A stretch of 64,000 nucleotides of DNA from Iphione sp. A-MEVVRFRX5 (taxonomy: Eukaryota): assembly GCA_976226885.1 (NCBI GenBank), contig OZ320313.1, positions 68,696,001-68,760,000 on the forward strand, in the 5' to 3' direction. The translations under genes were made by a program, and so were the position numbers. The notes beneath the pieces are model-generated. The model was not told the origin of the DNA. It was given only the letters and a program-made list of their open reading frames with translations, and searched no databases. Numbering within the stretch: position 1 is the first letter of the stretch; every line of letters starts with the position of its first letter. Positions 1 to 64,000 of the stretch are shown piece after piece.

Positions 1-355
1 ACAGCAGCAGCATCGCTTAAGTACCAAAATCAAGGGCATACATGTACATAATACTAACCTATGTGGTACAGAGCTTTAGTTAACCTAATCTTGTTTGTAC
101 AATACAAAGTATTCAGGCCATAGTGTTTCCTTGGGTCATATTTTGATGTTACTGTAGGACGAATTCATTGCGCTTCCATTTGTCTCTTATGTGATCTTTG
201 AAACTCTGCATTATGTTGTTTGTTGTGTAGTGTACTGCGTGTATTTTTGAGTTGTTCCATGTTTCAATGATTCTGTTACATGTTGCTGTTGAGATATGTG
301 TTGTATGGGCATCTTGTGGTGTTTGGAATTTGCCATAGTACTGGTCCCTTAGTTC

Positions 356-2520
356 TTAGTTGCATTGTTTTGCTATGAAGTGCCTCTGTATATAGGGTGC
401 TTGTATTTGTAAGAAGGCTTTGTATCCTTGAATTAATAAATGGAAATTGATTCGTTCGATGATTAACATCATGTCTGCCATACTGTGTGCTTCTGTGGTT
501 GGTGTTCTGAAGTCAAGTTGTATTGCTCTCTTAATACCTCTCTTTTGTAGTCTTTGGAATTGTTTAATGTAATTGGCTGGGACTACAGACCATGATATGT
601 CTAAGTAGTCTATGTGTGGTAAAGCCAGGAGTTTGTACAGTTGCAGTTTAGTTTTGTTGTCAATATATTTGTTTGCCATCTTAAGTGCTGTTAGTGTTGT
701 GCTGAGTCTCTTTGTCAGATGAACTTTGTTTTATTGTTGTGTCTTTGAGTTTCAGAGTGATATATTGCCTTGCAGTCCTTAGGTCTCTTGATAATCCAAA
801 TACCATGTATTGAGTCTTATTGATATTTAGGGCCAGATTACGGAAGGTGAACCAGTCGTGTACTTTGGCTAGAGTTGTTTGTGCCATATTTGTTGCTTCT
901 TGTATCGTTTTATGTCTACATAAAATAATAGTGTCATCTGCATAGATGCAGTACTTATTTGGGGATATTGCTTGTGTAATGTTAATGTACAAGGTGAAGA
1001 GGACCGGACCCAGCACTGATCGTTGTGGGACACCTGTTTTAATTACTCTATAGCTTGATTTTACTCCATTTGCTAAAGTACATTGATGTCTATTGGTTAG
1101 ATAGTTTCTGAAAAGTCCCAGTGCTGGGCCTGTTACTCCGATGTGTTCCAGTTTGGTAATGAGCATGTTGTGTGCTACTGTGTCGAACGCCTTGGATCAA
1201 GAAGTAGAGTGATAGAGAATTGTTTTTCTTCGTTGTTCTATTGATAGTGTCTATTATGTGTTGTGCCATGGTTAATGTTGAAAAGCCCTGTCTGTATCCT
1301 CGTTTGTGGGCTAGTAAAGCATTTTTGTTGTCATGAGTCTGGTATGTATGATTTTTTCCAGTAGTTTGTGTGTGAAGGGGACAACAGCTATTGGCCTGTA
1401 AATCATGGTTGGGAGGGTTTTGTCTCCACCTTTGTGTAGAGGTGTAATTGTAGCCGTTTTCCATGACTGTGGTATATTTTGTTCTCTAAGTATTTTGTTG
1501 ATGGTGTCTGCTAATGGTGTGGTAATAACTGGTATAAGTGTCGTGATGTGTTTCATTAAGATGTTGTTATAGCCAGAAGGTTTTTTTTGTTGAAAAGTCT
1601 TAAGGATTTTTATGACTTCTTGTGCATCTGTGGGTTCGATGTATTTGAGTTTGCTCTATTCTTGTGGATGTGTGTATCTTGTGGTGGTTTTTGATAGACT
1701 TTCTTGTGTCTTCTTTCGTATATTTAATTTCGAAACGCGGCTATGTTCTGGTCTCTCAGGAGTGCTACGGAGTTGTCTTTCGTATATTTGTAAAATAGCC
1801 ATTGAGAAGATTAGCGATGGAGGTTCTTTCTGTGAAATTTGTGTTGCTTACAATTAACTTATCTATACTGAGATCTTCGGCCCTTCTTCTAGGAAGTGTG
1901 GTCTTGAGTTGTTTCCAGTACCTAGCAGGGTCATTCTTATTTTGTGTTAAATTAGTTGTAACATAGTCCCGTTTGGATTCTCTAATCTTTGTGGCTTGTT
2001 GCAGACTTTGAGAGGACTTTGTAATTTTGTATTGTTTCAAGAGTTTCTGTTCGGTTTTCCTGAGGTCAGCTATTTCTTTTGTTATCCATTTCAGTATGTT
2101 CATCGGTATTCTCTTGTACCTGTAGAGTGCATAACGGTCAAGAGTATCTATGATGTGCGATTTCAGTGCATCCCATTGTGACTGGTGTATGGGTTGTGTT
2201 GAGAGATTGTGTGTTCTTGTTGACGTAGGCTTTGAAAATGTTTTCATTGAAATTGTTGTAGTCTCTGACTTTTACAATTTGGAATCTTGGTTTGTTATTG
2301 AAAATTTTGCACCTAGTATATGTCCAAAAATGATCACTTATAATAGAGGATATTATACCTGTGACTTGGTATTTGTCTGGGTCATTAACTAGGATCAAAT
2401 CAATACAGGTGTTTGTTTTAGTGGTGACTCTAGTGGGTGATTTGAATATATTGGTTAATCCGGTGATCTGCTTTAGTTGTTTTGATTTCTTGTATTGTGG
2501 ACATCTTGTCTTTAGGTAAT
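356..2520 (-). mobile_element. Decayed non-LTR retrotransposon ORF2 (CR1/L2-like LINE): endonuclease C-terminus plus reverse transcriptase, frameshifted
   Basis: Overlapping minus ORFs give the APE end (ISDHFWTY, 2138-2398), the linker (WKQLK, 1765-2247), the pre-RT region (SWKTATITPLHKGG, YRPIAVVP), RT motifs (GVPQRSVLGPVLFTLYIN, YADDT, LALNINKTQYM, 681-1166) and the C-terminus (PHIDYLDISW, 356-679). Multiple frameshifts. Confidence 0.9.
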
Positions 2521-2799
2521 CAATGCTATTCCAAACATCAAATCAGGTCGAGTTCAGGCTCCTTCACTTTGCAATGCATGACTCTGACGTGTATGCACCT
2601 CTCCAGTTGGTACCCCTTATGTTACCTGATGTGGTTGCACCTCTCCAGCAATCCCCCCTGCGCCTCCATGTTCCATGAAGTATAGCTGATTTCATGTACA
2701 TATAGGTATGTCTTAAATAAATAACCTGTATACTGTTACATGATTGTGTCTTCTTTCAATGCCTTAGTAACATCATTAACATAAATCTCCCTCAAAATT

Positions 2800-3010
2800 T
2801 CACCACCCTCACTAGTCTATTGCAGCAATGATAACTTGACAGTGATTCATTATGTAAATACACATGCACAACGGTTGCCCTCTCATATGGTCACCTGATG
2901 AAGAGTATGCTTGATGCTCGTGTCTTAGCCAGATCACAATCATTGTTTCTTGAATAAATGCCAACCAGTGGAAACAGCTGTGGTTCATAACCTATATTTC
3001 AAGTCATCAT
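2800..3010 (+). mobile_element. Probable Penelope-like element 3' terminal repeat remnant with a broken hammerhead-like core
   Basis: CTGATGA at 2895-2901 followed by a GAG...CTC stem but no GAAA, then AATAAA at 2953-2958. This layout resembles PLE terminal repeats. Confidence 0.35.
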
Positions 3011-3109
3011 GTAATCACTTGGTACCAAGTAGTATCAGACCACCTACAGACCAGTCAAAAGACCAAGAGACCACCTGGCAGACTGCAGAGATGACCAAAT
3101 GGAGCTAGG

Positions 3110-3319
3110 GTCTAGAAAGGGTGATGGCCGGGTCTGTAGTGCAAACCCTCAGTTCCCTCCTCCCTTGACTAGGACTCCACGATGGTGACAGTTGGGCCTG
3201 TGGTGTGTAACCCTGAGTTCCCTCCTCCATTGACTAGGGCCCCAAGATGGTGATGGTCAGGCCTGTGTAAAACCCTCAGTTCCCTCTTCATCTAATGAGC
3301 ACAGTGATGGCCACACCCA
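3110..3319. repeat. Tandem repeat, ~60-65 bp unit, ~3.5 copies, running into an assembly gap
   Basis: Recurrent ccct(c/g)agttccctc(c/t)tc...gatggtga units. Confidence 0.75.
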
Positions 3320-3463
3320 NNNNNNNNNNNNNNNNNNNNNNNNNNNNNNNNNNNNNNNNNNNNNNNNNNNNNNNNNNNNNNNNNNNNNNNNNNNNNNNNN
3401 NNNNNNNNNNNNNNNNNNNNNNNNNNNNNNNNNNNNNNNNNNNNNNNNNNNNNNNNNNNNNNN
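3320..3463. other. Assembly gap (144 N)
   Basis: Run of N. Confidence 1.
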
Positions 3464-4714
3464 ATGAAAGAGGTGGGATCACTGATAAGTACTATGTCCC
3501 ATGAGCCTCACTTATGATCTGATAGCCGGTGGTGATCCTAAAAGGTAGCACTGGTAAGAGTCATGCCATCCTTTTATGATGGTGTGTGAGGGTACGGTTT
3601 TGACACTAATAGTCTCATCAGAAACTAGAGAGGTAGGCAACAGCCATCCTTTACTTGGTGATAGCTGATACGGTGCTGCCCCCCACACACACACCCTTCA
3701 GAGGGGATTCCGAAAGCTAAGGTGGCAGGGGGTACATACTTAGCCCTAAAGGTATGAAGGAGTCTGTCTCAAAGGACAGTGAGGTTCAGTGTTAGTGAAA
3801 CATCTCTGTGTTAAAGACTAGTAAGACCTGGGAAGATGGTGGGACTTTGATTATCATATTCTTCCTGTCTCCCAGATGGTCACCCCAGCGTGAGTCTACT
3901 GTATATACATGTATAAATATATAAATACCAGGTATACATAAATATACACATGCGAGGTACACTCATTCTCTTTGTCGCTGCATGTAGCACAAATTGCCAG
4001 CCCTCAAGCTAGTTTCACTGGCTATGCTACCTTATAATCTCCTATCTCTTTCTGTTCCAGTCCCTGCCACAAATCTGTTCCAGTGTTACATAATGCCAGT
4101 ACATACTCCATTATACAACTTCGCCACCACTTCCAGGATGTCTAGTTGTGGTTTACTCATGCATTATCTCCCAGTGACTGGCATGTCCTTCTCCTTTCCT
4201 CCAAGTTACTGCCACGTTCCTGGCACCCTTATTTTTCCCTTCCTATAGTGAAGATCAGATGACGCATGACTTCACAACACTGACTTTGGTCTAACCTCCA
4301 TTGATCACATAAACTGTGACTTGCATCACCAGCTTGAATCAATTGAAATCACTGATGTATGAAGCAAGTGCTAGCCTGATGTTTTGCTCCAGTGCGACTA
4401 TGCTAGAGGGCAAGGGTGCCAGTGCACCCTTTCAAAAAGCAGAATGCAAACCTCTATACCCCATTAAAAATAAAATAGGGGTGGTTGTAGGGTGACTCCA
4501 TGCACAGGGATCTGCTTAAAAAAACGTTTTCAAAAGGGTGCATTGAAAGTTCCCATGGTGCTACTGGAAGAAACATTGGAGTGACCTGGTTGGGTAGGGG
4601 GGTATTTTGGGGGAGAGGAGCGGTCAGTGAGAACTTGGTGATGGTGGAGGAGTATTAGAGGGGCATAGAAATTAGGGTGATTACTGGGGAGAGTGGTATG
4701 CTTAGGTGGGCAGT

Positions 4715-4757
4715 GGGGAGTGCATGGTTTCAACCGTACTGGTCTCATCAGGCACTT
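4715..4757 (-). ncRNA. Second hammerhead ribozyme-like core (inverted copy)
   Basis: The minus strand reads agtgc-CTGATGA-GACC-agtac-GGTT-GAAA-ccat-gcact. Stem II pairs. No canonical UH triplet can be placed. Confidence 0.5.
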
Positions 4758-5354
4758 CAAGGGAGTGGGATGGTCACCCATTACAGGGTGTATATATAGA
4801 CAGAGTAACCATCCGTTCCTCACAGAGACTCAATAGGCCCCTTCAGACAGTGGGTATACTAGAGTACTTTACAGTATTTGGGGGCAGGGGGGTCTATCTA
4901 TCCAGAGGTTTGCTGGCACTGGACTGTGGTGCCAAGAGCCCGTAAGCAGAGACCAGATGTCATCATCTCACACAAGGTCAAGAGAATAGAAAAGCACTGG
5001 AGAAATTGGGTAGTCACTCTCTGAGGAAATGGACTGTTCCCTAAAGTGAGAGTGTGCAGTGGGCAGTGACCTAGTTGCACACTGCCTCGACATTCCAGTG
5101 ACAGAAAAAAAAAATTGTTTTCTGCCCATTCTTTCTGATTCTGGCCCTATGTGGAGGGGGAACCCTCCGGCTCTCCAACTGCAGCCTATGGGTACCACAG
5201 GCTAGTACCAGCAAACCTCTGCTGTCATAGACCCCATATATATCGTAAGGTCCCCTAGTATACCCACTGCCCACAGGGGCCTTTGGAGGTTCCATATGGA
5301 CCGAGTGTGTACTCATATTTTTTACACCCTATACTGGGTGGCCATACTACTCCC

Positions 5355-5412
5355 ACGGTGCCTGATGAGACTATTACAGTCGAAACCATGCATCCTCCAT
5401 GGACCCGCAACG
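5355..5412 (+). ncRNA. Hammerhead ribozyme-like core (type I layout), probably degenerate
   Basis: CTGATGA (5362-5368), stem II GACT-attac-AGTC, GAAA (5382-5385), CCATG..CATGG. The canonical UH cleavage triplet is absent (AC). Confidence 0.55.
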
Positions 5413-7242
5413 GCTAGCCATTACCTGTCACCTTTTTCTCTTCCCCAATCCCCCCCCTCCTGCCATCCCCTCCACATCATCCCATCCCATCCTCCACCGG
5501 ACTACACTGAGGAGCCCCTCCCCCTTCTCCCCTCCCTTCCAGGAAGCATCATAGGAACTCCACATCTCCCCTCCAGAAATATATTTTTTCAAAAAATTGT
5601 TGATGAGCAGCCTCCTCTGCACTGAGGCCCCACAACCACTGCTCCCGAACTTTTAGTTGGGTCTAGAGGTTTGCATTCCACATATTGGGAGGGTGCAGTC
5701 ACCCTTGCCCTTCTGCATGGTCACACCAGAGCACAGAGACTGATTTAAACCCTTCACCACGTTTTCACATTGGACATTCCAGTGACAGTCTGCACTGACT
5801 GCTACCTAAAAACATCAATCTTTCCACTAGTCCTATTTCGTCAGTTCTGTACAGAAATAATCTTCAATACAAATGTATCTTAGCTACGCATATGCCCACG
5901 CATTTCTTCCTACCTTTCATAGTTTTTTCATAGTGGCCTAAGAAAGATCACCCTTTATCTACAGTTCGCCAGACCTGCCATGTGTCTGTTGTAAACTTGT
6001 AGATTCAGGGCTTTCCTGCTCTGTACACTGATTGGATATATCTAGGTCACTGGCAAAATATGCATCATTGTGGTGGGCCTAGGCGAAGGGTTGTTAGTGT
6101 TTAGACCCAGGGCTGCCTGGGTTTGTAGACAGGGAATCCACCGATGTTCAATTAGAAGATGAAGATGAAGGGCAACGTTGCTCCGAGGCGACTGTGGATA
6201 AGGTCCGCTGAATATCTATATTTCCTTTTTTTTTGGGGGGGGGGGGGCAATACCAACTTGGTGTCTGATCTCCAAGAAAACAGTGAGATTTGTACTGTTT
6301 CAATCTGCAAAAACTTCACGCAGCTTTGACTACTGAATTGATTGAAACCATGTAAATGTCCTAGTTACAGGCAATTTCTCACTGTTCAGCAAGTATTTAG
6401 ACACTAGAAAGTATTCCAGTAGATTCGGCAGTTAACTTTAATAAGGACAAGTCACGTTGAATGACAGAGTTGGGCCTTCTGTAAAATCTAGAGTAAGCTA
6501 AGTCTACTACTGGATAAAGGAGGGGGTCTAGCAGTAGTAAGAATAAAATCCCGAAGGAGATAACAACATAGATAACAGACAACATGCCTTTACAAATAAT
6601 GCCGCTGTGATGAAGAGTTATGTACCTGGGACCATTCAAACTACCAAACTTTGTATCCAAATAATACAAATCCAGGGTCCAGGATAGTCATAACATTGCC
6701 TGTTTCTTGAGACAAGACTTGGCAAAACCAAATCTGGCTGCATATGTGGATCATGCTGATGTATAAAATGAAATGCAATACCCTACATGACAAAAAACAT
6801 GGAATATTGGCAGTATTCACAGTGCACAAAACTAAGATAAATGAGCACACGTCTCACTTACCAGCCATACACTTGTCGTGACGCCACTTTGACTTTACCG
6901 GGTCAAGACCACAGATGTGATTGGTGTGTTTGGCTTGGTTTTGTTTCAAGTTATGTCATTGGATGTATAATGTCAACAATATATATTTTCCAACTTTGCA
7001 GCAGCAGACCTGAAAGTTTTTTTTCCTCGTCATGCATATTCGCTCGTTTGCAACATAAATGCTTAAAATAATTTAAAGTCTCAGCCTGATTTCCCGGCAT
7101 CCTCGAAACAAAATGTCAGCCTGCGGAGTGGAGCGGAGGCGAAGGTTGAGATAGTGACATGTTTCGTGGAGAAAACTGTTACATTGTACCTTTGATTTCA
7201 AAGTATTACTTTTGACACCATTTATGTATCTAGACCCACAAC

Positions 7243-20830
<13,588 letters not shown>

Positions 20831-21989
20831 ATGTTAAATTTTAACACATGTATACATTTTAGACGATATAGTGTATACGGTGCAGAAATTTCCAGCATGA
20901 AAAACATAAAGCCTGCTGTATGTGTAGAGGAGAAGTCAGTGCTGTATACTCTTTTTCAGAGTAACGGGGAATTTTTTAGATATTTGTAACAAGGACCGAA
21001 TGCACATCAGAATTGTACACTATAAGAAATAAATAGATTACATGCAATGCAAGTAGGCAATTATTGCATATATCCCTGTAATGATAAAATAATAAAAATG
21101 CGAAGGCTAGTATTTTGCGTTCTTATGCCAGCAGTTTAATTACTTGAATTGGGTTGCACTAGTTATGGGTCATAAATGTGACAAGAATGTACCGCTAGCT
21201 CCTCAAACTGCATGCATTATAATCACCATTGCTACAGAAAGTCACATTTCATGGGTGTACCTTTTGTATATGGAGTAAGGTTTATAAAGACATCGTCACA
21301 TGGCGTTTCCGCTTACTAAATTGTTTTTTTGCGGGGGGAGGGGGGCGTCCCCCACTATAATGGCATGGGTGTTCAGATACTGGTGGGTGATATAGCACTG
21401 TACTGAAATTTGTCTCCTGTTTGCCAAAGTATTGAATCCCAAGGTGTTTTTTGACTTATTTCATCAAGTTGTAGCTTTGGCAAGTGACTTGAAGGAGTTC
21501 TCTCAATGTAAGATGGTCTCTGACTATTTGGCTGGCCATAAACTGGTGCGCCACAGTGGTTAATCTGACATCATTTCGTGCCCTTGATGGTATCGTCTTG
21601 ACCATACAAATAAAGTTTGATAGCATCACATATTATTTGTAATGTGTTGGATAATGGAAGTGACATTTCACATGCATGTATGTCTTCCTATGAATTCTTT
21701 CCCGTTTTTTGTTTGAAGGATTTGAGAAAGAAATACCTGACAACTGTTGCAAGTGATGGTGCCAGTCATACGCATGAATCATCAATTAGGTATACAGTGT
21801 GACGCCCCCCGTTACCTGTTTCGGGCATAGTTATTTAAACATAGTTTTGTTCAGAGTAGAGTCTCTTGTCTTAAGGCTTACATTGTCAAGACAGTCCTTG
21901 AGATAAAACAATGATTCTTTCTTTTTGTCTTTTGCTGAGCCACATAAGCCGGCCACCACATCGACTTTGGTTGGTGGACCAGGGAGGAT

Positions 21990-22310
21990 ATGGTTCTGGC
22001 TGGCATAGACACACAGAAATTATCTGCTCCTTCTACCTCGTCTTCTCCTGCATCTAAATTCTCCAAGGTGGGCATGCCTCTGTTTGGGATAATGAAGAGG
22101 GGCATGTGGAATCATGTGAACACATTTAATCATTTTTACTGTGATAGACATCCGGTAATTGGATATTCCATATTTCTTCATGGCTTTTAAGTGTGAGGTA
22201 GACATCTGGAGTGTAGTAGTAGACCGAAAAGCTCGTAGATTACATAAATTTAGCAGGCAGAACACCCCTTCGGTTGGCAGAATGCGGACATTTGCAGTGC
22301 TTGGCAGTGG
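21990..22310 (+). pseudogene. Decayed ankyrin-repeat coding fragment (about 4 repeats)
   Basis: Manual translation gives HRHTEII (~22007), EEGHVESC (~22100), LHGF*V*GRHLEC (~22200) and NLAGRTPLRLAECGHLQCL (~22250-22300). Spacing is 86-100 nt against ~99 nt for an ankyrin repeat. Stops and frameshifts present. Confidence 0.45.
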
Positions 22311-22789
22311 CAGCACCGAGTATGAGTGAGGACCCCTTCACTTTGCCCATGTACAAGCGGGGCCATTGGCTATATACCAACCTGTAACCCTTTGATGTGC
22401 TAAGTCCCAGTGCCTGGATGGTTACCCAGTCACTCACATACTTTGTGCCTGCCAGAAGCTCTCAGCTGGTCACCGGTGGAGCACTTCTTCCTTCATGCTC
22501 CCCCAACTACTATAACACTGGGTTGGGGGGTGTCAGTGATGAGCACCATGTGAACTGGTAATAGCTGGTTGCACACCCCACTTTGTATCACTCACTGCCA
22601 CGTGTCAATCATCGTTATGACATGATTGCCACCGCAAGAAGTACTGTCTGTGGCTACCCAGCTCCATGTGAACAATTTGGTTGGGGGGTGGTGCCTGGTA
22701 TTATCATGGCTGTTATGAGCCACACACCACACCTGTTATAACCCATTCACCATCACCCTCCGTCTCGGCCTGTGGCCTCGACATCGGGC

Positions 22790-23500
22790 GATAGTGAAGC
22801 GACCCTGCACGGCCAAACATACTTAAAGGGGAGACTAGGGTAGCATCTTTATTAGAAGAAGGGCTAACCTTCCGCCCTACCCCAGGAGAGATAGACGTGG
22901 GTGAGAAGAAGGGAAGTTTAGATCGCTTCCAGAACAAACTACGATTTGCAAATTATTACGGAGAACAAAATGAGAAATCCACTGAACAGACACATAAGGT
23001 AACTAAAGAGAATAAATAAGGAGAGCCAGCCACCAAAACGGGGACCAAATGGTCCCCCATTACTAGAAACCATGATTAACATCAATGAAATAGAGATAGA
23101 TAGAATGAAGGTGAGCGATCCCAGATGCAAAAACAGCAGAGAAGAAAATATAGCACAAAAACAATTAAAAGGGAATAGAGACATTGTAATCAAGAGAGCA
23201 AATAAGGGTGGAGCTATAGTCATACTCGACAATAGGGAACCTGCTCAAAACAAAAAATGCACAAACGCCCCAACTTTATTTACTGCCACACATGCCACAA
23301 ACACCACAGTAGCTCAACATTTCAATACATGGCCCCCCCCCCATAAACCATTAAAATGGGAGGGAGTTGAGATCTCCATCCTGGAATTTTTCCATCACTC
23401 GCCAACCGCGGAAAACCGTCTGATCAATGAGAAGTTAGAGCGGAGATGGATACACAGACTCAAGACTGTGATCCCAGAAGGGTTGAACACTATGGACTAA
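22790..23500 (+). mobile_element. Internally deleted Penelope-like retroelement (N-terminal region fused to the GIY-YIG C-terminus)
   Basis: LLEEGLTFRPTP..SLDRFQNKLR (PLE N-terminus), then DIVIKRANKGGAIVILD (pre-RT) followed in frame by VAQHFN..ILE..RL..ERRWIHRLKTVIPEGLN (endonuclease end). RT is missing. Confidence 0.85.
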
Positions 23501-24009
23501 ACCGGATTTACCCAACACCCACCCACACCATTTCATGTTCATTCAATCAGGGTATTGGGCCAAATCTGACGGTGACTCACAAGACGTCTAAACTGGGAGT
23601 CGGGTCCGGCCATGCTCAACCACCAGGAGACTCTTGCCTTCGTCAAGACGACCGCCCCTCAGGGCCCACCTGGCAATATCGGACTGGTCATACATACGAC
23701 TATCATGTCGAAACCACTTTTTAAATTGAATGTAATGAGTCCAACCACAAACAATACAGTCAAAAGATATCCCAGCACTATCCAATGCTCATATATTGGC
23801 ATAAATTGCATAATATTGGGCTTTTTGCAAGACATACCTTATTTGTAATTCAACAAATTGGGTTGCCTACCAACCAGTTCCTCCCCTCATGAACCCTTGG
23901 TAATGCTGACATCACAATGCATCACACTATGATGTCACAATGGGTTTAGAATGGTTTTGAGCATAACAGTCAGTCATAGACTGAACAGTGGTTGCGCACA
24001 CACCTTAGA

Positions 24010-27000
24010 TCATTTCCTCTACTTCACAGATGAAGGAAACATCTTCCTTATCCGGGAGATCAATAGGAGCCCTCGACACTGCATCTGCAATTGTTTGGTC
24101 CTTTCCTGGAACATGCACTATCTTAGGGCAGTAGCACATCATTCTGAGCCAGAACCGTAGGATCCTGGGTGGCATCTGGGATAAATTCTTAGATGACAGG
24201 ATTGGGACCAGAGGCTTGTGATCTGTCTGGAGTTCGAATTCGAGTCCAGTGACATAGTCCTTGAACTTCTCACAGGCCCATACTGCAGCATTTTTTCACA
24301 AGATGTTCTTCACAGTTTGAACGGCCCTCTCTGCTTTTCCAATAGCTTGTGAGTGCAGGGAGATGAGGTCACATGTGTGAATCCGTATTTGGATGCAAAA
24401 GATTTAAAGAGATCTGACGAATATTGTGGCCCATTGTCAGACACCACAATGTCAAGGATGCCATGGGTGGTGGAGATACTCTTTAGTGCTCGTATGGTTG
24501 TCTGTGATGTTGTCACCTCCAGGTAGCAGACTTCGATCCATCTTGAAAAATAGTCCACGACTATGACATAGTTGCTTTTCTCAAATTCAAATAGGTCCAT
24601 TCCAACACTCTTTCATGGACGGCTAGGGAAGGAAGAAGGCATCAGTGGTTCCTTCTTCTTTGGATAGAGTTTGGAGCAGACACCAAACTTGGTAACCATT
24701 TCCTCAATGGTTTTGCTCAGGAGAGGCCACAAAACGGTTCCTTGGGCTCTTACCCAACATTTGCTAATGCCCAGATGACCCTGGTGCAGCTGATCAAGCA
24801 CCTCAAGTTGAAGAGCTCTGGGTATAACAATGTGGCTGCCATACATTAGCAGGTTGTTGATGATAGCCAGGTGTTATTGGTTTTCCCAGTAAGGGCATAG
24901 TAAGGGCAGCTCCAGCATATATATAGGCCATCCTGATGTGCAGAACCTTTTCACTTCAGAGCATTCAACATTGGCATCTTGTGCTGTCTTGATTTCTCTA
25001 AGACAGGTTTCTGTTGCTGGTAAGACAGCTACTGCCTTAGCTGCAAACTCCTCTACTTCTTCAATCAACGCAATGTCCATCTGACTTGGTACACTGACTG
25101 GTGCATGCAATAGTGCATCAGCTGTCACTTGGTACTTTCCCTGCACATGGACAACCTTCGGGTTGAAGCGCATCATCCTCAGCCTAAATCTCAATATTCT
25201 GGGAGGCACCTTGGACAGATCAGTGGTTAAGAGGAGTGGGACTAGAGGCTTGTGGTCTGTTTCAAGCACGAAGTGTAGTCCCATAATGTACTCGGCGAAT
25301 TTCTCACACACCCATGTTGCAGCCAAAGCCTCTTTCTCAATGACAGCATATCTTGACTCTGTATCACTGAGCGATCGGCTACCATCTTCATCTACCTGTA
25401 GTAGCACTGCCCCCAGTCCATCTTTGCTTGCATCTGCCGCAACAATGGTTTGGCGAGTTAGGTCATAGTGGGTGAGTGTATCAGCAGAGGACAATTTCTC
25501 CTTGATTTCCTTGAAAGACTTCCTAAGAAGCTGATGCAGTGGTTCATTAGTGCTTGCCAGACCTGGAAGGAACTTAGCAAGTTGGTTTACCATTCCATTA
25601 AACCTCTGCAACTCAGTGACATTCATAGGTGGGGGAAACTCTCGTATTGCTTTTGTCTTGGTTGGGTCAGCTTTGAGTCCTCCAGCTGAGATGATGTGGC
25701 CTAGGAATCTAATCTTCCTTTTTGAGAATTCGCACTTGCTGTTTAGTGTGATCCCTGCTTTCTGGAGTCGTTGAAGGACTCTCTGACTTTCTAACTCTCT
25801 CATTGTGCTCTGTCTCATTCTGTCTATAGATCAGCACATCATCTATGTCACAGATGACACCCTTGCCTTCCAGGTCCTGTAGAATAGTTGACATGGTTTG
25901 CTGAAACATTTCTGGAGCAGAGGTTATTCCAAAGGGTAGGCAGTTGAAACAATACATCCCAAAGGGTTCTGATGAAGGTAATTTGGAGCCTTGAATCACT
26001 ATCAAGTGGAATCTGCCAAAACCCGGAGTTGGCATCAAGCTTCGAATAGATTGTGCTTCCTCGCAACTGCACCAGGTTTTCATCCACTGACTTTATGGGA
26101 TGAATCTCTCATCAAACAGCCATGTTTACTGATGTCAAGTCCACACAAATATGCACCTTGCCATTAGGTTTTGGAACTGGGACCATTCCTGAACACCACT
26201 GTGTTGGTTCTGTCACCAGTAAAATGACCCCTTGTTCCAGCATCGTTTTTAGCTCTGCCTCAACTTGGGGGAGTAGGGGATGTGGCACCTTCCTGGCTGT
26301 GTAGAGGCATGCTGGCTCTGTGTCTTGGCATAGAGATATAATGTAGTGTATGCATGTCATAGGAGCGTATAGCGTTAGAAGGATGGTTGGTCTGTGAGAA
26401 CGGTCCGTAACGGAATCCGTGATCCGGGATGGGGTGTGATCCGTGACGACTTCCGGACCAGTAGAGTTACTGCGTAGTAGAGGTACCTCACGGATTGTGA
26501 TGCTGCGTAGTAGGGGTACTGCGCAGATTGTTTATTTGCTGCGCATAAGCAGGTGTCTAGACATCCTATTTTTAGCGACTCTTATGTAACACTGTCATAT
26601 ATAAACCCATGTTTTCTGGAATAAACAGACCCTTTCTCTTTGCACACACGAGAGAGACCATTCCATGCACAACGATTTAGTGTATATTGGAGTGAAACTT
26701 ATATTCTACTTTTTCTCAAGATTATTTTTACTCGGTCCGTTGACTTCTCATTTCTCTCTACGCTAGTCACGTTACAATATGATGTGCGTCATTGAGCTTT
26801 CCAAGCCCCTTGAAAAGCTGAGGGTATTCATCTCTGAAGTTTGGAGTTCTCTCATTGACCTCGTACACCATCTCAGATACTGTTATCAGCCCCAGTGCTT
26901 CACACACTTTCTTGCTGGGTAGTGATGTCCCTGGGTTCTTCAAGACTTAAATTGTCTCCTGGTGCTCCTTGTCTTGAAGATGCAGGGTACTGTCAAGGGC

Positions 27001-28250
27001 ACCCAGGATCTGTAGCTTCGTTCCACCAGGCCCTCCTAGCTGCTGCTTTGTTGGTAGGAGCTTGCAGCCTGTCAGTGATTTATCCTTACCACTGAGAACT
27101 GTTACTTCTGCACCTGTATCCAGCTTGAATTCAGTAGTGCGTCCATCAACTGAAACAACTGCAGACCAGAATTCCTTTCACCTCAACAAGGAAGGGTATT
27201 TCACCATCATATTCATACTTGTGCTTTGTGTACTTTCAGGGCCTTAGACTTGCACATAGCCTGAAAATGACCTTTTTTGCCGCAGGAGTTGCATGACGTG
27301 TTTTTGGCTTCGCATAGATGTCATGGATATGATGGACAACCACACCAACTGCACTTCCCATTGGATGACTTCTGTCCATCCGCTAATGCCCTCTGTCCAT
27401 GCTGAGGTCTTTACATCTTACAGGGCCCATGCTGTTTCTTGTTTCCCTTCTTTCTCTGTCCGCACACATAGTCAACATCACCCATACTGTGTGACTCCTT
27501 GGTGCCATCAGTCTGTTGTTTGTGTGTACGGGACAACTCACAAGCCCACATAGTCTCAATGTATCTATTGTGATCAGGAACAGGACACGAAGAAGGCAGT
27601 CACGAGCGACAGTGTCTGTTGTACTGATAACGAGATGGTCGCGTATAAGACTGTCTTTCAGTTCTTCAAATTCACACGAGGTTGCAAGTTGTTGTAGCCT
27701 AACCACATACTCGTCAATGGTCTCATTGCCCAGTTGGTTGGCTGAATTAAACATAAAACACTCGAATAGGACATGATGTTGAGGGATAAAATGCTCTCTA
27801 AGATGTTTGATAATTATTTCTAGCTTCTTCTTATCCTTGTCACACACAGTTGGATGGGATTTCATAATTTTTAGGCATTCAATACCCATCACAGAACAAA
27901 GTGTTGCTGCTGCTTGAATTTGACCATGCTTTCTCACAGTATTGTCATCATTTTTATTTTCTCTCCTAGCCCTGTTGCTTTCAAATAATATTGCTACATA
28001 TTGTCAAAATCCCTCCAGTTCTCTGTGATGTCCCCCTTTATCTTCATAGGAGCTGTGGCAGGGATTTGGTATGCAGTCATGATGACAATATACACAGGCT
28101 TGTTCACTCCTGAACACTGCATGGATAGCAGGGCCTTCTCTTTGACTGGCATACACAGTATGACTGACACTATACTGTGTGATATGACTGACACTATACT
28201 GTGTGGCACTATACTTTGGTATTAAACAGTCATTTGGCAAATTCAAATTT
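24010..28250 (-). mobile_element. Decayed Ty3/Gypsy LTR retrotransposon (gag-PR-RT-RH-IN), truncated and nested
   Basis: gag (IRDHLVIST, 27383-28209), zinc knuckle CNSCGKKGHF, protease KLDTGAEVTV, RT (WCSGMVPVPK, SKLDANSGFWQI, LPFGITSAPE, DIDDVL), RH (ADASKDGLGAVLLQ, ETDHKPL), IN (LHQGHLGISKC, VVDYFSRW, VSDNGPQY). Many frameshifts. Confidence 0.92.
26342..26776 (+). mobile_element. Solo LTR (435 bp) inserted in the Gypsy pol
   Basis: TGTAG...TTACA ends, TATA-like tatataaa and AATAAA inside, 4-bp TSD ATAA/ATAT. Removing it restores the host frame GLGKLNDAHHISLCQD. Confidence 0.8.
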
Positions 28251-28519
28251 ACAGGCCTAAGTCACATAATCAATCAGTCAAGAATACAGTAGTTATGTTG
28301 ACTTAGCTACTCTAGTGGTGGTGATTTCTTTCAGGGATGGTGACTTCTTTGAGCTGCTCATGTGCTCCTTAGATCAGCTCATAGTATCTGCTCCCATCTG
28401 CATTCCTAGTGCTGTCCGGTGTCCTAGACATCTTTCACTGGAGAGGATAAACCCTACCTTCTCATTTATCATCAATATTGAGAAAGAAACGCTTATTAGA
28501 AGGCTAGATTAGGCCCTAG

Positions 28520-28637
28520 CACCATTGCCACCATGTAGGAATAACTAGGGAGAAGCCATGTTGGAAACAGGAAGTAGTTGTCTTTATTCTGATAGCTGGG
28601 ACAAACTGTTTAGTTGTTTACAAACAATCTCACTACA
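28520..28637 (-). mobile_element. Short LTR-like segment with an adjacent PBS-like TGGTGGCAATGG
   Basis: TGTAG..CTACA ends (28534-28637), minus-strand AATAAA, and TGG directly after the 3' CA on the minus strand. Confidence 0.4.
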
Positions 28638-28639
28638 CC

Positions 28640-29030
28640 CACCTCTGAGAAAGAAAGGGGAAGGATGAGAGGGGAGAGAGAGACTCCGGAGAGGGGAGGA
28701 GGGAAAGAGGGAAAGGGGAAGGAGAAAGAGGGAGGAGGAAAAGTAGGGAGAGAGGGAGGTAGAAAAAGAGAGAAGGGAGAGAGGAAGAGGCAGAGGGAGA
28801 GAGAGAGCGGGGGAGGGAGAGAGAGGGAACTGAGGGAGAGAGAGAGGGAGAAAGAGGGGAGAGAGAGGAGAGAAAGAGGGAAAGCAAGGAGAGCAAGTGG
28901 GAGATGGAGAGGGAGAAAGAGAGGGAAGGTGAGGGAAAAGAGCAATAGCAGAGAGAGAGAGACAGAGAGAGAGAGAGAGGGGAGATAGAGCAGGAGGAAG
29001 AAAGGGGCAGAGAAAGGAAGGTAGAGAACC
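28640..29030. repeat. GA-rich low-complexity / microsatellite tract
   Basis: Almost purely A/G. Confidence 0.9.
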
Positions 29031-29439
29031 CCCCCATCTTAAAACAACCAGTGCAAGATGGCACTTGTTAGAAGTCAGAATTCAGACTGTTTATTCACAT
29101 CTGGAAAACCGGTACATTTCCAGGTCTCCCAGTAAACAGAATGCATGTGCAGGAAGAGAAGTACAGCATTACTATGGAATGAGTCTACCTTTTTTTTTAC
29201 AGGACTTCAACTTTTGTTTTAATAAATAGACTGAGGGCATCCTTTTTGCTGGCACTGTTAAATTATTCTACAAGGTCAATCCCTTATAATGGAATGATGT
29301 CCACATTAGCTTGGACCTGGGTTTTGGCACGTCAACTATGAGTGAGCTCCTTGTACTCCTAGCTGCTTTTGTCTTCACTAACTCCACTTGAACTAACCTA
29401 TGGTACAGCCAAGTTAACTGATCTCAGTCAGTTCTAAGA

Positions 29440-29790
29440 TACAAGCTAAGCTTTTCAGACGACTTGACGACATTCTACCGCAGATGATACATTTAAAGCA
29501 TGAATTGAATTCTCGCTGCAATGCCAGCATTACAGTATTGGAGGCTGAGAAGATGAATGACAGCGTAAAGCTAAAGATGGGCATTATGAAAGACTTTTAA
29601 TTTTACATGATCTGCAAATGGCAATACTTTCAGAGCCTTGGATAAAAAGTAGCTCCTAAGCCTGGTTTGCTTTCTAATTGACTGTACCATTGGAATCCAG
29701 GATAAACGGTCATCTATAGTATATCCCAGGAGCTTGCATTGTGACACTCTCTCAAGGGGCTGACCCTCCATTACAAAATTAAGGTTAAAA
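29440..29790 (-). mobile_element. CR1/L2-type LINE RT C-terminal fragment
   Basis: LERVSQCKLLGYTIDDRLSW motif. Confidence 0.75.
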
Positions 29791-30109
29791 GGTTATGTTT
29801 AAATACTGATGCTATTCTGGACAATTCACACTGTGAACAGTCTGTGCGAAATACTCTTGAGATACAAAGTAGCCGGATTCAATGTAGCACCACCTGGATT
29901 TTTTTTATAAAGAAGGCACTTGCCTTGTCTTTATTTCAGATGTTATATGTACAATCTCGTTGTCATTGTCATGCCATTTTTGAGATTTTGACATACAACA
30001 GGAGAATACAAATATAAACTGTAACTTTACAAATAGTAACACGAGGCCTACAAGGGGGTATCGGGGGTATCGTCCGATACCCCCCACAGAAGTCAGGAGT
30101 TCCACCTCT

Positions 30110-30142
30110 CTAGGCCTATAGCCAAGGGTGTATCATGAGAAA

Positions 30143-30186
<44 letters not shown>

Positions 30187-30290
30187 GAGACCTCTGTAAC
30201 CAGGAGTTCCACCTCTCTTACCAAGAGTTCCACCTCTCTCATTTAAGATACCCCCCAAAAGACTGGCTGGCTATGGGCCTGGCCTACCAC
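30110..30290. mobile_element. Small TIR element containing (GA)n
   Basis: AGGCCTATAGCC ... GGCTATGGGCCT inverted ends around a (GA)n microsatellite. Confidence 0.45.
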
Positions 30291-30682
30291 CTAACTATAA
30301 AAGAACTAGAAACTAGAAAACACCATATGCATTGCTACGCATTGCCAATCTAATACATGTATTATATTCATACCATAGGACAACAAACACAAATAGAGAA
30401 ATAATTGACAATTCCAAATATAAATCTAGATTATTATATCAACTATATAAACGTGTAGACACACTTAAATTTGGCCATACTCTCACCATCATTTTAGAAA
30501 GGCTGCCTTACAAAAAATCAAATGCTATAATCAAGTTTGGCCATAACCTCAGTACTCCAATTAAACACAGAAGCCTTATACATATTAAAAATACTCCCAT
30601 TTCACGTAAAAACAACATAATAGAAAGACCTCCAAGATGTAAGTATTAGGAAAATAACTATGATATCCAAAGCAATACATTT

Positions 30683-31526
30683 TTAAAAAGACATTAAGTG
30701 TTCATAAACCTGCAGCCATACTCTCCTGCGTTTACCAGTAGTGGCATAAGAAGATAAATTAGCCAATTGCAATAAATCAGAACGTAAGACATCAAAATCT
30801 AAAATGTTGTCATGGAAAGATATTTGATGCATAATAACAAATTTAGTCTGCAACATCAATGCTTTAAGTATCCAATCATAACGTGTCTGATGGTATATTC
30901 CAAATAAAAATTCTGGCACTGAAAGTGAATCATATACATTCTTGGAAAAGGCTCCAAACCATTGAAAGAATTGTTTCCACAGGAGTAGCACTTTCGGACA
31001 GAACACAAGGTAATGTTCATATCATCAAATTGTTGGCAACAAGGACATAACGGAGAGGAATGAATTCTAATTTGACACAAAAACACTTGACAGGGAACAA
31101 TCCTGTGGAGTAGTTTAAACTGGAATGATTGTAGTTTTGTGGATGTGGTGACCTGGAAGGGTAGATGAAAAATATCCTCCCACTCAGGGAGAGGGGTAGC
31201 AGGAGTAGAATACTAAAGTCCCATTTTTGTGTAGCTTTAGCAGGAGGAGACTTGTCCTTAATCAGACACCAATAGATCATTTTGGCAGACATCCCATGAA
31301 TGTCAACGTCTTCCAGAAATAATGATATATACAGTGCCTCTTCCTTAAAGTCAGCAGGCCGGTCCCACAGTAGGCTCATGTAAGTAGGTGGAAACAAGTC
31401 CCTCAAAGTCTGAAACATGTCCATGGTGAGATTCATAGAGTGAAGTTGATTGATTTCCTTTAAATCCCTCCAATAGTGTTGTATATTGTACTGTGTTGTG
31501 AGACCTGAATAAAAGGATTCCGCCAT
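30683..31526 (-). mobile_element. L1/Tx1-like LINE ORF2 3' fragment (C-terminal zinc-binding domain), frameshifted
   Basis: KSPPAKATQKW...; SPLCPCCQQFD..; FCPKVLLLWKQFFQWF; FLFGIYH..WILKALMLQTKFVI. Confidence 0.75.
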
Positions 31527-31540
31527 CTTGAATCCAACAT

Positions 31541-34519
31541 GTGAGTTGCTCCCTTATTTACTCCATCTTTTGCCCACAAATACAACATTCTGGCAATGAA
31601 GATGGGATAGTTTTAGGGTCACATGATACATCCACGTGTCTGTTCATCAAGAGCAAGTGCTTTAACTGTGGTAAGATTGGATACATCTGTGCTGGTTGCC
31701 ATCAAGTGTCAGATGGAGATTCTTCCAAAGGAAAGAGTGGTGCTGGTAAATTCAGGAAGCACCAGGTCAAAGCTCATCAGGTTGAGGGTGAGTGTGTCTA
31801 CGATGAGACTGGAGCACTGTACAGTGTGTTGCAAAGTGAGCTGAGCACTGAGGTAAAAGTGGAGATGTGTGTCAAGTAAATCTGTCAATTTCACCCTGGA
31901 CACAACTGCAACAGTGACTGTCATCTCTGAAGATGAATACAAGGAAAAGTTCAGTGACATTAAGTTATGACCGACTAATGTCAAGTTAAGGGGATATTCC
32001 AGCGCACCCATTCCTGTGCTGGGAGAAATTCTGGTGGATGTCAAGTACGAGGGACAAGTGCAGTCTCTCTGTCTACTTGTGGTGACTGGTAGTTGTGTGC
32101 CCCTACTCGGACGTGAGTGGTTGAGAAGGATTCAGCTGAACTGGAAGGAACTATTCTACATGAGTAGTAGTTCTTTGGTCAAGGGACTGTCCCTATCTAG
32201 GATATTAGGGAAGTATCATGTGGTGTTTGATGCATCAGCAGGCAATATCTCTGGGTTCAAGGATGACATCCATGTTAAGGATGATGCTGTTCCCATCTTC
32301 CATCATCCAAGACCAGTGCAATATGCTTTACGTGAGTCAGTTGGAAAGGAACTTGACAGACTGGAGTCATCAGGAATGATCACCAAGGTGGAGCATAGCC
32401 AGTGGGCTTCTCCAATTGTAGTAGTACCCAAGAAGGCTGAGGGAAAGGTACACATCTGTGGAGACTACAAGCTCTCAGTCAACAAGGTGGTTGAAGATGA
32501 GCCGTACCCTTTTCCTAATACAGAGGATTTGTTTTTGAGCATTTCTGGTGGGATGTTCTTCAGTAAGTTAGATCTGTCAAATGTGTATCAGCAACTGCTA
32601 TTAAACAACAAGTCGAAGAAGCTGTTGTCCATCAACATGCACCGTGGGTTGTACCAGTATGAGAAGTTGGTGTTCGGTGTGAGTACAGCACCAGCCATCT
32701 TCCAAAACATGATGGACCAAATTCTGTATGGATTGAGTGGTGTATGCTGTAAACTTGATGACATCCTCATCAGTACCAGATGCGAGAGTGAGCATCATCA
32801 ATTTTCACAAGGAGGTTCTCCAACATTTGAAGAAGCACAACATCAAGTTGAGACACGAGAAATGTAAGTTTGGAATGTCAAGCCTGGTGTACCAAGGCCA
32901 CATCATTTACAAAGAAGGACTTCATCCTACTCCAGATAAGGTAGAAGCTGTGTTGAAAGCGAAGACTCCCGAGAATGTGTCTGAGCTACGTACATACTTA
33001 GGTATTGTGAACTATTACGCATATTTTTTTGCAAAATTTAGCTAAGTTTGCACCATTGTACAAGTTATTGAAGAAAGAAGTTCTGTGGAGGTGGTCTGCT
33101 GAGTGTCAAGCAGCCATGGACTGTGTGAAGCAACACCTGACAAGTGACAGGTTGTTGGCACATTATTATGTCAATCAACTAATCAGTATTGCGTGTGATG
33201 CATCACCAGAAGGTATTATTGCTGTCATCTCACACACCATGGATGATGGGACTGAGACGCCGATCACATATGCATCACGTACCCTTGCATAGGCAGAAAA
33301 AGGGTATGCACAGATTGAAAAGGAAGTCTTGGGCATCGTGTTTGGTGTTGGGAAGTTCCACAAGTATTTGTATGGACGTTGTTTCATGCTTATCATGGAT
33401 CATAAGCCTCTGAGCATGATATTTGGGCTGAAGACTGGGGTGCCAACATTGGCTGCATTGAGACTTTAGCGTTGGAGTCTAATACTGATAGCATATCAGT
33501 ATGAAATCAAGTATCAGAAGTCTGGTGAGCATGGAAATGCAGACATGTTGTCTCGATTTCCACTCTCTGGGTCAGACTTTGCGACTGAATTGGAAGTCAA
33601 TTACTTCATGTACATGAATGATCTGCCAGTGTCCACTGGCAACATTTCTGAAGAGACTCGAAAGGACCTGGTGCTATCACGTATGTGGTACCATGTGATG
33701 ACAGGTTGGCTAGAGAAAGTGAGTGATGAATCTTTGGAGCCGTATTTCCATCAAAGGAATGAACTGTCAACGGACAATGGTTGTATCCTGTGGGGACTAA
33801 GGGTTGTCATACCACCGAAGTTCAGAGAAAGACTGCTGACTGAGTTGCATTCTGACCTAATTTGGATTGTCCGGATGAAGTCAGCAGCTCGGTCCTATTG
33901 TTGGTATCCAGGACTGGATAGTGAGATTGAATCAGTTATGGCAAGTTGCCCAGTCTGTGCTAAGTGTAAAGCCTCACCAAGTAAGGCACCAATCATTACA
34001 TGGAAAACAGCAGCGCAACTATGGAAATGTGTGAATATCGACTTCTTCGAGTTGAAAGGCAGTAATTATCTGCTATTAGTTGATGCCTATTCGAAGTGGA
34101 TGGAGGTAGCACCAGTAGGCAAAACAACATCAAGCAAAACAATCAAAGTACTGGGTGCATGGTTTGCGAGGTTTGGTCTGTCTCGAGAAATTGTGTCAGA
34201 TAACAGACCACAACTTGTATTGAAGGAATTTAAGGGTTTTCTCAAGAAGAATGGGATGAAACACAGCTTGTCACCGCCATACCATCCACAGTCCAAAGGT
34301 GCAGCTGAACATCAGGAAGCACTGAAGAAGCGCATGATGAGTGACCTGAAGCACCTTCTCGTTCACATACCAGAACACACCACATAGTGTCACCGGAAGA
34401 ACACTAGCAGAACTCATGTTGAAATGTCAAGTTTGTACTAGGTTCAGCATGTTTTAAAGATGTGGAGTCAAAGATTTGTGGTGAGGTGGAGCAGCATAAA
34501 AACAAAATGAAGCTCCGTG
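31541..34519 (+). mobile_element. Decayed Ty3/Gypsy element (gag knuckle-PR-RT-RH-IN)
   Basis: CFNCGKIGY, LLGREWL, WASPIVVVPK, ICGDYK, SKLDLSNVYQQ, FGVSTAPAIFQ, KLDDIL, ACDAS, YASRTL, LHSD..MKSAAR..C..C, VDAYSKW, VSDNRPQ, SPPYHPQSKGAAE. Stops and frameshifts present. Confidence 0.92.
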
Positions 34520-36401
34520 TGTAATATTCCCTTGCTGGGTAATAATAAGACAGATTTAACTTGGTTTTCTACTCCTTTACTGCACTGCACATGTGGTGTT
34601 ACTCCATGGCTCCTGGGTGGTGGTGTCTCACTCAATATTCACCCCTAACATGTTACCCGGTGGTACTGGTACACTACATCCCTTCCTTTCTTCAGAAACA
34701 AAACTTCCTATCATCCCTGACTTCAGATCTACTTCAATACACAGTCATGATGTCTTAAATGACCCAGTGTTCCTATACTACTGAGTTCATAACCTTCCTT
34801 TGATTTCACAGAGTACTGCTCACTGTTGGAATTAGGTGTGCTCTGTGAATCCTTTTTCTTCCCTTTCACAGAAATGAATGTTGCCTCTGCTGTTCCATCT
34901 TTTGTCTTCACTTTCTCATCCTCCTTCTTCCTTGTTCTCTCCTCCCTTGTCACTGTTCTGTCCTCTGTCTTAACAGTTGCATCCTTCAACTTCTTTTTCA
35001 TATTTTTCTGTTCTGTCCTCTGTCTTAACAGTTGCATCTTTCAACTTCTTGTTCATATTTTTCTTCCCCTTTCTCTTCCCCTTCCTTTTTGCATCTTCCT
35101 TCTCAGTTGTGCTAGAATGTTCTTGTCTGATGACATCTTCCGCACCTTTCTCACATTGGCAACATGGTAGCCTCCTCACTTGTTTGGCTCCTAGCCTAGT
35201 TGCCTCATTCACATGAGATTTCCTCTGGACCTCTTTCCAGTTCCCAATGTGAGTGGATACATTGGAGTCCTTCTGTTGAATGTCCATGTCATTCCCTTCT
35301 GCATTAATGGAATGCACTCTTGCTGACATGGGTGGTCCTACACGTAGCAAATTCAACCTCTCTGCAGTCTGTTTACCAAGTAGAGTCCTTCCATTCCCCT
35401 TGATAACAGTAAACTCATCTTGACAATGTTTCTTGCTTGCTGGACACACTATCTCAGCCTCAAATATTCCCAAAACCTCTATGGGCTTGGCTTGCCCATA
35501 CGTAAATAGCTTCTTGTTGGACAGTCGGGACACACACTTTACTCTTTTGCATTTCATCATGTTCCAGGTTGCCTTGTCCATGATGTTACAGGATGCACCT
35601 GAGTCGATCAACACAGATCTCAGGTTGACTCCTCCAACCTCCAGGTCAACCATACCATCCATCTTCTCTGCCCCTACTGCAAAGATGTAATCTCCAACCT
35701 GTCCACTGTTTGACACACCATGATTCACATGATACGTTTTTCCCTCTTCTTGGTACTTCTCCCTCTGTCGTCTCTGTCGAGTGTCTTGGCCCTTGGTGCG
35801 ACAGCATATCGCAAAATATCCCATTCTCCCACATTTGCTGCATTCTTTACCTCGAGCAGGGCATTCCTGATCCTTTGCCAAGTGATCCTTCTTGTTGCAG
35901 CAGAAACATCTCTTTCCGCTGCCATGTCCACTGCTTCCTTCTCTGGTTGCACCTCTGGCTCCCTTGTGTTCCTCCTTGTTCCCCTTTGAGAAGTTACCCT
36001 TCCTGTGTACTGCATTCACTTCAGTTGATGCCTCAGTCCCGGTCATCGACTTCATCTGTGCCTCAACTGCTTCGTAAGCACGTGCAATGTTCTCCAAGTC
36101 CTTCAATGTAGCATTCCCTGTCTTCTCCAAGAACTTGCATCTCAGCCGCTGTTCCCGACACTTGTCGATCAGCTGATCATGGATAGCCTCGTCAACATCC
36201 ATGAACTCACAGGAAACAGCCTTGTGGCGTAGGCGACATACAAACTGATCAACTGTCTCCCCAGCTCCCTGCTCTAGTTGACGGAACAGGTGCCTCTCGA
36301 ACGGTACATTGACAGTCAGTACAAAGTGTGCGTCTAGTCGATCAATACACTCCTTGAGGGACATACCCATCTCCTCAGGTACAAGAGTGTAAAACACCTC
36401 C
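34520..36401 (-). mobile_element. Internally deleted Gypsy element: gag-protease ORF joined to the post-integrase tail, PPT and a 159-bp 3' LTR
   Basis: ORF 34970-36484 has PFERHLFRQLEQ, DQLIDKC, CCHC knuckles and LIDSGASCN, then switches to a K/E-rich tail. PPT GAAGAAAGGAAGGGA precedes the LTR TGTAG...TTACA (34678 to 34520). A ~50-bp tandem duplication lies at 34955-35060. Confidence 0.85.
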
Positions 36402-36707
36402 TGTAACTGCGTGGCTGCGGCACCGCGGCATACAAGGGGTGCTGCGGCACAGGTGGATTGGACTGGTAGGGTGCAGCGGCACACCCCCGTGCGGCACTCG
36501 TAGGGGTGCTGCGGAGTAGGAGGGGTCCGGTACCCGGATGCTGAAGAGACTGGGGATGGGTATATAAGGGAGTTGGCCCCTCGGGCAGTTCAGATTACGT
36601 TTGGTGCTCACTGTTGGTGCTCACTGTTGATGCTCATAATTGCTCTTACTGAATAAACCTCATTACCTTAACTGGAGTTATGTCTTACTTGCGGAGCGGA
36701 CGTTACA
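36402..36707 (+). mobile_element. LTR (306 bp) truncating the gag 5' end; no TSD
   Basis: TGTAAC...GTTACA ends, tatataagg, AATAAA. Flanks CCTCC and CTATT differ. Confidence 0.7.
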
Positions 36708-36869
36708 CTATTAACAATGGTCTGCATTTAAAAAAAGTTAGTTAAAGTAACTTTCCAAACTCTAATATCATTGTTTTTTGGATGACATGTTCACTCTGAT
36801 ATAGCAATATATTTATCAGATATCTCAATATTAACAGGATTCAATTTTTCACCTAAAAGTTAAAGGCTG

Positions 36870-38060
36870 TCTCAAGTTACCCCAGGTATCTCAAGTTACC
36901 CCACTATGGGGTTACTTGAGACAGCTTTGGGGTTACTTGAGACATTGACTAATAAAAATGGTCTGCACCTTAAAGAGCTTATGAAATAACCTTCACAGGA
37001 GTGTTTTTTTGACTTCCATATTGTACTTGTGTATAGTATTTCAAAATTGGTAGCCATGGGAATGAAATATTCAAATACAGGCGACTCCGCCTAATGCGAC
37101 CACCTAAGGGACTGAGCTGAAGTGGTCGCATTAGGCAACTGGTTGCCTAAGGCATTGGGTCCCTCTCTCTGTCTCCCTCTCTCTCTCTATGTCCCTCTCT
37201 CTGTCAGACCCTAACACTGGCGGGAAAGAACCCTGTAGTCAGCCCGGATACCCTCAAAAAAGTGTGACAGGAGTTCCTCAAGGGTTGTTTTCGTACTGGG
37301 TCTTGGGTATGTGGGCCGGTTGTCACCCCGGCTACCCTCAAAGAACTGTGATAGGAGTCCCTCAAGGCTCGTTTTCATAGTGGTCCTTGGGTATCAGGAC
37401 CGGTGGTCGCCCTAGACACCTTAAAATCATAGTTTTGGTTCTTAAAATGGTGGTCTTAATGGGCGAATGGTCGCCCAAGCCAGTGGTCGCCCTGGGCGAA
37501 TTGTCTCATATAGCAAATGTACTGAAATTTGGTTGGTTCTTAGTAAAACTGGTCACACTGGCTGACTGGTCGCCCTAGGCAACTGGTTGCAGGGTGAGAG
37601 TCTCCTGTATACTGCTTATCTAATGCAACTTGAGAAAACGTCTCAAGTTACCCCAAATTTCTCAGTTTTTTCATGAAATATATCACAAAATGGTGGAAAA
37701 TACAATTAGGATAAATTAAATGATTGCATTTATTTAAAAACAAATGGTGTTTCTCACAAAATATAACTTCAAATAAAAAAGTACATATTTTTATTTGGTG
37801 TAGCCAAAGTTATACACAGTTATATTTTCATATGATCATTTTATTATACTTTTACTCCATTTTAACAAAAATGTTCCTAAGTAGTACCTAATAAATATCA
37901 TTCATCATACTCAAATGATTGGTATTAATAGCAGCTACATGTCGATAAGTATATGATTTTGCTATAATTTATCTTATAAGTTTAGGAGCACTTCTATAGT
38001 CAAAAACTAGGGAGTCGTCTCAAGTTACCCCAACGTCTCAAATAACCCCACTTTACGGTA
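36870..38060. mobile_element. pogo/Tc1-type MITE remnant (TCTCAAGTTACCCC sub-repeats; right end ..CCCCACTTTACGG-TA)
   Basis: Motif repeated in both orientations at 36870-36945, 37640 and 38015-38050. Confidence 0.6.
37078..37607. mobile_element. Tc1/mariner-superfamily MITE nested in the previous element
   Basis: TA-CAGG(C/A)GACTC...GAGTCTCCTG-TA, with GGTCGCC sub-terminal repeats. Confidence 0.75.
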
Positions 38061-38290
38061 CTGGTTTGTGAATATTTGCAGCTCTACCAAAATTATCTAA
38101 AACCGAAAACATTGCCTCGATCCATCTCTTCTGGTTCATGCACAACAACTGTTAAATCATTTGCATATTGTAAAAGGAAGAAACGTCCTGTATAAATAAG
38201 TGAACCAAAAATATCAGCCTGGTTACGTAGCAAATGTGATAAGACTTCCACTACTAGGTTGAGATAACAGGCACCCTTGATGTACTCCCC

Positions 38291-38576
38291 TTGCTAGGGG
38301 GCGCCACCTGGGTTTAGTCTTACCCTACAGATGGCGCCATTATATTTTTAAGATTTTCTTCCGTAGACTAAAATAGACATTTATTCTTTATGCTAATTAT
38401 ATCAGAGAAGAACGATAACCACGAACCGTTTACTACTTAGGAACTGATTGCCGGAATGAAAGGCGATATTTTTCGTGACCTGTTGATACGCGCATGCGCA
38501 GTATGATCGTTAGCGCCAAAAATGAAATCCAGTCGAGCCAAGTGAAGGACAAAAACAGTACATTTAAGAGAGAAAA
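38291..38576 (+). promoter_or_regulatory. Probable TONSL promoter: NRF1-type palindrome plus CTCF/YY1-like motifs
   Basis: GCGCATGCGC at 38490-38499; TTGCTAGGGGGCGC at 38291-38304; CCTACAGATGGCGC(CAT) at 38324-38340. All lie just upstream of the inferred ATG at 38577. Confidence 0.5.
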
Positions 38577-41500
38577 ATGGATGAAATTGACAGTAAGTGC
38601 TCAGATGCATATACAGAAAGCCACTTAATGGCTCAGTGGGTTTTATCATAGAGTTTTGTCCCAGAATCTAGGAAATAACAAATTTGAGCAGGTGACGGTC
38701 CTGAGGTCTGAATGTAAATAATCAACGATCTGTCAAACTCTTGACTAATATAACACGCACGTTACGCATACATATATATCTCTTGACAAATTCTTTAAGA
38801 GGGAGTCTCGATCCTAGTTTACCGGTCCCAGTGTGGTGGAGTCTAGATCGCCAATTTATTGAATAATTAAAAAGACTATTGAAACCATCGGCTAGCCATG
38901 ACAATCCAAACTTAAAAACAGGGCTGGGCACCCAAATATAACTTGTCGCATTTTTTAACATCTGTGTGGCAAAAGCAATTTAATTTTTCCAAAGTTTGAG
39001 GATCTTATTCTGGAACATCAGTGTGGAGCAAAAGGAAGTTGTCGCATTTTTTAATGTCTTTGTCGCATATTTTTTGCGACATAGCGACAATTACCCAGCC
39101 CTGAAAAAGCCCCCAAAGTGTTACCTCAGGGAATATAGGTTGAGTTGCGCAGGAAACAAGTCGCGCGGCCAGGGGTAGTGGCGGCAGTGGGAGAATGCCG
39201 GGAAAGTGTTGTCTTGCGGCCGGCCACCAAGTTGAATGTTAGGGCTAAACTCCATTTCAGTGACCCCTAATATACCAGATTTGTTTTTATTAGGGAGAGA
39301 ACAGGGGGGCATGATAGGGAGGGAGCAGGTGGGCTTCACAAAGAATTTATTTCTTGATCTCTCATCAACAGAAAATTCTTAATAACGTTTCACCTTGATT
39401 TGGGAGAGCAAATAATGTTACACCAAAAATTCAAAGAAACCATGACGCTTCACCAAAATAAGTGACTCTCCGTGTGAGAGAGGGGCGGCCGAGTTGATTG
39501 GGGGCCGAGTGTGTCGGCGGCCCAGTTATCCTGTCATCAAAGTGCATCATCACCACCACCACCCCCGGCTGCACGACTTATGCCCGTGCGACCTGAGGGC
39601 CGCGCAACTTGAGGCCCGCGTGACTTGAGGCCCGCACAACTTATCCAGGCTCCATCTCAGGAGACCCAAGATGCTTGGTTTGTTCCGTAAATCACTCAGT
39701 TGAGGCAAGGGCGGTTTAAATTAGATCAAATAATTTAAATGAGATCAGTGATCATTTAGGCCCCCTTTCGATGTGTACAGAATTTTTTCTGTACATGGGA
39801 GAGTCCAGAAAATTCAACACCTTCTAGGGCCTTCCAGAACTAGAACTAGGGCATGGATAGGTGATTTCCATGTGTACAAGCATCTTTGACGGTTGCATCA
39901 TTCTCCCCCCCCCCCCACCTCCCACACCACTCTGCACCATGGAGGTAGTCGGGTCTGAGTCCAAACGTCAACTGGTCTAAACATCAACACTTGAGTCCAA
40001 AGGTCAACACCTACTGGTCCAAACGTCAAGAGTACAGTACCTAATGGTCTACCAAGCAATAAAGGGGGGGGGGTTTGGTGGGAACCCCCTAAATTTTAGT
40101 GATATAAATTAAAAAATTAGGGTTATTGTAGGCATTTGTATAAAAAAAAAGGGTTAGGGTTAGGGTTAGTACTATTTTCAAGTCTGATAACTACGTCACC
40201 AATACAGAAATCCAAGATGGCGTTGAAATATGGGTAAAGTGCACTAGCCCCAGGAGTTGACATTTGGACCAGTAATCATTGATGTTTGGACTTAATTGTT
40301 GATGTTTGGACCAGTTGACATTTAAACTAGATCACGTTTGGACTGGAACCCGAGGTAGTGGCCACACAGCTGAGCTTAATTAGGTCGTTGAACCCTGAGT
40401 TCTGCTTGACTGGGTACACAGAGGTGTAGGAATACAACTGAAAAAGTAGGGCAATTTCTTTTGTGTCCTTTCTTTAGTCTTCTCTTTTGTGACAGAAAAT
40501 ATATGTAGTTTTCTGTGGATATAAAAACTGTTCAAATTTACATAGGAAAGAATGCAAATTATGCTACTTGAGAAAAGTCTCAAATTGATGAGAGTTCCTC
40601 CCCATGGCCAGACTACTTTCAGGCAACGTTTTATATAGGTAGTGTAACCAGTAAGGAAGGGCATCATATCCCTGACAAAAGCCCGCCAGCACCCCTAAAA
40701 GAGCAGGGAAAGCATAGGGAAGGGTTACCTTCACAGGGCAACCCAGCACTGCCAAATCGGCGAAGTGCTCCTCCCCCATGACTCCCGGCCTCCGGCCAGT
40801 GAGACGAGGGGAATAAATCATACTACTACAGTGCAGTCTCTATTTCCAACCACTGGTCGGGTCTGAGATCAAATGGTCGTAATAGTAAGTTTGGTTGGAA
40901 ATCGATTGAGTAGGGGGTCTAGGCATGTAAAAGTCAAAAAAGTGCTGAATTTGATGAGTAAGAGTCCAAAAGTGCTGAATTTGATGAGTAAGAGTAAAAA
41001 AAAAGTGCTCTTCGACCAGCCTCTCCAGGGTGTGAGGTACATCAGAGATGTCGCCTTTGACAGCCCCGGTGGGTTTAGACTACAAATTGACAGGTTTAGA
41101 CTACAAATTGGCAGGTTTAGGCCACAAATAGGTGGGTTTAGCCTGATTTCAAGGTGTGAGGTACATCAGAGAGGTTGCTGTTGACGCTCCCACCCTCTCC
41201 CAACCAGCTCCACCAGGGTGTGAGGGACATCAGATAGGTTGCAGTTGATACCACTGGTCTCTCCCAGCGGCCCCATCAGGGTGTGAGTGACATAAGAGTG
41301 GATACCTCTGGTCGTAAATTGATTGTAAAATACACAGACACTGACCCTTCAATGTGTGGTCGGACCCTGAAATTGGTCAGGCATAAGAGTGGATAGCTTT
41401 GGTTGTAAATTGATTTGTAAAATATACAGACAATGACCCTTACATGTGTGGTCGGACCCTGAAGTTGGCCGGAAATCGATTTGGTCAGTAATTGATATTC

Positions 41501-44500
41501 AGTCATAGAGGTTATGTATGGAGAGAGTTTCGGTTCCGCTCTCAAATGGTTGGAATAGCCAATTTGGTCGGTAATCGATGTAGTCAGTAATAGAGACTCC
41601 ACTGTACTAGTCAGGAAGGGTGGAGGAAGGGCAGGGGGAAGGTTGGCGTGACAGCTGAGTACAGGCAGGGGACAGGTCGGGGTAGGCAAGGTGATGGCTG
41701 AGTGTACAGGCAGGTGTATGGATGGTGTGTGTGTGTGTTTTTTGTGCTGATCTCAAGGAATTCTGTCCAATTCTGTGTAAATTTTTTTTGTGCTGATTTT
41801 GAGGAATTCAGTTCAAATATGTGTGAGTTTTTTGCACTGATCATGAGGTATTCTGTCCAGTGTGAAAATTGTAACTTTTGTGTGCTGATCTGCAGGAATT
41901 GATTGAAGATTGAAGATGTTTTATTCGGAATCTCTGTTTACAATGCCAAAGGTCTTCGTCCGAACATGCGGACACCAAATACCCTGTCGAATATGTACAA
42001 AAGTAACACGTTTAGGCATTCAACATGTAGCTAGTCATTACAGCAGAGGGCTATGAGTGCAATGTCACAGATATAAGTAACCAATGAGAACAATAAACGC
42101 ATGATATAATGCAAGTGCTTCTTTTTGCTCACAGATGAAATAGGGAAAGGAGATATAATTGCAAGTGGTTCGCACTTGAACCAGGTTTTTTAGTACTGCA
42201 GATGTGCTACTTCCATAAACTCCGGTTTCAAGTTGGATTTTGACTCTGCTAAGGCTTCAGGCCCGCTGGATTCACCCAAACAACCAGTGGCAGGTCCCTC
42301 TCAACAAGATCAGGATGAAACCTTGTCTCAGTTTTTTTATCATTTAGTGACAGATGGTGATGATTCGGAGGTAGATGACTTCTTCCAGGAATTGGAAAAG
42401 GAAGTCTCGGCTGATGAGAAAATAAGTAAGAACATTGGCGCGGATATCACAGCCTTCATTAACAAAAGGCAGCTCAAACCTTGGTCGTTTGAGGATATTG
42501 AGAAAAGAGGAAATAGTGTCTTAAATCCTGACTCAAAGCAGAATATCACCGCCTGACTGCCGAGGACAATCCTCCTTCAGCCAAATTCTTATTTGGAGAC
42601 AACTTAGAGGCCACTCTGAAGAACTTGACACTGTCAGCATGCTCATCTCAAAAGTTGACAAGAACAAGCAGCAGAAGACTCCAAAGACCATACGCCAACA
42701 AGGCGGCTATTGCTACAGAGGAATAGGCTGTTTTTAGTCATACAGGGCAAACTTCCAGTACCAAGAGAACTGTATGCAGTACACTCACCAACCAATACAG
42801 CCACCACAGGCCCAGAAACAAAGACAGGATTTTCAGGTGAGGACCTCTAAAAAGTAAGTGGGGGGGAAGGTCCTCCCAAAGGTTCTCAGCAGGCAATTTG
42901 AAGAATTTTGTTGACGAGTGGAAGAGGCTAACTACAGATAAGGACATTCTGAGTGTTGTTCAAGTTAGAGTTTGTTTCTCCGCCTCCTCCAAGACCTTAC
43001 ATTAAACTGTTACAGTTGTCTGCTGCTGAAACCCTTGCCATGGACATACAAGTCAGAACTTATCGTTCAAAGGTGTCATTGTGGAAGATTATTCTCCTTC
43101 AGCCTTTCAAGCCAGGATCTTTCCTAGACCTAAGCCGGGCAGCTCTACTCGAGTCATTCTTGATTTGTCTGAGTGAATAAGTTTTTACCATATGAACACT
43201 TTAAAATGGACACATTTGATTATGTTGTTGGTGCATTGTACTCTCAGTGTTGGATGGCCAGTATTGACCTCAAGAACGCATATCATGTTGTACCTGTTCA
43301 TGAGGCTTGGCAAAAATTTTTGGCCTTTTCTGGAACAAGATTTTCTGCAGATACACAATCATGCCGTTGGGCCTCACATCGGCCCAAGACTCTTCACTGA
43401 AATTCTAAAACCGATTTTAGCTCAACTTCATGCGGCAGGTCATGATGCTATTGCCTACTTGGATGACTTGCTGATTCTAGGGCCATCCATCACTGGTTGT
43501 GTGGATTTGGTGACAGCAAGAGCTTGCCCGTTTCAGGACCTGGGGTTCTTTATCAATGGGGCCAAATCGCACCCTATACCAACTCAGAAATTGAAGTTCC
43601 TGGGATATTACTTGGAGGGTGTCCTCCCAAGGGTTCTCAGCAAGTCAAAGATCGATCAAGTGAAAGGAATGATCACGGAGCTCCTCTCCAAGCACTTGGT
43701 TCCCATCAGGCACACTGGTAGATATATTGAAGGCCAGCCAATATGGTCTCAGCCATTATAAATTCTTAGAAAAGGATAAAATTGGGTGTTAGTCAGGCAG
43801 GCAGGACAATTTGAAGGTCACATGCAAATTTCACTGCATAGCAGAAAGGACCTAGCATGGTGATTGCAGGCAGTTGATCACATCTATAGACCTATCCGGA
43901 TCCATGCACCCACAGAAACAATGGTCACGGATGCTTCAGGACGCGGTTGGGGCGTTGTGTTAGGAGCAACTTCTACAGAAGGACGGTGGCTTCCCAAGGG
44001 ATAGTTATGGTACATCAATGCCCTGGAGATTAACACTGTTTGGCTGGGGCTCAAAGCATTCTTCAGACACAGGTACAACTTTTAGTTACTGGTACGCACA
44101 GATAACACCACCGCGGTGGCTTACATCAATAAACAGGGAGGGACCAGGTCCACTCTTTGTAATAATCTGGGGTGCAAAATTTGGACGTGTCTTGAGGACA
44201 GGAGAGCTTGGGTTGTAGCCTCGTACATACCAGGCAAGCAGAATGTTGAAGCGGACTTCTTTTCATGTCATTTCAGTGAAGATGTGGAATGGAAGCTCAA
44301 TACAGAGCTGTTCCAGTATCTTGCAAAAGAGTGGGGACAACCAGACATAGAATGTTGGCTTCAAGAGCCGCAGCCCAATGGACAGATAACTGAACATGGA
44401 GGTGACGGGTAGCGCGGACGTAATTTTTATGAATTATGTCATGATGTGAATCGACCAATCAGATCGCTTAGAATTGCGACAATGTCACAATTACGTAAAA

Positions 44501-47500
44501 ATTACGACCACGCTACCCGTTACTTCAACTGCTGGTGATAGGCTCATTCAAGCCTTATATCAGCTGGAGACCAGATCCAGGTGCGTTGTTGGTGGACGCC
44601 TTTACAGTCAATTGGAGAACATTTCAATTTATTTACGTGTTTCCACCTTTCCCATTTATTTCCAGAGTCCTCCAGAAGTGGCGGCATGAAAAGACAATGA
44701 TGGTTCTCAACGTGCCGGCTTTGAAGACACATGCGTGGTATGGTCGGATCTGCCAGTATCAAACAAAGGACATGATCACATTCCCAGCCCAAAATAACAA
44801 TCTAATAAATGTGTTCAACAGCCCAGATTGTCGAGACATAAGCTCCATCTCACTCCTGGCCGTTCTCTTCTAAACATCAAAGTGGAAAGGTCTCTCACCA
44901 AGACAACATTGAGAAAGTACATGTAGAACTCTTGGAGACCATGCACTCCAGAACAAATCTATTCCTACCTGAATCGCTAGCCCACGTTTTGCGTCCTTAG
45001 AAACATTGATCCGTTGAAGCCTTCATTACAAGAAGCCCTTATGTTTCTCCATTCTTTGTTCTAGGCAGGGTTAGGTTACAGTGCAATCAACACTACCCAT
45101 AGCACCTTATCTGTTGTTATAAGATCTTTTGAAGGGGTCCCCTTTGGACAACACAAACTCACCACTAGAGTGTTAGGGAGTATTCACTAGAGTGTTAGGG
45201 AGTTCAATCTTAGACCCCGACAGGCTAGACTCAAATACACATGGGATGTGGAGATGGTACTCAATTTCCTCAAACAGTGGTTCCCTCTCCATTCGCTATC
45301 TCTTGAACAAATTTCTCTCAAGACTTCCACTCTCATTCTTCTTGCGTCCTGTGGTAAGATATAAATGGTGCATAACATTGAAGTATCAAATATCCATGAG
45401 GCGGGACAGGGCAGGGTCCAGATAAACTTTGCGTCACCCTTGAAACACAATCGCCAGGGTAAGCAACCAAATAGGATCATTCTCACCGGGTTCCCTCAAG
45501 AACCTGCCTTTGTGTTGTCACCCATTTGCAGGCTTACAGAGCAAGAACTGAAGATATCTGGGGGGACCAGGACAGACTTTTTATTAGTTATTTACCACCG
45601 TCGATAAGTCGATAACCACAGGGTCCCTTAGCAGATGGATCAAGGAAGTCATGACCAGGGCAGGCCTAGACACTCAGACTTTTAGAGCACACAGCACCAG
45701 ATCTGCTGTGGCATCCAAACTACACGCAGTGGGGATTCCGCTTTCTGACATCCTCAAAGGTGGCATGTGGAGCCATGAGAATATGTTCAAGGAATTTTAT
45801 CTCCAGCACATCATTTTTGTACGGGTCGTTTAATACGGTTACCTTACATGGTTGATTTTTTTCTCTCAGATGGAAGGTTGTCAACCATGTTACAGTATGT
45901 TGCTACTACTGCGTATTGACCGTGCTGTCCTCAAACCTGTTACCCTAAACATCTGTATATGGACTCCACCTTGCGGAGTAATGCTGACTCAAACTTGTTC
46001 AGTTACCTGAAACTTGTTGATGAGGGACTTCAAGTTTGAGGAAGTATTGTAGAGATGTACGGGTAGTGACACCTGCGGTACCGCAGCGAGATTACATGAC
46101 AGTGTACTCTGTGAACCCTGAAGTGACTAGCGGCTACGGCCCCGTAGGCATTTTACAGTGTAATGTACTTAGTGAACCTTGGGGATAGGGACGGCTACGG
46201 TACCGTAGGCGAAATTAGTGTTAAAGGTGACCTTGGACCCTGGATTCCCAGGCACCTGCTACATTGTAATTACTTGCTAGATTCTGATTGGTAAAGAACA
46301 ACTACACTTGTGATGTTGTATCCATTTTATTCCATGACGAGATACACTGTTACTATCACTGTTGGTCACATGACATGCTGGTTTAGTATAAATAAGGGCC
46401 CTGTGAGGCCAATAAAACAGTCTGCACTTGGATCTCTTGAGTGGAACTTGTTACTTTGGGAATGCTAAGCTGAACAAACCCACTTGGACTTACCACTAAG
46501 GGTGGATGCTAAGAGGGAACTACACTGGAATACTAGCAGGATAGTCAAGGCAGTACAGCAGTACACAATAGTTGGATTACTCCAAGTGGGAAAGCAAACA
46601 CGCAAATTACAGTATTACAAAGCAAGGTGGCAGTCCAGGCCCACCACCTTGGGTCTGGACTGGTGGCTTGGTCGGCCAGAGCTTTGGTTACTGAGTTGGT
46701 TATATAAACATTAATAACCCTACCCTGTCTTTCAGAGGAAGACCTGGACTGCCACTTAATGAGGTGCTCTCCAAAATCTTGTTTGTTCAGGTTTGAGTAC
46801 AGCCCGATTACTACCTCAAGGCTGATGTGACCAACTACAGATGGCGCTGCATCTCTACGTGGACTGCCACCTTGCTTCGTAATACTTCCTCAAATTTGAA
46901 GAAAATATCTCATATCATCTAATATGTTAGATTATTTTTTTCAGTTCTGGACTAAGAATGATGACCTCTTTTATACTTTTAGTGTGTCAGAAGTCTGTAA
47001 AATGTGTAAATTATTGGCCCAGGGCCCTTTCAGGCCTCCAAATGGCTCTGGACACAAAGCACACATGCAAGGAAAGGTCCTGTTGGCAGTGTTGTTAGTC
47101 ATGTTATATCGTTTTTTTCCACATGATGTCATCCGTGGTATGGGAAACAAATCTGTATGCATGGAAAGCAGTGAACAGTCATCTCATACCTCATCCAGTA
47201 CTTAAAGCGATTGAAATATGTATACAGTGTTCATTGGGTACCATTTATGCCTGTAAATGGCTACATTCATCACCCCAACCAAATGAAATGAAAACATGTG
47301 AAATGCATCCAAATACACAGGGGAACCCATCTGAAATGGGATTTACCCAGTATTGCAACATCACTGATAATACTGTGAGGCATATCAAATGCACATGTAT
47401 TTCGATATTAGCATATAAATAGAAAACTGGAAGACGCTATTTACTGATGCAGATGGTGCTACAGAAAGATCAACTTTTTTTCTGTTCTGGAAGATTCCAG

Positions 47501-50500
47501 GGTAGGTTCACGTCTATTGTATTTTAGTATTATCAGACAGGTAAGTGTTATGTGTTGTCAAATATTCTCGAGAGTGGACTATACATGTACTCTCCTCAAC
47601 CTTTTTGTTCTCACTTTTGTTTGGAGATTTGCTTCTGCTCCCCTTTGTGCCTGATGTCTGCTGAGTCATTCTGAAACCATGCCACCGCCGCCTGATCCCT
47701 TGCACCCTTGATGAGGCTTTCTTCTAGGCCCCTGTCTCGGAAGTCACATGCCAACTAGCCGAGTTATAGGTTTATTAACATCCCCCCCCGTATTCATGTC
47801 CACTCATAGTGCTGTTAAAGTGAGTGGTGGCATGACCTCCACTATTGGAGCCACTAAAGTTGTAGTTAGTAGTATGTAGTAACTACATATAGGATGTCCG
47901 TACATCAGCCAGAGAGAGTCATCCGATGTAAAACCTGAGTTGTAGTGAGTTTGGGCAGTGAAAAACTATATGAAAGGGGGACAGAGATAGGGAGAGAGAC
48001 AGAGTGACCTCCACATACATGTACTGCAGTATTCTTTTTCACTACAACTTGAAGTGAGACATGGGAGTGGCGATGTAGTACAAGATATGCCTCTGTTTGT
48101 CACAGTTAGCCAGTTGCAAGGACATTTTATTCCCAGAATAGGTCATCCACATGAAGAGAGGAGTTTTCATCCTTTAGAAAATATTACTCGTGAAATTCAA
48201 AAGAATTCACATGAGTGAACATTTTTTTTTTGTGAATTGTGGAAACCTGTAAATGCACATAGTTAATTATTCGCGAGGATAAACTTGTCCCTGCAGCCAG
48301 CTACTCAATTAGCGGCAACATTTAAATTTTGTAATATAACCTTTGTACCAGGAATAGACACAAGCAGTAGGAAGTTTGTAATAGAGGTCCCTCGTTACAA
48401 CCGGCTTTGACCGTAAATCTTCTGGCATGTTGTGTCTGACATAACGATTGTTTGATTGTGATTATTATCATTACTCATAGAGTACCGAAAAGAGAAGAGG
48501 AAAGCAGAAAGGAAAGGAAACCTGAAAGAAGCGTCACAGTTTTGTAATTTTCTTGGTGAACTTCTTGCAAAACAAGGTAAGGCAACCTCAATCTGTTTAT
48601 GGCTTTAGTACCAGAGGTGGACACTACCTGAGATATAGTCCAGGTGACAGAACTGCAAACCCACAGGCTCTTTTCGTACAGTTGTCGCTGCAGTTAGATA
48701 TACCCATGGGAGCTCTGCTTTTTCATTGACTGTCTGAACCAACAGGACACAAAGATGCTTGAGAGGAGGCTAAAGACAGATTATGGAATGGCCAAAGCAT
48801 CAAAACAATCCAGCTGTCATATCAAGATTGAATGCTCTAAGCCCTGCAAATTGGTATCCAGTTGACTTGATGACCTCGACATCAAATGCAAATGGCTTGG
48901 CGCCATCTTGAAGCCCTGCATTGATCTGTTCAATTGGTTCAGGAGCACCAGGGTAATTGAGCTCAGTTGTAATTATTGAGCTGCCTGGCAGTGCTAGAAA
49001 CAATTGGCCTAGCGCAACCAAGGCAATTGGGCTCTGCATCCTTAATCTCCCTTGGCCTGAGCCATTTGATCTTTTTGGTTGCTTCAAAAACGATACACCT
49101 CCACGAGGTCAACTTTTACATTTTCGTGCCTCTCTGCTGACACCAGCAGAGCTTTTCTCTTTTGAGTCGACAACACAGCAGGTTCCGGGGCAATTTGCTC
49201 TGAAATACTCTTCTACTTCATGAATGAAGATGCTTGACTACCAGAAATTGTCTCTGAGGTAGCATACATCTTTTTTCTGATTGACAATCTGGTAGAGTTG
49301 CTGGTGATTTCATCTCTGTTGGCACCTCTCACAATTTTCCAACAAGTCTATGATACTTGAAAAAGAGAAAAAAAGCATACTATATCTGTGCAGAACCTAA
49401 GATCTAATAATTGATAAAGTCTTCATAGAATCCATCTTGAAAACTGAACAAAAATTGATGAAAAATATGAAAAAGCAAAGCATCTAAGCTATGTCTAACC
49501 GCAGCGACAACTGTATTAAAAGTGCCCATGGGTGTTGCAGTGGATGCCACCTGGATTATTTTTCAGACATCTGTGTCCACCTTTGGTACGATGTCAATGC
49601 CACATTTCATTGGTAAGTTGATGTAAACTACTGATTTAAATTCAGTCAATAAGGATAACGTGAAGTGATAGGCCACTAAGCTATCTGGGATGTTGGGAGA
49701 ATATGAAGCTGGTTTGTCAATTTTATGACAAATGCAGTCTGATCCATTAAAAAATAAAGTACACATACTGACAAATGTGAAGCAATGTTAAGTTAAATCA
49801 TTCAGTTATGTCCCTCTATCAGTCTTGAATTGAATCTGTCGAGCTTTGTGTTTCATCAGTTTCATTTGTTTGGGAATGTATTGTCATCGCAAAGTTTGAC
49901 AGAAACTGAACCATGACATATTCCATCTTGCTACTGGAAAAGGTCGATATGAAGAAGCCATTGAAGAACACCAACAAGAGCTGCTCCTTTGTGAGGCACT
50001 GCAAGATATGATCGGCGTCGCTGTTGCAAATAGAAAGATCGGGGAGTGCTACAGTGAAAAGGGTCATTTCACCAAAGCCCTGGAACACCAGAGAAGACAT
50101 CTGCAGATTGCTCAGTCAGAAGGGGATGATGTAGAGACCCAGAGAGCCTTTGCCACCATCGGAAGAACCTATCTTTTTAAAGTAAGGATTTTGGGTTTTC
50201 AAGTTCCTTGTGGGACATTCTTTCCTTAGAAGCAGTGTGTATGACCTGCTTTTCATGTCGGAGGCACCAAGAGTTTGTCAGGATCAGAGGATACCGTGCT
50301 TATGTTTACATTTTGCAGAGCCGTGATTTTCAGTTAAGGGTTTGGCATAGTGCGTCTGTTCACTGTCATTGACAAGTAAAGCTCCTTACGTTGGAGATAA
50401 CCTTCACATCAAAATCTTGCAGTGATCTACAGTGATTTGCTCTCTGTCTATATGCAATGAAATCTGAAGAAAATACCACAGAACTTGCATAAGCAAAGGT

Positions 50501-53500
50501 GCTTGATATTGGTGGCTGGTCAAGGCTTTAACATGGTGACACCATGGAGAGAGCCGACACTGCTCCTGTACACTACCCTCGCACACCATACCATACCCCA
50601 CCCCTATGTCACCAAGCTGCATCACAAAGTAGCCCTGTTACCAATGGAGGTCATATCTGCGGTCAAAGTGTGAGGTCAGCAGATAGAATGACCTCCATTA
50701 TATGCATCCGGTCGAAACTGAAACTGGGGGAGGAGCCTATTCTTTGATCTTAGAGCCGGCATGGAGGCTGGGCCTCCAGTACCACTTCTCCTGAAACCCT
50801 ATGGGAGTACCTATGTTGGAACTCAAATCCTGATTTCTTTCAAGTTGAGTGTAAGGGGGAGGAGGCCAGAGCGGGAGGGAACAAGATAAGATTGAGTGAC
50901 AGCTCCTCAGAGAGCAGGAGGGAACTGGGTGGGGAGTGTCAAGCATGCTACTGGACCACGAGGACAAGGGGGGACTAGAGTGGGAGGGAACCGGGTGGGA
51001 GTATCAAGTACAGGCTGCTGCCGGGGTGTCTGATCTCCCGAGGGGAGGGAGCGAGAGCCAACAGGCTGCTGCTGGGGCGTCCAGTCGCACCATGACTGCG
51101 AGCAGGCAAGGGGGAGGGAGTTGGAGCCAGCAGACTGCTGCCGGGGTGTCCGGTCGCACCCTGGCTACGAACACCTGAAGGCAGGGGGCTACAGCAGGAG
51201 GGAACCCGCCACCGCTGGTCCCCGGCCCGCAAAAGTCGGCATTTTGCGTGAAATTTAGTGAGAGAACCACTGAGAGCTGCTTGGGTGCTTGAGTCAAGCT
51301 AAAAGTCGGCATATTTTGTGAAAAGTAGTGCCCCTTCACTGGGTCAGTGATTGAGAGAATATGACCTCCATATGCAGCGTTCGCTGCAGGTATCTTGTCA
51401 GGCATACGTGACCATTGTTTATAATCATTAATATATCTTCTTTATACATATATTTTTCTCCTTTTAGGCCGAATCCACCAAAGACGTCGCAGCTTCGAAG
51501 GAGGCACTTGAGAGAGCTAGATCTGCTTTCCAGCAAAGTCTGGATTGCTGTGAGAAATTGGAATCAGGAATATCACGCAAAGAATATGCAGAAATGAAGT
51601 CTAGACTGTTGTTAAATATAGGTACGATAAACAAGTTACCCTGCGTGAAAATGCTGACTGACTTTTAGAGAATGCACACACACTGATTTTTCATGAAGTT
51701 CTTTCATGAGGAATGATTTGAAGAAAACACGTAGTCTTCAATGAGTTGGTGTAATTAATATGCAGCCAAACCTCCCGACTTTTACTTTATGGTTGAAAGA
51801 ATTTTGCCTGCTTCTGGTGGCCGGTGTGATCAAAATTTTGAGTAATTTGAAGTTTTGTCTTCTAAGTAGTGAGGTCTGACTGTGTTGTTATGTAAAACAG
51901 TTCTTTTTATTGTTTCTTGATTCATTTATTTCAGGTATTGTCCTTGAACAGAAGGGCAATATAAAAAGGGCCTCTGAATTGCTGAAACAAGCTATACAAA
52001 TATCGCAGTAAGTAATGTATATATTTTACAGATGGCTATATGGTCAATGATGGCAGAAAACTGGAATTTTCTCCATTGTACAGTTACTATTCAGGGGCCA
52101 AGTAATGTATAGTAAAACCAATTTTGTTTTCCATATAGTCTGCCAATGTATTTAGGGAATGTTACCATACATTTCATGTCTGTAAAATGTTTTCATTTTT
52201 TCCTGCAAGGACACATAATCTAAAGGAGGATCTATACCGTTGTCAGCATACCCTGGCTGAGATGTTCAAGAAGCATGGACATCTTGGCCAGGCTATCCGT
52301 CTTTATGACATGGCTCTCAAATACTGCCAGTCAGTGAAGGACAAAGTGGCTGAGGTGGAGATTCTTACACAGAAGAGTTTGGTAAGCGTCGTACACGTAC
52401 ATGTAATTGGACATAGTGTACGTGGCACTTCTGTTTTCTTCTTGAAGTTGCATTACATGTATTTGTACAGAAGTAGAGTATATGTGGTGTACATGTACAT
52501 TTGAAACTTATTAACCAGATTACGTCCGTCACATAGATTTTTGTACAGATACCGGATAATCTGTTTACTCAAACAGGAAAACATAAAGTAAAATACATCC
52601 ATCCCTCAAGTTGAGTTATGGTTAATGCAGTTTTCCGGTTGTCAAGTCTCCAGATGGCAAGGTTCAACTGTAGTTGTTATGTAGCTATCACCTCTGTAGA
52701 GTCTGCCTTTATACCCAGATAAGGTGTTAGAGCTGGTCAATTCTTTTGAGGTCCAGCATTTTGGCCATATTAGACATAACTGATACATACCAGAGTGCAT
52801 TTAAAGATTACTGTCTTGCTTTCAACTTAAAAGTCATCAGGTTTGCGGTTTCAGTTCTACACACCCTACCTTTGAAGTTTGATCTGAATATCTTATTCCA
52901 GATTTATGTTCAGCTTGGTGACTTGTTTGCTGCTCAGCGTGCCATAAGGAAAGTCTACAAGAGCAGTGCCTCAAGTGAAGATACCAGAGAACGAGCGTCT
53001 ATGATTTTCAAGACTGGTAAATAGTGAATAATTGAGAATTGATCAGTTTTGTTTAATCACAAGCACCTTTGGCGCCTGCACTGGTTGGAAAGAGTGGGCA
53101 TGTAGGTTTGTGGGGGTAGTCACAGACTGGTGGGGGGGGAGAGGGGTCAAAGTACAGACTCATCTGGCCTTTTACAACCCTCGGTTCTGCTTGACTGGAC
53201 AGAGGTGGGGTACTGTTTACAAATCTGCGTAGGGATACTAAGCAGGGTTCCTACTGCACAGGGAAAACAGGGAAAATGGCCCAAAAAATTCCCTGTCCGG
53301 GAAAACACAGGGAATTTGGAAATTTGGGGCAAACACAGGGAAAAAAATTTTGAAAATCCATTTTAAAAAATCAAAAAATTGTTCATCATTAGTTGAAAAA
53401 TCATCCATATGTAATAAATTAGTAAGAAATACTGCATAGCAGTCATGAACATTAACTGCTTGTATTTTCAATGGAGGTCATATTTGCACTGGAAGTGGAG

Positions 53501-56500
53501 ATCAGCAGATAGGATGACCTCCATTAGTGGAGCCAGGAAAACCTGAAAAAGGGGGAAGGAGCCTATTCTTTGAAGTTAGAGCCAGTTTGGAGGCTGGGCC
53601 TCCAAGTACGACTAAGAAAAAGTGATGTCATGTTGCACAATCCCCCCTTTCCCCCTATAGCGGGAGGGAACTGTGGGACTCAGTGTTATATCATGTTGCA
53701 CAAGCCCCCCTCCTGCAGGGGAGATGGCCAGAGCAGGAGGGAACTGGGTGGGAGTGTCAATCACCCTGCCCTGACCACGAGCGCCCGAGGGGGAGATGGC
53801 CAGAGCGGGAGGGAACATGAGTAAGAGTATGAGTGAGAACATGAGTGAGAACATGACAATCAGTGAGAACATGAGTGAGAGTATGAATGAAACCATAAGT
53901 ATCAGTGAGAACATGAAGAGAGCACAGGTGTTAATGAGAACATGAATATGAGTGAGAACATAACAGAGTATGTGTGTGTGAGTATGAGTGTGTGAGAACA
54001 TCACTAAAAATAAGATTGAGAACATGAGTATCAGTAAGAACATGAAGAGAGCAGGAATATGAATGAGAACACGGATGTGAGTAAGAACATATTGGAGAAT
54101 ATGAACATAGAGTGACCCAGTCAAAAGGTGGGTAAAGAGAAAAAACTGTGATAACTTAGAGACTATTGTAAATAGAAGGATGGGACTTCAATGAAAATGG
54201 TCCATGGAAATGGATACAGGTGGTAGAGGGTTGTCAGGATGACCTGGTGTATGCACATGAAAAGAGAAAAACTATGATATCTTGACAACTATGAATTCAC
54301 ATGTACCATTTCAACATTATAGAGGAAGAATATGACCTCCATTTGCAGCCCTGGCTGCACCTGTTACTTGTCCTTTGACATATTATATGCTAGAGAACAA
54401 CAAACTTGGATTATAATTTGATAACTCAAAGTCCTGTTATGTACAATTATACAGAAACCAACACAGGGAAAACTGCCATGGCACAGGGAAAACTCAGGGA
54501 AAACACAGGGAATTTCAAAAATGAAATTTGAGTGGGAACCCTAAGGAAATAGTCCAATGTCATGTTGTGTTTCAACTTACCGCTGTCATAATCAAGATAA
54601 TTTAAACAGCACATTTTCTTCTACAATATTTTCACTGACCACATGAGTAAATATAAAAAATAAGTTCCCTGTCTGAAATCTCATTTGGGTGAGAGCTTTC
54701 CCCCACAACCAGACTTCTTTCGGGCAACGTGTTATATACGTAGTGTAATAACACAACAATGGAACTCTTGCAGCATAAAATTGTATTTTGCTGTATATGC
54801 TCTCCACTGTCCCGCTGTTTTCTCACCTTTAGAGGTCTGCCTGACGTTGGGACCTCTTTCTCCTTCATTAGCGCAGACTTCCATCATTAGCACTTGTCCC
54901 TTTATTGTTCCCCACCTCATAGAGAAGGGGGGGAGGACATTAGGAATGCTGCTGTCCCAACCTTCTGTCACACTCTTGTAGGTCTTATAACTCTCAAACC
55001 GTCCACTCAAAAGAACTGATTTTAATATATATTTCTATACATGGTTCTATGACACCGGGTAAATTTGATAGTAATTTAAGTATTTTAAGGATGAAATTAT
55101 GCCAATTTTACTCTTTTGCTAACATACCTACTCGATTTAGAGATTCCTTTGTATAATAACTAGTCTTTAAATGAGGTACCGGTATGATGATCCTGGCCAC
55201 AAATCCTCTTTTGATGTATGTAACAGTCAGGTTAAATAAACTGATTTAATAATAATAATAGGTCTGACAATGCACACACATGCACACACACATTCATCAA
55301 TACCTCCCTTCTACCAGTATCAGCTTGTAGCAGATGGTGCTCAGTCAGGCAGAACTGATGGTGGTCTGTCCAGTGAGGCAGAACTGAGGTTTGTGTGCTC
55401 AGTGAGGCAGAACTGAGGGTTGTAAACCTGAAGGACTTAAACAAGCCCATCCAATCACCCCAACAGAAGGTGCCAATCAAAGTGGTTGTAAAGAGACAGA
55501 GACACCACACACACACACAAACACACACACATACACACTCTGTCTCTCTCTCTTTTTCTCTTTCTCTCTCCCCTCCACCCACCTGGGCAGTTGGTGGCTG
55601 GGGACAATAGACCTCACTGGTCAACACTCTTGTTTTCTTTGAAGTTTGGCCAATTTTAAATAGCAATTTCTGGGGGAGGGAGACGGAACTGATGGGGCAA
55701 TGGGGGTGGTGGATGATGGGTTTCATGCAATTCAACGAAGAGAGGAGTTCTGTTGTCCATGAACTGGACCACAGGTGGGTGGTATTCTGCAGTAAGAGAG
55801 GGTTCCGTTTTCAGACTGGATATCAGAGGTGGGTGGGTGTCAGGAGTTATAGAAACGTGGCTGGGACCGTTGCAACAGCTCTTTACCACATACATGTATA
55901 CAGACATACTCCTGTAAAATTGAATTAATGCATATTTTTAATGCTGGGCTTGGTGCAACTCTGTCCTGTCCTCCGGTCTAAATGCATATAATGCTGGGCT
56001 TGGTGCAACTTTATCCCTCTGTCCCCCAGTCTATCTCCTTCGCCTTTCATTGTCGTTCTCCTGCCCTCCCTCTCTCCCTTGCACTCTTCCTTTTCTTCCC
56101 GTCTTCCTCTTTCTCATCCATCTCCTCCTGTGAAATGAAACACATAAGAAATTGTACAGACAAATGCATCGGTCAGTAACAAAATGTATTTGGTAAAGCA
56201 TACACATTTGTGCATTTGTTACAGTTATCATTAACTATTGTGCACAGTTATTTGTATCAGTAGCACACCAATCGATCAATTTAGTTTGTATGGTTCCCTG
56301 GAATATCAATCAAAACCCAGAGTCCCAAGTCTTGGTGATACGTTTGGCTTACGTCTGATTCTTGTTACAATCATTCAATGTTTCAGGGAGTCAGTTCCCT
56401 TCTTTAGGAGTAGGTCAGTTATTTAGTATTACTTAAGCATATCAATTATGATGAGCAAATTGACTTATGCAACTGGATCAAATTGGGGTCAAAGTTCAAG

Positions 56501-56725
56501 GCTCAATTACTAGGTCAAGTAAGGCAAAGGCGGAGGTATGTTTCTTAAGAGAGAAAAAAATTATTATTTTTTGTTCCAGTAATTGTCATGGATCGTTTAA
56601 TGGAGACATTAAAGAAGACACCTGAAGATGATTATGAAAGTCGAATGGTAATCTATGAAAAAATGGGTGACAGAGCTGCCCAGGTAGAAAGTTTCAAACA
56701 AGCTATTGCCTCATATCAAAATATG
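38577..56725 (+). CDS. TONSL: Tonsoku-like protein (TONSL/NFKBIL2), N-terminal TPR region; partial, continues past the window
   Basis: Exons: 38577-38592, 48481-48576, 49943-50181, 51468-51621, 51935-52007, 52210-52381, 52902-53016, 56580-56725 (1011 nt, phases compatible, GT-AG). The translation MDEIDKYRKEKRKAERKGNLKEASQFCNFLGELLAKQGRYEEAIEEHQQEL..GVAVANRKIGECY..QRAFATIGRTYL..EMKSRLLLNIG..LGDLFAAQRAIRK..IYEKMGD matches TONSL TPRs. The 16-nt first exon is inferred from its GTAAGT donor, phase and promoter context. Confidence 0.9.
38919..39103. mobile_element. hAT-like MITE (185 bp)
   Basis: TIR CAGGGCTGGG...CCCAGCCCTG with internal TGTCGC repeats. Confidence 0.7.
39950..40352. mobile_element. 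MITE with GTCCAAAC-repeat TIRs, 7-bp TSD and an internal (TTAGGG)3 core
   Basis: AGGTAGT-CGGGTCTGAGTCCAAACG ... CGTTTGGACTGGAACCCG-AGGTAGT. Confidence 0.85.
40829..41604. mobile_element. Tc1/mariner-superfamily non-autonomous element with internal tandem repeats
   Basis: TA-CAGTGCAGTCTCTATT ... AATAGAGACTCCACTG-TA. Confidence 0.75.
44402..44523. mobile_element. Small fold-back (hairpin) insertion within the DIRS element
   Basis: gtgacgggtagcgcggacgtaattttt.. versus reverse-complemented right end gtaacgggtagcgtggtcgtaattttt.. Confidence 0.75.
46048..46611 (+). mobile_element. Solo LTR (564 bp) related to the LTR at 56892-57896
   Basis: TGTAG...ATTACA ends, perfect 4-bp TSD GTAT (46044-47 and 46612-15), TATAAATA and AATAAA. 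Shares ccaagtgca(g/a)actgttttattggcc(t/a)cacagggccc and other blocks with the 57-kb LTR in opposite orientation. Confidence 0.88.
50646..51369. mobile_element. Non-autonomous DNA transposon, ISL2EU-like (GG..CC ends, AT TSD), copy 1
   Basis: AT-GGAGGTCATAT ... ATATGACCTCC-AT. Confidence 0.7.
53243..54543. mobile_element. hAT-like non-autonomous element (CAGGGTTCC TIR, CAGGGAAAA sub-repeats) hosting a nested insertion
   Basis: CAGGGTTCC at 53243 and GGGAACCCT at 54534-54542. No clear TSD. Confidence 0.6.
53473..54340. mobile_element. ISL2EU-like element, copy 2, with a (GAGTGAGAACAT)n tract
   Basis: AT-GGAGGTCATAT...ATATGACCTCC-AT. The first ~130 bp are homologous to the element at 50646. 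Confidence 0.7.
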
Positions 56726-56891
56726 GTAAGTTCCTGTATTTATTGAAGTTGACTTATTGTACATTGTTATCGTAATACATGACCTGCACTCAGGTCTTAA
56801 AATACCTATGCTGTTAGGTGGTGTGTGTCACACAGAAAGGAAGTTTTTTTTAGTAAAAATTGGAAAAATTTAGTGGGGTGTCTTTTGATAT

Positions 56892-57896
56892 TGTAATTTA
56901 ATGGCTGACTTCCTCACTTGGTGTAATCCAACTAAGTCCAACTCGCTTAGTTACTCCACTATAATTCCAGTGATATCTTATCCAAGTCCTAACTCCAGGA
57001 TAATTCTCTGTTAAATCTCCCACTTGGTAGATCCAGCTATGTCTAGTGCTATCCTGTCTCAGTTACTTCACTGTAGTCCCAGTGCGGTTACATCCAAGTG
57101 CCAACCCTAGGTAATCCAAGTGGGTTTGTTACATCCCCAAATCAACAAGGTCCACTAGTGAGGTCCAAGTGCAAACTGTTTTATTGGCCACACAGGGCCC
57201 ATATTTATAGTCAAACTCCTGGCCATGTGATCAATACAATGTATCAGTCATGGAATAAAAAGGCTACAACATCCCAAAGATTTTTTTTGTCTACCAATCA
57301 TATTGCAGGTGCCTTGTCATCCAGGGTCCAAGGTGACCTTAAACATCCTATATGCCTGGGGTACCACAGGCCATTTAGCATAAATGACTGTGGTGCCATA
57401 GGCGGCCCTAAGCTTACTCTCCAGTACACATGCACTAAAGTCTTAGAGTTCACCAAGTACAACACAAGTGGCTGTGGTGCCACAGGCAACGTTACTATTA
57501 CAATCTATACGACTGTGGCGCCGCAGGCAACGTCACTACTAAGTCTTAGAGTTCATCAAGTACAACATAAGTGACTGTGGTGTCACAGGCAACGTTACTA
57601 CTACCACCTACACAACTGTGGTGCCACAGGCAACATTACTACTAAGTCTTAGAGTTCATCAAGTGCAACACAAGTGGCTGTGGAACCACAGGCAGTATTA
57701 CTATTACGTCTTAGAGTTCGCTAAGTACAACACGAGTGGCTGTGATGCCACAGGCGACATTACTACTAAATCCTAGAGTTCATCAAGTGCAACACAAGTG
57801 GCCGTGGAACCACAGGCAGTATTACTATTACGTCTTAGAGTTCGCTAAGTACAACACGAGTGGTTGTGGTGCCACAGGTAACATTATCACATTACA
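56892..57896 (-). repeat. 3' LTR (~1005 bp) with a tandemly expanded U3
   Basis: TG...CA ends, minus-strand TATAAATA and AATAAA near 57180-57208, tandem units actaagtcttagagttc(a/g)..aagt(a/g)caacac(a/g)agtgg at 57435-57890. Confidence 0.85.
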
Positions 57897-57959
57897 CTCT
57901 CCCCACCTTAAAAATAGCCTGCCGGGGGAAGTGAAAACCTGTTTCCCTGAGAAGTACAT

Positions 57960-58620
57960 CCTGAGCCAATATAAACCTCCATAGAGGGTAACAGTTGATC
58001 TACTAACTCCTTGGATAAATACTAGTAAATTTAGCAAAGCCTCCATAGGAGGTAATGGTCACCTAAGCAGCAAACTTTTCCTGAGTATACAAGTTAATCA
58101 TTTAATCTGGCAAAGCCTCCCTAGGAGGTAGTGATATCACAATAACCCAAAAGATCACAGATTAACATCCCAGTAACTGTAAGAGCCTTACTCTTTTTGT
58201 GGGGGTACAGTCCCCCTTTCATTTTACTGTTAACGTCCTCACTCTAACAACCCTTGAGTAGATGTGGGTAGATCTGACAAAGCCTCCGTAGGAGGTAGTA
58301 ATTGTCTAGGTAACACAAGATATCACAATAAATAAAAGATCACAGCTTAGCATTCCAGTAACCGTAACATCCCTGCTCTTTTTGTGGGGGTACAGTCCCC
58401 CTTTCATTTAACTGTTAACGTCCTCTACCTGTCCTCCGAGTACACAGGTTAAAGCTATCTAATCTGGCAAAGCCTCCATAGGAGGTAGTGATTAACAAAC
58501 AACATCAGTAACAAGGGTAAACTAGCGCAAAAAGACTCGTCCTATCACATGGCATACATCTCAACGATTTTTTTCTGGGGGTACAGTCCCCCTTTCAGTT
58601 ATACCTATCCAACATCTTTC
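57960..58620. repeat. Imperfect tandem repeats between the accessory ORF and the PPT
   Basis: Recurrent caaagcctcc(a/c/g)taggaggt and tttgtgggggtacagtccccctttc blocks. Confidence 0.8.
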
Positions 58621-58684
58621 ACAATCCACCCTGGCAGTTCCTTGTCATTACTCTGGGTGGATTCCCAGCTCCCCCCCCGTTTTC

Positions 58685-60262
58685 CTAAGCCGCGCGGGAA
58701 TCATGGGTCATTGTGGTGTCAGGGGTCGGGCATGGGGCAGAGTTAACGTCAGTCGTCGGCACTCGGATCTGAACGGGAGGTGCCCCCATACATATGTCGT
58801 ATATTGTTGGCTGTGTACTCTGCCGATGGGCGCGGACCTCCTGAACCTCACGTTGCCACCCGGGATCGTAGATTCGCGTTTTACTGGGCCCCCATCGCAT
58901 GGACTCTAGCACTCTTTCGGCGGCGTCGACGGTCTGGTTATGCGTCGAAAGTGTGGAGTCCAGTCGCCCCCAGTCTTGGGAGATAGGTAAAGACACCCCC
59001 GGCAGCAGCAGAGTAGGTCGTTGGCACAGGGGCTCCAGAAGAGTGCCGGGTAGGGCCTCCTCATCCTCCGCTAGGCACAACACCCAGGCAAGGGCTGCCC
59101 CTGCCATCAGTCGCTGCGCCCCAGTCATGTCATGCCACCGACGTGGGGGCCAGGTAATGGCCGGCGGCAGACGAACAGCCGCTGGGACCACACTGGCCCT
59201 CATGGCCGGCTGGTGAGGTCGAATGAGACCATCCAAGACGTCCCGCATCCTCCGGGACACGGGTTTCACGAACTCCGGAGGCAGATACCGTTGCACTAAT
59301 TGCATCAGGTGCCCTCCCGGCAGGGTTGGCGACGTGGGGGCGTCTCCTCCCTCCCCAGGCAGGAGAAGAGGATCGGCTGTCGCGACTGCCCCCTCCGGCT
59401 CTGTGGCTGCGCGCAGCTGTGCCAACACGGCATCAAAGTCCTCCACCTCGGGTAGGCCGGCCCGCTCCTCTCCAGATGTGTCGCCCCCTACCGGTAGGTC
59501 TGCGGGAGGTGTATACGGTACCACTGGGAGGTCCAGCTCGGGAAGGGCTGGGTTTGCCTCATCCGGTGCGCCCACCTCTGGTTCACGCTCAGGCTCGATT
59601 ACTTGGTCTGCCTGCGCCTCGGGCCCCAATGGCTCAGGGCCTTCCCCGTTCAACCCTTGTGGCTCCAGAGGGGCCGGAGGAGCTGGAGCAGGGTCGGGGA
59701 CTGGGGGATTTTGTACCTCTGGTGCGGCGTGGCCATCCCCCTCAAGACCTCCTTCTGCTCCCTCCCGTGGGGGAGAGCCCAGTCGTACATATCGGGGGAG
59801 TGGGGGTGGAGCTGCTCGTCGGGGGCACGTGGCTAAGTAGCTCATGATCTCCTCCTCCCCCAGGTACCCTCCTTCTAGTCGTCTCAGTCGGGCCTTACAT
59901 AACGCCGCTGTAAGTTCGTCATCTGGCACAGCGATAGTCTGTCCCCCCAGTGGGGCTACATCATACAAGGGCCGGTACAATTTCTCGGTCAAACCTAGCG
60001 CTACTACCCAGGGGTGGTAGTTCCTCTGGTGGGTCACCCAGTAGTGCTCATCTGTGATGTAACTGGGGCACCAGAGGCACATCATGTCCCTCCCTCGTTT
60101 CCCATGATGCTTCTCATCTAGGTGACGCTCAAAAGAGGGGCCCTTGAAGAAGGGACGCTTGCGGGGTAGACATAGCTCGCACAGCTTTACCCCTGGGGGA
60201 AGGGGTCCCTCAGATTTCCAAGTAAGCGGGAGGCGGGGCGTTGTAATTTTCTCCCGCGGCAT
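58685..60262 (-). CDS. Retrotransposon accessory ORF: two C2H2-type zinc fingers, Pro/Glu-rich linker and C-terminal helical domain (525 aa)
   Basis: ATG at 60262 in ACCATG context, no internal stops. CELC-x15-HLDEKH and CLWC-x12-HQRNYH at 60014-60181. Confidence 0.75.
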   Translation of the reverse strand: MPREKITTPRLPLTWKSEGPLPPGVKLCELCLPRKRPFFKGPSFERHLDEKHHGKRGRDMMCLWCPSYITDEHYWVTHQRNYHPWVVALGLTEKLYRPLYDVAPLGGQTIAVPDDELTAALCKARLRRLEGGYLGEEEIMSYLATCPRRAAPPPLPRYVRLGSPPREGAEGGLEGDGHAAPEVQNPPVPDPAPAPPAPLEPQGLNGEGPEPLGPEAQADQVIEPEREPEVGAPDEANPALPELDLPVVPYTPPADLPVGGDTSGEERAGLPEVEDFDAVLAQLRAATEPEGAVATADPLLLPGEGGDAPTSPTLPGGHLMQLVQRYLPPEFVKPVSRRMRDVLDGLIRPHQPAMRASVVPAAVRLPPAITWPPRRWHDMTGAQRLMAGAALAWVLCLAEDEEALPGTLLEPLCQRPTLLLPGVSLPISQDWGRLDSTLSTHNQTVDAAERVLESMRWGPSKTRIYDPGWQREVQEVRAHRQSTQPTIYDICMGAPPVQIRVPTTDVNSAPCPTPDTTMTHDSRAA

Positions 60263-61127
60263 GGTAGGCCGTCTCGGTAACCGGTCAGTCTTGGCTCGGT
60301 CAGTCGTGGCTCGGTCGGTCAGTGGCCGTCCGCAGTCAACTGTGGGGTCACAGTGACCAGGGAACACTCACCAGTCCGGGGCGGTGTGGCTGTGGGGGCA
60401 CAGTCGATAATCGCCAGACTCGTTTGGTCGGTGGTAGAGCTAGTGTCCCCCGCGGAGGTCAACTCCTATCTCTAGTCCAGTCGCTTAGTCCTCGGTGATA
60501 CCCCCTGCGGGCCCGCAGTCCAAAACAAAGTGTAGATGTCCCTGCGGGGTCACAGGCGTAATTACCAACCTGACTGTGGGGGCGCAGTCGAAGTCAGCGG
60601 CCGGCGTCCTCGTCGAAAATTTCAAGCGGTAGACCTCCCTGTGGCACCACAACCGCGATAATTCCTCTCTCCCATGCTGTCTGACGACCTTTCTCGCCTT
60701 TCTATCTCCCTCTCTTCAACTGTGCTTTCAGCCGGTGTTGGGGTTCTTGGCTTTTCCTCTCTTCACTGAATTACGGTAGAAGGGGTTCCCCAGAAACGAA
60801 AGCGAGGCTGGCGGATGTTTGGGTTGTCCGCTTCCGGGATTCCCCCCTTCTTGACTGTGGGCCCCCAGTCACCGAGTCGTTTATCGACTGTGGTACCACA
60901 GCCTCTGAATTCCTGCTTTTCTCCCATTTAACCCCCCTTTTAGAGGTTCATTCGGCCTCTCTCCCTACGAATTACGCTGAATCTGGGTAGAGATGTCCCC
61001 TCGGCCTGCGTCCTCGCAGTTCCGCTGTCGTAAGTTCCGTGTCACTGCGGTTCCACAGTCGTATCGTCAATGTGATTACGCAGTTTCCCACTCGACTGCG
61101 GTTCCCCAGTCGATTCCATCTGTTCGC

Positions 61128-61164
61128 TATATAAGAGCGTGCGATCGGCGGCTACCCGTCAGTC
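61128..61164 (+). promoter_or_regulatory. Pol II core promoter of the antisense accessory gene (TATA + Inr)
   Basis: TATATAAG at 61128-61135 and TCAGTC initiator at 61159-61164 (A at +33 from the TATA start), 33 nt upstream of ATG 61194. Confidence 0.6.
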
Positions 61165-61193
61165 CGACACTAGACCTCAGGCAGTACACATCA

Positions 61194-61458
61194 ATGGAAC
61201 TACCAGCGTACCTTGCAGGCCTCTCCCAGGGAGGGGCCTTTCTACCAGAAGACCAGGAGAGGTGCCCTCCTGTGGGAGAGGATTACTTCCCTGAAGAGCA
61301 GAAAGGTTATCCCCCCATGGAGGATAGGTAGGCACTTACATGCAGCTAGGGGCCTTCTCCAGTTACCAATTGCCATGTTGGATTTCCTGAAGCTGGTTAC
61401 TGATGTTCCTTTGGAGGTTCCAGGTGAGTTCCAGGTTTTTACAGTTACTTGTGTTGTA

Positions 61459-61504
<46 letters not shown>

Positions 61505-62226
61505 CTTCTCCTGTTCCTCTTTTCAGATCTCAGCCCCCGGATCCGTACTATCGGTTTATTGATGTGGGCACCCCTGGGCCTACGATAAGGGTGTATGGGT
61601 TGCATCCCATGTCCACCCATCCGCTGTACATCCCGGCTCCGGGCAACATTCGGTTGTATGGCCCGGATCATTGGGTGGGCATCTCTGTGCACCCGGTGAT
61701 CCAGCCAGTTCTGCCCCACAGCGACGATCCTCTGTGGTCCCGCCAGGACTCGGTATCTCCCGACCTCGGTTTGGGAGAAGTATCCAGCTACCTCGCCTCC
61801 CTCGACAACATCGAATCCAGCCACACCGATGAGGACGACTGGTCTCATTGTTCGATGACCTCCAGTCAGCTGGACCCCTGGCCCTCCTCGAACTCTGACG
61901 TCAGCGCCTCGCCCTCATATAGCTGTTCTAGTGGTGTGGCCTCGTTCACCGAGGTTGATTCTACGAGCACTTCCTCCTCCGCCACCTGTCCTCGGTCGCC
62001 CTCCCCGGAGGACACGAGCTCGCCGGTGGACACGCCATCCCGCTCGCCTGCCCCATCCAGTTCTCCTGATGTGGGGCCAGTCCTCGGGCGGGCTCCCCTC
62101 TCCTCCTGGCCGGCCGATTTCCTGTCGTCGTGGTACCCCGACCTGCAGCCCGGGGACCTGGCATGGCATCCCATCCTAATCTCCGACGAGGACGAGGATG
62201 AGGATGCCCCTCCCTCCTCTTCTTAA
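61194..62226 (+). CDS. Spliced antisense accessory gene of the retrotransposon (exons 61194-61327 and 61527-62226; 277 aa, acidic Ser/Pro-rich)
   Basis: AG|GTAGGC donor and a T38 + polypyrimidine + TTTCAG acceptor join two ORFs in frame (..MEDR|SQPPDPYY..). ATTAAA at 62350-62355 followed by a U-rich tract. Confidence 0.65.
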
Positions 62227-62399
62227 GTGGACTTTCCGCTTGACCATCTGTACATAGACTCATCCCGCGACCGTAACTTGTGTATATATGACTTTCATCG
62301 TCCGCCACTCGCAGTTGCTACCCACTTCGTTCCATTGTTGGTGTTTTGAATTAAAATTTGTTCATAGTTCAACTGCCTCTCCGTCTTTCCTTTGTTCTA

Positions 62400-62560
62400 G
62401 CACGGCCCGCCCAGAGGACAAGGACCGCAGCTCGGTTTCCGTCGTCCACCATCCCGAGTGCCTCGCTCCTTCCAGAGGAAAAGGACGGCAACTCGGCCAC
62501 CCCCTCGTCCAGAGGACAAGGACTGCAGCTTGGTCTTCTCTCCCGTCCAGAGGACACATA
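62400..62560. repeat. Short tandem repeat (~55-60 bp, about 3 copies) downstream of integrase
   Basis: Recurrent ccagaggacaaggac(c/t)gcagct. Confidence 0.7.
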
Positions 62561-63122
62561 CCGCAACTAGGCTTCTTCCGCCTGTCGTAATGTTTCCCGG
62601 GGGAATGATACCGACATCATCCTCCGATCTCCCCGCGTCTCTTACATCGAACCGTTTCGAGCTCCACGGCCTCCGGGACGTTCTCTCCCTACCCGTTCCA
62701 CAAACTTTTTGCGCGCTCCAGGGTGTTCGTTTCCCTCGCCAGGCCTTTCGAGCAACTCCAGGAGGTCCGCCCTCCTCCATGAACTTTTGGGCCGGGTAAA
62801 CCCCAGGATGTTCATCCTCCTCCAGGGAATTTCTGAGCGTGACATGCGCTTCCGGGCGTTCCCTAATCGCCCCGCGGACTTTTCGAGTGCTACCAGGGAG
62901 GCCTCCCCTCCCACAGGTCGTTGCCGGTTGATGAACCCTCAGGCCACCTGTGACGCCTCTGGTGGTTATTTCGAGCCTCAGTGGCTCCGGGCCGTCCACC
63001 GCTCCCCACGAACCATTTCGAGCGCAGCCAGGATGTTTGTCCTCCTATCTCCAGACTCATATTTGAGTCTCCAGGACACCCGTCCCGAACGCCTTCTTCG
63101 CCCATCTCCCTATTCCGGCTTC

Positions 63123-64000
63123 CTATACGGAGACCCCGCCACCGCCGTCTGGGGCGGAGAGCTCCGCCTTCTTCCGCCAGGAGATGATCCACCGGGGTAA
63201 TCGTTCCCCGCGATACAACCGTAATCGATTCCGATGTACTACTCTTGGCCTCGCTTGTTTAGAGCGTTGCACAATCAGTCGTTCATCATCCAGAGCTCGG
63301 ATAACTAGCCACGGCCCTGACCAGGGGAAGTGAATCTTCGGGCTTCTCCCTTTTGGTGGCTGTGCCTCATGGAGCCATACCACCGCCCCCACCTTCAAAG
63401 CTTCCCCCTTCATTCTCCGATCATAAGCTCGGGCCTGGGATCGAGCCGCCGTCCTCAGGTTCTTCCGGACTCTACCGTATGCTTCTTGAAGTCGTCGCAA
63501 CATTTCCCCTACCGGGTCAGGTAAGTCTTCCACCTCTGGGTTTTTCGAAGGAAGCCCGTCCATCGCATGCACCGGAAGAGTAACCTCACGTCCGAACATC
63601 AGGTAGTTCGGAGTGTACCCGGTGCTAGCTTGTGGTGAAGCCCTATACGCCATCATGAGAAAAGGGAGTGCGGTGTCCCACTCATCTTGGCTCTCGTGGC
63701 AATGTGCTTTGATCATCTTCCCCAAGGTCCGGAAGCTACGTTCAATGAACCCGTCGCTTTGCGGGTGTCGCGGGGTGGTCCTGGTCTTCTTGATGTGGAG
63801 ATAGTCACAGAGGGCCGTGATGATCTCGCTGCAGAAATTTGTTCCCTGGTCACTGTGCAGCTCGTGGAAACAACCATAGCGAGCGATTACCTCCTCGGCT
63901 AGGACCCGGGCGATCTTTGGGGCTTTCTGGTCTGGTAGGGGGAACGCCTCAAGCCACTTTGTGAAGTGATCCCCCACCATCAGGCTGTAGCGGTTTCCTC
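63123..64000 (-). CDS. Gypsy pol: integrase catalytic core and C-terminus (open to the window edge)
   Basis: GDHFTKWLEAFPL, HSDQGTNF, TTPRHPQSDGFIERSF, WDTALPFLMMAYRASPQASTGYTPNYLMFGRE, WSGPW, VVHRNRL. No stops. Confidence 0.95.
   Translation of the reverse strand, partial: GNRYSLMVGDHFTKWLEAFPLPDQKAPKIARVLAEEVIARYGCFHELHSDQGTNFCSEIITALCDYLHIKKTRTTPRHPQSDGFIERSFRTLGKMIKAHCHESQDEWDTALPFLMMAYRASPQASTGYTPNYLMFGREVTLPVHAMDGLPSKNPEVEDLPDPVGEMLRRLQEAYGRVRKNLRTAARSQARAYDRRMKGEALKVGAVVWLHEAQPPKGRSPKIHFPWSGPWLVIRALDDERLIVQRSKQARPRVVHRNRLRLYRGERLPRWIISWRKKAELSAPDGGGGVSV

Follow-up and report, generated by a model that had tools for sequence, protein, structure and literature searches.

The window analyzed here is a 64,000-nt stretch of contig OZ320313.1 from Iphione sp. 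On its forward strand it carries a solo long terminal repeat (LTR) of 564 bp with TG...CA ends (46048..46611), flanked by a GTAT target duplication (46044-46047 and 46612-46615). The length, ends and duplication bear out an earlier note on this DNA, which had described it as a solo LTR. It belongs to a Ty3/Gypsy family that we call the CTACGG class after its half-site. The three 14-bp palindromes of its U3 are where the earlier note placed them, at a spacing of 61 bp: CTGCGGTACCGCAG at 46073..46086, CTACGGCCCCGTAG at 46134..46147 and CTACGGTACCGTAG at 46195..46208. The second (CTACGG-CC-CCGTAG) and third (CTACGG-TA-CCGTAG) have the class half-site. The first had also been taken for a TAC variant; it actually reads CTGCGG-TA-CCGCAG, the type found in the related family, and is polymorphic among copies. 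The sites are followed by a putative promoter block on the same strand (46225..46416) that is common to families and was conserved across site classes when the LTRs of the classes were compared. It opens with AGGTGACC at 46225 and contains motifs that we take to be a reverse CCAAT (46287), an E-box-like CACATG (46367), a TATA box (TATAAA, 46387) and an AATAAA signal (46411). Directly upstream of the solo LTR lies a decayed element (43177-45800) with RT, RNase H-like and tyrosine-recombinase-like frames that by eye is DIRS/Ngaro-like; a related piece is found at 21944-22138.

A related full-length element of the CTGYGG class enters the window on the reverse strand. Its 3′ LTR lies at 56892..57896 and has the target duplication ATAT, and its 5′ LTR falls outside the window, in locus L035. 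Ten CTGYGG-NN-CCRCAG sites are arranged in U3 tandem repeats of 62/103-bp units (57356..57877). Inward of the LTR there is an extra sense ORF of 560 aa, stop to stop (58685..60367, reverse strand), and then ten dispersed sites of the same class that extend from this ORF to the TATA-like box of an antisense gene (60340..61109), a region likely to be a divergent internal promoter. The antisense gene (61130..62226, forward strand) starts at that TATA-like box (61130) and has a predicted intron at 61424-61526 (GTGAGT...TTTTCAG). The integrase core (Pfam rve) follows at 63300..63998 on the reverse strand. The 3′ untranslated region (57900-58620) consists of tandem repeats of about 185 bp with small inverted repeats (CCTCC-N3-GGAGG and GGGGGTACAGTCCCCC); other classes carry different repeats there. 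The element apparently sits inside an intron of a Tonsoku-like gene, as exons resembling this TPR protein by eye were seen at 49900-56730. Elsewhere in the window, exons at 12980-17981 resemble paraplegin (SPG7, an AAA metalloprotease), also by eye, and positions 4385-5733 show a self-inverted similarity of 62% over 1.35 kb, which could be what is left of an old foldback element or DNA transposon.

When up to 2 mismatches were allowed, the pattern CTRYGGTACCRYAG occurred 20 times in the window, whereas shuffled sequences gave 1.39 on average (maximum, 5; 100 shuffles), and 19 of the 20 fell inside the solo LTR or the related element at 56892-64000. The two LTRs are 68.5% identical over 416 nt, and in both the last U3 site sits directly before a common AAGGT(G/C)ACCTTGGACCCTGG block. 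Because CTGTGG..CCACAG and CTACGG..CCGTAG occupy the same place before this block, the site is orthologous and has changed in both arms. The earlier claim that the arms change together thus stands for the last U3 site but is not a general rule, since 3 of 29 other copies of the solo LTR have the hybrid CTACGG-TA-CCACAG at site 1. CpG positions differ in 13 to 29% of comparisons among solo-LTR copies versus 2 to 9%, an indirect sign of host methylation.

At least 40 relatives of the solo LTR were scored across the genome, and many of these form pairs about 10.2 kb apart. Nine LTR pairs of the CTACGG family are 97.3 to 100% identical, which marks the family as young. Its full-length copies are about 10.8 kb long. 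One of them, contained in loci L031 and L032, encodes gag with a CCHC knuckle and then pol with protease, RT, RNase H and integrase (Pfam), followed by an antisense ORF and a sense ORF of 488 aa. The hallmarks of Ty3/Gypsy elements are present: direct LTRs with TG...CA ends, 4-bp target duplications, a primer binding site (TGGTGGCAGCGGTGGGAT) and a polypurine tract ending in GGAGAG. The closest named relatives of the RT are invertebrate Gypsy-type pol proteins (52 to 62% identity). None of three extra-ORF products contained a transmembrane segment (highest 19-residue hydropathy, 1.12, 1.28 and 0.49), and neither extra ORF had any Pfam match, to env or otherwise; we therefore rejected an env-bearing, errantivirus-like identity.

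The sense ORF at 58685..60367 encodes a basic N-terminal domain that contains two C2H2-type fingers (at about 60017-60181), an acidic Pro-rich linker and a conserved C-terminal domain of about 150 aa without a recognized fold. The finger domains of the CTACGG family and of the related element in the window are 55% identical. All eight zinc ligands were invariant in 29 of 29 aligned finger-domain rows; finger 2 has the canonical 12 residues from Cys2 to His1, and finger 1 has 14 to 17. Pfam found no family in this ORF at E values up to 1. No homologue was found at E values up to 0.001 among 712 candidates (lengths of 267 to 851 only), and a profile search for relatives gave 21 matches, none below 1e-10, of which the three inspected were generic multi-C2H2 proteins. 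The 58 pattern matches in viral contigs included no relative of the ORF. Structure prediction for the protein (pLDDT 80.8) gave two beta-beta-alpha units together with additional helices, and most of its closest structural matches are DNA binders with tandem C2H2 fingers, although the matches are weak (best Foldseek E value, 0.82; best Z score, 3.5). In an Atlas comparison, the protein was placed at 0.92 with a zf-C2H2 cluster, the family being annotated on 16% of the members. For the C-terminal domain (model pLDDT 63), Foldseek gave no match at E values up to 0.001. The finger domain is under purifying selection (pN<pS in 325 of 325 pairs), and the helix codons vary synonymously inside site classes. 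A short GTAAGG...CTCAG stretch just before the start of the finger ORF in the CTACGG family (L032:2351-2392) is a possible splice donor/acceptor pair, and in several classes similar motifs immediately precede the polypurine tract.

The antisense gene, with its predicted intron, lies downstream of the opposite-strand TATA-like box in 94 of 100 elements surveyed. In the CTACGG family it is found at L032:404-1490 (reverse strand). The predicted intron is long and poly-T. Its product has a conserved domain of about 60 aa, a Ser/Pro-rich acidic tail and, in all five site classes described below, a C-terminal hydrophobic-acidic motif (for example, PIVLSD, PILISDEDE or PVVISDTDE) that we take to be SIM-like. 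It is possible that the antisense product is a counter-silencing protein.

We then surveyed the elements of the genome by four protein searches, taking the best 150 matches of each as candidates; 100 loci were picked by hand, and 12 more were added later. The site classes were defined from the same data, by an open search for spaced palindromes followed by counts. The 112 elements showed five half-site classes, CTGYGG, CTACGG, YCGTGG, TYGGGG and TGGCGG, all of them 6-2-6 inverted repeats. Among the first 100 elements, 39 were CTGYGG, 24 YCGTGG, 17 TYGGGG, 16 TGGCGG and 4 CTACGG. Clustering of the finger domains at 88% identity gave 29 subfamilies, and none of these was mixed in class. For column tests we used 26 representatives; the decayed single-copy subfamilies L149, L167 and L171 were dropped, and two decayed representatives were swapped for intact members. 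All 26 representatives have 5 to 13 sites of their own class, at non-repeated positions, within 1.25 kb upstream of the finger ORF, a stretch in which shuffling gave a mean of at most 0.1 and a maximum of 1 (30 shuffles each) and in which sites of any other class numbered at most 4. The 26 finger-ORF stretches held three site matches in total. The 12 later loci all fit the class pattern and all fell within known clades; they include a decayed locus with 1+1 sites and a third CTACGG subfamily, with the finger-2 helix D-E-Y-Y. Decayed Gypsy-type gag/pol and LINE RT sequences without arrays of the five classes were seen in the window at 23900-28000, 31500-34400, 34970-36589 and 356-2542.

In the canonical numbering of C2H2 fingers, the relevant helix positions are −1, +1, +2 and +3. 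At these positions finger 2 reads D-E-H-Y in CTGYGG elements, D-E-Y-Y in CTACGG, D/E-E/D-Q-S/T in YCGTGG, H-E-Q-S/A in TGGCGG and D-V-H-S/A in TYGGGG. Position +2 of finger 2 was the most class-diagnostic column (0.80, with the next at 0.62) among 127 finger-domain and 145 C-terminal columns, and the −1 to +3 window of finger 2 ranked first of 121 windows for class signal. This stretch is the most class-diagnostic part of the finger protein. When changes were mapped on a tree from which the helix had been left out, 7 of 12 finger-2 changes at these four positions fell between classes, compared with 108 of 672 changes elsewhere (one-sided Fisher P = 0.0012, a value that about doubles if both fingers are counted as tests). 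Class needs four switches on the finger tree, the minimum possible, in this one genome. CTGYGG subfamilies down to 50% identity still keep D-E-H-Y. The corresponding positions of the finger-1 helix gave no class signal, with 3 of 17 changes falling between classes; Ser+3 and Arg+6 of finger 1 are invariant in the 26 representatives, beside the almost invariant G at base 5 of the half-site. Finger 2 has a Trp at +4, and each canonical C2H2 finger-to-base register that we tried by hand left some class change unexplained. The earlier note had favored a family-specific factor co-evolving with its site, and the survey strongly supports this. Site class and finger-2 helix vary together rather than independently across the 26 representatives, and the CTACGG family does have a finger ORF, so neither of the results named as refuting the idea was obtained.

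The sharing of sequence between elements follows the same classes. Diverged finger subfamilies share LTR cores that are at least 93% identical (48 subfamily pairs), and integrases are nearly identical between finger subfamilies in 27 pairs, in both cases only within a class. Elements of one backbone also have nearly identical antisense proteins. Backbones of different classes are 57 to 74% (LTR) and 62 to 70% (integrase) identical, and this divergence alone could bar most cross-class recombination. One finger subfamily occurs on two LTR types that are 66% alike, both of which carry YCGTGG sites, a case that divergence alone does not cover. At loci L100 to L199, finger alleles of 50 to 88% identity were seen in backbones that match at 97 to 99% in LTR, integrase and antisense gene; these are perhaps old alleles in swept backbones, diversifying under small-RNA pressure.

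These patterns suggest that the finger protein, likely as a dimer, binds the palindromes and that it probably switches on first the internal promoter and later the LTR. A low basal activity of the divergent internal promoter would produce some finger protein, which would bind the internal sites and set up a positive feedback that also drives the SIM-bearing antisense protein. The finger protein would then bind the U3 sites, yielding more genomic RNA and perhaps opposing methylation there. A helix change would favor changes at all sites, one arm after the other, and repeat duplication and LTR copying would spread them; in this way both arms could end up changed without base pairing. We are more tentative about the full scheme, in which four helix residues would set five orthogonal finger-palindrome pairs, finger alleles would be exchanged only among matching backbones and the SIM-bearing partner would counter SUMO-dependent silencing.

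We infer activation rather than repression as the direction of effect from the position of the sites and by analogy with the known systems discussed below. The co-variation speaks to binding and not to effect, and the C-terminal domain has no recognized fold, so that the finger protein might bind its sites and yet repress or limit the element as a form of copy-number control, or act nontranscriptionally, for example, by tethering DNA ends for integration. This is unlikely, given that the TATA box of the LTR follows the U3 sites at a distance of 180 to 315 bp and that the internal sites fill the interval from the finger ORF to just upstream of the TATA-like box on the opposite strand, locations where activators are expected. 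The families stay young and numerous, and the protein has an acidic Pro-rich linker, both of which also argue against repression or tethering. Tethering fits poorly with internal sites that are far from the DNA ends.

Activation by the element's own finger protein also has to be weighed against binding of the sites by host factors, RUNX-like or other dimeric ones, with the finger residues tracking the motif through shared ancestry alone. We consider this rather improbable, although only four class switches are available for judging it. The RUNX consensus is TGYGGT. Its core is absent from CTACGG, in agreement with the earlier note, and even in the CTGYGG class only 34 of 112 arms have a T following TGYGG; RUNX is therefore not the driver, and we rejected a RUNX enhancer core for the CTGTGG class too. 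Five half-sites with one geometry would need five host factors of equal spacing, and the class signal concentrates in four helix positions that had been set beforehand as the test. Outside the two elements, the window has a single class site (one mismatch, 36415), even though it holds other LTR elements. Genome-wide, CTACGG-NN-CCGTAG is not private to the family, with 336 sites against 120 for a control, and of 16 sites sampled outside these LTRs, 14 lay in copies of an unrelated MITE-like repeat, about 315 bp long, that has a longer palindrome. The presence of the same 14-bp core in this repeat favors a host factor; the likeness may reflect coincidence, cross-talk or a common host factor. Copies of the repeat were seen at L215:707-1027, L226:744-1060 and others of loci L212 to L227. 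Its terminal inverted repeats begin with GGCGGTGTACACATG, and with its TWA-like flanks it is presumably Harbinger-like; it contains several ACGT-CTACGG-AT-CCGTAG-ACGT copies. A further point for host factors is that the palindromes of plant Sireviruses have been tentatively ascribed to them (PMC2829016).

Compared with binding by an encoded or a host protein, neutral origin of the palindromes, as a by-product of tandem duplication and LTR homogenization, is very improbable. The U3 sites do sit in 61- to 62-bp repeats, and some internal sites lie in a duplication of about 208 bp seen by eye. However, the three U3 units of the solo LTR are merely 31 to 32/61 identical, yet each has kept its site. 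In the 29 other LTR copies, which are related to one another so that the counts are not independent, arm bases outside CpG differ in 17 of 696 comparisons versus 381 of 4,453 in the U3 flanks. The internal class equals the LTR class in 83 of 83 callable elements (17 of the 100 were not callable in both regions), and the two sets of sites are about 3 kb apart in unrelated context. This agreement and the internal site counts largely rule out neutral duplication.

The geometry of the internal sites also points to a protein. The spacer is 2 bp in 229 sites, and spacers of 0, 1, 3, 4 and 6 bp occur in 8 sites or fewer (8 at 3 bp). A 5-bp spacer occurs in 35 sites, 33 of them in the TGGCGG class, and these are likely to be self-overlaps. 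A partner arm accompanies 358 of 405 exact half-sites; 355 of the 358 arms carry G at base 5, base 4 is tolerant and the spacer sequence is free. Perfect symmetry was seen in 67 of the 229 sites; 33 others deviate by a single G-T wobble, 88 by one nonpairing mismatch and 41 by more than one difference. The constraint thus falls on half-site sequence and spacing. The earlier note had read the covariation of the arms as selection on symmetry, which is at odds with 162 imperfect sites of 229 and a fixed spacer. The fixed 2-bp spacer and the 67 of 229 perfect sites fit a dimeric protein site and do not fit a hairpin. The other suggestion of the earlier note, DNA or RNA hairpins or cruciforms kept by selection on pairing, is scarcely credible and is largely ruled out by these counts: one of three sites with flanks did fold better than 200 of 200 shuffles (z = −3.6), but the other two were unremarkable (z = −1.3 and −1.0), a 2-bp spacer is too short for a loop, nonpairing mismatches outnumber wobbles (88 versus 33), hybrid arms exist and each element keeps one sequence at many unrelated positions.

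The activation proposed here for the finger protein resembles that by the foamy virus protein Tas (Bel1), whose accessory gene lies between pol and the 3′ LTR and which, according to PMC7390438, binds the internal promoter and U3, creates positive feedback and activates in a virus-species-specific manner. The Iphione elements likewise have an extra gene between pol and the 3′ LTR and the same class of site internally and in U3. According to the same paper, the Tas targets in its two promoters show little sequence relatedness, whereas in the Iphione elements a single clear palindrome is found in both regions, the protein has two C2H2 fingers, the element is an env-less Ty3/Gypsy and the activity is a prediction. 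With no Pfam family in the finger ORF, we rejected membership in the Tas family; the likeness is one of working only.

Among plant DNA transposons, VANC of the Arabidopsis VANDAL elements (Mutator-like) recognizes family-specific short motifs with which it co-evolves; these motifs are nonpalindromic and in one orientation, and demethylation is shown by experiment (PMC5735166). TnpA of Spm elements is a comparable element-encoded system (bioRxiv 10.64898/2026.08.24.746577). Both, as portrayed there, share with our elements an encoded protein, family-specific motifs dense in noncoding regions and tandem repeats, protein-motif co-evolution and the presence of the motif in unrelated elements (cross-talk in VANC/TnpA). 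Unlike these transposons, which in those texts have no C2H2 pair, the Iphione elements are retrotransposons and their specificity maps to a finger helix; we therefore rejected VANC/TnpA membership, the finger ORF having no Pfam family.

Other partial parallels come from retrotransposons and from host proteins. Sirevirus RM palindromes are family specific, have a CGG-CCG core, lie upstream of the LTR TATA and of the extra ORF and are missing from the linker of elements without that ORF; the paper names no binding factor (PMC2829016). The palindromes studied here also have a GG...CC core and cluster upstream of the LTR TATA and of the extra ORF. Sireviruses are described there as plant Ty1/copia elements with an env-like extra ORF, whereas the Iphione ORF lacks a transmembrane segment and looks like the factor itself. 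Grande (gene23), RIRE2 and Retand have conserved ORFs between pol and the 3′ LTR with a proposed accessory role; the extra-ORF roles are mostly undetermined according to PMC7264820, where the plant antisense extra ORF has its own upstream promoter. The Iphione elements share the sense and antisense extra ORFs but differ in having zinc fingers and site-protein co-variation, neither of which was seen in that review. The C. elegans HIM-8/ZIM proteins were the top two Foldseek rows for the finger model, a nonsignificant match (E values, 0.82 to 1.0). According to PMC11605055 they are host meiotic proteins with two atypical C2H2 fingers and a C-terminal helical unit, each paralogue reading a clustered short motif. 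The residues with which they contact bases stay conserved from one paralogue to the next, whereas the helix residues of the Iphione fingers change with the motif.

Host factors are generally regarded as what drives the transcription of LTR retrotransposons. The literature that we searched, with few subscription journals and no Repbase reports, contained no report of a self-encoded finger factor with family-specific sites in an LTR retrotransposon. Self-activation by an element-encoded factor, known from plant DNA transposons and foamy viruses, is likely to operate in this group of Ty3/Gypsy elements as well. Because the extra ORF comes with a predicted target, five specificity variants and named residues, its role is directly testable. 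If the proposal is true, retrotransposon families would be split into regulatory units without cross-activation, and the Iphione elements would represent, among retrotransposons, the equivalent of Tas and VANC and provide a natural two-finger recognition code. It would also hint that the Sirevirus palindromes are read by the so-called env-like ORF, acting as a trans factor.

Follow-up and report, generated by a model that had tools for sequence, protein, structure and literature searches.

Family-specific palindromes that change in step with an element-encoded zinc-finger gene in an animal Ty3/Gypsy retrotransposon lineage

In a lineage of animal Ty3/Gypsy retrotransposons, short palindromes arrayed in the non-coding DNA change in step with the element's accessory zinc-finger (ZF) gene across families, and these elements therefore likely encode a family-specific transcription switch. 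Judging from sequence, we consider it probable that the palindromes are sites for a dimeric ZF factor of the element that activates or de-silences its own family. The ZF gene, the internal region and the LTR appear to behave as a fast-diverging regulatory module, set beside a slower backbone of gag, pol and the antisense gene.

The carrier is a young Ty3/Gypsy (Metaviridae) LTR retrotransposon of an animal, located at the end of the window, by which we mean the whole 64-kb stretch of DNA analysed (Table 1). It has TG...CA LTRs, a flanking target duplication (ATAT, 4 bp), a polypurine tract, and a gag frame of 297 aa followed by a pol frame of 1266 aa in the order PR-RT-RH-IN; the RT-RH relatives, at ~60% identity, are Ty3/Gypsy-type proteins. 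No env-sized ORF was found in the element.

Table 1. Features of the element and a neighbouring solo LTR, in window numbering.
Feature	Position	Strand	Remarks
Sister-family solo LTR	46048..46611	+	three palindromes, two of CTACGG type
3' LTR, 1005 bp	56892..57896	-	ends TGTAAT...ATTACA
AATAAA	~57180-57185		within LTR
LTR TATA box (TATAAA)	57204..57209	-	
CCAAT-type box	~57298		within LTR
U3 array, 10 palindromes	57356..57877	.	~150-670 bp upstream of LTR TATA; 8 in 41/62-bp units
Polypurine tract	57897..57914	-	
Accessory ZF gene, 525 aa	58685..60262	-	two C2H2 fingers at N-terminal side
Two C2H2 fingers	60014..60181	-	residues 28-83
Internal array, 10 dispersed palindromes	60340..61109	.	divergent intergenic region, ZF gene vs spliced antisense gene
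Antisense-gene TATA box	61128..61135	+	18 bp past last palindrome
Antisense accessory gene	61194..62226	+	predicted intron 61328-61526, phase matches
pol 3' end (integrase)	63123..64000	-	gag and pol run on past window
5' LTR	67576-68580		beyond window; 1 difference from 3' LTR

The original prediction had listed twenty copies of a 14-bp palindrome, and all were found at the starts claimed: ten in the LTR (57356, 57388, 57472, 57513, 57575, 57616, 57678, 57740, 57802, 57864) and ten internally (60340, 60390, 60505, 60542, 60574, 60639, 60855, 60888, 61045, 61096). Seven of the 20 match CTGYGGNNCCRCAG exactly (57472, 57513, 57616 and 57678 in the LTR; 60505, 60888 and 61045 internally) and 13 have one mismatch. 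With one mismatch or fewer allowed, the window held 22 matches against 0.37 ± 0.65 expected from 100 dinucleotide shuffles of the window, and the maximum in any shuffle was 3. The two further matches lie at 36415 and at 46073, the latter in the sister-family solo LTR, whose full-length relatives encode a DEYYW helix; 1 palindrome site occurs in the window's 56 kb of host DNA. A weak eleventh internal site (2 mismatches) starts at 61006. The last palindrome, said to lie just upstream of a TATA box, indeed ends 18 bp ahead of TATATAAG at 61128. Two further claims stood for the internal array, with qualifications for the LTR. Internal copies have just the motif and a few flanking bases in common, which agrees with an origin other than tandem duplication, but 41/62-bp tandem units contain 8 of the 10 LTR palindromes, so the LTR copies are not independent. 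Similarly, the central dinucleotide varies freely in internal sites (all 16 dinucleotides among 214 sites from 21 elements) but is mostly TG in the LTR (6/10). Among six related copies of the internal array, conservation was 82% in the arms, 69% in the spacer and 64% in the background.

Third codon positions of the ZF ORF are far more diverged than first and second positions. The eight ligands of its C-x2-C...H-x4-H fingers were invariant in 27 of 27 rows, and a structure model predicts two zinc-finger-like units (pLDDT 86). Fold searches with the finger model gave weak matches, mostly to C2H2 domains, and Pfam C2H2 weakly matched a few family members; a Pfam scan of the two accessory proteins of the window, ZF and antisense, returned no match. 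Beyond the fingers lie a helical region, a variable Pro/acidic middle and a conserved helical C-terminal domain of ~200 aa, which matches no known family. With either domain, fold searches yielded nothing at E≤0.001 or Z≥5, from which neither absence nor a new fold follows. Outside this genome, we found no homologues of the N-terminus among near-length proteins and none of the C-domain alignment among longer proteins, the latter being weak evidence. Searching 1.84 billion representatives with a profile yielded 47 matches; the six inspected were generic C2H2-type proteins, and none of 167 proteins compared had similarity reaching far past the fingers. In the ESM Atlas, residues 1-160 matched unnamed or C2H2 clusters, and residues 310-510 gave nothing usable.

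The antisense gene has a homologue in 61 of 61 elements. Its product consists of a conserved ~60-aa domain and an acidic Ser/Pro tail with a SIM-like motif at its end. In 13 of 21 representatives, 17-24 bp separate the last palindrome from the antisense TATA box; in the remaining eight the pattern used did not detect an antisense TATA. Just downstream of this TATA, 12 of the 13 elements in which it was detected have 0 palindromes.

The ZF gene is the hallmark of a large lineage, with ~1,900 candidate places in this genome. When internal and LTR-side DNA were searched separately for palindromes de novo, the same palindrome emerged from both in 12 of 13 sampled ZF helix types, with half-sites that differ by family (CTGYGG, CTACGG, TCGTGG, TCGGGG, TTGGGG, TCGYGT, TGGCGG and others). 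Groups with a 2-bp spacer have 5-14 sites/kb in the internal region, while the ZF ORF has 0-0.5 and shuffled sequence 0-0.14. In the DVHSW_b family the motif is weak, with a 1-bp spacer, and LTR-side sites are lacking; its four elements were excluded from pooled tests. Among new loci, from whose comparison L120 was excluded, L110 and L111 are without an array. One locus, L118, combines a DEQSW helix with the TGGCGG motif, and we read its helix as a single-copy change because the locus is 97-99% identical to His-bearing copies.

Classical C2H2 specificity resides in helix positions -1, +2, +3 and +6. The finger-2 helix of the window's element reads D71-E-H73-Y74-W-V-T77, and the residues at its +2 and +3 positions go with motif bases -5 and -6. 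When 326 variable ZF columns were ranked with one clade left out at a time (10 or 7 clades), the top predictor was Y74 (+3) for base -6 and H73 (+2) for base -5. Not every residue-base pair conforms to the canonical C2H2 code. Bases -3 and -1 were unexplained; a linker residue came fourth for -3, and a pairing of linker Arg with G at that base was rejected as not top-ranked. Half-site profiles differed in 3 of 3 independent sister contrasts with changed +2/+3 residues (p<0.01). Where these residues were unchanged, 11 of 13 contrasts showed no difference, including the distant pair DEHYW_a/DEHYW_b; the other two, L078/L069 and L052/L080, did differ. The tree behind these contrasts was built without the finger region by a quick search, carried a long-branch warning on two deep joins and omitted the truncated L084. 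A residue-base rule set in advance was correct for four known helix types in the new loci but failed at base -5 in a new HEQSW clade, where C was predicted and G found; a His at -1 might account for this base, a post hoc suggestion. The sample offers only ~7-10 clades and 3 sister changes that are independent, and the ZF gene lies next to the internal region and the LTR and is inherited with them, which counts against the argument from co-variation. The motif is nonetheless family-specific, shared between LTR and internal region, and co-varies with the finger-2 recognition helix, and this pattern strongly favours the element's own ZF protein as the reader, as originally predicted.

We propose that the two-finger C2H2 protein would bind each palindrome as a dimer with a subunit on either 6-bp arm, both in the array ahead of the LTR TATA and in the one ahead of the internal antisense TATA, and would thereby switch on or de-silence elements of its own family only. 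It may also feed back on its own gene, since the nearest palindrome starts 19-119 bp ahead of the ZF ATG in 21 of 21 representatives. Binding, dimerization, activation rather than repression, and ZF-gene feedback are all what we infer from this arrangement. Divergence of the module would give co-resident families separate specificities.

The original prediction called the palindromes an operator. As putative ZF-protein sites they retain that standing, whereas the implied repression fits less well than activation with a placement upstream of two TATA boxes. It is nevertheless conceivable, if unlikely, that the same ZF protein acts on its own family as a repressor or limiter, for copy-number control or immunity, much as a phage repressor does on a divergent operator. 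The array is flanked by divergent genes, all 21 representatives have a site near the ZF start codon, and a fast-diverging module would suit immunity groups. However, the sites lie upstream of both TATA boxes without overlapping them, 12 of the 13 elements with a detected antisense TATA have none immediately past that box, and the LTR copies are tandemly amplified in an enhancer-like manner.

We give little credence to another element-encoded binder, be it the antisense product, Gag or integrase. The antisense gene is universal among the 61 elements and sits immediately downstream of the array. Yet antisense proteins of L055 and L075 are 97% identical while ZF and motif differ, and DEHYW_a and DEHYW_b share a motif with antisense domains only ~54% identical. 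This comparison of protein with motif covered the antisense product.

Paired host RUNX sites, as in the MLV enhancer core, had been offered as the alternative, and we find them slightly less credible again. The host has a Runt gene, TGYGGT occurs within 13 of 40 half-sites, and a RUNX1 dimer can bind a palindrome, TGTGG-N4-CCACA of the GM-CSF enhancer, whose half-site resembles that of the window's family only (available text of PMC2952845). That dimer, as described there, requires 4 bp between cores, while the spacing here is always 2, and it involves a host factor and a site that is not family-specific. Inverted TGYGG cores occur 9 times with N2 and 0 times with N4 spacing, and the full TGYGGTY is present in just 4 of 40 half-sites. 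Because of this spacing, and because homologous sister-family arrays (CTACGG, TCGGGG, TTGGGG, TCGYGT, TGGCGG) are without a RUNX core, RUNX is an unlikely reader of the lineage's palindromes; it may bind additionally in the window's family alone.

Families that share a genome can each draw on host factors of their own, which speaks for a set of host transcription factors or repressor zinc fingers, one per family. We regard such a set as very improbable: many host factors of the same symmetric geometry would be required, the first rank of the element's own helix residues among 326 columns would go unexplained, and the sites are kept, not lost. Hairpins of RNA or DNA, with no protein reading the sequence, are the least credible reading and largely refuted, because although the motif is self-complementary, the two arms of a site vary independently (left and right agree no more often than random half-site pairs at any position, 214 sites); moreover, a 2-nt loop is too short and the sequence is family-specific.

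The preferred reading, an element-encoded ZF factor with its own sites, has a close counterpart in VANC of the Arabidopsis Mutator-like VANDAL elements. In the part of PMC5735166 available to us, VANC is an element-encoded protein that co-evolves by family with short motifs in the element's own non-coding DNA, accumulated partly through tandem repeats, and its binding and demethylation are demonstrated. Here, too, protein and motifs in the element's own non-coding DNA co-evolve. VANDAL, however, is a plant DNA transposon with non-palindromic motifs arrayed in one orientation (PMC5735166, same part), as opposed to palindromes in an animal LTR retrotransposon, and in our lineage the protein is of C2H2 type, helix residues track the motif and internal sites are not tandem-made. 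Foamy virus Tas (Bel-1) acts on the LTR U3 and an internal promoter, and one element factor would likewise serve both beside accessory genes; the foamy-virus promoters show little sequence relatedness, whereas one palindrome is common to both here (sections of PMC7390438). Foamy viruses are Retroviridae with env, unlike this element with its Ty3/Gypsy-type pol and C2H2 accessory protein, and the internal TATA identified here would serve the antisense gene instead. A further comparison is with the plant Ty3/Gypsy elements Retand/Tat, which carry antisense TRP28 ORFs as well as tandem arrays between pol and the 3' LTR. Common to them and our lineage are ORFs in antisense, a long stretch from pol to the LTR, repeats specific to each family and a suggested role in regulation; Retand/Tat is a plant lineage, and the text available for PMC11963269 describes no cognate site or residue-to-base link. 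TRP28 had no match among the proteins scanned here.

Ty3/Gypsy elements are generally assumed to depend on host transcription factors. That an element can encode its own sequence-specific regulator, with sites that co-evolve, is established for complex retroviruses (Tas, PMC7390438) and plant Mutator-like elements (VANC, PMC5735166). A full-text literature search, whose scope left out most subscription papers and Repbase-type records, found no such system described for an animal Gypsy lineage. We lean slightly towards a broader view, in which one genome holds a dozen or more orthogonal factor-site pairs, each family controlling its LTR, and the internal promoter of an anti-silencing partner with a SIM, by a private switch of foamy-virus type, and in which this natural series reads out a residue-to-base code. 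If the predicted binding is true, regulation of the complex-retrovirus type would have arisen independently in Metaviridae, and many young families would have a mechanism for coexisting under separate control. Such a natural set of orthogonal pairs would bear on how a protein and its roughly twenty dispersed sites shift specificity jointly.

The sites belong to a Ty3/Gypsy element on the minus strand of the window (host genome size, 1.18 Gb). Its gag frame and its PR-RT-RH-IN pol frame are both open, and its RT-RH relatives, at about 60% identity, are proteins of the Ty3/Gypsy type. The 5′ LTR lies outside the window and differs from the 3′ LTR by one base, with a target duplication of 4 bp. 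The interval between pol and the 3′ LTR carries a pair of divergent accessory genes. One is antisense and has a predicted intron of matching phase; the other, the ZF gene, encodes a 525-amino-acid protein with two C2H2 zinc fingers. At locus L021, the primer-binding site adjoining the 5′ LTR resembles what we take to be the tRNA-Leu 3′ end. The host gene pieces flanking the insertion resemble a TPR-containing tonsoku-like gene.

Features in the window
Feature	Position	Strand	Basis or context
Solo LTR, CTACGG family	46048-46611	opposite to element	4-bp target duplication; ~10 kb from element
Exon-like host gene pieces	~52187-52400 and ~56590-56730	+	both sides of insertion
3′ LTR	56892-57896	-	LTR pair comparison
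CCTGGR-NN-YCCAGG	~57300-57335		between U3 array and CCAAT box; often followed by CACCTG
CCTCC-N3-GGAGG (~5x), GGGGG-TACAGT-CCCCC (3x)	57973-58601		ZF stop to polypurine tract
ZF protein C-terminal domain	58703-59338		conserved, helical, ~200 aa
Antisense protein	61527-62226		compared with homologues for C-terminal motif

All 20 palindromes of the original prediction were present, 7 of them exact and 13 with one mismatch. The arrays are a real, conserved feature: the window holds 22 matches versus 0.37 expected from 100 dinucleotide shuffles, its 56 kb of host sequence contains a single site, and both arrays were found in 9 of 9 other copies examined. The U3 array is located upstream of the LTR TATA, and 41/62-bp tandem units hold eight of its palindromes. 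The internal array occupies the divergent region between the accessory genes, stopping 18 bp short of the antisense TATA; its copies do sit in unrelated sequence, as had been claimed, and have no more in common than the motif and a few bases flanking it. Compared with six related copies, which are not independent of one another, conservation was 82% in the arms, 69% in the spacers and 64% in the background; one copy among those compared, C1c (L031-L032), showed no excess in the arms. C1c is internally deleted, with LTRs 99.7% identical, both arrays kept and no long ZF frame, and is a candidate non-autonomous element using the factor in trans.

Other motifs accompany the arrays. Of 14 elements checked, 9 also have CCTCC-N3-GGAGG downstream of their ZF gene; this repeat and GGGGG-TACAGT-CCCCC are possibly small RNA hairpins. 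CCTGGR-NN-YCCAGG, kept in the LTRs of L045, L047, L048, L052, L054, L057 and L059 and invariant across families with differing arrays, is a candidate host-factor site.

Candidate places for the ZF domain number about 1,900 in the genome, and each search scored 150 of them. Our sample comprised 61 elements in 12 groups defined by the finger-2 recognition helix, and 20 more later. In 6 of 6 tested pairs, third codon positions of the ZF gene were far more diverged than first and second positions. The antisense gene is present in 61 of 61 elements and evolves more slowly than the fingers (L058 and L098 are 92% identical there versus 55% in the fingers); therefore, the ZF gene, internal region and LTR form a rapidly changing module that rides on a slower backbone. 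The antisense protein has a C-terminal hydrophobic-acidic motif, P-[IV]-[VILE]-[VIL]-[SELD], in 51 of its 54 long copies. We take this motif to resemble a SUMO-interacting motif (SIM), so the protein may be an anti-silencing partner, a candidate offered as a lead only. Searches of Pfam and the Atlas, and by sequence and fold, gave no match for the C-terminal domain of the ZF protein, and sequence and profile searches outside this genome found no homologues of the protein beyond generic C2H2 fingers.

A de novo palindrome search (spacers 0–8), in which internal and LTR-side DNA were treated as separate sets, recovered a 2-bp-spaced palindrome with a half-site that varies by helix group.

Half-sites from the de novo search
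Half-site	Finger-2 helix
CTGYGG	DEHYW (window's element)
CTACGG	DEYYW
TCGTGG	DEQSW
YCGYGG	EDQS/TW, DDQTW
TTGGGG	DVHAW
TYGGGG	DVHSW_a
CTTGGG-n	DEYAW
TCGYGT	DV/TQSW
TTGYGW	EM/LYSW

In some elements the best LTR-side match was a different repeat. Profiles made from the internal sites alone matched 3–13 sites per element on the LTR side of their own group in 11 of 12 groups. Their matches in the ZF ORF numbered 0–0.5/kb, and shuffled sequence gave almost none; profiles of related groups cross-react, as expected because they share bases. The DVHSW_b group (L071, L093, L094, L100) has weak TCGGG half-sites with a 1-bp spacer and usually one good arm, and a scan of its LTR side found no palindrome sites. 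It was excluded from pooled tests; a changed dimer geometry or lost LTR control is possible. L060 carries, about +3580 to +3800 from its ZF start and downstream of its own LTR array, an extra array of CAGTGG-NN-CCACTA/G, which may belong to a neighbouring element from a family outside the sample.

Half-site bases (numbered −6 to −1) co-vary with residues of the finger-2 helix. Contrasts were drawn on a quick-search tree of 60 of the 61 proteins with the finger region removed. Sites were called by a single pooled finder, and each subclade was represented by one element; these 21 elements had 7–15 sites each versus 0.5–1.4 in shuffles. Where residues +2 and +3 were unchanged, half-site profiles were no different in 11 of 13 contrasts, and the two exceptions vary at other helix or linker positions. 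Where they changed, profiles differed in 7 of 7 contrasts, 3 being independent sister contrasts. When 326 columns were ranked by leaving out one clade at a time (10 or 7 clades, bases labelled by our majority calls), Y74 (+3) came top for base −6 and H73 (+2) for base −5; the ranking gave no explanation for base −3. A residue-to-base rule fixed in advance was applied to 20 new loci, 3 of them uninformative. It was correct for DEYYW (3 loci), A/DEHYW (2, one on the LTR side only), DEQSW (2) and DVHAW (1), and wrong at base −5 in the new HEQSW clade (9 loci). The HEQSW motif, TGGCGG, is new and occurs in both regions at 9 of 9 loci; thus, 12 of 13 helix types have one motif common to internal and LTR regions.

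The family-specific motif and its co-variation with helix residues support the predicted ZF-protein sites. We consider it very probable that the ZF protein binds the palindromes, and probable that it binds and also acts positively. Repression of its own family by the same protein seems unlikely; of 21 representatives, 13 have their last site 17–24 bp upstream of the antisense TATA, and in the other 8 a pattern search found no such TATA. Binding by the antisense product, or by another element-encoded protein, is highly improbable: the antisense product is 97% identical in L055 and L075, yet their motifs differ (p = 0.008), and groups that share a motif have antisense products about 54% identical to each other. 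We give very little credence to paired host RUNX sites, the alternative originally proposed. Although the host has a Runt gene, TGYGGTY occurs in just 4 of 40 half-sites, the published dimer's N4 spacing (PMC2952845) occurs 0 times, and the core is missing from several sister-family motifs. The palindromes are almost certainly not hairpins, as left and right arms match each other no more often than randomly paired half-sites do (214 sites).

According to the accessible portions of the respective papers, VANC-VANDAL (PMC5735166) and foamy-virus Tas, acting on LTR and internal promoter (PMC7390438), follow the same logic, although the element is a member of neither; antisense ORFs, for which a role in regulation has been proposed, are also carried by Retand elements of plants (PMC11963269). 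The corresponding portions of PMC13547354 and PMC2774666 refer to accessory genes without describing a system of this kind, and searches of the main text of accessible papers returned no description of one. The ZF protein would bind as a dimer with each arm contacted by one subunit, would activate or de-silence the LTR and the antisense promoter, and may also regulate its own gene by feedback. Judged from sequence, the palindromes are best read as cognate sites of a self-encoded, family-specific ZF factor in an animal Gypsy lineage.

Follow-up and report, generated by a model that had tools for sequence, protein, structure and literature searches.

LTR retrotransposons are usually thought to depend on host factors for their transcription. 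Among the complex retroviruses, spumaviruses have a transactivator with an internal promoter, and deltaretroviruses have a transactivator together with an antisense bZIP gene. Within Gypsy elements, extra sense and antisense ORFs are known from the plant Tat/Retand/Grande group, from bdelloid rotifers and from Cer1 of C. elegans (PMC7264820; PMC11963269; PMC5408684; PMC10309623), a body of work overlooked by the original prediction, which held that ordinary Ty3/Gypsy elements have only gag-pol and sometimes env. In the plant Tat/Retand type (maize Grande with its gene23, rice RIRE2, Silene Retand), the region from pol to the 3' LTR spans 2.9–6.6 kb and includes an antisense ORF under its own internal promoter; the gene23 product of Grande is a nuclear protein, and a regulatory, DNA-binding role has been suggested (PMC11963269; PMC7264820). 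Tandem repeat arrays lie ahead of the 3' LTR in these elements, and their antisense ORFs mostly encode the plant-only TRP28 domain. In bdelloid rotifers, LTR elements have acquired varied third ORFs after pol, which are env-like or encode a GDSL esterase or a DEDDy exonuclease; C2H2 proteins are not among them, nor is an antisense gene described (PMC5408684). Furthermore, the animal Gypsy element Cer1 encodes an extra nuclear protein, CERV, that is needed for the expression of the element itself. CERV is translated from a spliced sense mRNA and acts on genomic RNA export, and the abstract of that study mentions no zinc fingers (PMC10309623).

The 64-kb stretch of DNA analysed here (the window) carries the 3' half of an LTR retrotransposon of the non-chromoviral Ty3/Gypsy type, in a genome that is probably animal. 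Read along the minus strand, the end of integrase is followed by 5.2 kb of sequence, a polypurine tract and, directly after it, a TG..CA 3' LTR (Table 1), while the 5' LTR and the target-site duplication fall beyond the window. Integrase, polypurine tract and LTR bear out the long pol-to-LTR region that had been proposed, and the coordinates given for the integrase stop, the tract, the LTR and both accessory ORFs all check. The visible end of pol comprises 292 codons, uninterrupted between the window edge and the stop. In Pfam, this partial integrase scored 32.9 bits with the rve core model, whose cut-off is 32.6 (E 8.2e-8), and gave a weak match to Integrase_p58_C. Its 270 homologues, the best at 50% identity, include several named Gypsy integrase, and the named relatives are animal, unlike those of the plant Tat/Retand type. 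No env was found in the visible 3' half. Searches of protein databases, JGI metagenome contigs and IMG/VR recovered no sibling copies, and the description below concerns one copy, 3' half only.

Table 1. Features of the pol-to-LTR region and its borders (window positions).
Feature	Position	Strand	Remarks
pol C-terminal part (integrase core end and C-terminal domain)	63123–64000	-	truncated at window edge; stop 63123–63125
GC-rich non-coding stretch after pol stop	62380–63122	-	degenerate short repeats
Predicted antisense transcription unit	61128–62375	+	sequence signals and phase arithmetic
TATA-type box TATATAAG	61128–61135	+	
Initiator TCAGTC	A at 61161	+	33 nt after TATA start
Antisense ATG; exon 1 CDS	61194; 61194–61327	+	
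Antisense intron, GT..AG	61328–61526	+	phase-compatible; T38 at 61463–61500
Antisense exon 2 CDS	61527–62226	+	stop 62224–62226
ATTAAA	62350–62355	+	124 nt after stop
Intergenic region with 10 palindromes	60263–61127		palindromes at 60340–61109
ORF3, sense accessory gene, 525 aa, intact	ATG 60262 to stop 58685	-	homologues in relatives
Two C2H2 zinc fingers of ORF3	60014–60181	-	ligands C28, C31, H47, H52 and C62, C65, H78, H83
Conserved C-terminal domain of ORF3	58895–59245	-	W-P-P motif, then Ala/Leu-rich helix
3' untranslated region	57897–58684	-	about 185–190-nt units x3, then PPT 57897–57909
3' LTR, TG..CA, 1005 bp	56892–57896	-	U3 about 57178–57896, U5 to 56892
U3 palindromes (n=10)	57356–57877		in 62/103-nt tandem units
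U3 core signals	TATAAATA 57202–57209; AATAAA 57180–57185	-	predicted start near 57177

The sense gene of this region, ORF3, had been proposed to encode a C2H2 zinc-finger protein, a proposal supported by distant homologues with retained zinc ligands and by low dN/dS values in relatives. Its open stretch of 560 codons compares with a maximum of 300 in 500 shuffles of the region. The predicted protein has a basic N-terminus with the two fingers, an acidic Pro-rich centre (22% Pro and a net charge of -26 over residues 151–315) and a helical C-terminal part. Finger 2 is spaced C-x2-C-x12-H-x4-H and has hydrophobic core positions, and finger 1 has a longer, 15-residue spacer (C-x2-C-x15-H-x4-H). 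By itself, the ORF3 sequence of the window reaches no Pfam zinc-finger model, and its C2H2 assignment is made because of the ligand spacing and the family profile. Against PDB, the profile of the finger region matched the classical C2H2 proteins 2i13 (E 2.3e-7) and 1mey (E 1.2e-4), and also AEBP2 and KCMF1; in Pfam, the ORF3 proteins of relatives matched zf-C2H2_4, zf-Di19 and zf-C2H2, all below the gathering scores. Not every two-finger C2H2 domain of the Di19/KCMF1 type binds DNA. The C-terminal domain belongs to no known family and has no PDB match, and ORF3 with this unplaced domain is a new accessory-gene family. Whole-database protein searches and an exact look-up gave no match for ORF3. 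JGI metagenome contigs and IMG/VR likewise yielded none, whether scanned with ORF3 itself or with its alignment to one relative (L001); no similarity to CERV was detected either. Single-sequence AlphaFold models of ORF3 and of the antisense product (pLDDT 38 and 40) were too poor for a fold search.

Relatives of the element were Gypsy elements from two ENA metagenome assemblies, retrieved via their integrases, which share 47–62% identity with that of the window over the aligned part and 44–50% in full-length matches. Three of them (L002–L004) show the domain order RT, RNase H and then IN. ORF3 homologues occupy the same position after integrase, in the same orientation, and ORF3 sequence is present in seven of nine copies sampled from one assembly. 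The C-terminal domain of the window's ORF3 matches that of L001 with 42% identity over 64 aa (E 1.6e-11), and L001 in turn matches L003 and L002 in both the finger and the C-terminal regions (E 0.003–0.01). Despite an overall ORF3 identity of only 21–26%, the zinc ligands are preserved: every one of the five sequences of the lineage has the first six, and the final pair of His residues is retained in all four that are long enough to include it. Between subfamilies of the relatives, dN/dS is 0.15–0.21 at dS 0.8–1.5, by which measure ORF3 is under purifying selection there. Judged from these sequence comparisons, ORF3 is a genuine lineage-conserved two-finger C2H2 accessory gene, with a middle part that evolves fast. 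Of the proposed cassette, these relatives share ORF3. The antisense gene is absent from every relative examined, and no palindrome arrays or comparable shared motifs were found in the LTRs of these ORF3-bearing relatives. In tests for antisense genes among the relatives, DNA identity gave matches in every frame. The pol-to-3' LTR region of the relatives measures 5–7.5 kb and contains arrays of 89–139-nt units.

On the opposite strand, the spliced gene that had been proposed is partly upheld, in that its Pol II gene signals are complete (Table 1), but no homologue of its product was found among 5.8 billion clustered proteins, in PDB, in Pfam or in the relatives. Because of this, the antisense unit stays a single-copy prediction, built from signals and reading phase. 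The predicted product of 277 aa is Ser/Pro-rich, acidic and predicted to be disordered; over residues 76–232 of exon 2 it is 27% Ser and strongly acidic, and its C-terminus carries a hydrophobic-then-acidic motif. It gave no Pfam match at E <= 10, TRP28 (PF04195) included, which separates it from the plant antisense ORFs. It is quite possible, if somewhat short of an even chance, that this unit yields no functional protein, being either a chance frame in GC-rich low-complexity sequence or the source of a non-coding regulatory antisense RNA. Besides the missing homologues and the composition of the product, such a reading would accommodate a GT donor that is stronger than the modelled one but out of phase, lying 96 nt further downstream inside the proposed intron, and a codon-position GC pattern unlike that of IN and ORF3; antisense non-coding retroelement transcripts are also known, with regulatory antisense RNA described in micropia and considered for plant elements (PMC7264820). 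It fits less well with the 232 stop-free codons and an open stretch of 350 codons, a length reached by none of 500 shuffles (maximum 293), or with the 33 nt from TATA to initiator, the in-frame first exon, the 38-nt pyrimidine tract before the CAG acceptor and the ATTAAA 124 nt past the stop. The mirror frame is Arg/Gly-rich junk with stops and looks non-coding, which counts against a chance frame and also makes it less likely that the antisense ORF arose as the shadow of a former sense ORF.

The absence of the antisense gene from the relatives also raises the question of a passenger origin, with a captured host fragment or nested insertion, present in this or a few copies, making up the cassette or at any rate the antisense unit. 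From the pol stop to ORF3 the distance is 2.86 kb here and about 0.8–1.3 kb in relatives, the excess corresponding to the antisense unit plus the palindrome region, and transduction-like capture is known for LTR elements (PMC11963269). For ORF3, such an origin is refuted by its conserved position, orientation and selection in relatives. For the antisense unit it appears unlikely: the promoter is flanked by the element's own palindrome, the GC content of about 60% matches the element and not the host flank of roughly 40%, and no terminal repeats or duplications bracket the unit. Because of its predicted intron, the unit would not be a processed retrocopy. This intron would stay in the sense genomic RNA, and the predicted antisense unit could therefore be copied along with the element.

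The 931 bp that separate the ATGs of ORF3 and the antisense unit had been said to carry the same palindromic motif as the U3, and this proved correct, with ten copies in each region. Allowing one mismatch at most, the palindrome CTGTGGNNCCACAG has 16 matches against 0.18 expected, all inside 57356–61058. Its degenerate 14-bp form, CTRYGGNNCCRYAG (CTRYGG-NN-CCRYAG), occurs 24 times in the window against 1.06 expected; in addition to the two sets of ten, three copies lie in a related LTR (46073–46208) and one is a stray. The U3 copies are not independent of one another because the 62/103-bp units containing them arose by tandem duplication. The ten internal copies lie in non-repeated sequence that shows no alignment with U3 beyond a 17-nt motif, and an origin of the internal region as an inverted, diverged LTR copy was rejected on this ground. 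Its last two palindromes precede the antisense TATA box by 83 and 32 nt. The element has the same cis motif in U3 and near a predicted internal promoter. Signals for the internal promoter proposed between the genes are present toward the antisense gene, which the TATA box and initiator face; no such signals facing ORF3 were seen, so that a true divergent promoter pair lacks support. A spliced LTR transcript could be an alternative source of the ORF3 message. No shared motif of this kind is described for the plant Tat/Retand elements (PMC11963269; PMC7264820), from which this element also differs in that its conserved accessory gene is a sense gene for a C2H2 protein.

GC content reaches 55–66% across 58.5–63.5 kb, opposite strands there bear several ORFs of 100–200 aa, and the U3 palindromes do stem from tandem units. 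All of this would be expected if the two accessory ORFs had stayed open by chance in GC-rich sequence and tandem duplication had generated the palindromes incidentally. Such an account is hardly credible, since for ORF3 it is refuted by homologues with conserved zinc ligands and low dN/dS, both open stretches exceed those of all shuffles, and the ten internal palindromes lie outside tandem repeats and have nothing else in common with U3.

Together, shared palindromes and accessory genes suggest self-regulation of the element. As RNA, the palindrome and repeat arrays fold no better than their shuffles, which favours a role of the palindromes at the DNA level. The palindromes are predicted binding sites for a dimeric factor and may form one enhancer module serving both the LTR promoter and internal transcription in both directions. 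ORF3 would be a nuclear nucleic-acid-binding regulator of the element, and it is the most economical candidate for the palindrome factor because a 6-bp half-site is the right length for two fingers, and the palindrome as a whole for a dimer; we infer that it might bind these sites. The accessory proteins could conceivably act on the element's own LTR, and the antisense product, or the antisense RNA, may modulate the same circuit. An ORF3-bearing Gypsy element with a predicted antisense unit, shared palindromes and a putative regulatory circuit is the best explanation overall, and we hold it to be about evenly balanced between right and wrong.

A possible, though rather doubtful, alternative assigns the palindromes to a host transcription factor and a different job to ORF3, such as genomic RNA export or packaging, integration targeting or the countering of host silencing. 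ORF3 is kept in relatives without palindrome arrays, so that its link to the palindromes is no family trait, and half-site variants are mixed within single sites of the internal region, as a tolerant host factor would allow. The half-site also resembles what we take to be the core site of Runt-domain factors, presumably used by some retroviral enhancers. In addition, Cer1 provides a Gypsy accessory protein able to act on RNA export (PMC10309623). Against a host factor, the related LTR near 46.1 kb has kept an array of roughly 61 nt and altered both palindrome halves together (CTACGG..CCGTAG and CTGCGG..CCGCAG, as compared with the CTGTGG half-site here), which is better explained by a symmetric dimer whose specificity differs from family to family than by a monomeric host factor. 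The layout of ORF3, with basic fingers followed by an acidic Pro-rich centre, is likewise transcription-factor-like.

In its fullest form, regulation by ORF3 would amount to a self-contained transcription circuit in an animal retrotransposon, a proposal that we consider distinctly improbable. Here, an ORF3 dimer would bind CTRYGG-NN-CCRYAG sites both in the U3 of the element and in a bidirectional control region inside it, sister families would co-evolve in their half-site specificity (CTGTGG in this element, CTACGG in the LTR nearby), and the acidic product of the intron-bearing antisense gene would tune the circuit or host silencing.

The resemblance to complex retroviruses is an analogy of layout only: accessory genes lie 3' of pol, what may be the same responsive motif is repeated in U3 and at an internal promoter, and one candidate regulator is encoded antisense. 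The likeness to foamy-virus and HTLV regulators that had been drawn finds no counterpart in sequence or domains, no such named match being obtained for the window's proteins in PDB or Pfam. Unlike in those viruses, env is absent, the antisense promoter is internal and not in the 3' LTR, and an intron is predicted within the antisense gene itself. A Gypsy lineage in which selection maintains an element-encoded zinc-finger gene would bring 'simple' retrotransposons closer to complex retroviruses, as would a member with one motif repeated in its LTR and internal control region; the plant elements with additional ORFs would also gain a counterpart among animals. The predicted antisense intron illustrates a way for a retroelement to keep the intron of a spliced gene that it carries.

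Several smaller features complete the description of the region. As in the plant elements, tandem repeats lie ahead of the 3' LTR (57960–58650), with a second set at 62406–62575 consisting of four 37-nt units, followed further up by units of about 45 nt. ORFs in the GC-rich stretch after pol gave no Pfam match, and protein similarity to the relatives was not found there. An Rfam scan found no family and a tRNA scan was also empty, and the 3' untranslated region folds no better than its shuffles (z -0.43). A match to the PKMYT1 kinase tail (E 0.03) was weak and judged to be due to chance. The units of the 3' untranslated region hold two short palindromes of their own, CCTCC-NNN-GGAGG in five copies and GGGGGACTGTACCCCC in three. 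The core promoter of the related LTR, at about 46.4 kb, is nearly identical to that of the 3' LTR. A 504-aa ORF at 34970–36484, which seemed to be a parallel accessory gene, is the gag-protease of another element.

ORF3, the sense accessory gene of the Ty3/Gypsy element whose 3' half lies on the minus strand of the window, is, by comparison with related elements, a real and conserved accessory gene of a Gypsy lineage, and in all probability a functional element gene. Searched alone, it gave no Pfam family, no match of comparable length in a set of 5.8 billion clustered proteins and none among 1.84 billion representatives searched in full; relatives were therefore sought through the integrase. 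The best of these integrases showed 44–50% identity over their full length, with partial matches reaching 62%, and ten loci were taken from the long contigs that carry them in two metagenome assemblies of ENA; no contig resembled human DNA. Two loci, L002 and L003, are complete elements (LTR pair identity 100% and 99.4%) with integrase-to-3' LTR distances of 5.3 and 7.5 kb, and the L003 interval contains an intact sense ORF of 920 aa. The C-terminal part of ORF3 matches an ORF at the same position in a third locus, L001 (64 aa aligned at 42% identity, E 1.6e-11 against 1866 ORFs), and L001 matches the L003 and L002 ORF in the N-terminal finger region (E 0.003–0.006) and in the C-terminal region (E 0.01), so that ORF3 is tied to its relatives by a chain of similarity. 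Between diverged subfamilies of these relatives, dN/dS of ORF3 pieces was 0.15–0.21 at dS 0.8–1.5. The comparative data show a Gypsy lineage carrying a selected two-finger C2H2 accessory gene.

No breaks were seen in the visible integrase, ORF3 or antisense exon 2 of the window element, and ORF3 of L001 carries one frame change. Among the eight other copies in the L003 assembly, ORF3 is absent from two and partly kept in six: two single partial pieces are unbroken, three have one frame change each (two of them with in-frame stops as well, one and six), and one has two frame changes and one stop. In most relatives, including all those in which RT, RNase H and integrase survive together, the gene caller split pol into at least two pieces. 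Tandem arrays of 89-, 97-, 99- and 139-nt units lie between ORF3 and the 3' LTR of relatives; those of L002 and L003 recall the repeats that crowd the 3' region in the window element and in plant Retand elements.

Overall identity in the five-sequence alignment of the finger region is only 21–26%, with Cys28, Cys31, His47, His52, Cys62 and Cys65 invariant and the last His pair retained in all sequences that reach that far. Against the PDB, the alignment profile retrieved classical tandem C2H2 proteins (2i13, E 2.3e-7; 1mey, E 1.2e-4), followed by AEBP2, ZNF692 and KCMF1, and in Pfam the ORF3 of relatives matched zf-C2H2_4, zf-Di19 and zf-C2H2, all under gathering scores. In the window's ORF3 the finger region is basic (net +7), the centre acidic and Pro-rich (22% Pro, net -26), and the C-terminus helical, its conserved domain matching no known structure or family. 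Residues 318–366 weakly resemble the helices that close the PKMYT1 kinase domain at its C-terminal end (PDB, E 0.03), probably by chance.

The coordinates of the original prediction all agreed with the window sequence, and the features are collected below. The 5.2-kb post-pol region is GC-rich (55–66% vs ~40% in the flank), and the element leaves the window at 64000. With AATAAA just ahead of the predicted start, the poly(A) signal would stay silent in a 5' LTR.

Features of the element, its relatives and its surroundings
Feature	Position	Strand	Remarks
Pol end, integrase	stop 63123-63125	-	last 292 codons open; rve core match, E 8.2e-8
GC-rich degenerate repeats	63122-62380	-	directly past pol stop; 37-nt unit x4 plus ~45-nt units
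Reverse complement of predicted + strand transcription unit	62375-61128	element orientation	after GC-rich repeats
Palindrome-filled region	61127-60263		865 bp, between antisense unit and ORF3
ORF3	60262-58685	-	sense, 525 codons
ORF3 residues 318-366	59165-59311	-	
3' untranslated stretch	between ORF3 and polypurine tract	-	repeat-rich
~185-190-nt units	57960-58650	-	x3, between ORF3 stop and polypurine tract
Polypurine tract	57909-57897	-	
LTR	57896-56892	-	1005 bp; starts TG, ends CA
LTR signal TATAAATA	57209-57202	-	
LTR signal AATAAA	57185-57180	-	immediately 5' of predicted start
TATA box TATATAAG	61128-61135	+	
TCAGTC	A at 61161	+	33 nt past TATA start
Antisense ATG	61194	+	
GT donor	after 61327	+	
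Rival donor	61423/61424		
38-T run	61463-61500	+	unbroken
TTTTCAG	ahead of 61527	+	
Exon 2	TAA 62224-62226	+	232 more open codons
ATTAAA	62350-62355	+	
Partial or solo LTR, sister family	~46049-46700	+	TATA/poly(A) core almost identical to element's
ORF3 of L001	12307-14005		outer bounds
Tandem arrays, L002	15416-16023		
Tandem arrays, L003	14848-15462, 16451-16728, 17611-18402		
Retroelement remnants	24065-27937	-	
	32016-34387	+	
	34970-36484	-	
	43192-43761	+	
Apparent tyrosine-recombinase C-terminus	~45600-45800		by eye; DIRS-like
Open stretch	56600-56725	+	42 codons
N run	3320-3463		144 N (gap or masked)

The ~45-nt units past pol end in CTCGAAA-like motifs, and on the plus strand these repeats lie just beyond the antisense poly(A) signal. 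Each 185–190-nt unit near the polypurine tract carries two short palindromes, CCTCC-NNN-GGAGG (5 copies) and GGGGGACTGTACCCCC (3 copies); the RNA of these repeats folds no better than shuffles and has no Rfam match.

On the opposite strand to ORF3, consensus signals outline a putative spliced plus-strand unit (61128–62375) with a predicted internal TATA/initiator promoter that points away from ORF3 and is flanked by the U3-type motif. With exon 1 (134 nt) ending in phase 2 and exon 2 starting on a third codon position, the reading frame is kept across the junction; the predicted product has 277 aa. Whether this unit encodes a functional protein is finely balanced, tilting slightly towards no. 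In its favour are an open length reached by no shuffle, a mirror frame that is Arg/Gly junk containing stops, and a GC content in agreement with the element; against it, the product is predicted to be disordered, is acidic and Ser-rich (27%), and has no homologue anywhere searched, relatives included, and the rival donor is stronger and out of phase. At the end of the product, a few hydrophobic residues precede Asp/Glu, an arrangement that resembles SUMO-interaction motifs, as a lead only. The proposed intron is shared by no relative. The distance from pol stop to ORF3 is 2.86 kb vs 0.8–1.3 kb in relatives; the antisense unit, together with its control region, thus looks to have been acquired within this sub-lineage. 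Since an antisense intron survives copying via sense RNA, the element can carry the unit along. Within the proposed intron, the T run reads as A38 on the element's sense strand, an unusual feature inside the genomic RNA of a retroelement.

The control region shares with the LTR U3 a palindrome of the CTRYGG-NN-CCRYAG type. In the window, CTGTGGNNCCACAG with at most one mismatch occurs 16 times vs 0.18 expected, and CTRYGGNNCCRYAG 24 times vs 1.06. Ten palindromes lie in U3, within 62/103-nt tandem units, and ten in the interval from the ATG of ORF3 to the TATA box of the antisense unit, in unique sequence with nothing else in common with U3. The sister LTR, which shares 69–77% identity with the element's LTR over its R/U5 and core-promoter part, has three at 61-nt spacing (CTGCGG..CCGCAG once, CTACGG..CCGTAG twice); their half-sites differ from the element's, both halves being altered together. 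That the symmetry persists although the letters differ suggests a symmetric binder, and a role in RNA structure is disfavoured because the array RNA folds no better than shuffles. No palindrome arrays were found in the ORF3-bearing relatives.

The palindrome could act as an orientation-free enhancer module for LTR and internal transcription, read by a dimeric factor. ORF3 would be the most economical candidate for that factor, as two fingers would read ~6 bp and, in finger 1, Arg or Lys precedes the first His in 5/5 sequences; that ORF3 itself binds the palindromes is rather unlikely. ORF3 may be expressed from an internal TATA-less start or a spliced LTR transcript, and the antisense product or its RNA may modulate the system.

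The original premise that ordinary Ty3/Gypsy elements hold only gag-pol and sometimes env proved too strong, given the extra ORFs of other lineages. Plant Tat/Retand/Grande elements are well known to carry post-pol ORFs, some of them antisense and driven by promoters of their own, along with arrays of tandem repeats (PMC7264820, PMC11963269); bdelloid elements carry varied ORF3s (PMC5408684), and Cer1 of C. elegans requires the accessory protein CERV (PMC10309623). In the literature searched, neither a C2H2 ORF3 from an animal Gypsy lineage nor a sense and antisense pair flanking a shared-motif control region was described. Complex retroviruses, compared by description only, resemble the element in layout, with no homology found.

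At least three other retroelement remnants occur in the window: an RT/RNase H with a gag-like ORF, an RT with integrase, and a gag-protease ORF that includes a CCHC knuckle. A further RT lies ahead of the recombinase-like stretch. The open stretch beside the LTR, which starts with ATG, ends at a GT donor and is TPR-like (weak GPSM2 match, E 0.005), probably represents an exon of the host, which would place the element within or beside a host gene.

Follow-up and report, generated by a model that had tools for sequence, protein, structure and literature searches.

What is a tandem zinc-finger (ZF) protein doing next to the 3' LTR of a retrotransposon? This question is raised by an open reading frame on the minus strand, at 58685..60262, of a 64,000-nt stretch of DNA from Iphione sp. 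A-MEVVRFRX5 (GCA_976226885.1, contig OZ320313.1, positions 68,696,001–68,760,000; the whole stretch is called the window below). The frame starts with ATG, encodes 525 aa plus a stop codon and has the same sense as gag-pol. An initial annotation had described it as an intact tandem C2H2 ORF lying downstream of an integrase amid decayed neighbours, and the translation bore out the intact frame.

We first consider the carrier. The ZF frame lies in a full-length element of 11,689 bp (11.7 kb) that extends beyond the window. Its LTRs are 1005 bp long, 99.9% identical and bounded by TG...CA. The 3' LTR is located at 56892..57896 on the minus strand, with its TATA box at 57209-57201 (minus strand), and next to it stand a polypurine tract (57897..57909, minus strand) and a 4-bp target-site duplication, ATAT (56888..56891), whose second copy lies beside the 5' LTR outside the window. 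The primer-binding site is TGGTGGCAGCGGTGGGAT, which we take to be of the tRNA-Leu type. The gag frame is open over 297 codons, with Pfam zf-CCHC and a weak Retrotrans_gag match. The pol frame is open over 1266 codons in the order PR-RT-RH-IN, with Pfam domains for Asp protease at 97-180, RVT_1 at 406-566, RNase H at 629-757, and Integrase_H2C2 and rve at 885-1054; its 3' end, comprising the integrase core and C-terminal domain, occupies 63123..64000 (minus strand) and the frame runs on past the window. By its LTRs, target-site duplication, primer-binding site, polypurine tract and gag-pol order, the carrier is a Ty3/Gypsy LTR retrotransposon (Metaviridae). It is young and intact, and the open gag and pol frames and the near-identical LTRs contradict the decay that had been ascribed to the surroundings of the ZF frame. 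The order of parts is gag-pol, an antisense (AS) gene, the ZF gene and the LTR. Outside this genome, the best integrase relative is 46% identical, and the named matches, at 36–40%, include proteins of sea cucumber, mussel and pearl oyster.

The insertion itself offered several further observations. Target duplications of 16 elements were all 4 bp long and nearly all RTAN or TATC (ATAT, GTAT, ATAC, GTAC, GTAA, GTAG), which indicates a target preference of the element family. The window copy sits within a host-gene intron: TPR exons (Pfam TPR_12) lie upstream of it and an ankyrin-like exon lies downstream (49900-56727, and L031-L032 past the 5' LTR); to judge by this layout, the host gene may be TONSL. 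Just past the 5' LTR, at about 5800-9200 of L031, broken frames resembling a reverse transcriptase and a tyrosine recombinase were recognised by eye and are probably a DIRS-type remnant. An inverted old relic of the element's LTR, 75–81% identical, was found at 46199-46620, about 10 kb from the 3' LTR. The 3' UTR holds three imperfect repeats of about 185 bp at 58100-58600, each bearing GGGGGTACAGTCCCCCTTTC, and the 3' UTR repeats of other lineages differ.

The ZF protein can be divided into three parts. The N-terminal domain (aa 1-163; 59774..60262, minus strand) consists of a basic MPR start, ZF1, a basic 9-aa linker, ZF2 and a conserved helical extension, and is the predicted DNA-binding unit. 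The ligand spacings of the window copy, C28-x2-C31-x15-H47-x4-H52 for ZF1 and C62-x2-C65-x12-H78-x4-H83 for ZF2, agree with those first reported, and most relatives have x14 in ZF1. The eight zinc ligands are invariant in 21/21 aligned copies and are kept with the H-x4-H spacing in 56 of the 57 copies with a located finger pair, and the alignment of copies shows aromatic or aliphatic residues at finger core positions. An AlphaFold2 model built from the 21-sequence alignment gave residues 1-163 a mean pLDDT of 82.4, with short strand(s) and a helix at each finger. C2H2 proteins made up most of the top rows when the model was searched with Foldseek, but fold matching stayed below significance (best Foldseek E 0.34, none at E ≤ 0.001; best VIA-align Z 3.5), and the weak matches included an RNA-binding finger. 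Pfam gave no match for the window copy and only weak C2H2 matches, in 3/21 relatives, with a best E of 0.0015.

The middle part is a low-complexity variable linker (aa 164-311; 59330..59773, minus strand). As had been noticed at the outset, it is acidic and Pro-rich in the window copy, with 32 D/E against 4 K/R and 30 Pro; this composition is confined to the lineage of the window element, several other lineages being Ser/Thr/Pro-rich and not acidic, and by a rough cut the length ranges from 57 to 270 aa, so that the conserved activation domain suggested by the composition did not hold up. Linkers of the DEQS lineage (L061, L063, L065) contain VIDLT, which we take to be a SUMO-interacting consensus. 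The last part, the C-terminal 'WPP' domain (aa 312-499; 58766..59329, minus strand), is conserved and was predicted, with low confidence (pLDDT 58), to be mostly helical; it matched no known family. An env or membrane protein of the errantivirus ORF3 type was rejected, in line with the initial annotation: the N-terminus is basic, neither a signal peptide nor a membrane segment was seen, and the best 19-residue hydropathy mean is 1.28 in the window copy and 0.91–1.28 in 5/5 alleles examined, under the value of about 1.6 that marks a membrane helix.

Having placed the frame in an intact element, we examined its relatives in the same genome (1.18 Gb, 89 contigs). A search with aa 1-121 yielded 1,927 candidates, and all 150 that were scored (150/150) match the ZF ORF, giving at least 150 matches; the ORF is therefore no chance frame. 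For 61 loci, comprising the window locus, 40 from earlier match lists and 20 obtained with a distant C-domain query, and selected non-randomly so as to cover the identity classes, pol was present upstream of the ZF gene in 60, several of them partial; at the exception, L091, the best pol match lies elsewhere. A host gene captured in the window copy alone was accordingly rejected, and no host homologue was found. The position downstream of the integrase stands as annotated, but the antisense gene in between had been missed. Among 21 copies, with pairs restricted to dS 0.1–1.5, median dN/dS was 0.05 for the N-domain (8 pairs), 0.11 for the C-domain (10 pairs), 0.63 for the linker (27 pairs) and 0.04 for RT (23 pairs). 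These results indicate that the finger domain and the C-terminal domain, the latter already singled out as a distinct block, are under purifying selection and that the linker is much less constrained. A distant lineage (L125 and L136; pol 54% identical) keeps pol, the finger pair and the WPP domain, with a longer ZF2 spacing and with a different, TCCGAA-like word repeated in the LTR region; L125 also has an antisense ORF after a poly-T tract.

The antisense gene lies between pol and the ZF ORF on the opposite strand, head to head with the ZF gene. In the window, all on the plus strand, its TATA box (TATATAA) is at 61128..61134, predicted exon 1 at 61194..61327 (ATG at 61194, 134 nt, donor AG/GTAGG cut after AG, phase 2) and predicted exon 2, which follows a poly-T tract and an AG acceptor, at 61527..62226. 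A two-exon spliced gene is suggested by the recurrence of the TATA box, donor and poly-T acceptor in most of 20 representatives, with acceptor phase 2 in the lineages checked by eye. Exon 2 encodes a conserved domain of about 60 aa (median dN/dS 0.06, 35 pairs), an acidic Ser/Pro-rich tail and a C-terminal end that we take to fit the SUMO-interacting-motif (SIM) consensus. This SIM-like motif ends the protein in 24/38 full frames versus 0/241 control windows.

We then asked what the ZF protein might read. In each lineage, a 14-bp palindrome with a 5-bp half-site and a 4-bp spacer is repeated in the LTR U3 and in the spacer between the AS and ZF genes, and the half-site is lineage-specific. In the window element, the AS-ZF spacer (60263..61127), the predicted internal promoter region, holds 10 exact CTGNG-N4-CNCAG palindromes (60340, 60390, 60505, 60542, 60574, 60855, 60888, 61006, 61045 and 61096), and U3, with its 62/103-bp tandem repeats, holds 7 (57356-57753). 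Thus 17 exact palindromes fall in the 7.1 kb of the element that the window contains, against 2 in the remaining 56.9 kb. Palindrome counts exceeded the maximum of 200 dinucleotide shuffles in 18/20 representative spacers and in 13/18 U3 regions, the U3 counts being inflated by the tandem repeats. Within gag-pol, class A sites numbered 0 in 15/16 copies and 1 in the remaining copy. A loose 5+4+5 scan had a high background in pol, 3–14 per 2 kb, and for this reason only the dominant half-site was used; the top half-site is common to U3 and spacer in 40 of the 42 scorable copies, 15 of 57 being unscorable. The sites are also placed regularly. The palindrome nearest to the AS TATA box, 18 bp before it in the window element, lies 17–25 bp before it in 13 of the 14 representatives in which a TATA box was found (17 examined). 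RNA hairpins were rejected as an explanation, with no stem compensation: 23/49 half-site pairs are Watson-Crick versus 20.1 expected, and this independent variation of the half-sites fits a DNA site for two proteins rather than an RNA stem. One DVHS lineage (L097, L098, L100, L102, L106, L129, L134) departs from the 5+4+5 geometry: its spacer contains TCGGGCC 11–14 times, as counted in 5 copies, and the arrangement in which the protein binds may have changed.

The half-sites were compared with ZF2 helix residues -1 to +3. DEHY goes with CTG(T/C)G, DEYY with CTACG, DEQS/DDQT/EDQT with (T/C)CGTG, DVHA with TTGGG and DVHS with TCGGG/TTGGG. Members of a class have the same or almost the same helix, even where identity over the rest of the domain is down to 47–85%. 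When 159 columns of 20 alleles were ranked by class specificity, ZF2 +2, +3, +1 and +6 came 1st, 8th, 9th and 13th (P = 0.002, post hoc and ignoring relatedness), and the non-helix columns K51, W64, K94 and R10 rank as high. The residue at +3 tracks the first two half-site bases: Tyr with CT in 286/310, Ala with TT in 156/199 and Gln+2 plus Ser/Thr+3 with TC in 158/175, counts in which copies are not independent, and the DVHS and EMYS lineages are mixed TT/TC. The C2H2 recognition code pairs Ala with T and Ser/Thr with C, and the tracking is in line with it. Ala/TTGGG and Gln-Ser/TCGTG are each present on both sides of the deepest integrase split.

Before the last 20 loci were analysed, a prediction was fixed: a known helix should come with its known motif, and a new helix with a new palindrome in U3 and spacer. 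A readable finger pair was present in 16/20. For DEHY the motif was again CTGTG, and the TCGGGCC repeat recurred with DVHS. The new helices failed the first pattern, which required GG-NN-CC, and each had a 5+4+5 palindrome in both regions: TTGGG for DEYA and DMYA, TCGTG for DVQS/DTQS and T(T/C)G(T/C)G for EMYS. So the new helices also come with palindromes common to both regions, partly with half-sites already seen. In these held-out lineages a palindrome lies 20–21 bp before the AS TATA box. A test on phylogenetically independent pairs had just 2 with support and none that pointed the other way (p = 0.5), and motif and helix could therefore partly share ancestry.

Exchange between elements bears on the same relationship. 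Elements whose gag, RT and IN differ by dS 0.05–0.15 carry ZF genes at dS > 1.6 or saturated. Pairwise identity is mostly 44–70% inside a cassette of about 3 kb and mostly 92–99% outside it, U3 repeat arrays aside. The cassette, at approximately 58200..61100 (minus strand) in the window, contains the spacer, the ZF ORF and part of the 3' UTR; its borders lie just upstream of the AS TATA box and shortly before the polypurine tract, and the LTRs are alike apart from repeat number. Fast adaptive evolution behind the 58% ZF identity between near-identical elements was rejected, because synonymous sites are saturated and the drop in identity is sharply bordered. These comparisons showed that deeply diverged ZF alleles swap as a cassette of about 3 kb between near-identical backbones, and in none of them was U3 seen to be exchanged along with the ZF allele. 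The integrase tree covers 36/41 rows, the other five having matches too short for inclusion. It resolves into seven tight clades, and five of these contain 3-4 or 2 deeply diverged ZF alleles. When the ZF tree was set against it, no ZF allele was seen on a backbone of a motif class other than its own.

We estimate a probability of about one half that the ZF ORF encodes the element's own sequence-specific transcription activator, which would act by binding the palindromes in U3 and spacer. Purifying selection, the position behind pol and a matching lineage-specific palindrome likewise favour the retrotransposon-borne, transcription-factor-like protein first proposed. Binding to the element's own palindromes is in itself probable when activating, anti-silencing and repressing roles are combined, because anti-silencing or repression at these sites would leave an identical pattern in the sequence; the sequence evidence does not separate activation from repression. 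As an activator, the protein would be expressed from a promoter within the spacer, its gene showing no conserved splice acceptor upstream. Two molecules would occupy one palindrome; the outer bases, which vary, would be read by finger 2 and the inner G by finger 1, in which Ser+3 is invariant and Arg+6 near-invariant. Bound protein may then act as a feed-forward switch that raises transcription from the LTR, which yields genomic RNA, from the AS TATA promoter and perhaps also from the promoter of the ZF gene itself. Oligomerisation or contact with a cofactor might be the task of the C-terminal domain. Each ZF allele would depend on a backbone that offers matching sites, and this dependence would account for the absence of observed swaps across motif classes.

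Other roles were weighed against this activator. The protein might instead act in the manner of VANC, removing or blocking heterochromatin or DNA methylation over its own element from the palindromes, with no direct recruitment of polymerase. We consider this unlikely: the SIM-like end of the AS protein would suit it, and the U3 62/103-bp repeats carry the palindrome and so present a family-specific motif amplified in non-coding tandem repeats, but the fixed 17–25 bp to the TATA box would be expected of a factor acting close to a promoter, the element's sites are palindromic and not arrays in a single orientation like the VANC motifs, and Pfam found no chromatin-enzyme domain in the ZF protein.

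It is quite unlikely that host factors read the palindromes while the ZF protein acts otherwise, for example in binding and exporting genomic RNA like CERV of Cer1, the covariation of helix and motif then coming from linkage. For at least six half-sites, a single host would have to supply different factors that all share the 5+4+5 geometry; the ZF2 helix is constant within a class while the rest of the domain diverges; and the palindromes lack the stem compensation of an RNA structure. Such a reading can nevertheless draw on TGTGGT within the class A palindrome, which we take to be a RUNX-type core, on the large coincidence of motif classes with clades and the non-significant independent-pairs test, on the Asp at -1 and extra helical extension of ZF2, unusual for a classic DNA-reading finger, and on the RNA-binding finger among the weak fold matches.

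A repressor that limits its own lineage from the palindromes, as copy control or self-immunity and like a phage repressor on its operators, would leave the same sequence evidence as an activator, and the sites found 5–50 bp from the ZF start codon in many lineages are placed where binding could block transcription. Repression is nonetheless improbable, since the carrier lineages have many copies and are young, identical LTR pairs being frequent among them, and since the sites multiplied in U3 lie at least 146 bp upstream of the LTR TATA box, an enhancer-like position. That the AS protein reads the palindromes instead is very improbable: it is conserved, detected in 58/61 loci and has a promoter bearing a proximal site, but its conserved domain is near neutral in charge and matched no known family or DNA-binding motif, and its divergence does not follow palindrome class (86% identical across different motifs, 57% within one).

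The ZF activator proposed here was compared with known systems, and the gene would work most like foamy-virus Tas and VANC, with no homology detected to either. Tas (Bel-1) is made from an internal promoter and acts via response elements there and in the LTR (PMC12789967). As with Tas, the regulator gene follows the structural genes on their 3' side and has another accessory gene next to it, with sites common to the LTR and a putative internal promoter region. Unlike Tas, for which activation has been shown and whose carriers are env-bearing Retroviridae, the candidate activator belongs to an env-less Ty3/Gypsy element and has tandem C2H2 fingers of no matched family, a head-to-head antisense partner and lineage-specific palindromes; Pfam and protein database searches gave no Tas-type match. 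VANC proteins are anti-silencing proteins of Arabidopsis VANDAL DNA transposons with motifs of 8–9 bp in one orientation (PMC5735166). The present case differs in being a retroelement with C2H2 fingers and palindromes rather than a plant DNA transposon, and the main text of PMC5735166 does not contain the word 'zinc'. Plant Gypsy ORFs between pol and the 3' LTR (Grande gene23, Retand TRP28 ORFs) are described as having unknown roles, and the passages on them describe no cognate site (PMC7264820, PMC11963269). Those passages give them no tandem C2H2 pair, and neither the ZF nor the AS protein matches TRP28 in Pfam. CERV of C. elegans Cer1, also an accessory protein of an animal LTR retrotransposon, is nuclear, needed for element expression, made from a spliced mRNA and linked to genomic-RNA export (PMC10309623); its abstract mentions no DNA operator, whereas palindromic candidate sites are present here. 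ORF3s of bdelloid LTR retrotransposons (PMC5408684) are likewise additional invertebrate ORFs behind pol, modular and differing by family; they are env-like, GDSL esterase, DEDDy exonuclease, coiled-coil or transmembrane proteins as against C2H2 here, and 'zinc' is absent from the main text. A 2026 preprint on transposase-derived regulators makes no mention of retrotransposons (10.64898/2026.08.24.746577).

Homologues of the candidate activator were sought more widely. A set of 5.8 billion proteins contained none of aa 1-170, and an alignment search with the whole protein likewise gave none. The C-domain had two weak 239-aa matches among 1.84 billion representatives (E 1.5e-5 and 8.6e-5), one of them at 96% probability by hhalign. 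ESM Atlas gave no usable match for the C-domain or the AS domain, the PDB sequence search returned chance-level matches only, and no related loci were found in metagenome or viral contigs. No description of the layout was found in the literature by titles and abstract openings, with Repbase and most subscription journals outside the coverage and a prior annotation possible.

The usual view is that LTR retrotransposons rely on transcription factors of the host; foamy viruses and plant DNA transposons are known to encode DNA-binding activators of their own. Transposon-encoded sequence-specific regulators are thus already known, and are apparently undescribed for animal Ty3/Gypsy elements. We tentatively suggest that an animal Ty3/Gypsy clade may have evolved a circuit like that of complex retroviruses, in which a two-finger factor and a palindromic operator co-diversified within a single genome into numerous lock-and-key pairs of mutual specificity, ancient alleles are traded as cassettes only between operator-matched backbones, and the factor drives an antisense SUMO-binding counter-silencing protein. 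As the clade names both a candidate protein and a candidate site, the role of ORFs between pol and the 3' LTR becomes directly testable. Its natural finger-site pairs, at least six, form a series for studying how recognition changes, and they may explain how many related lineages can share one genome without activating each other.
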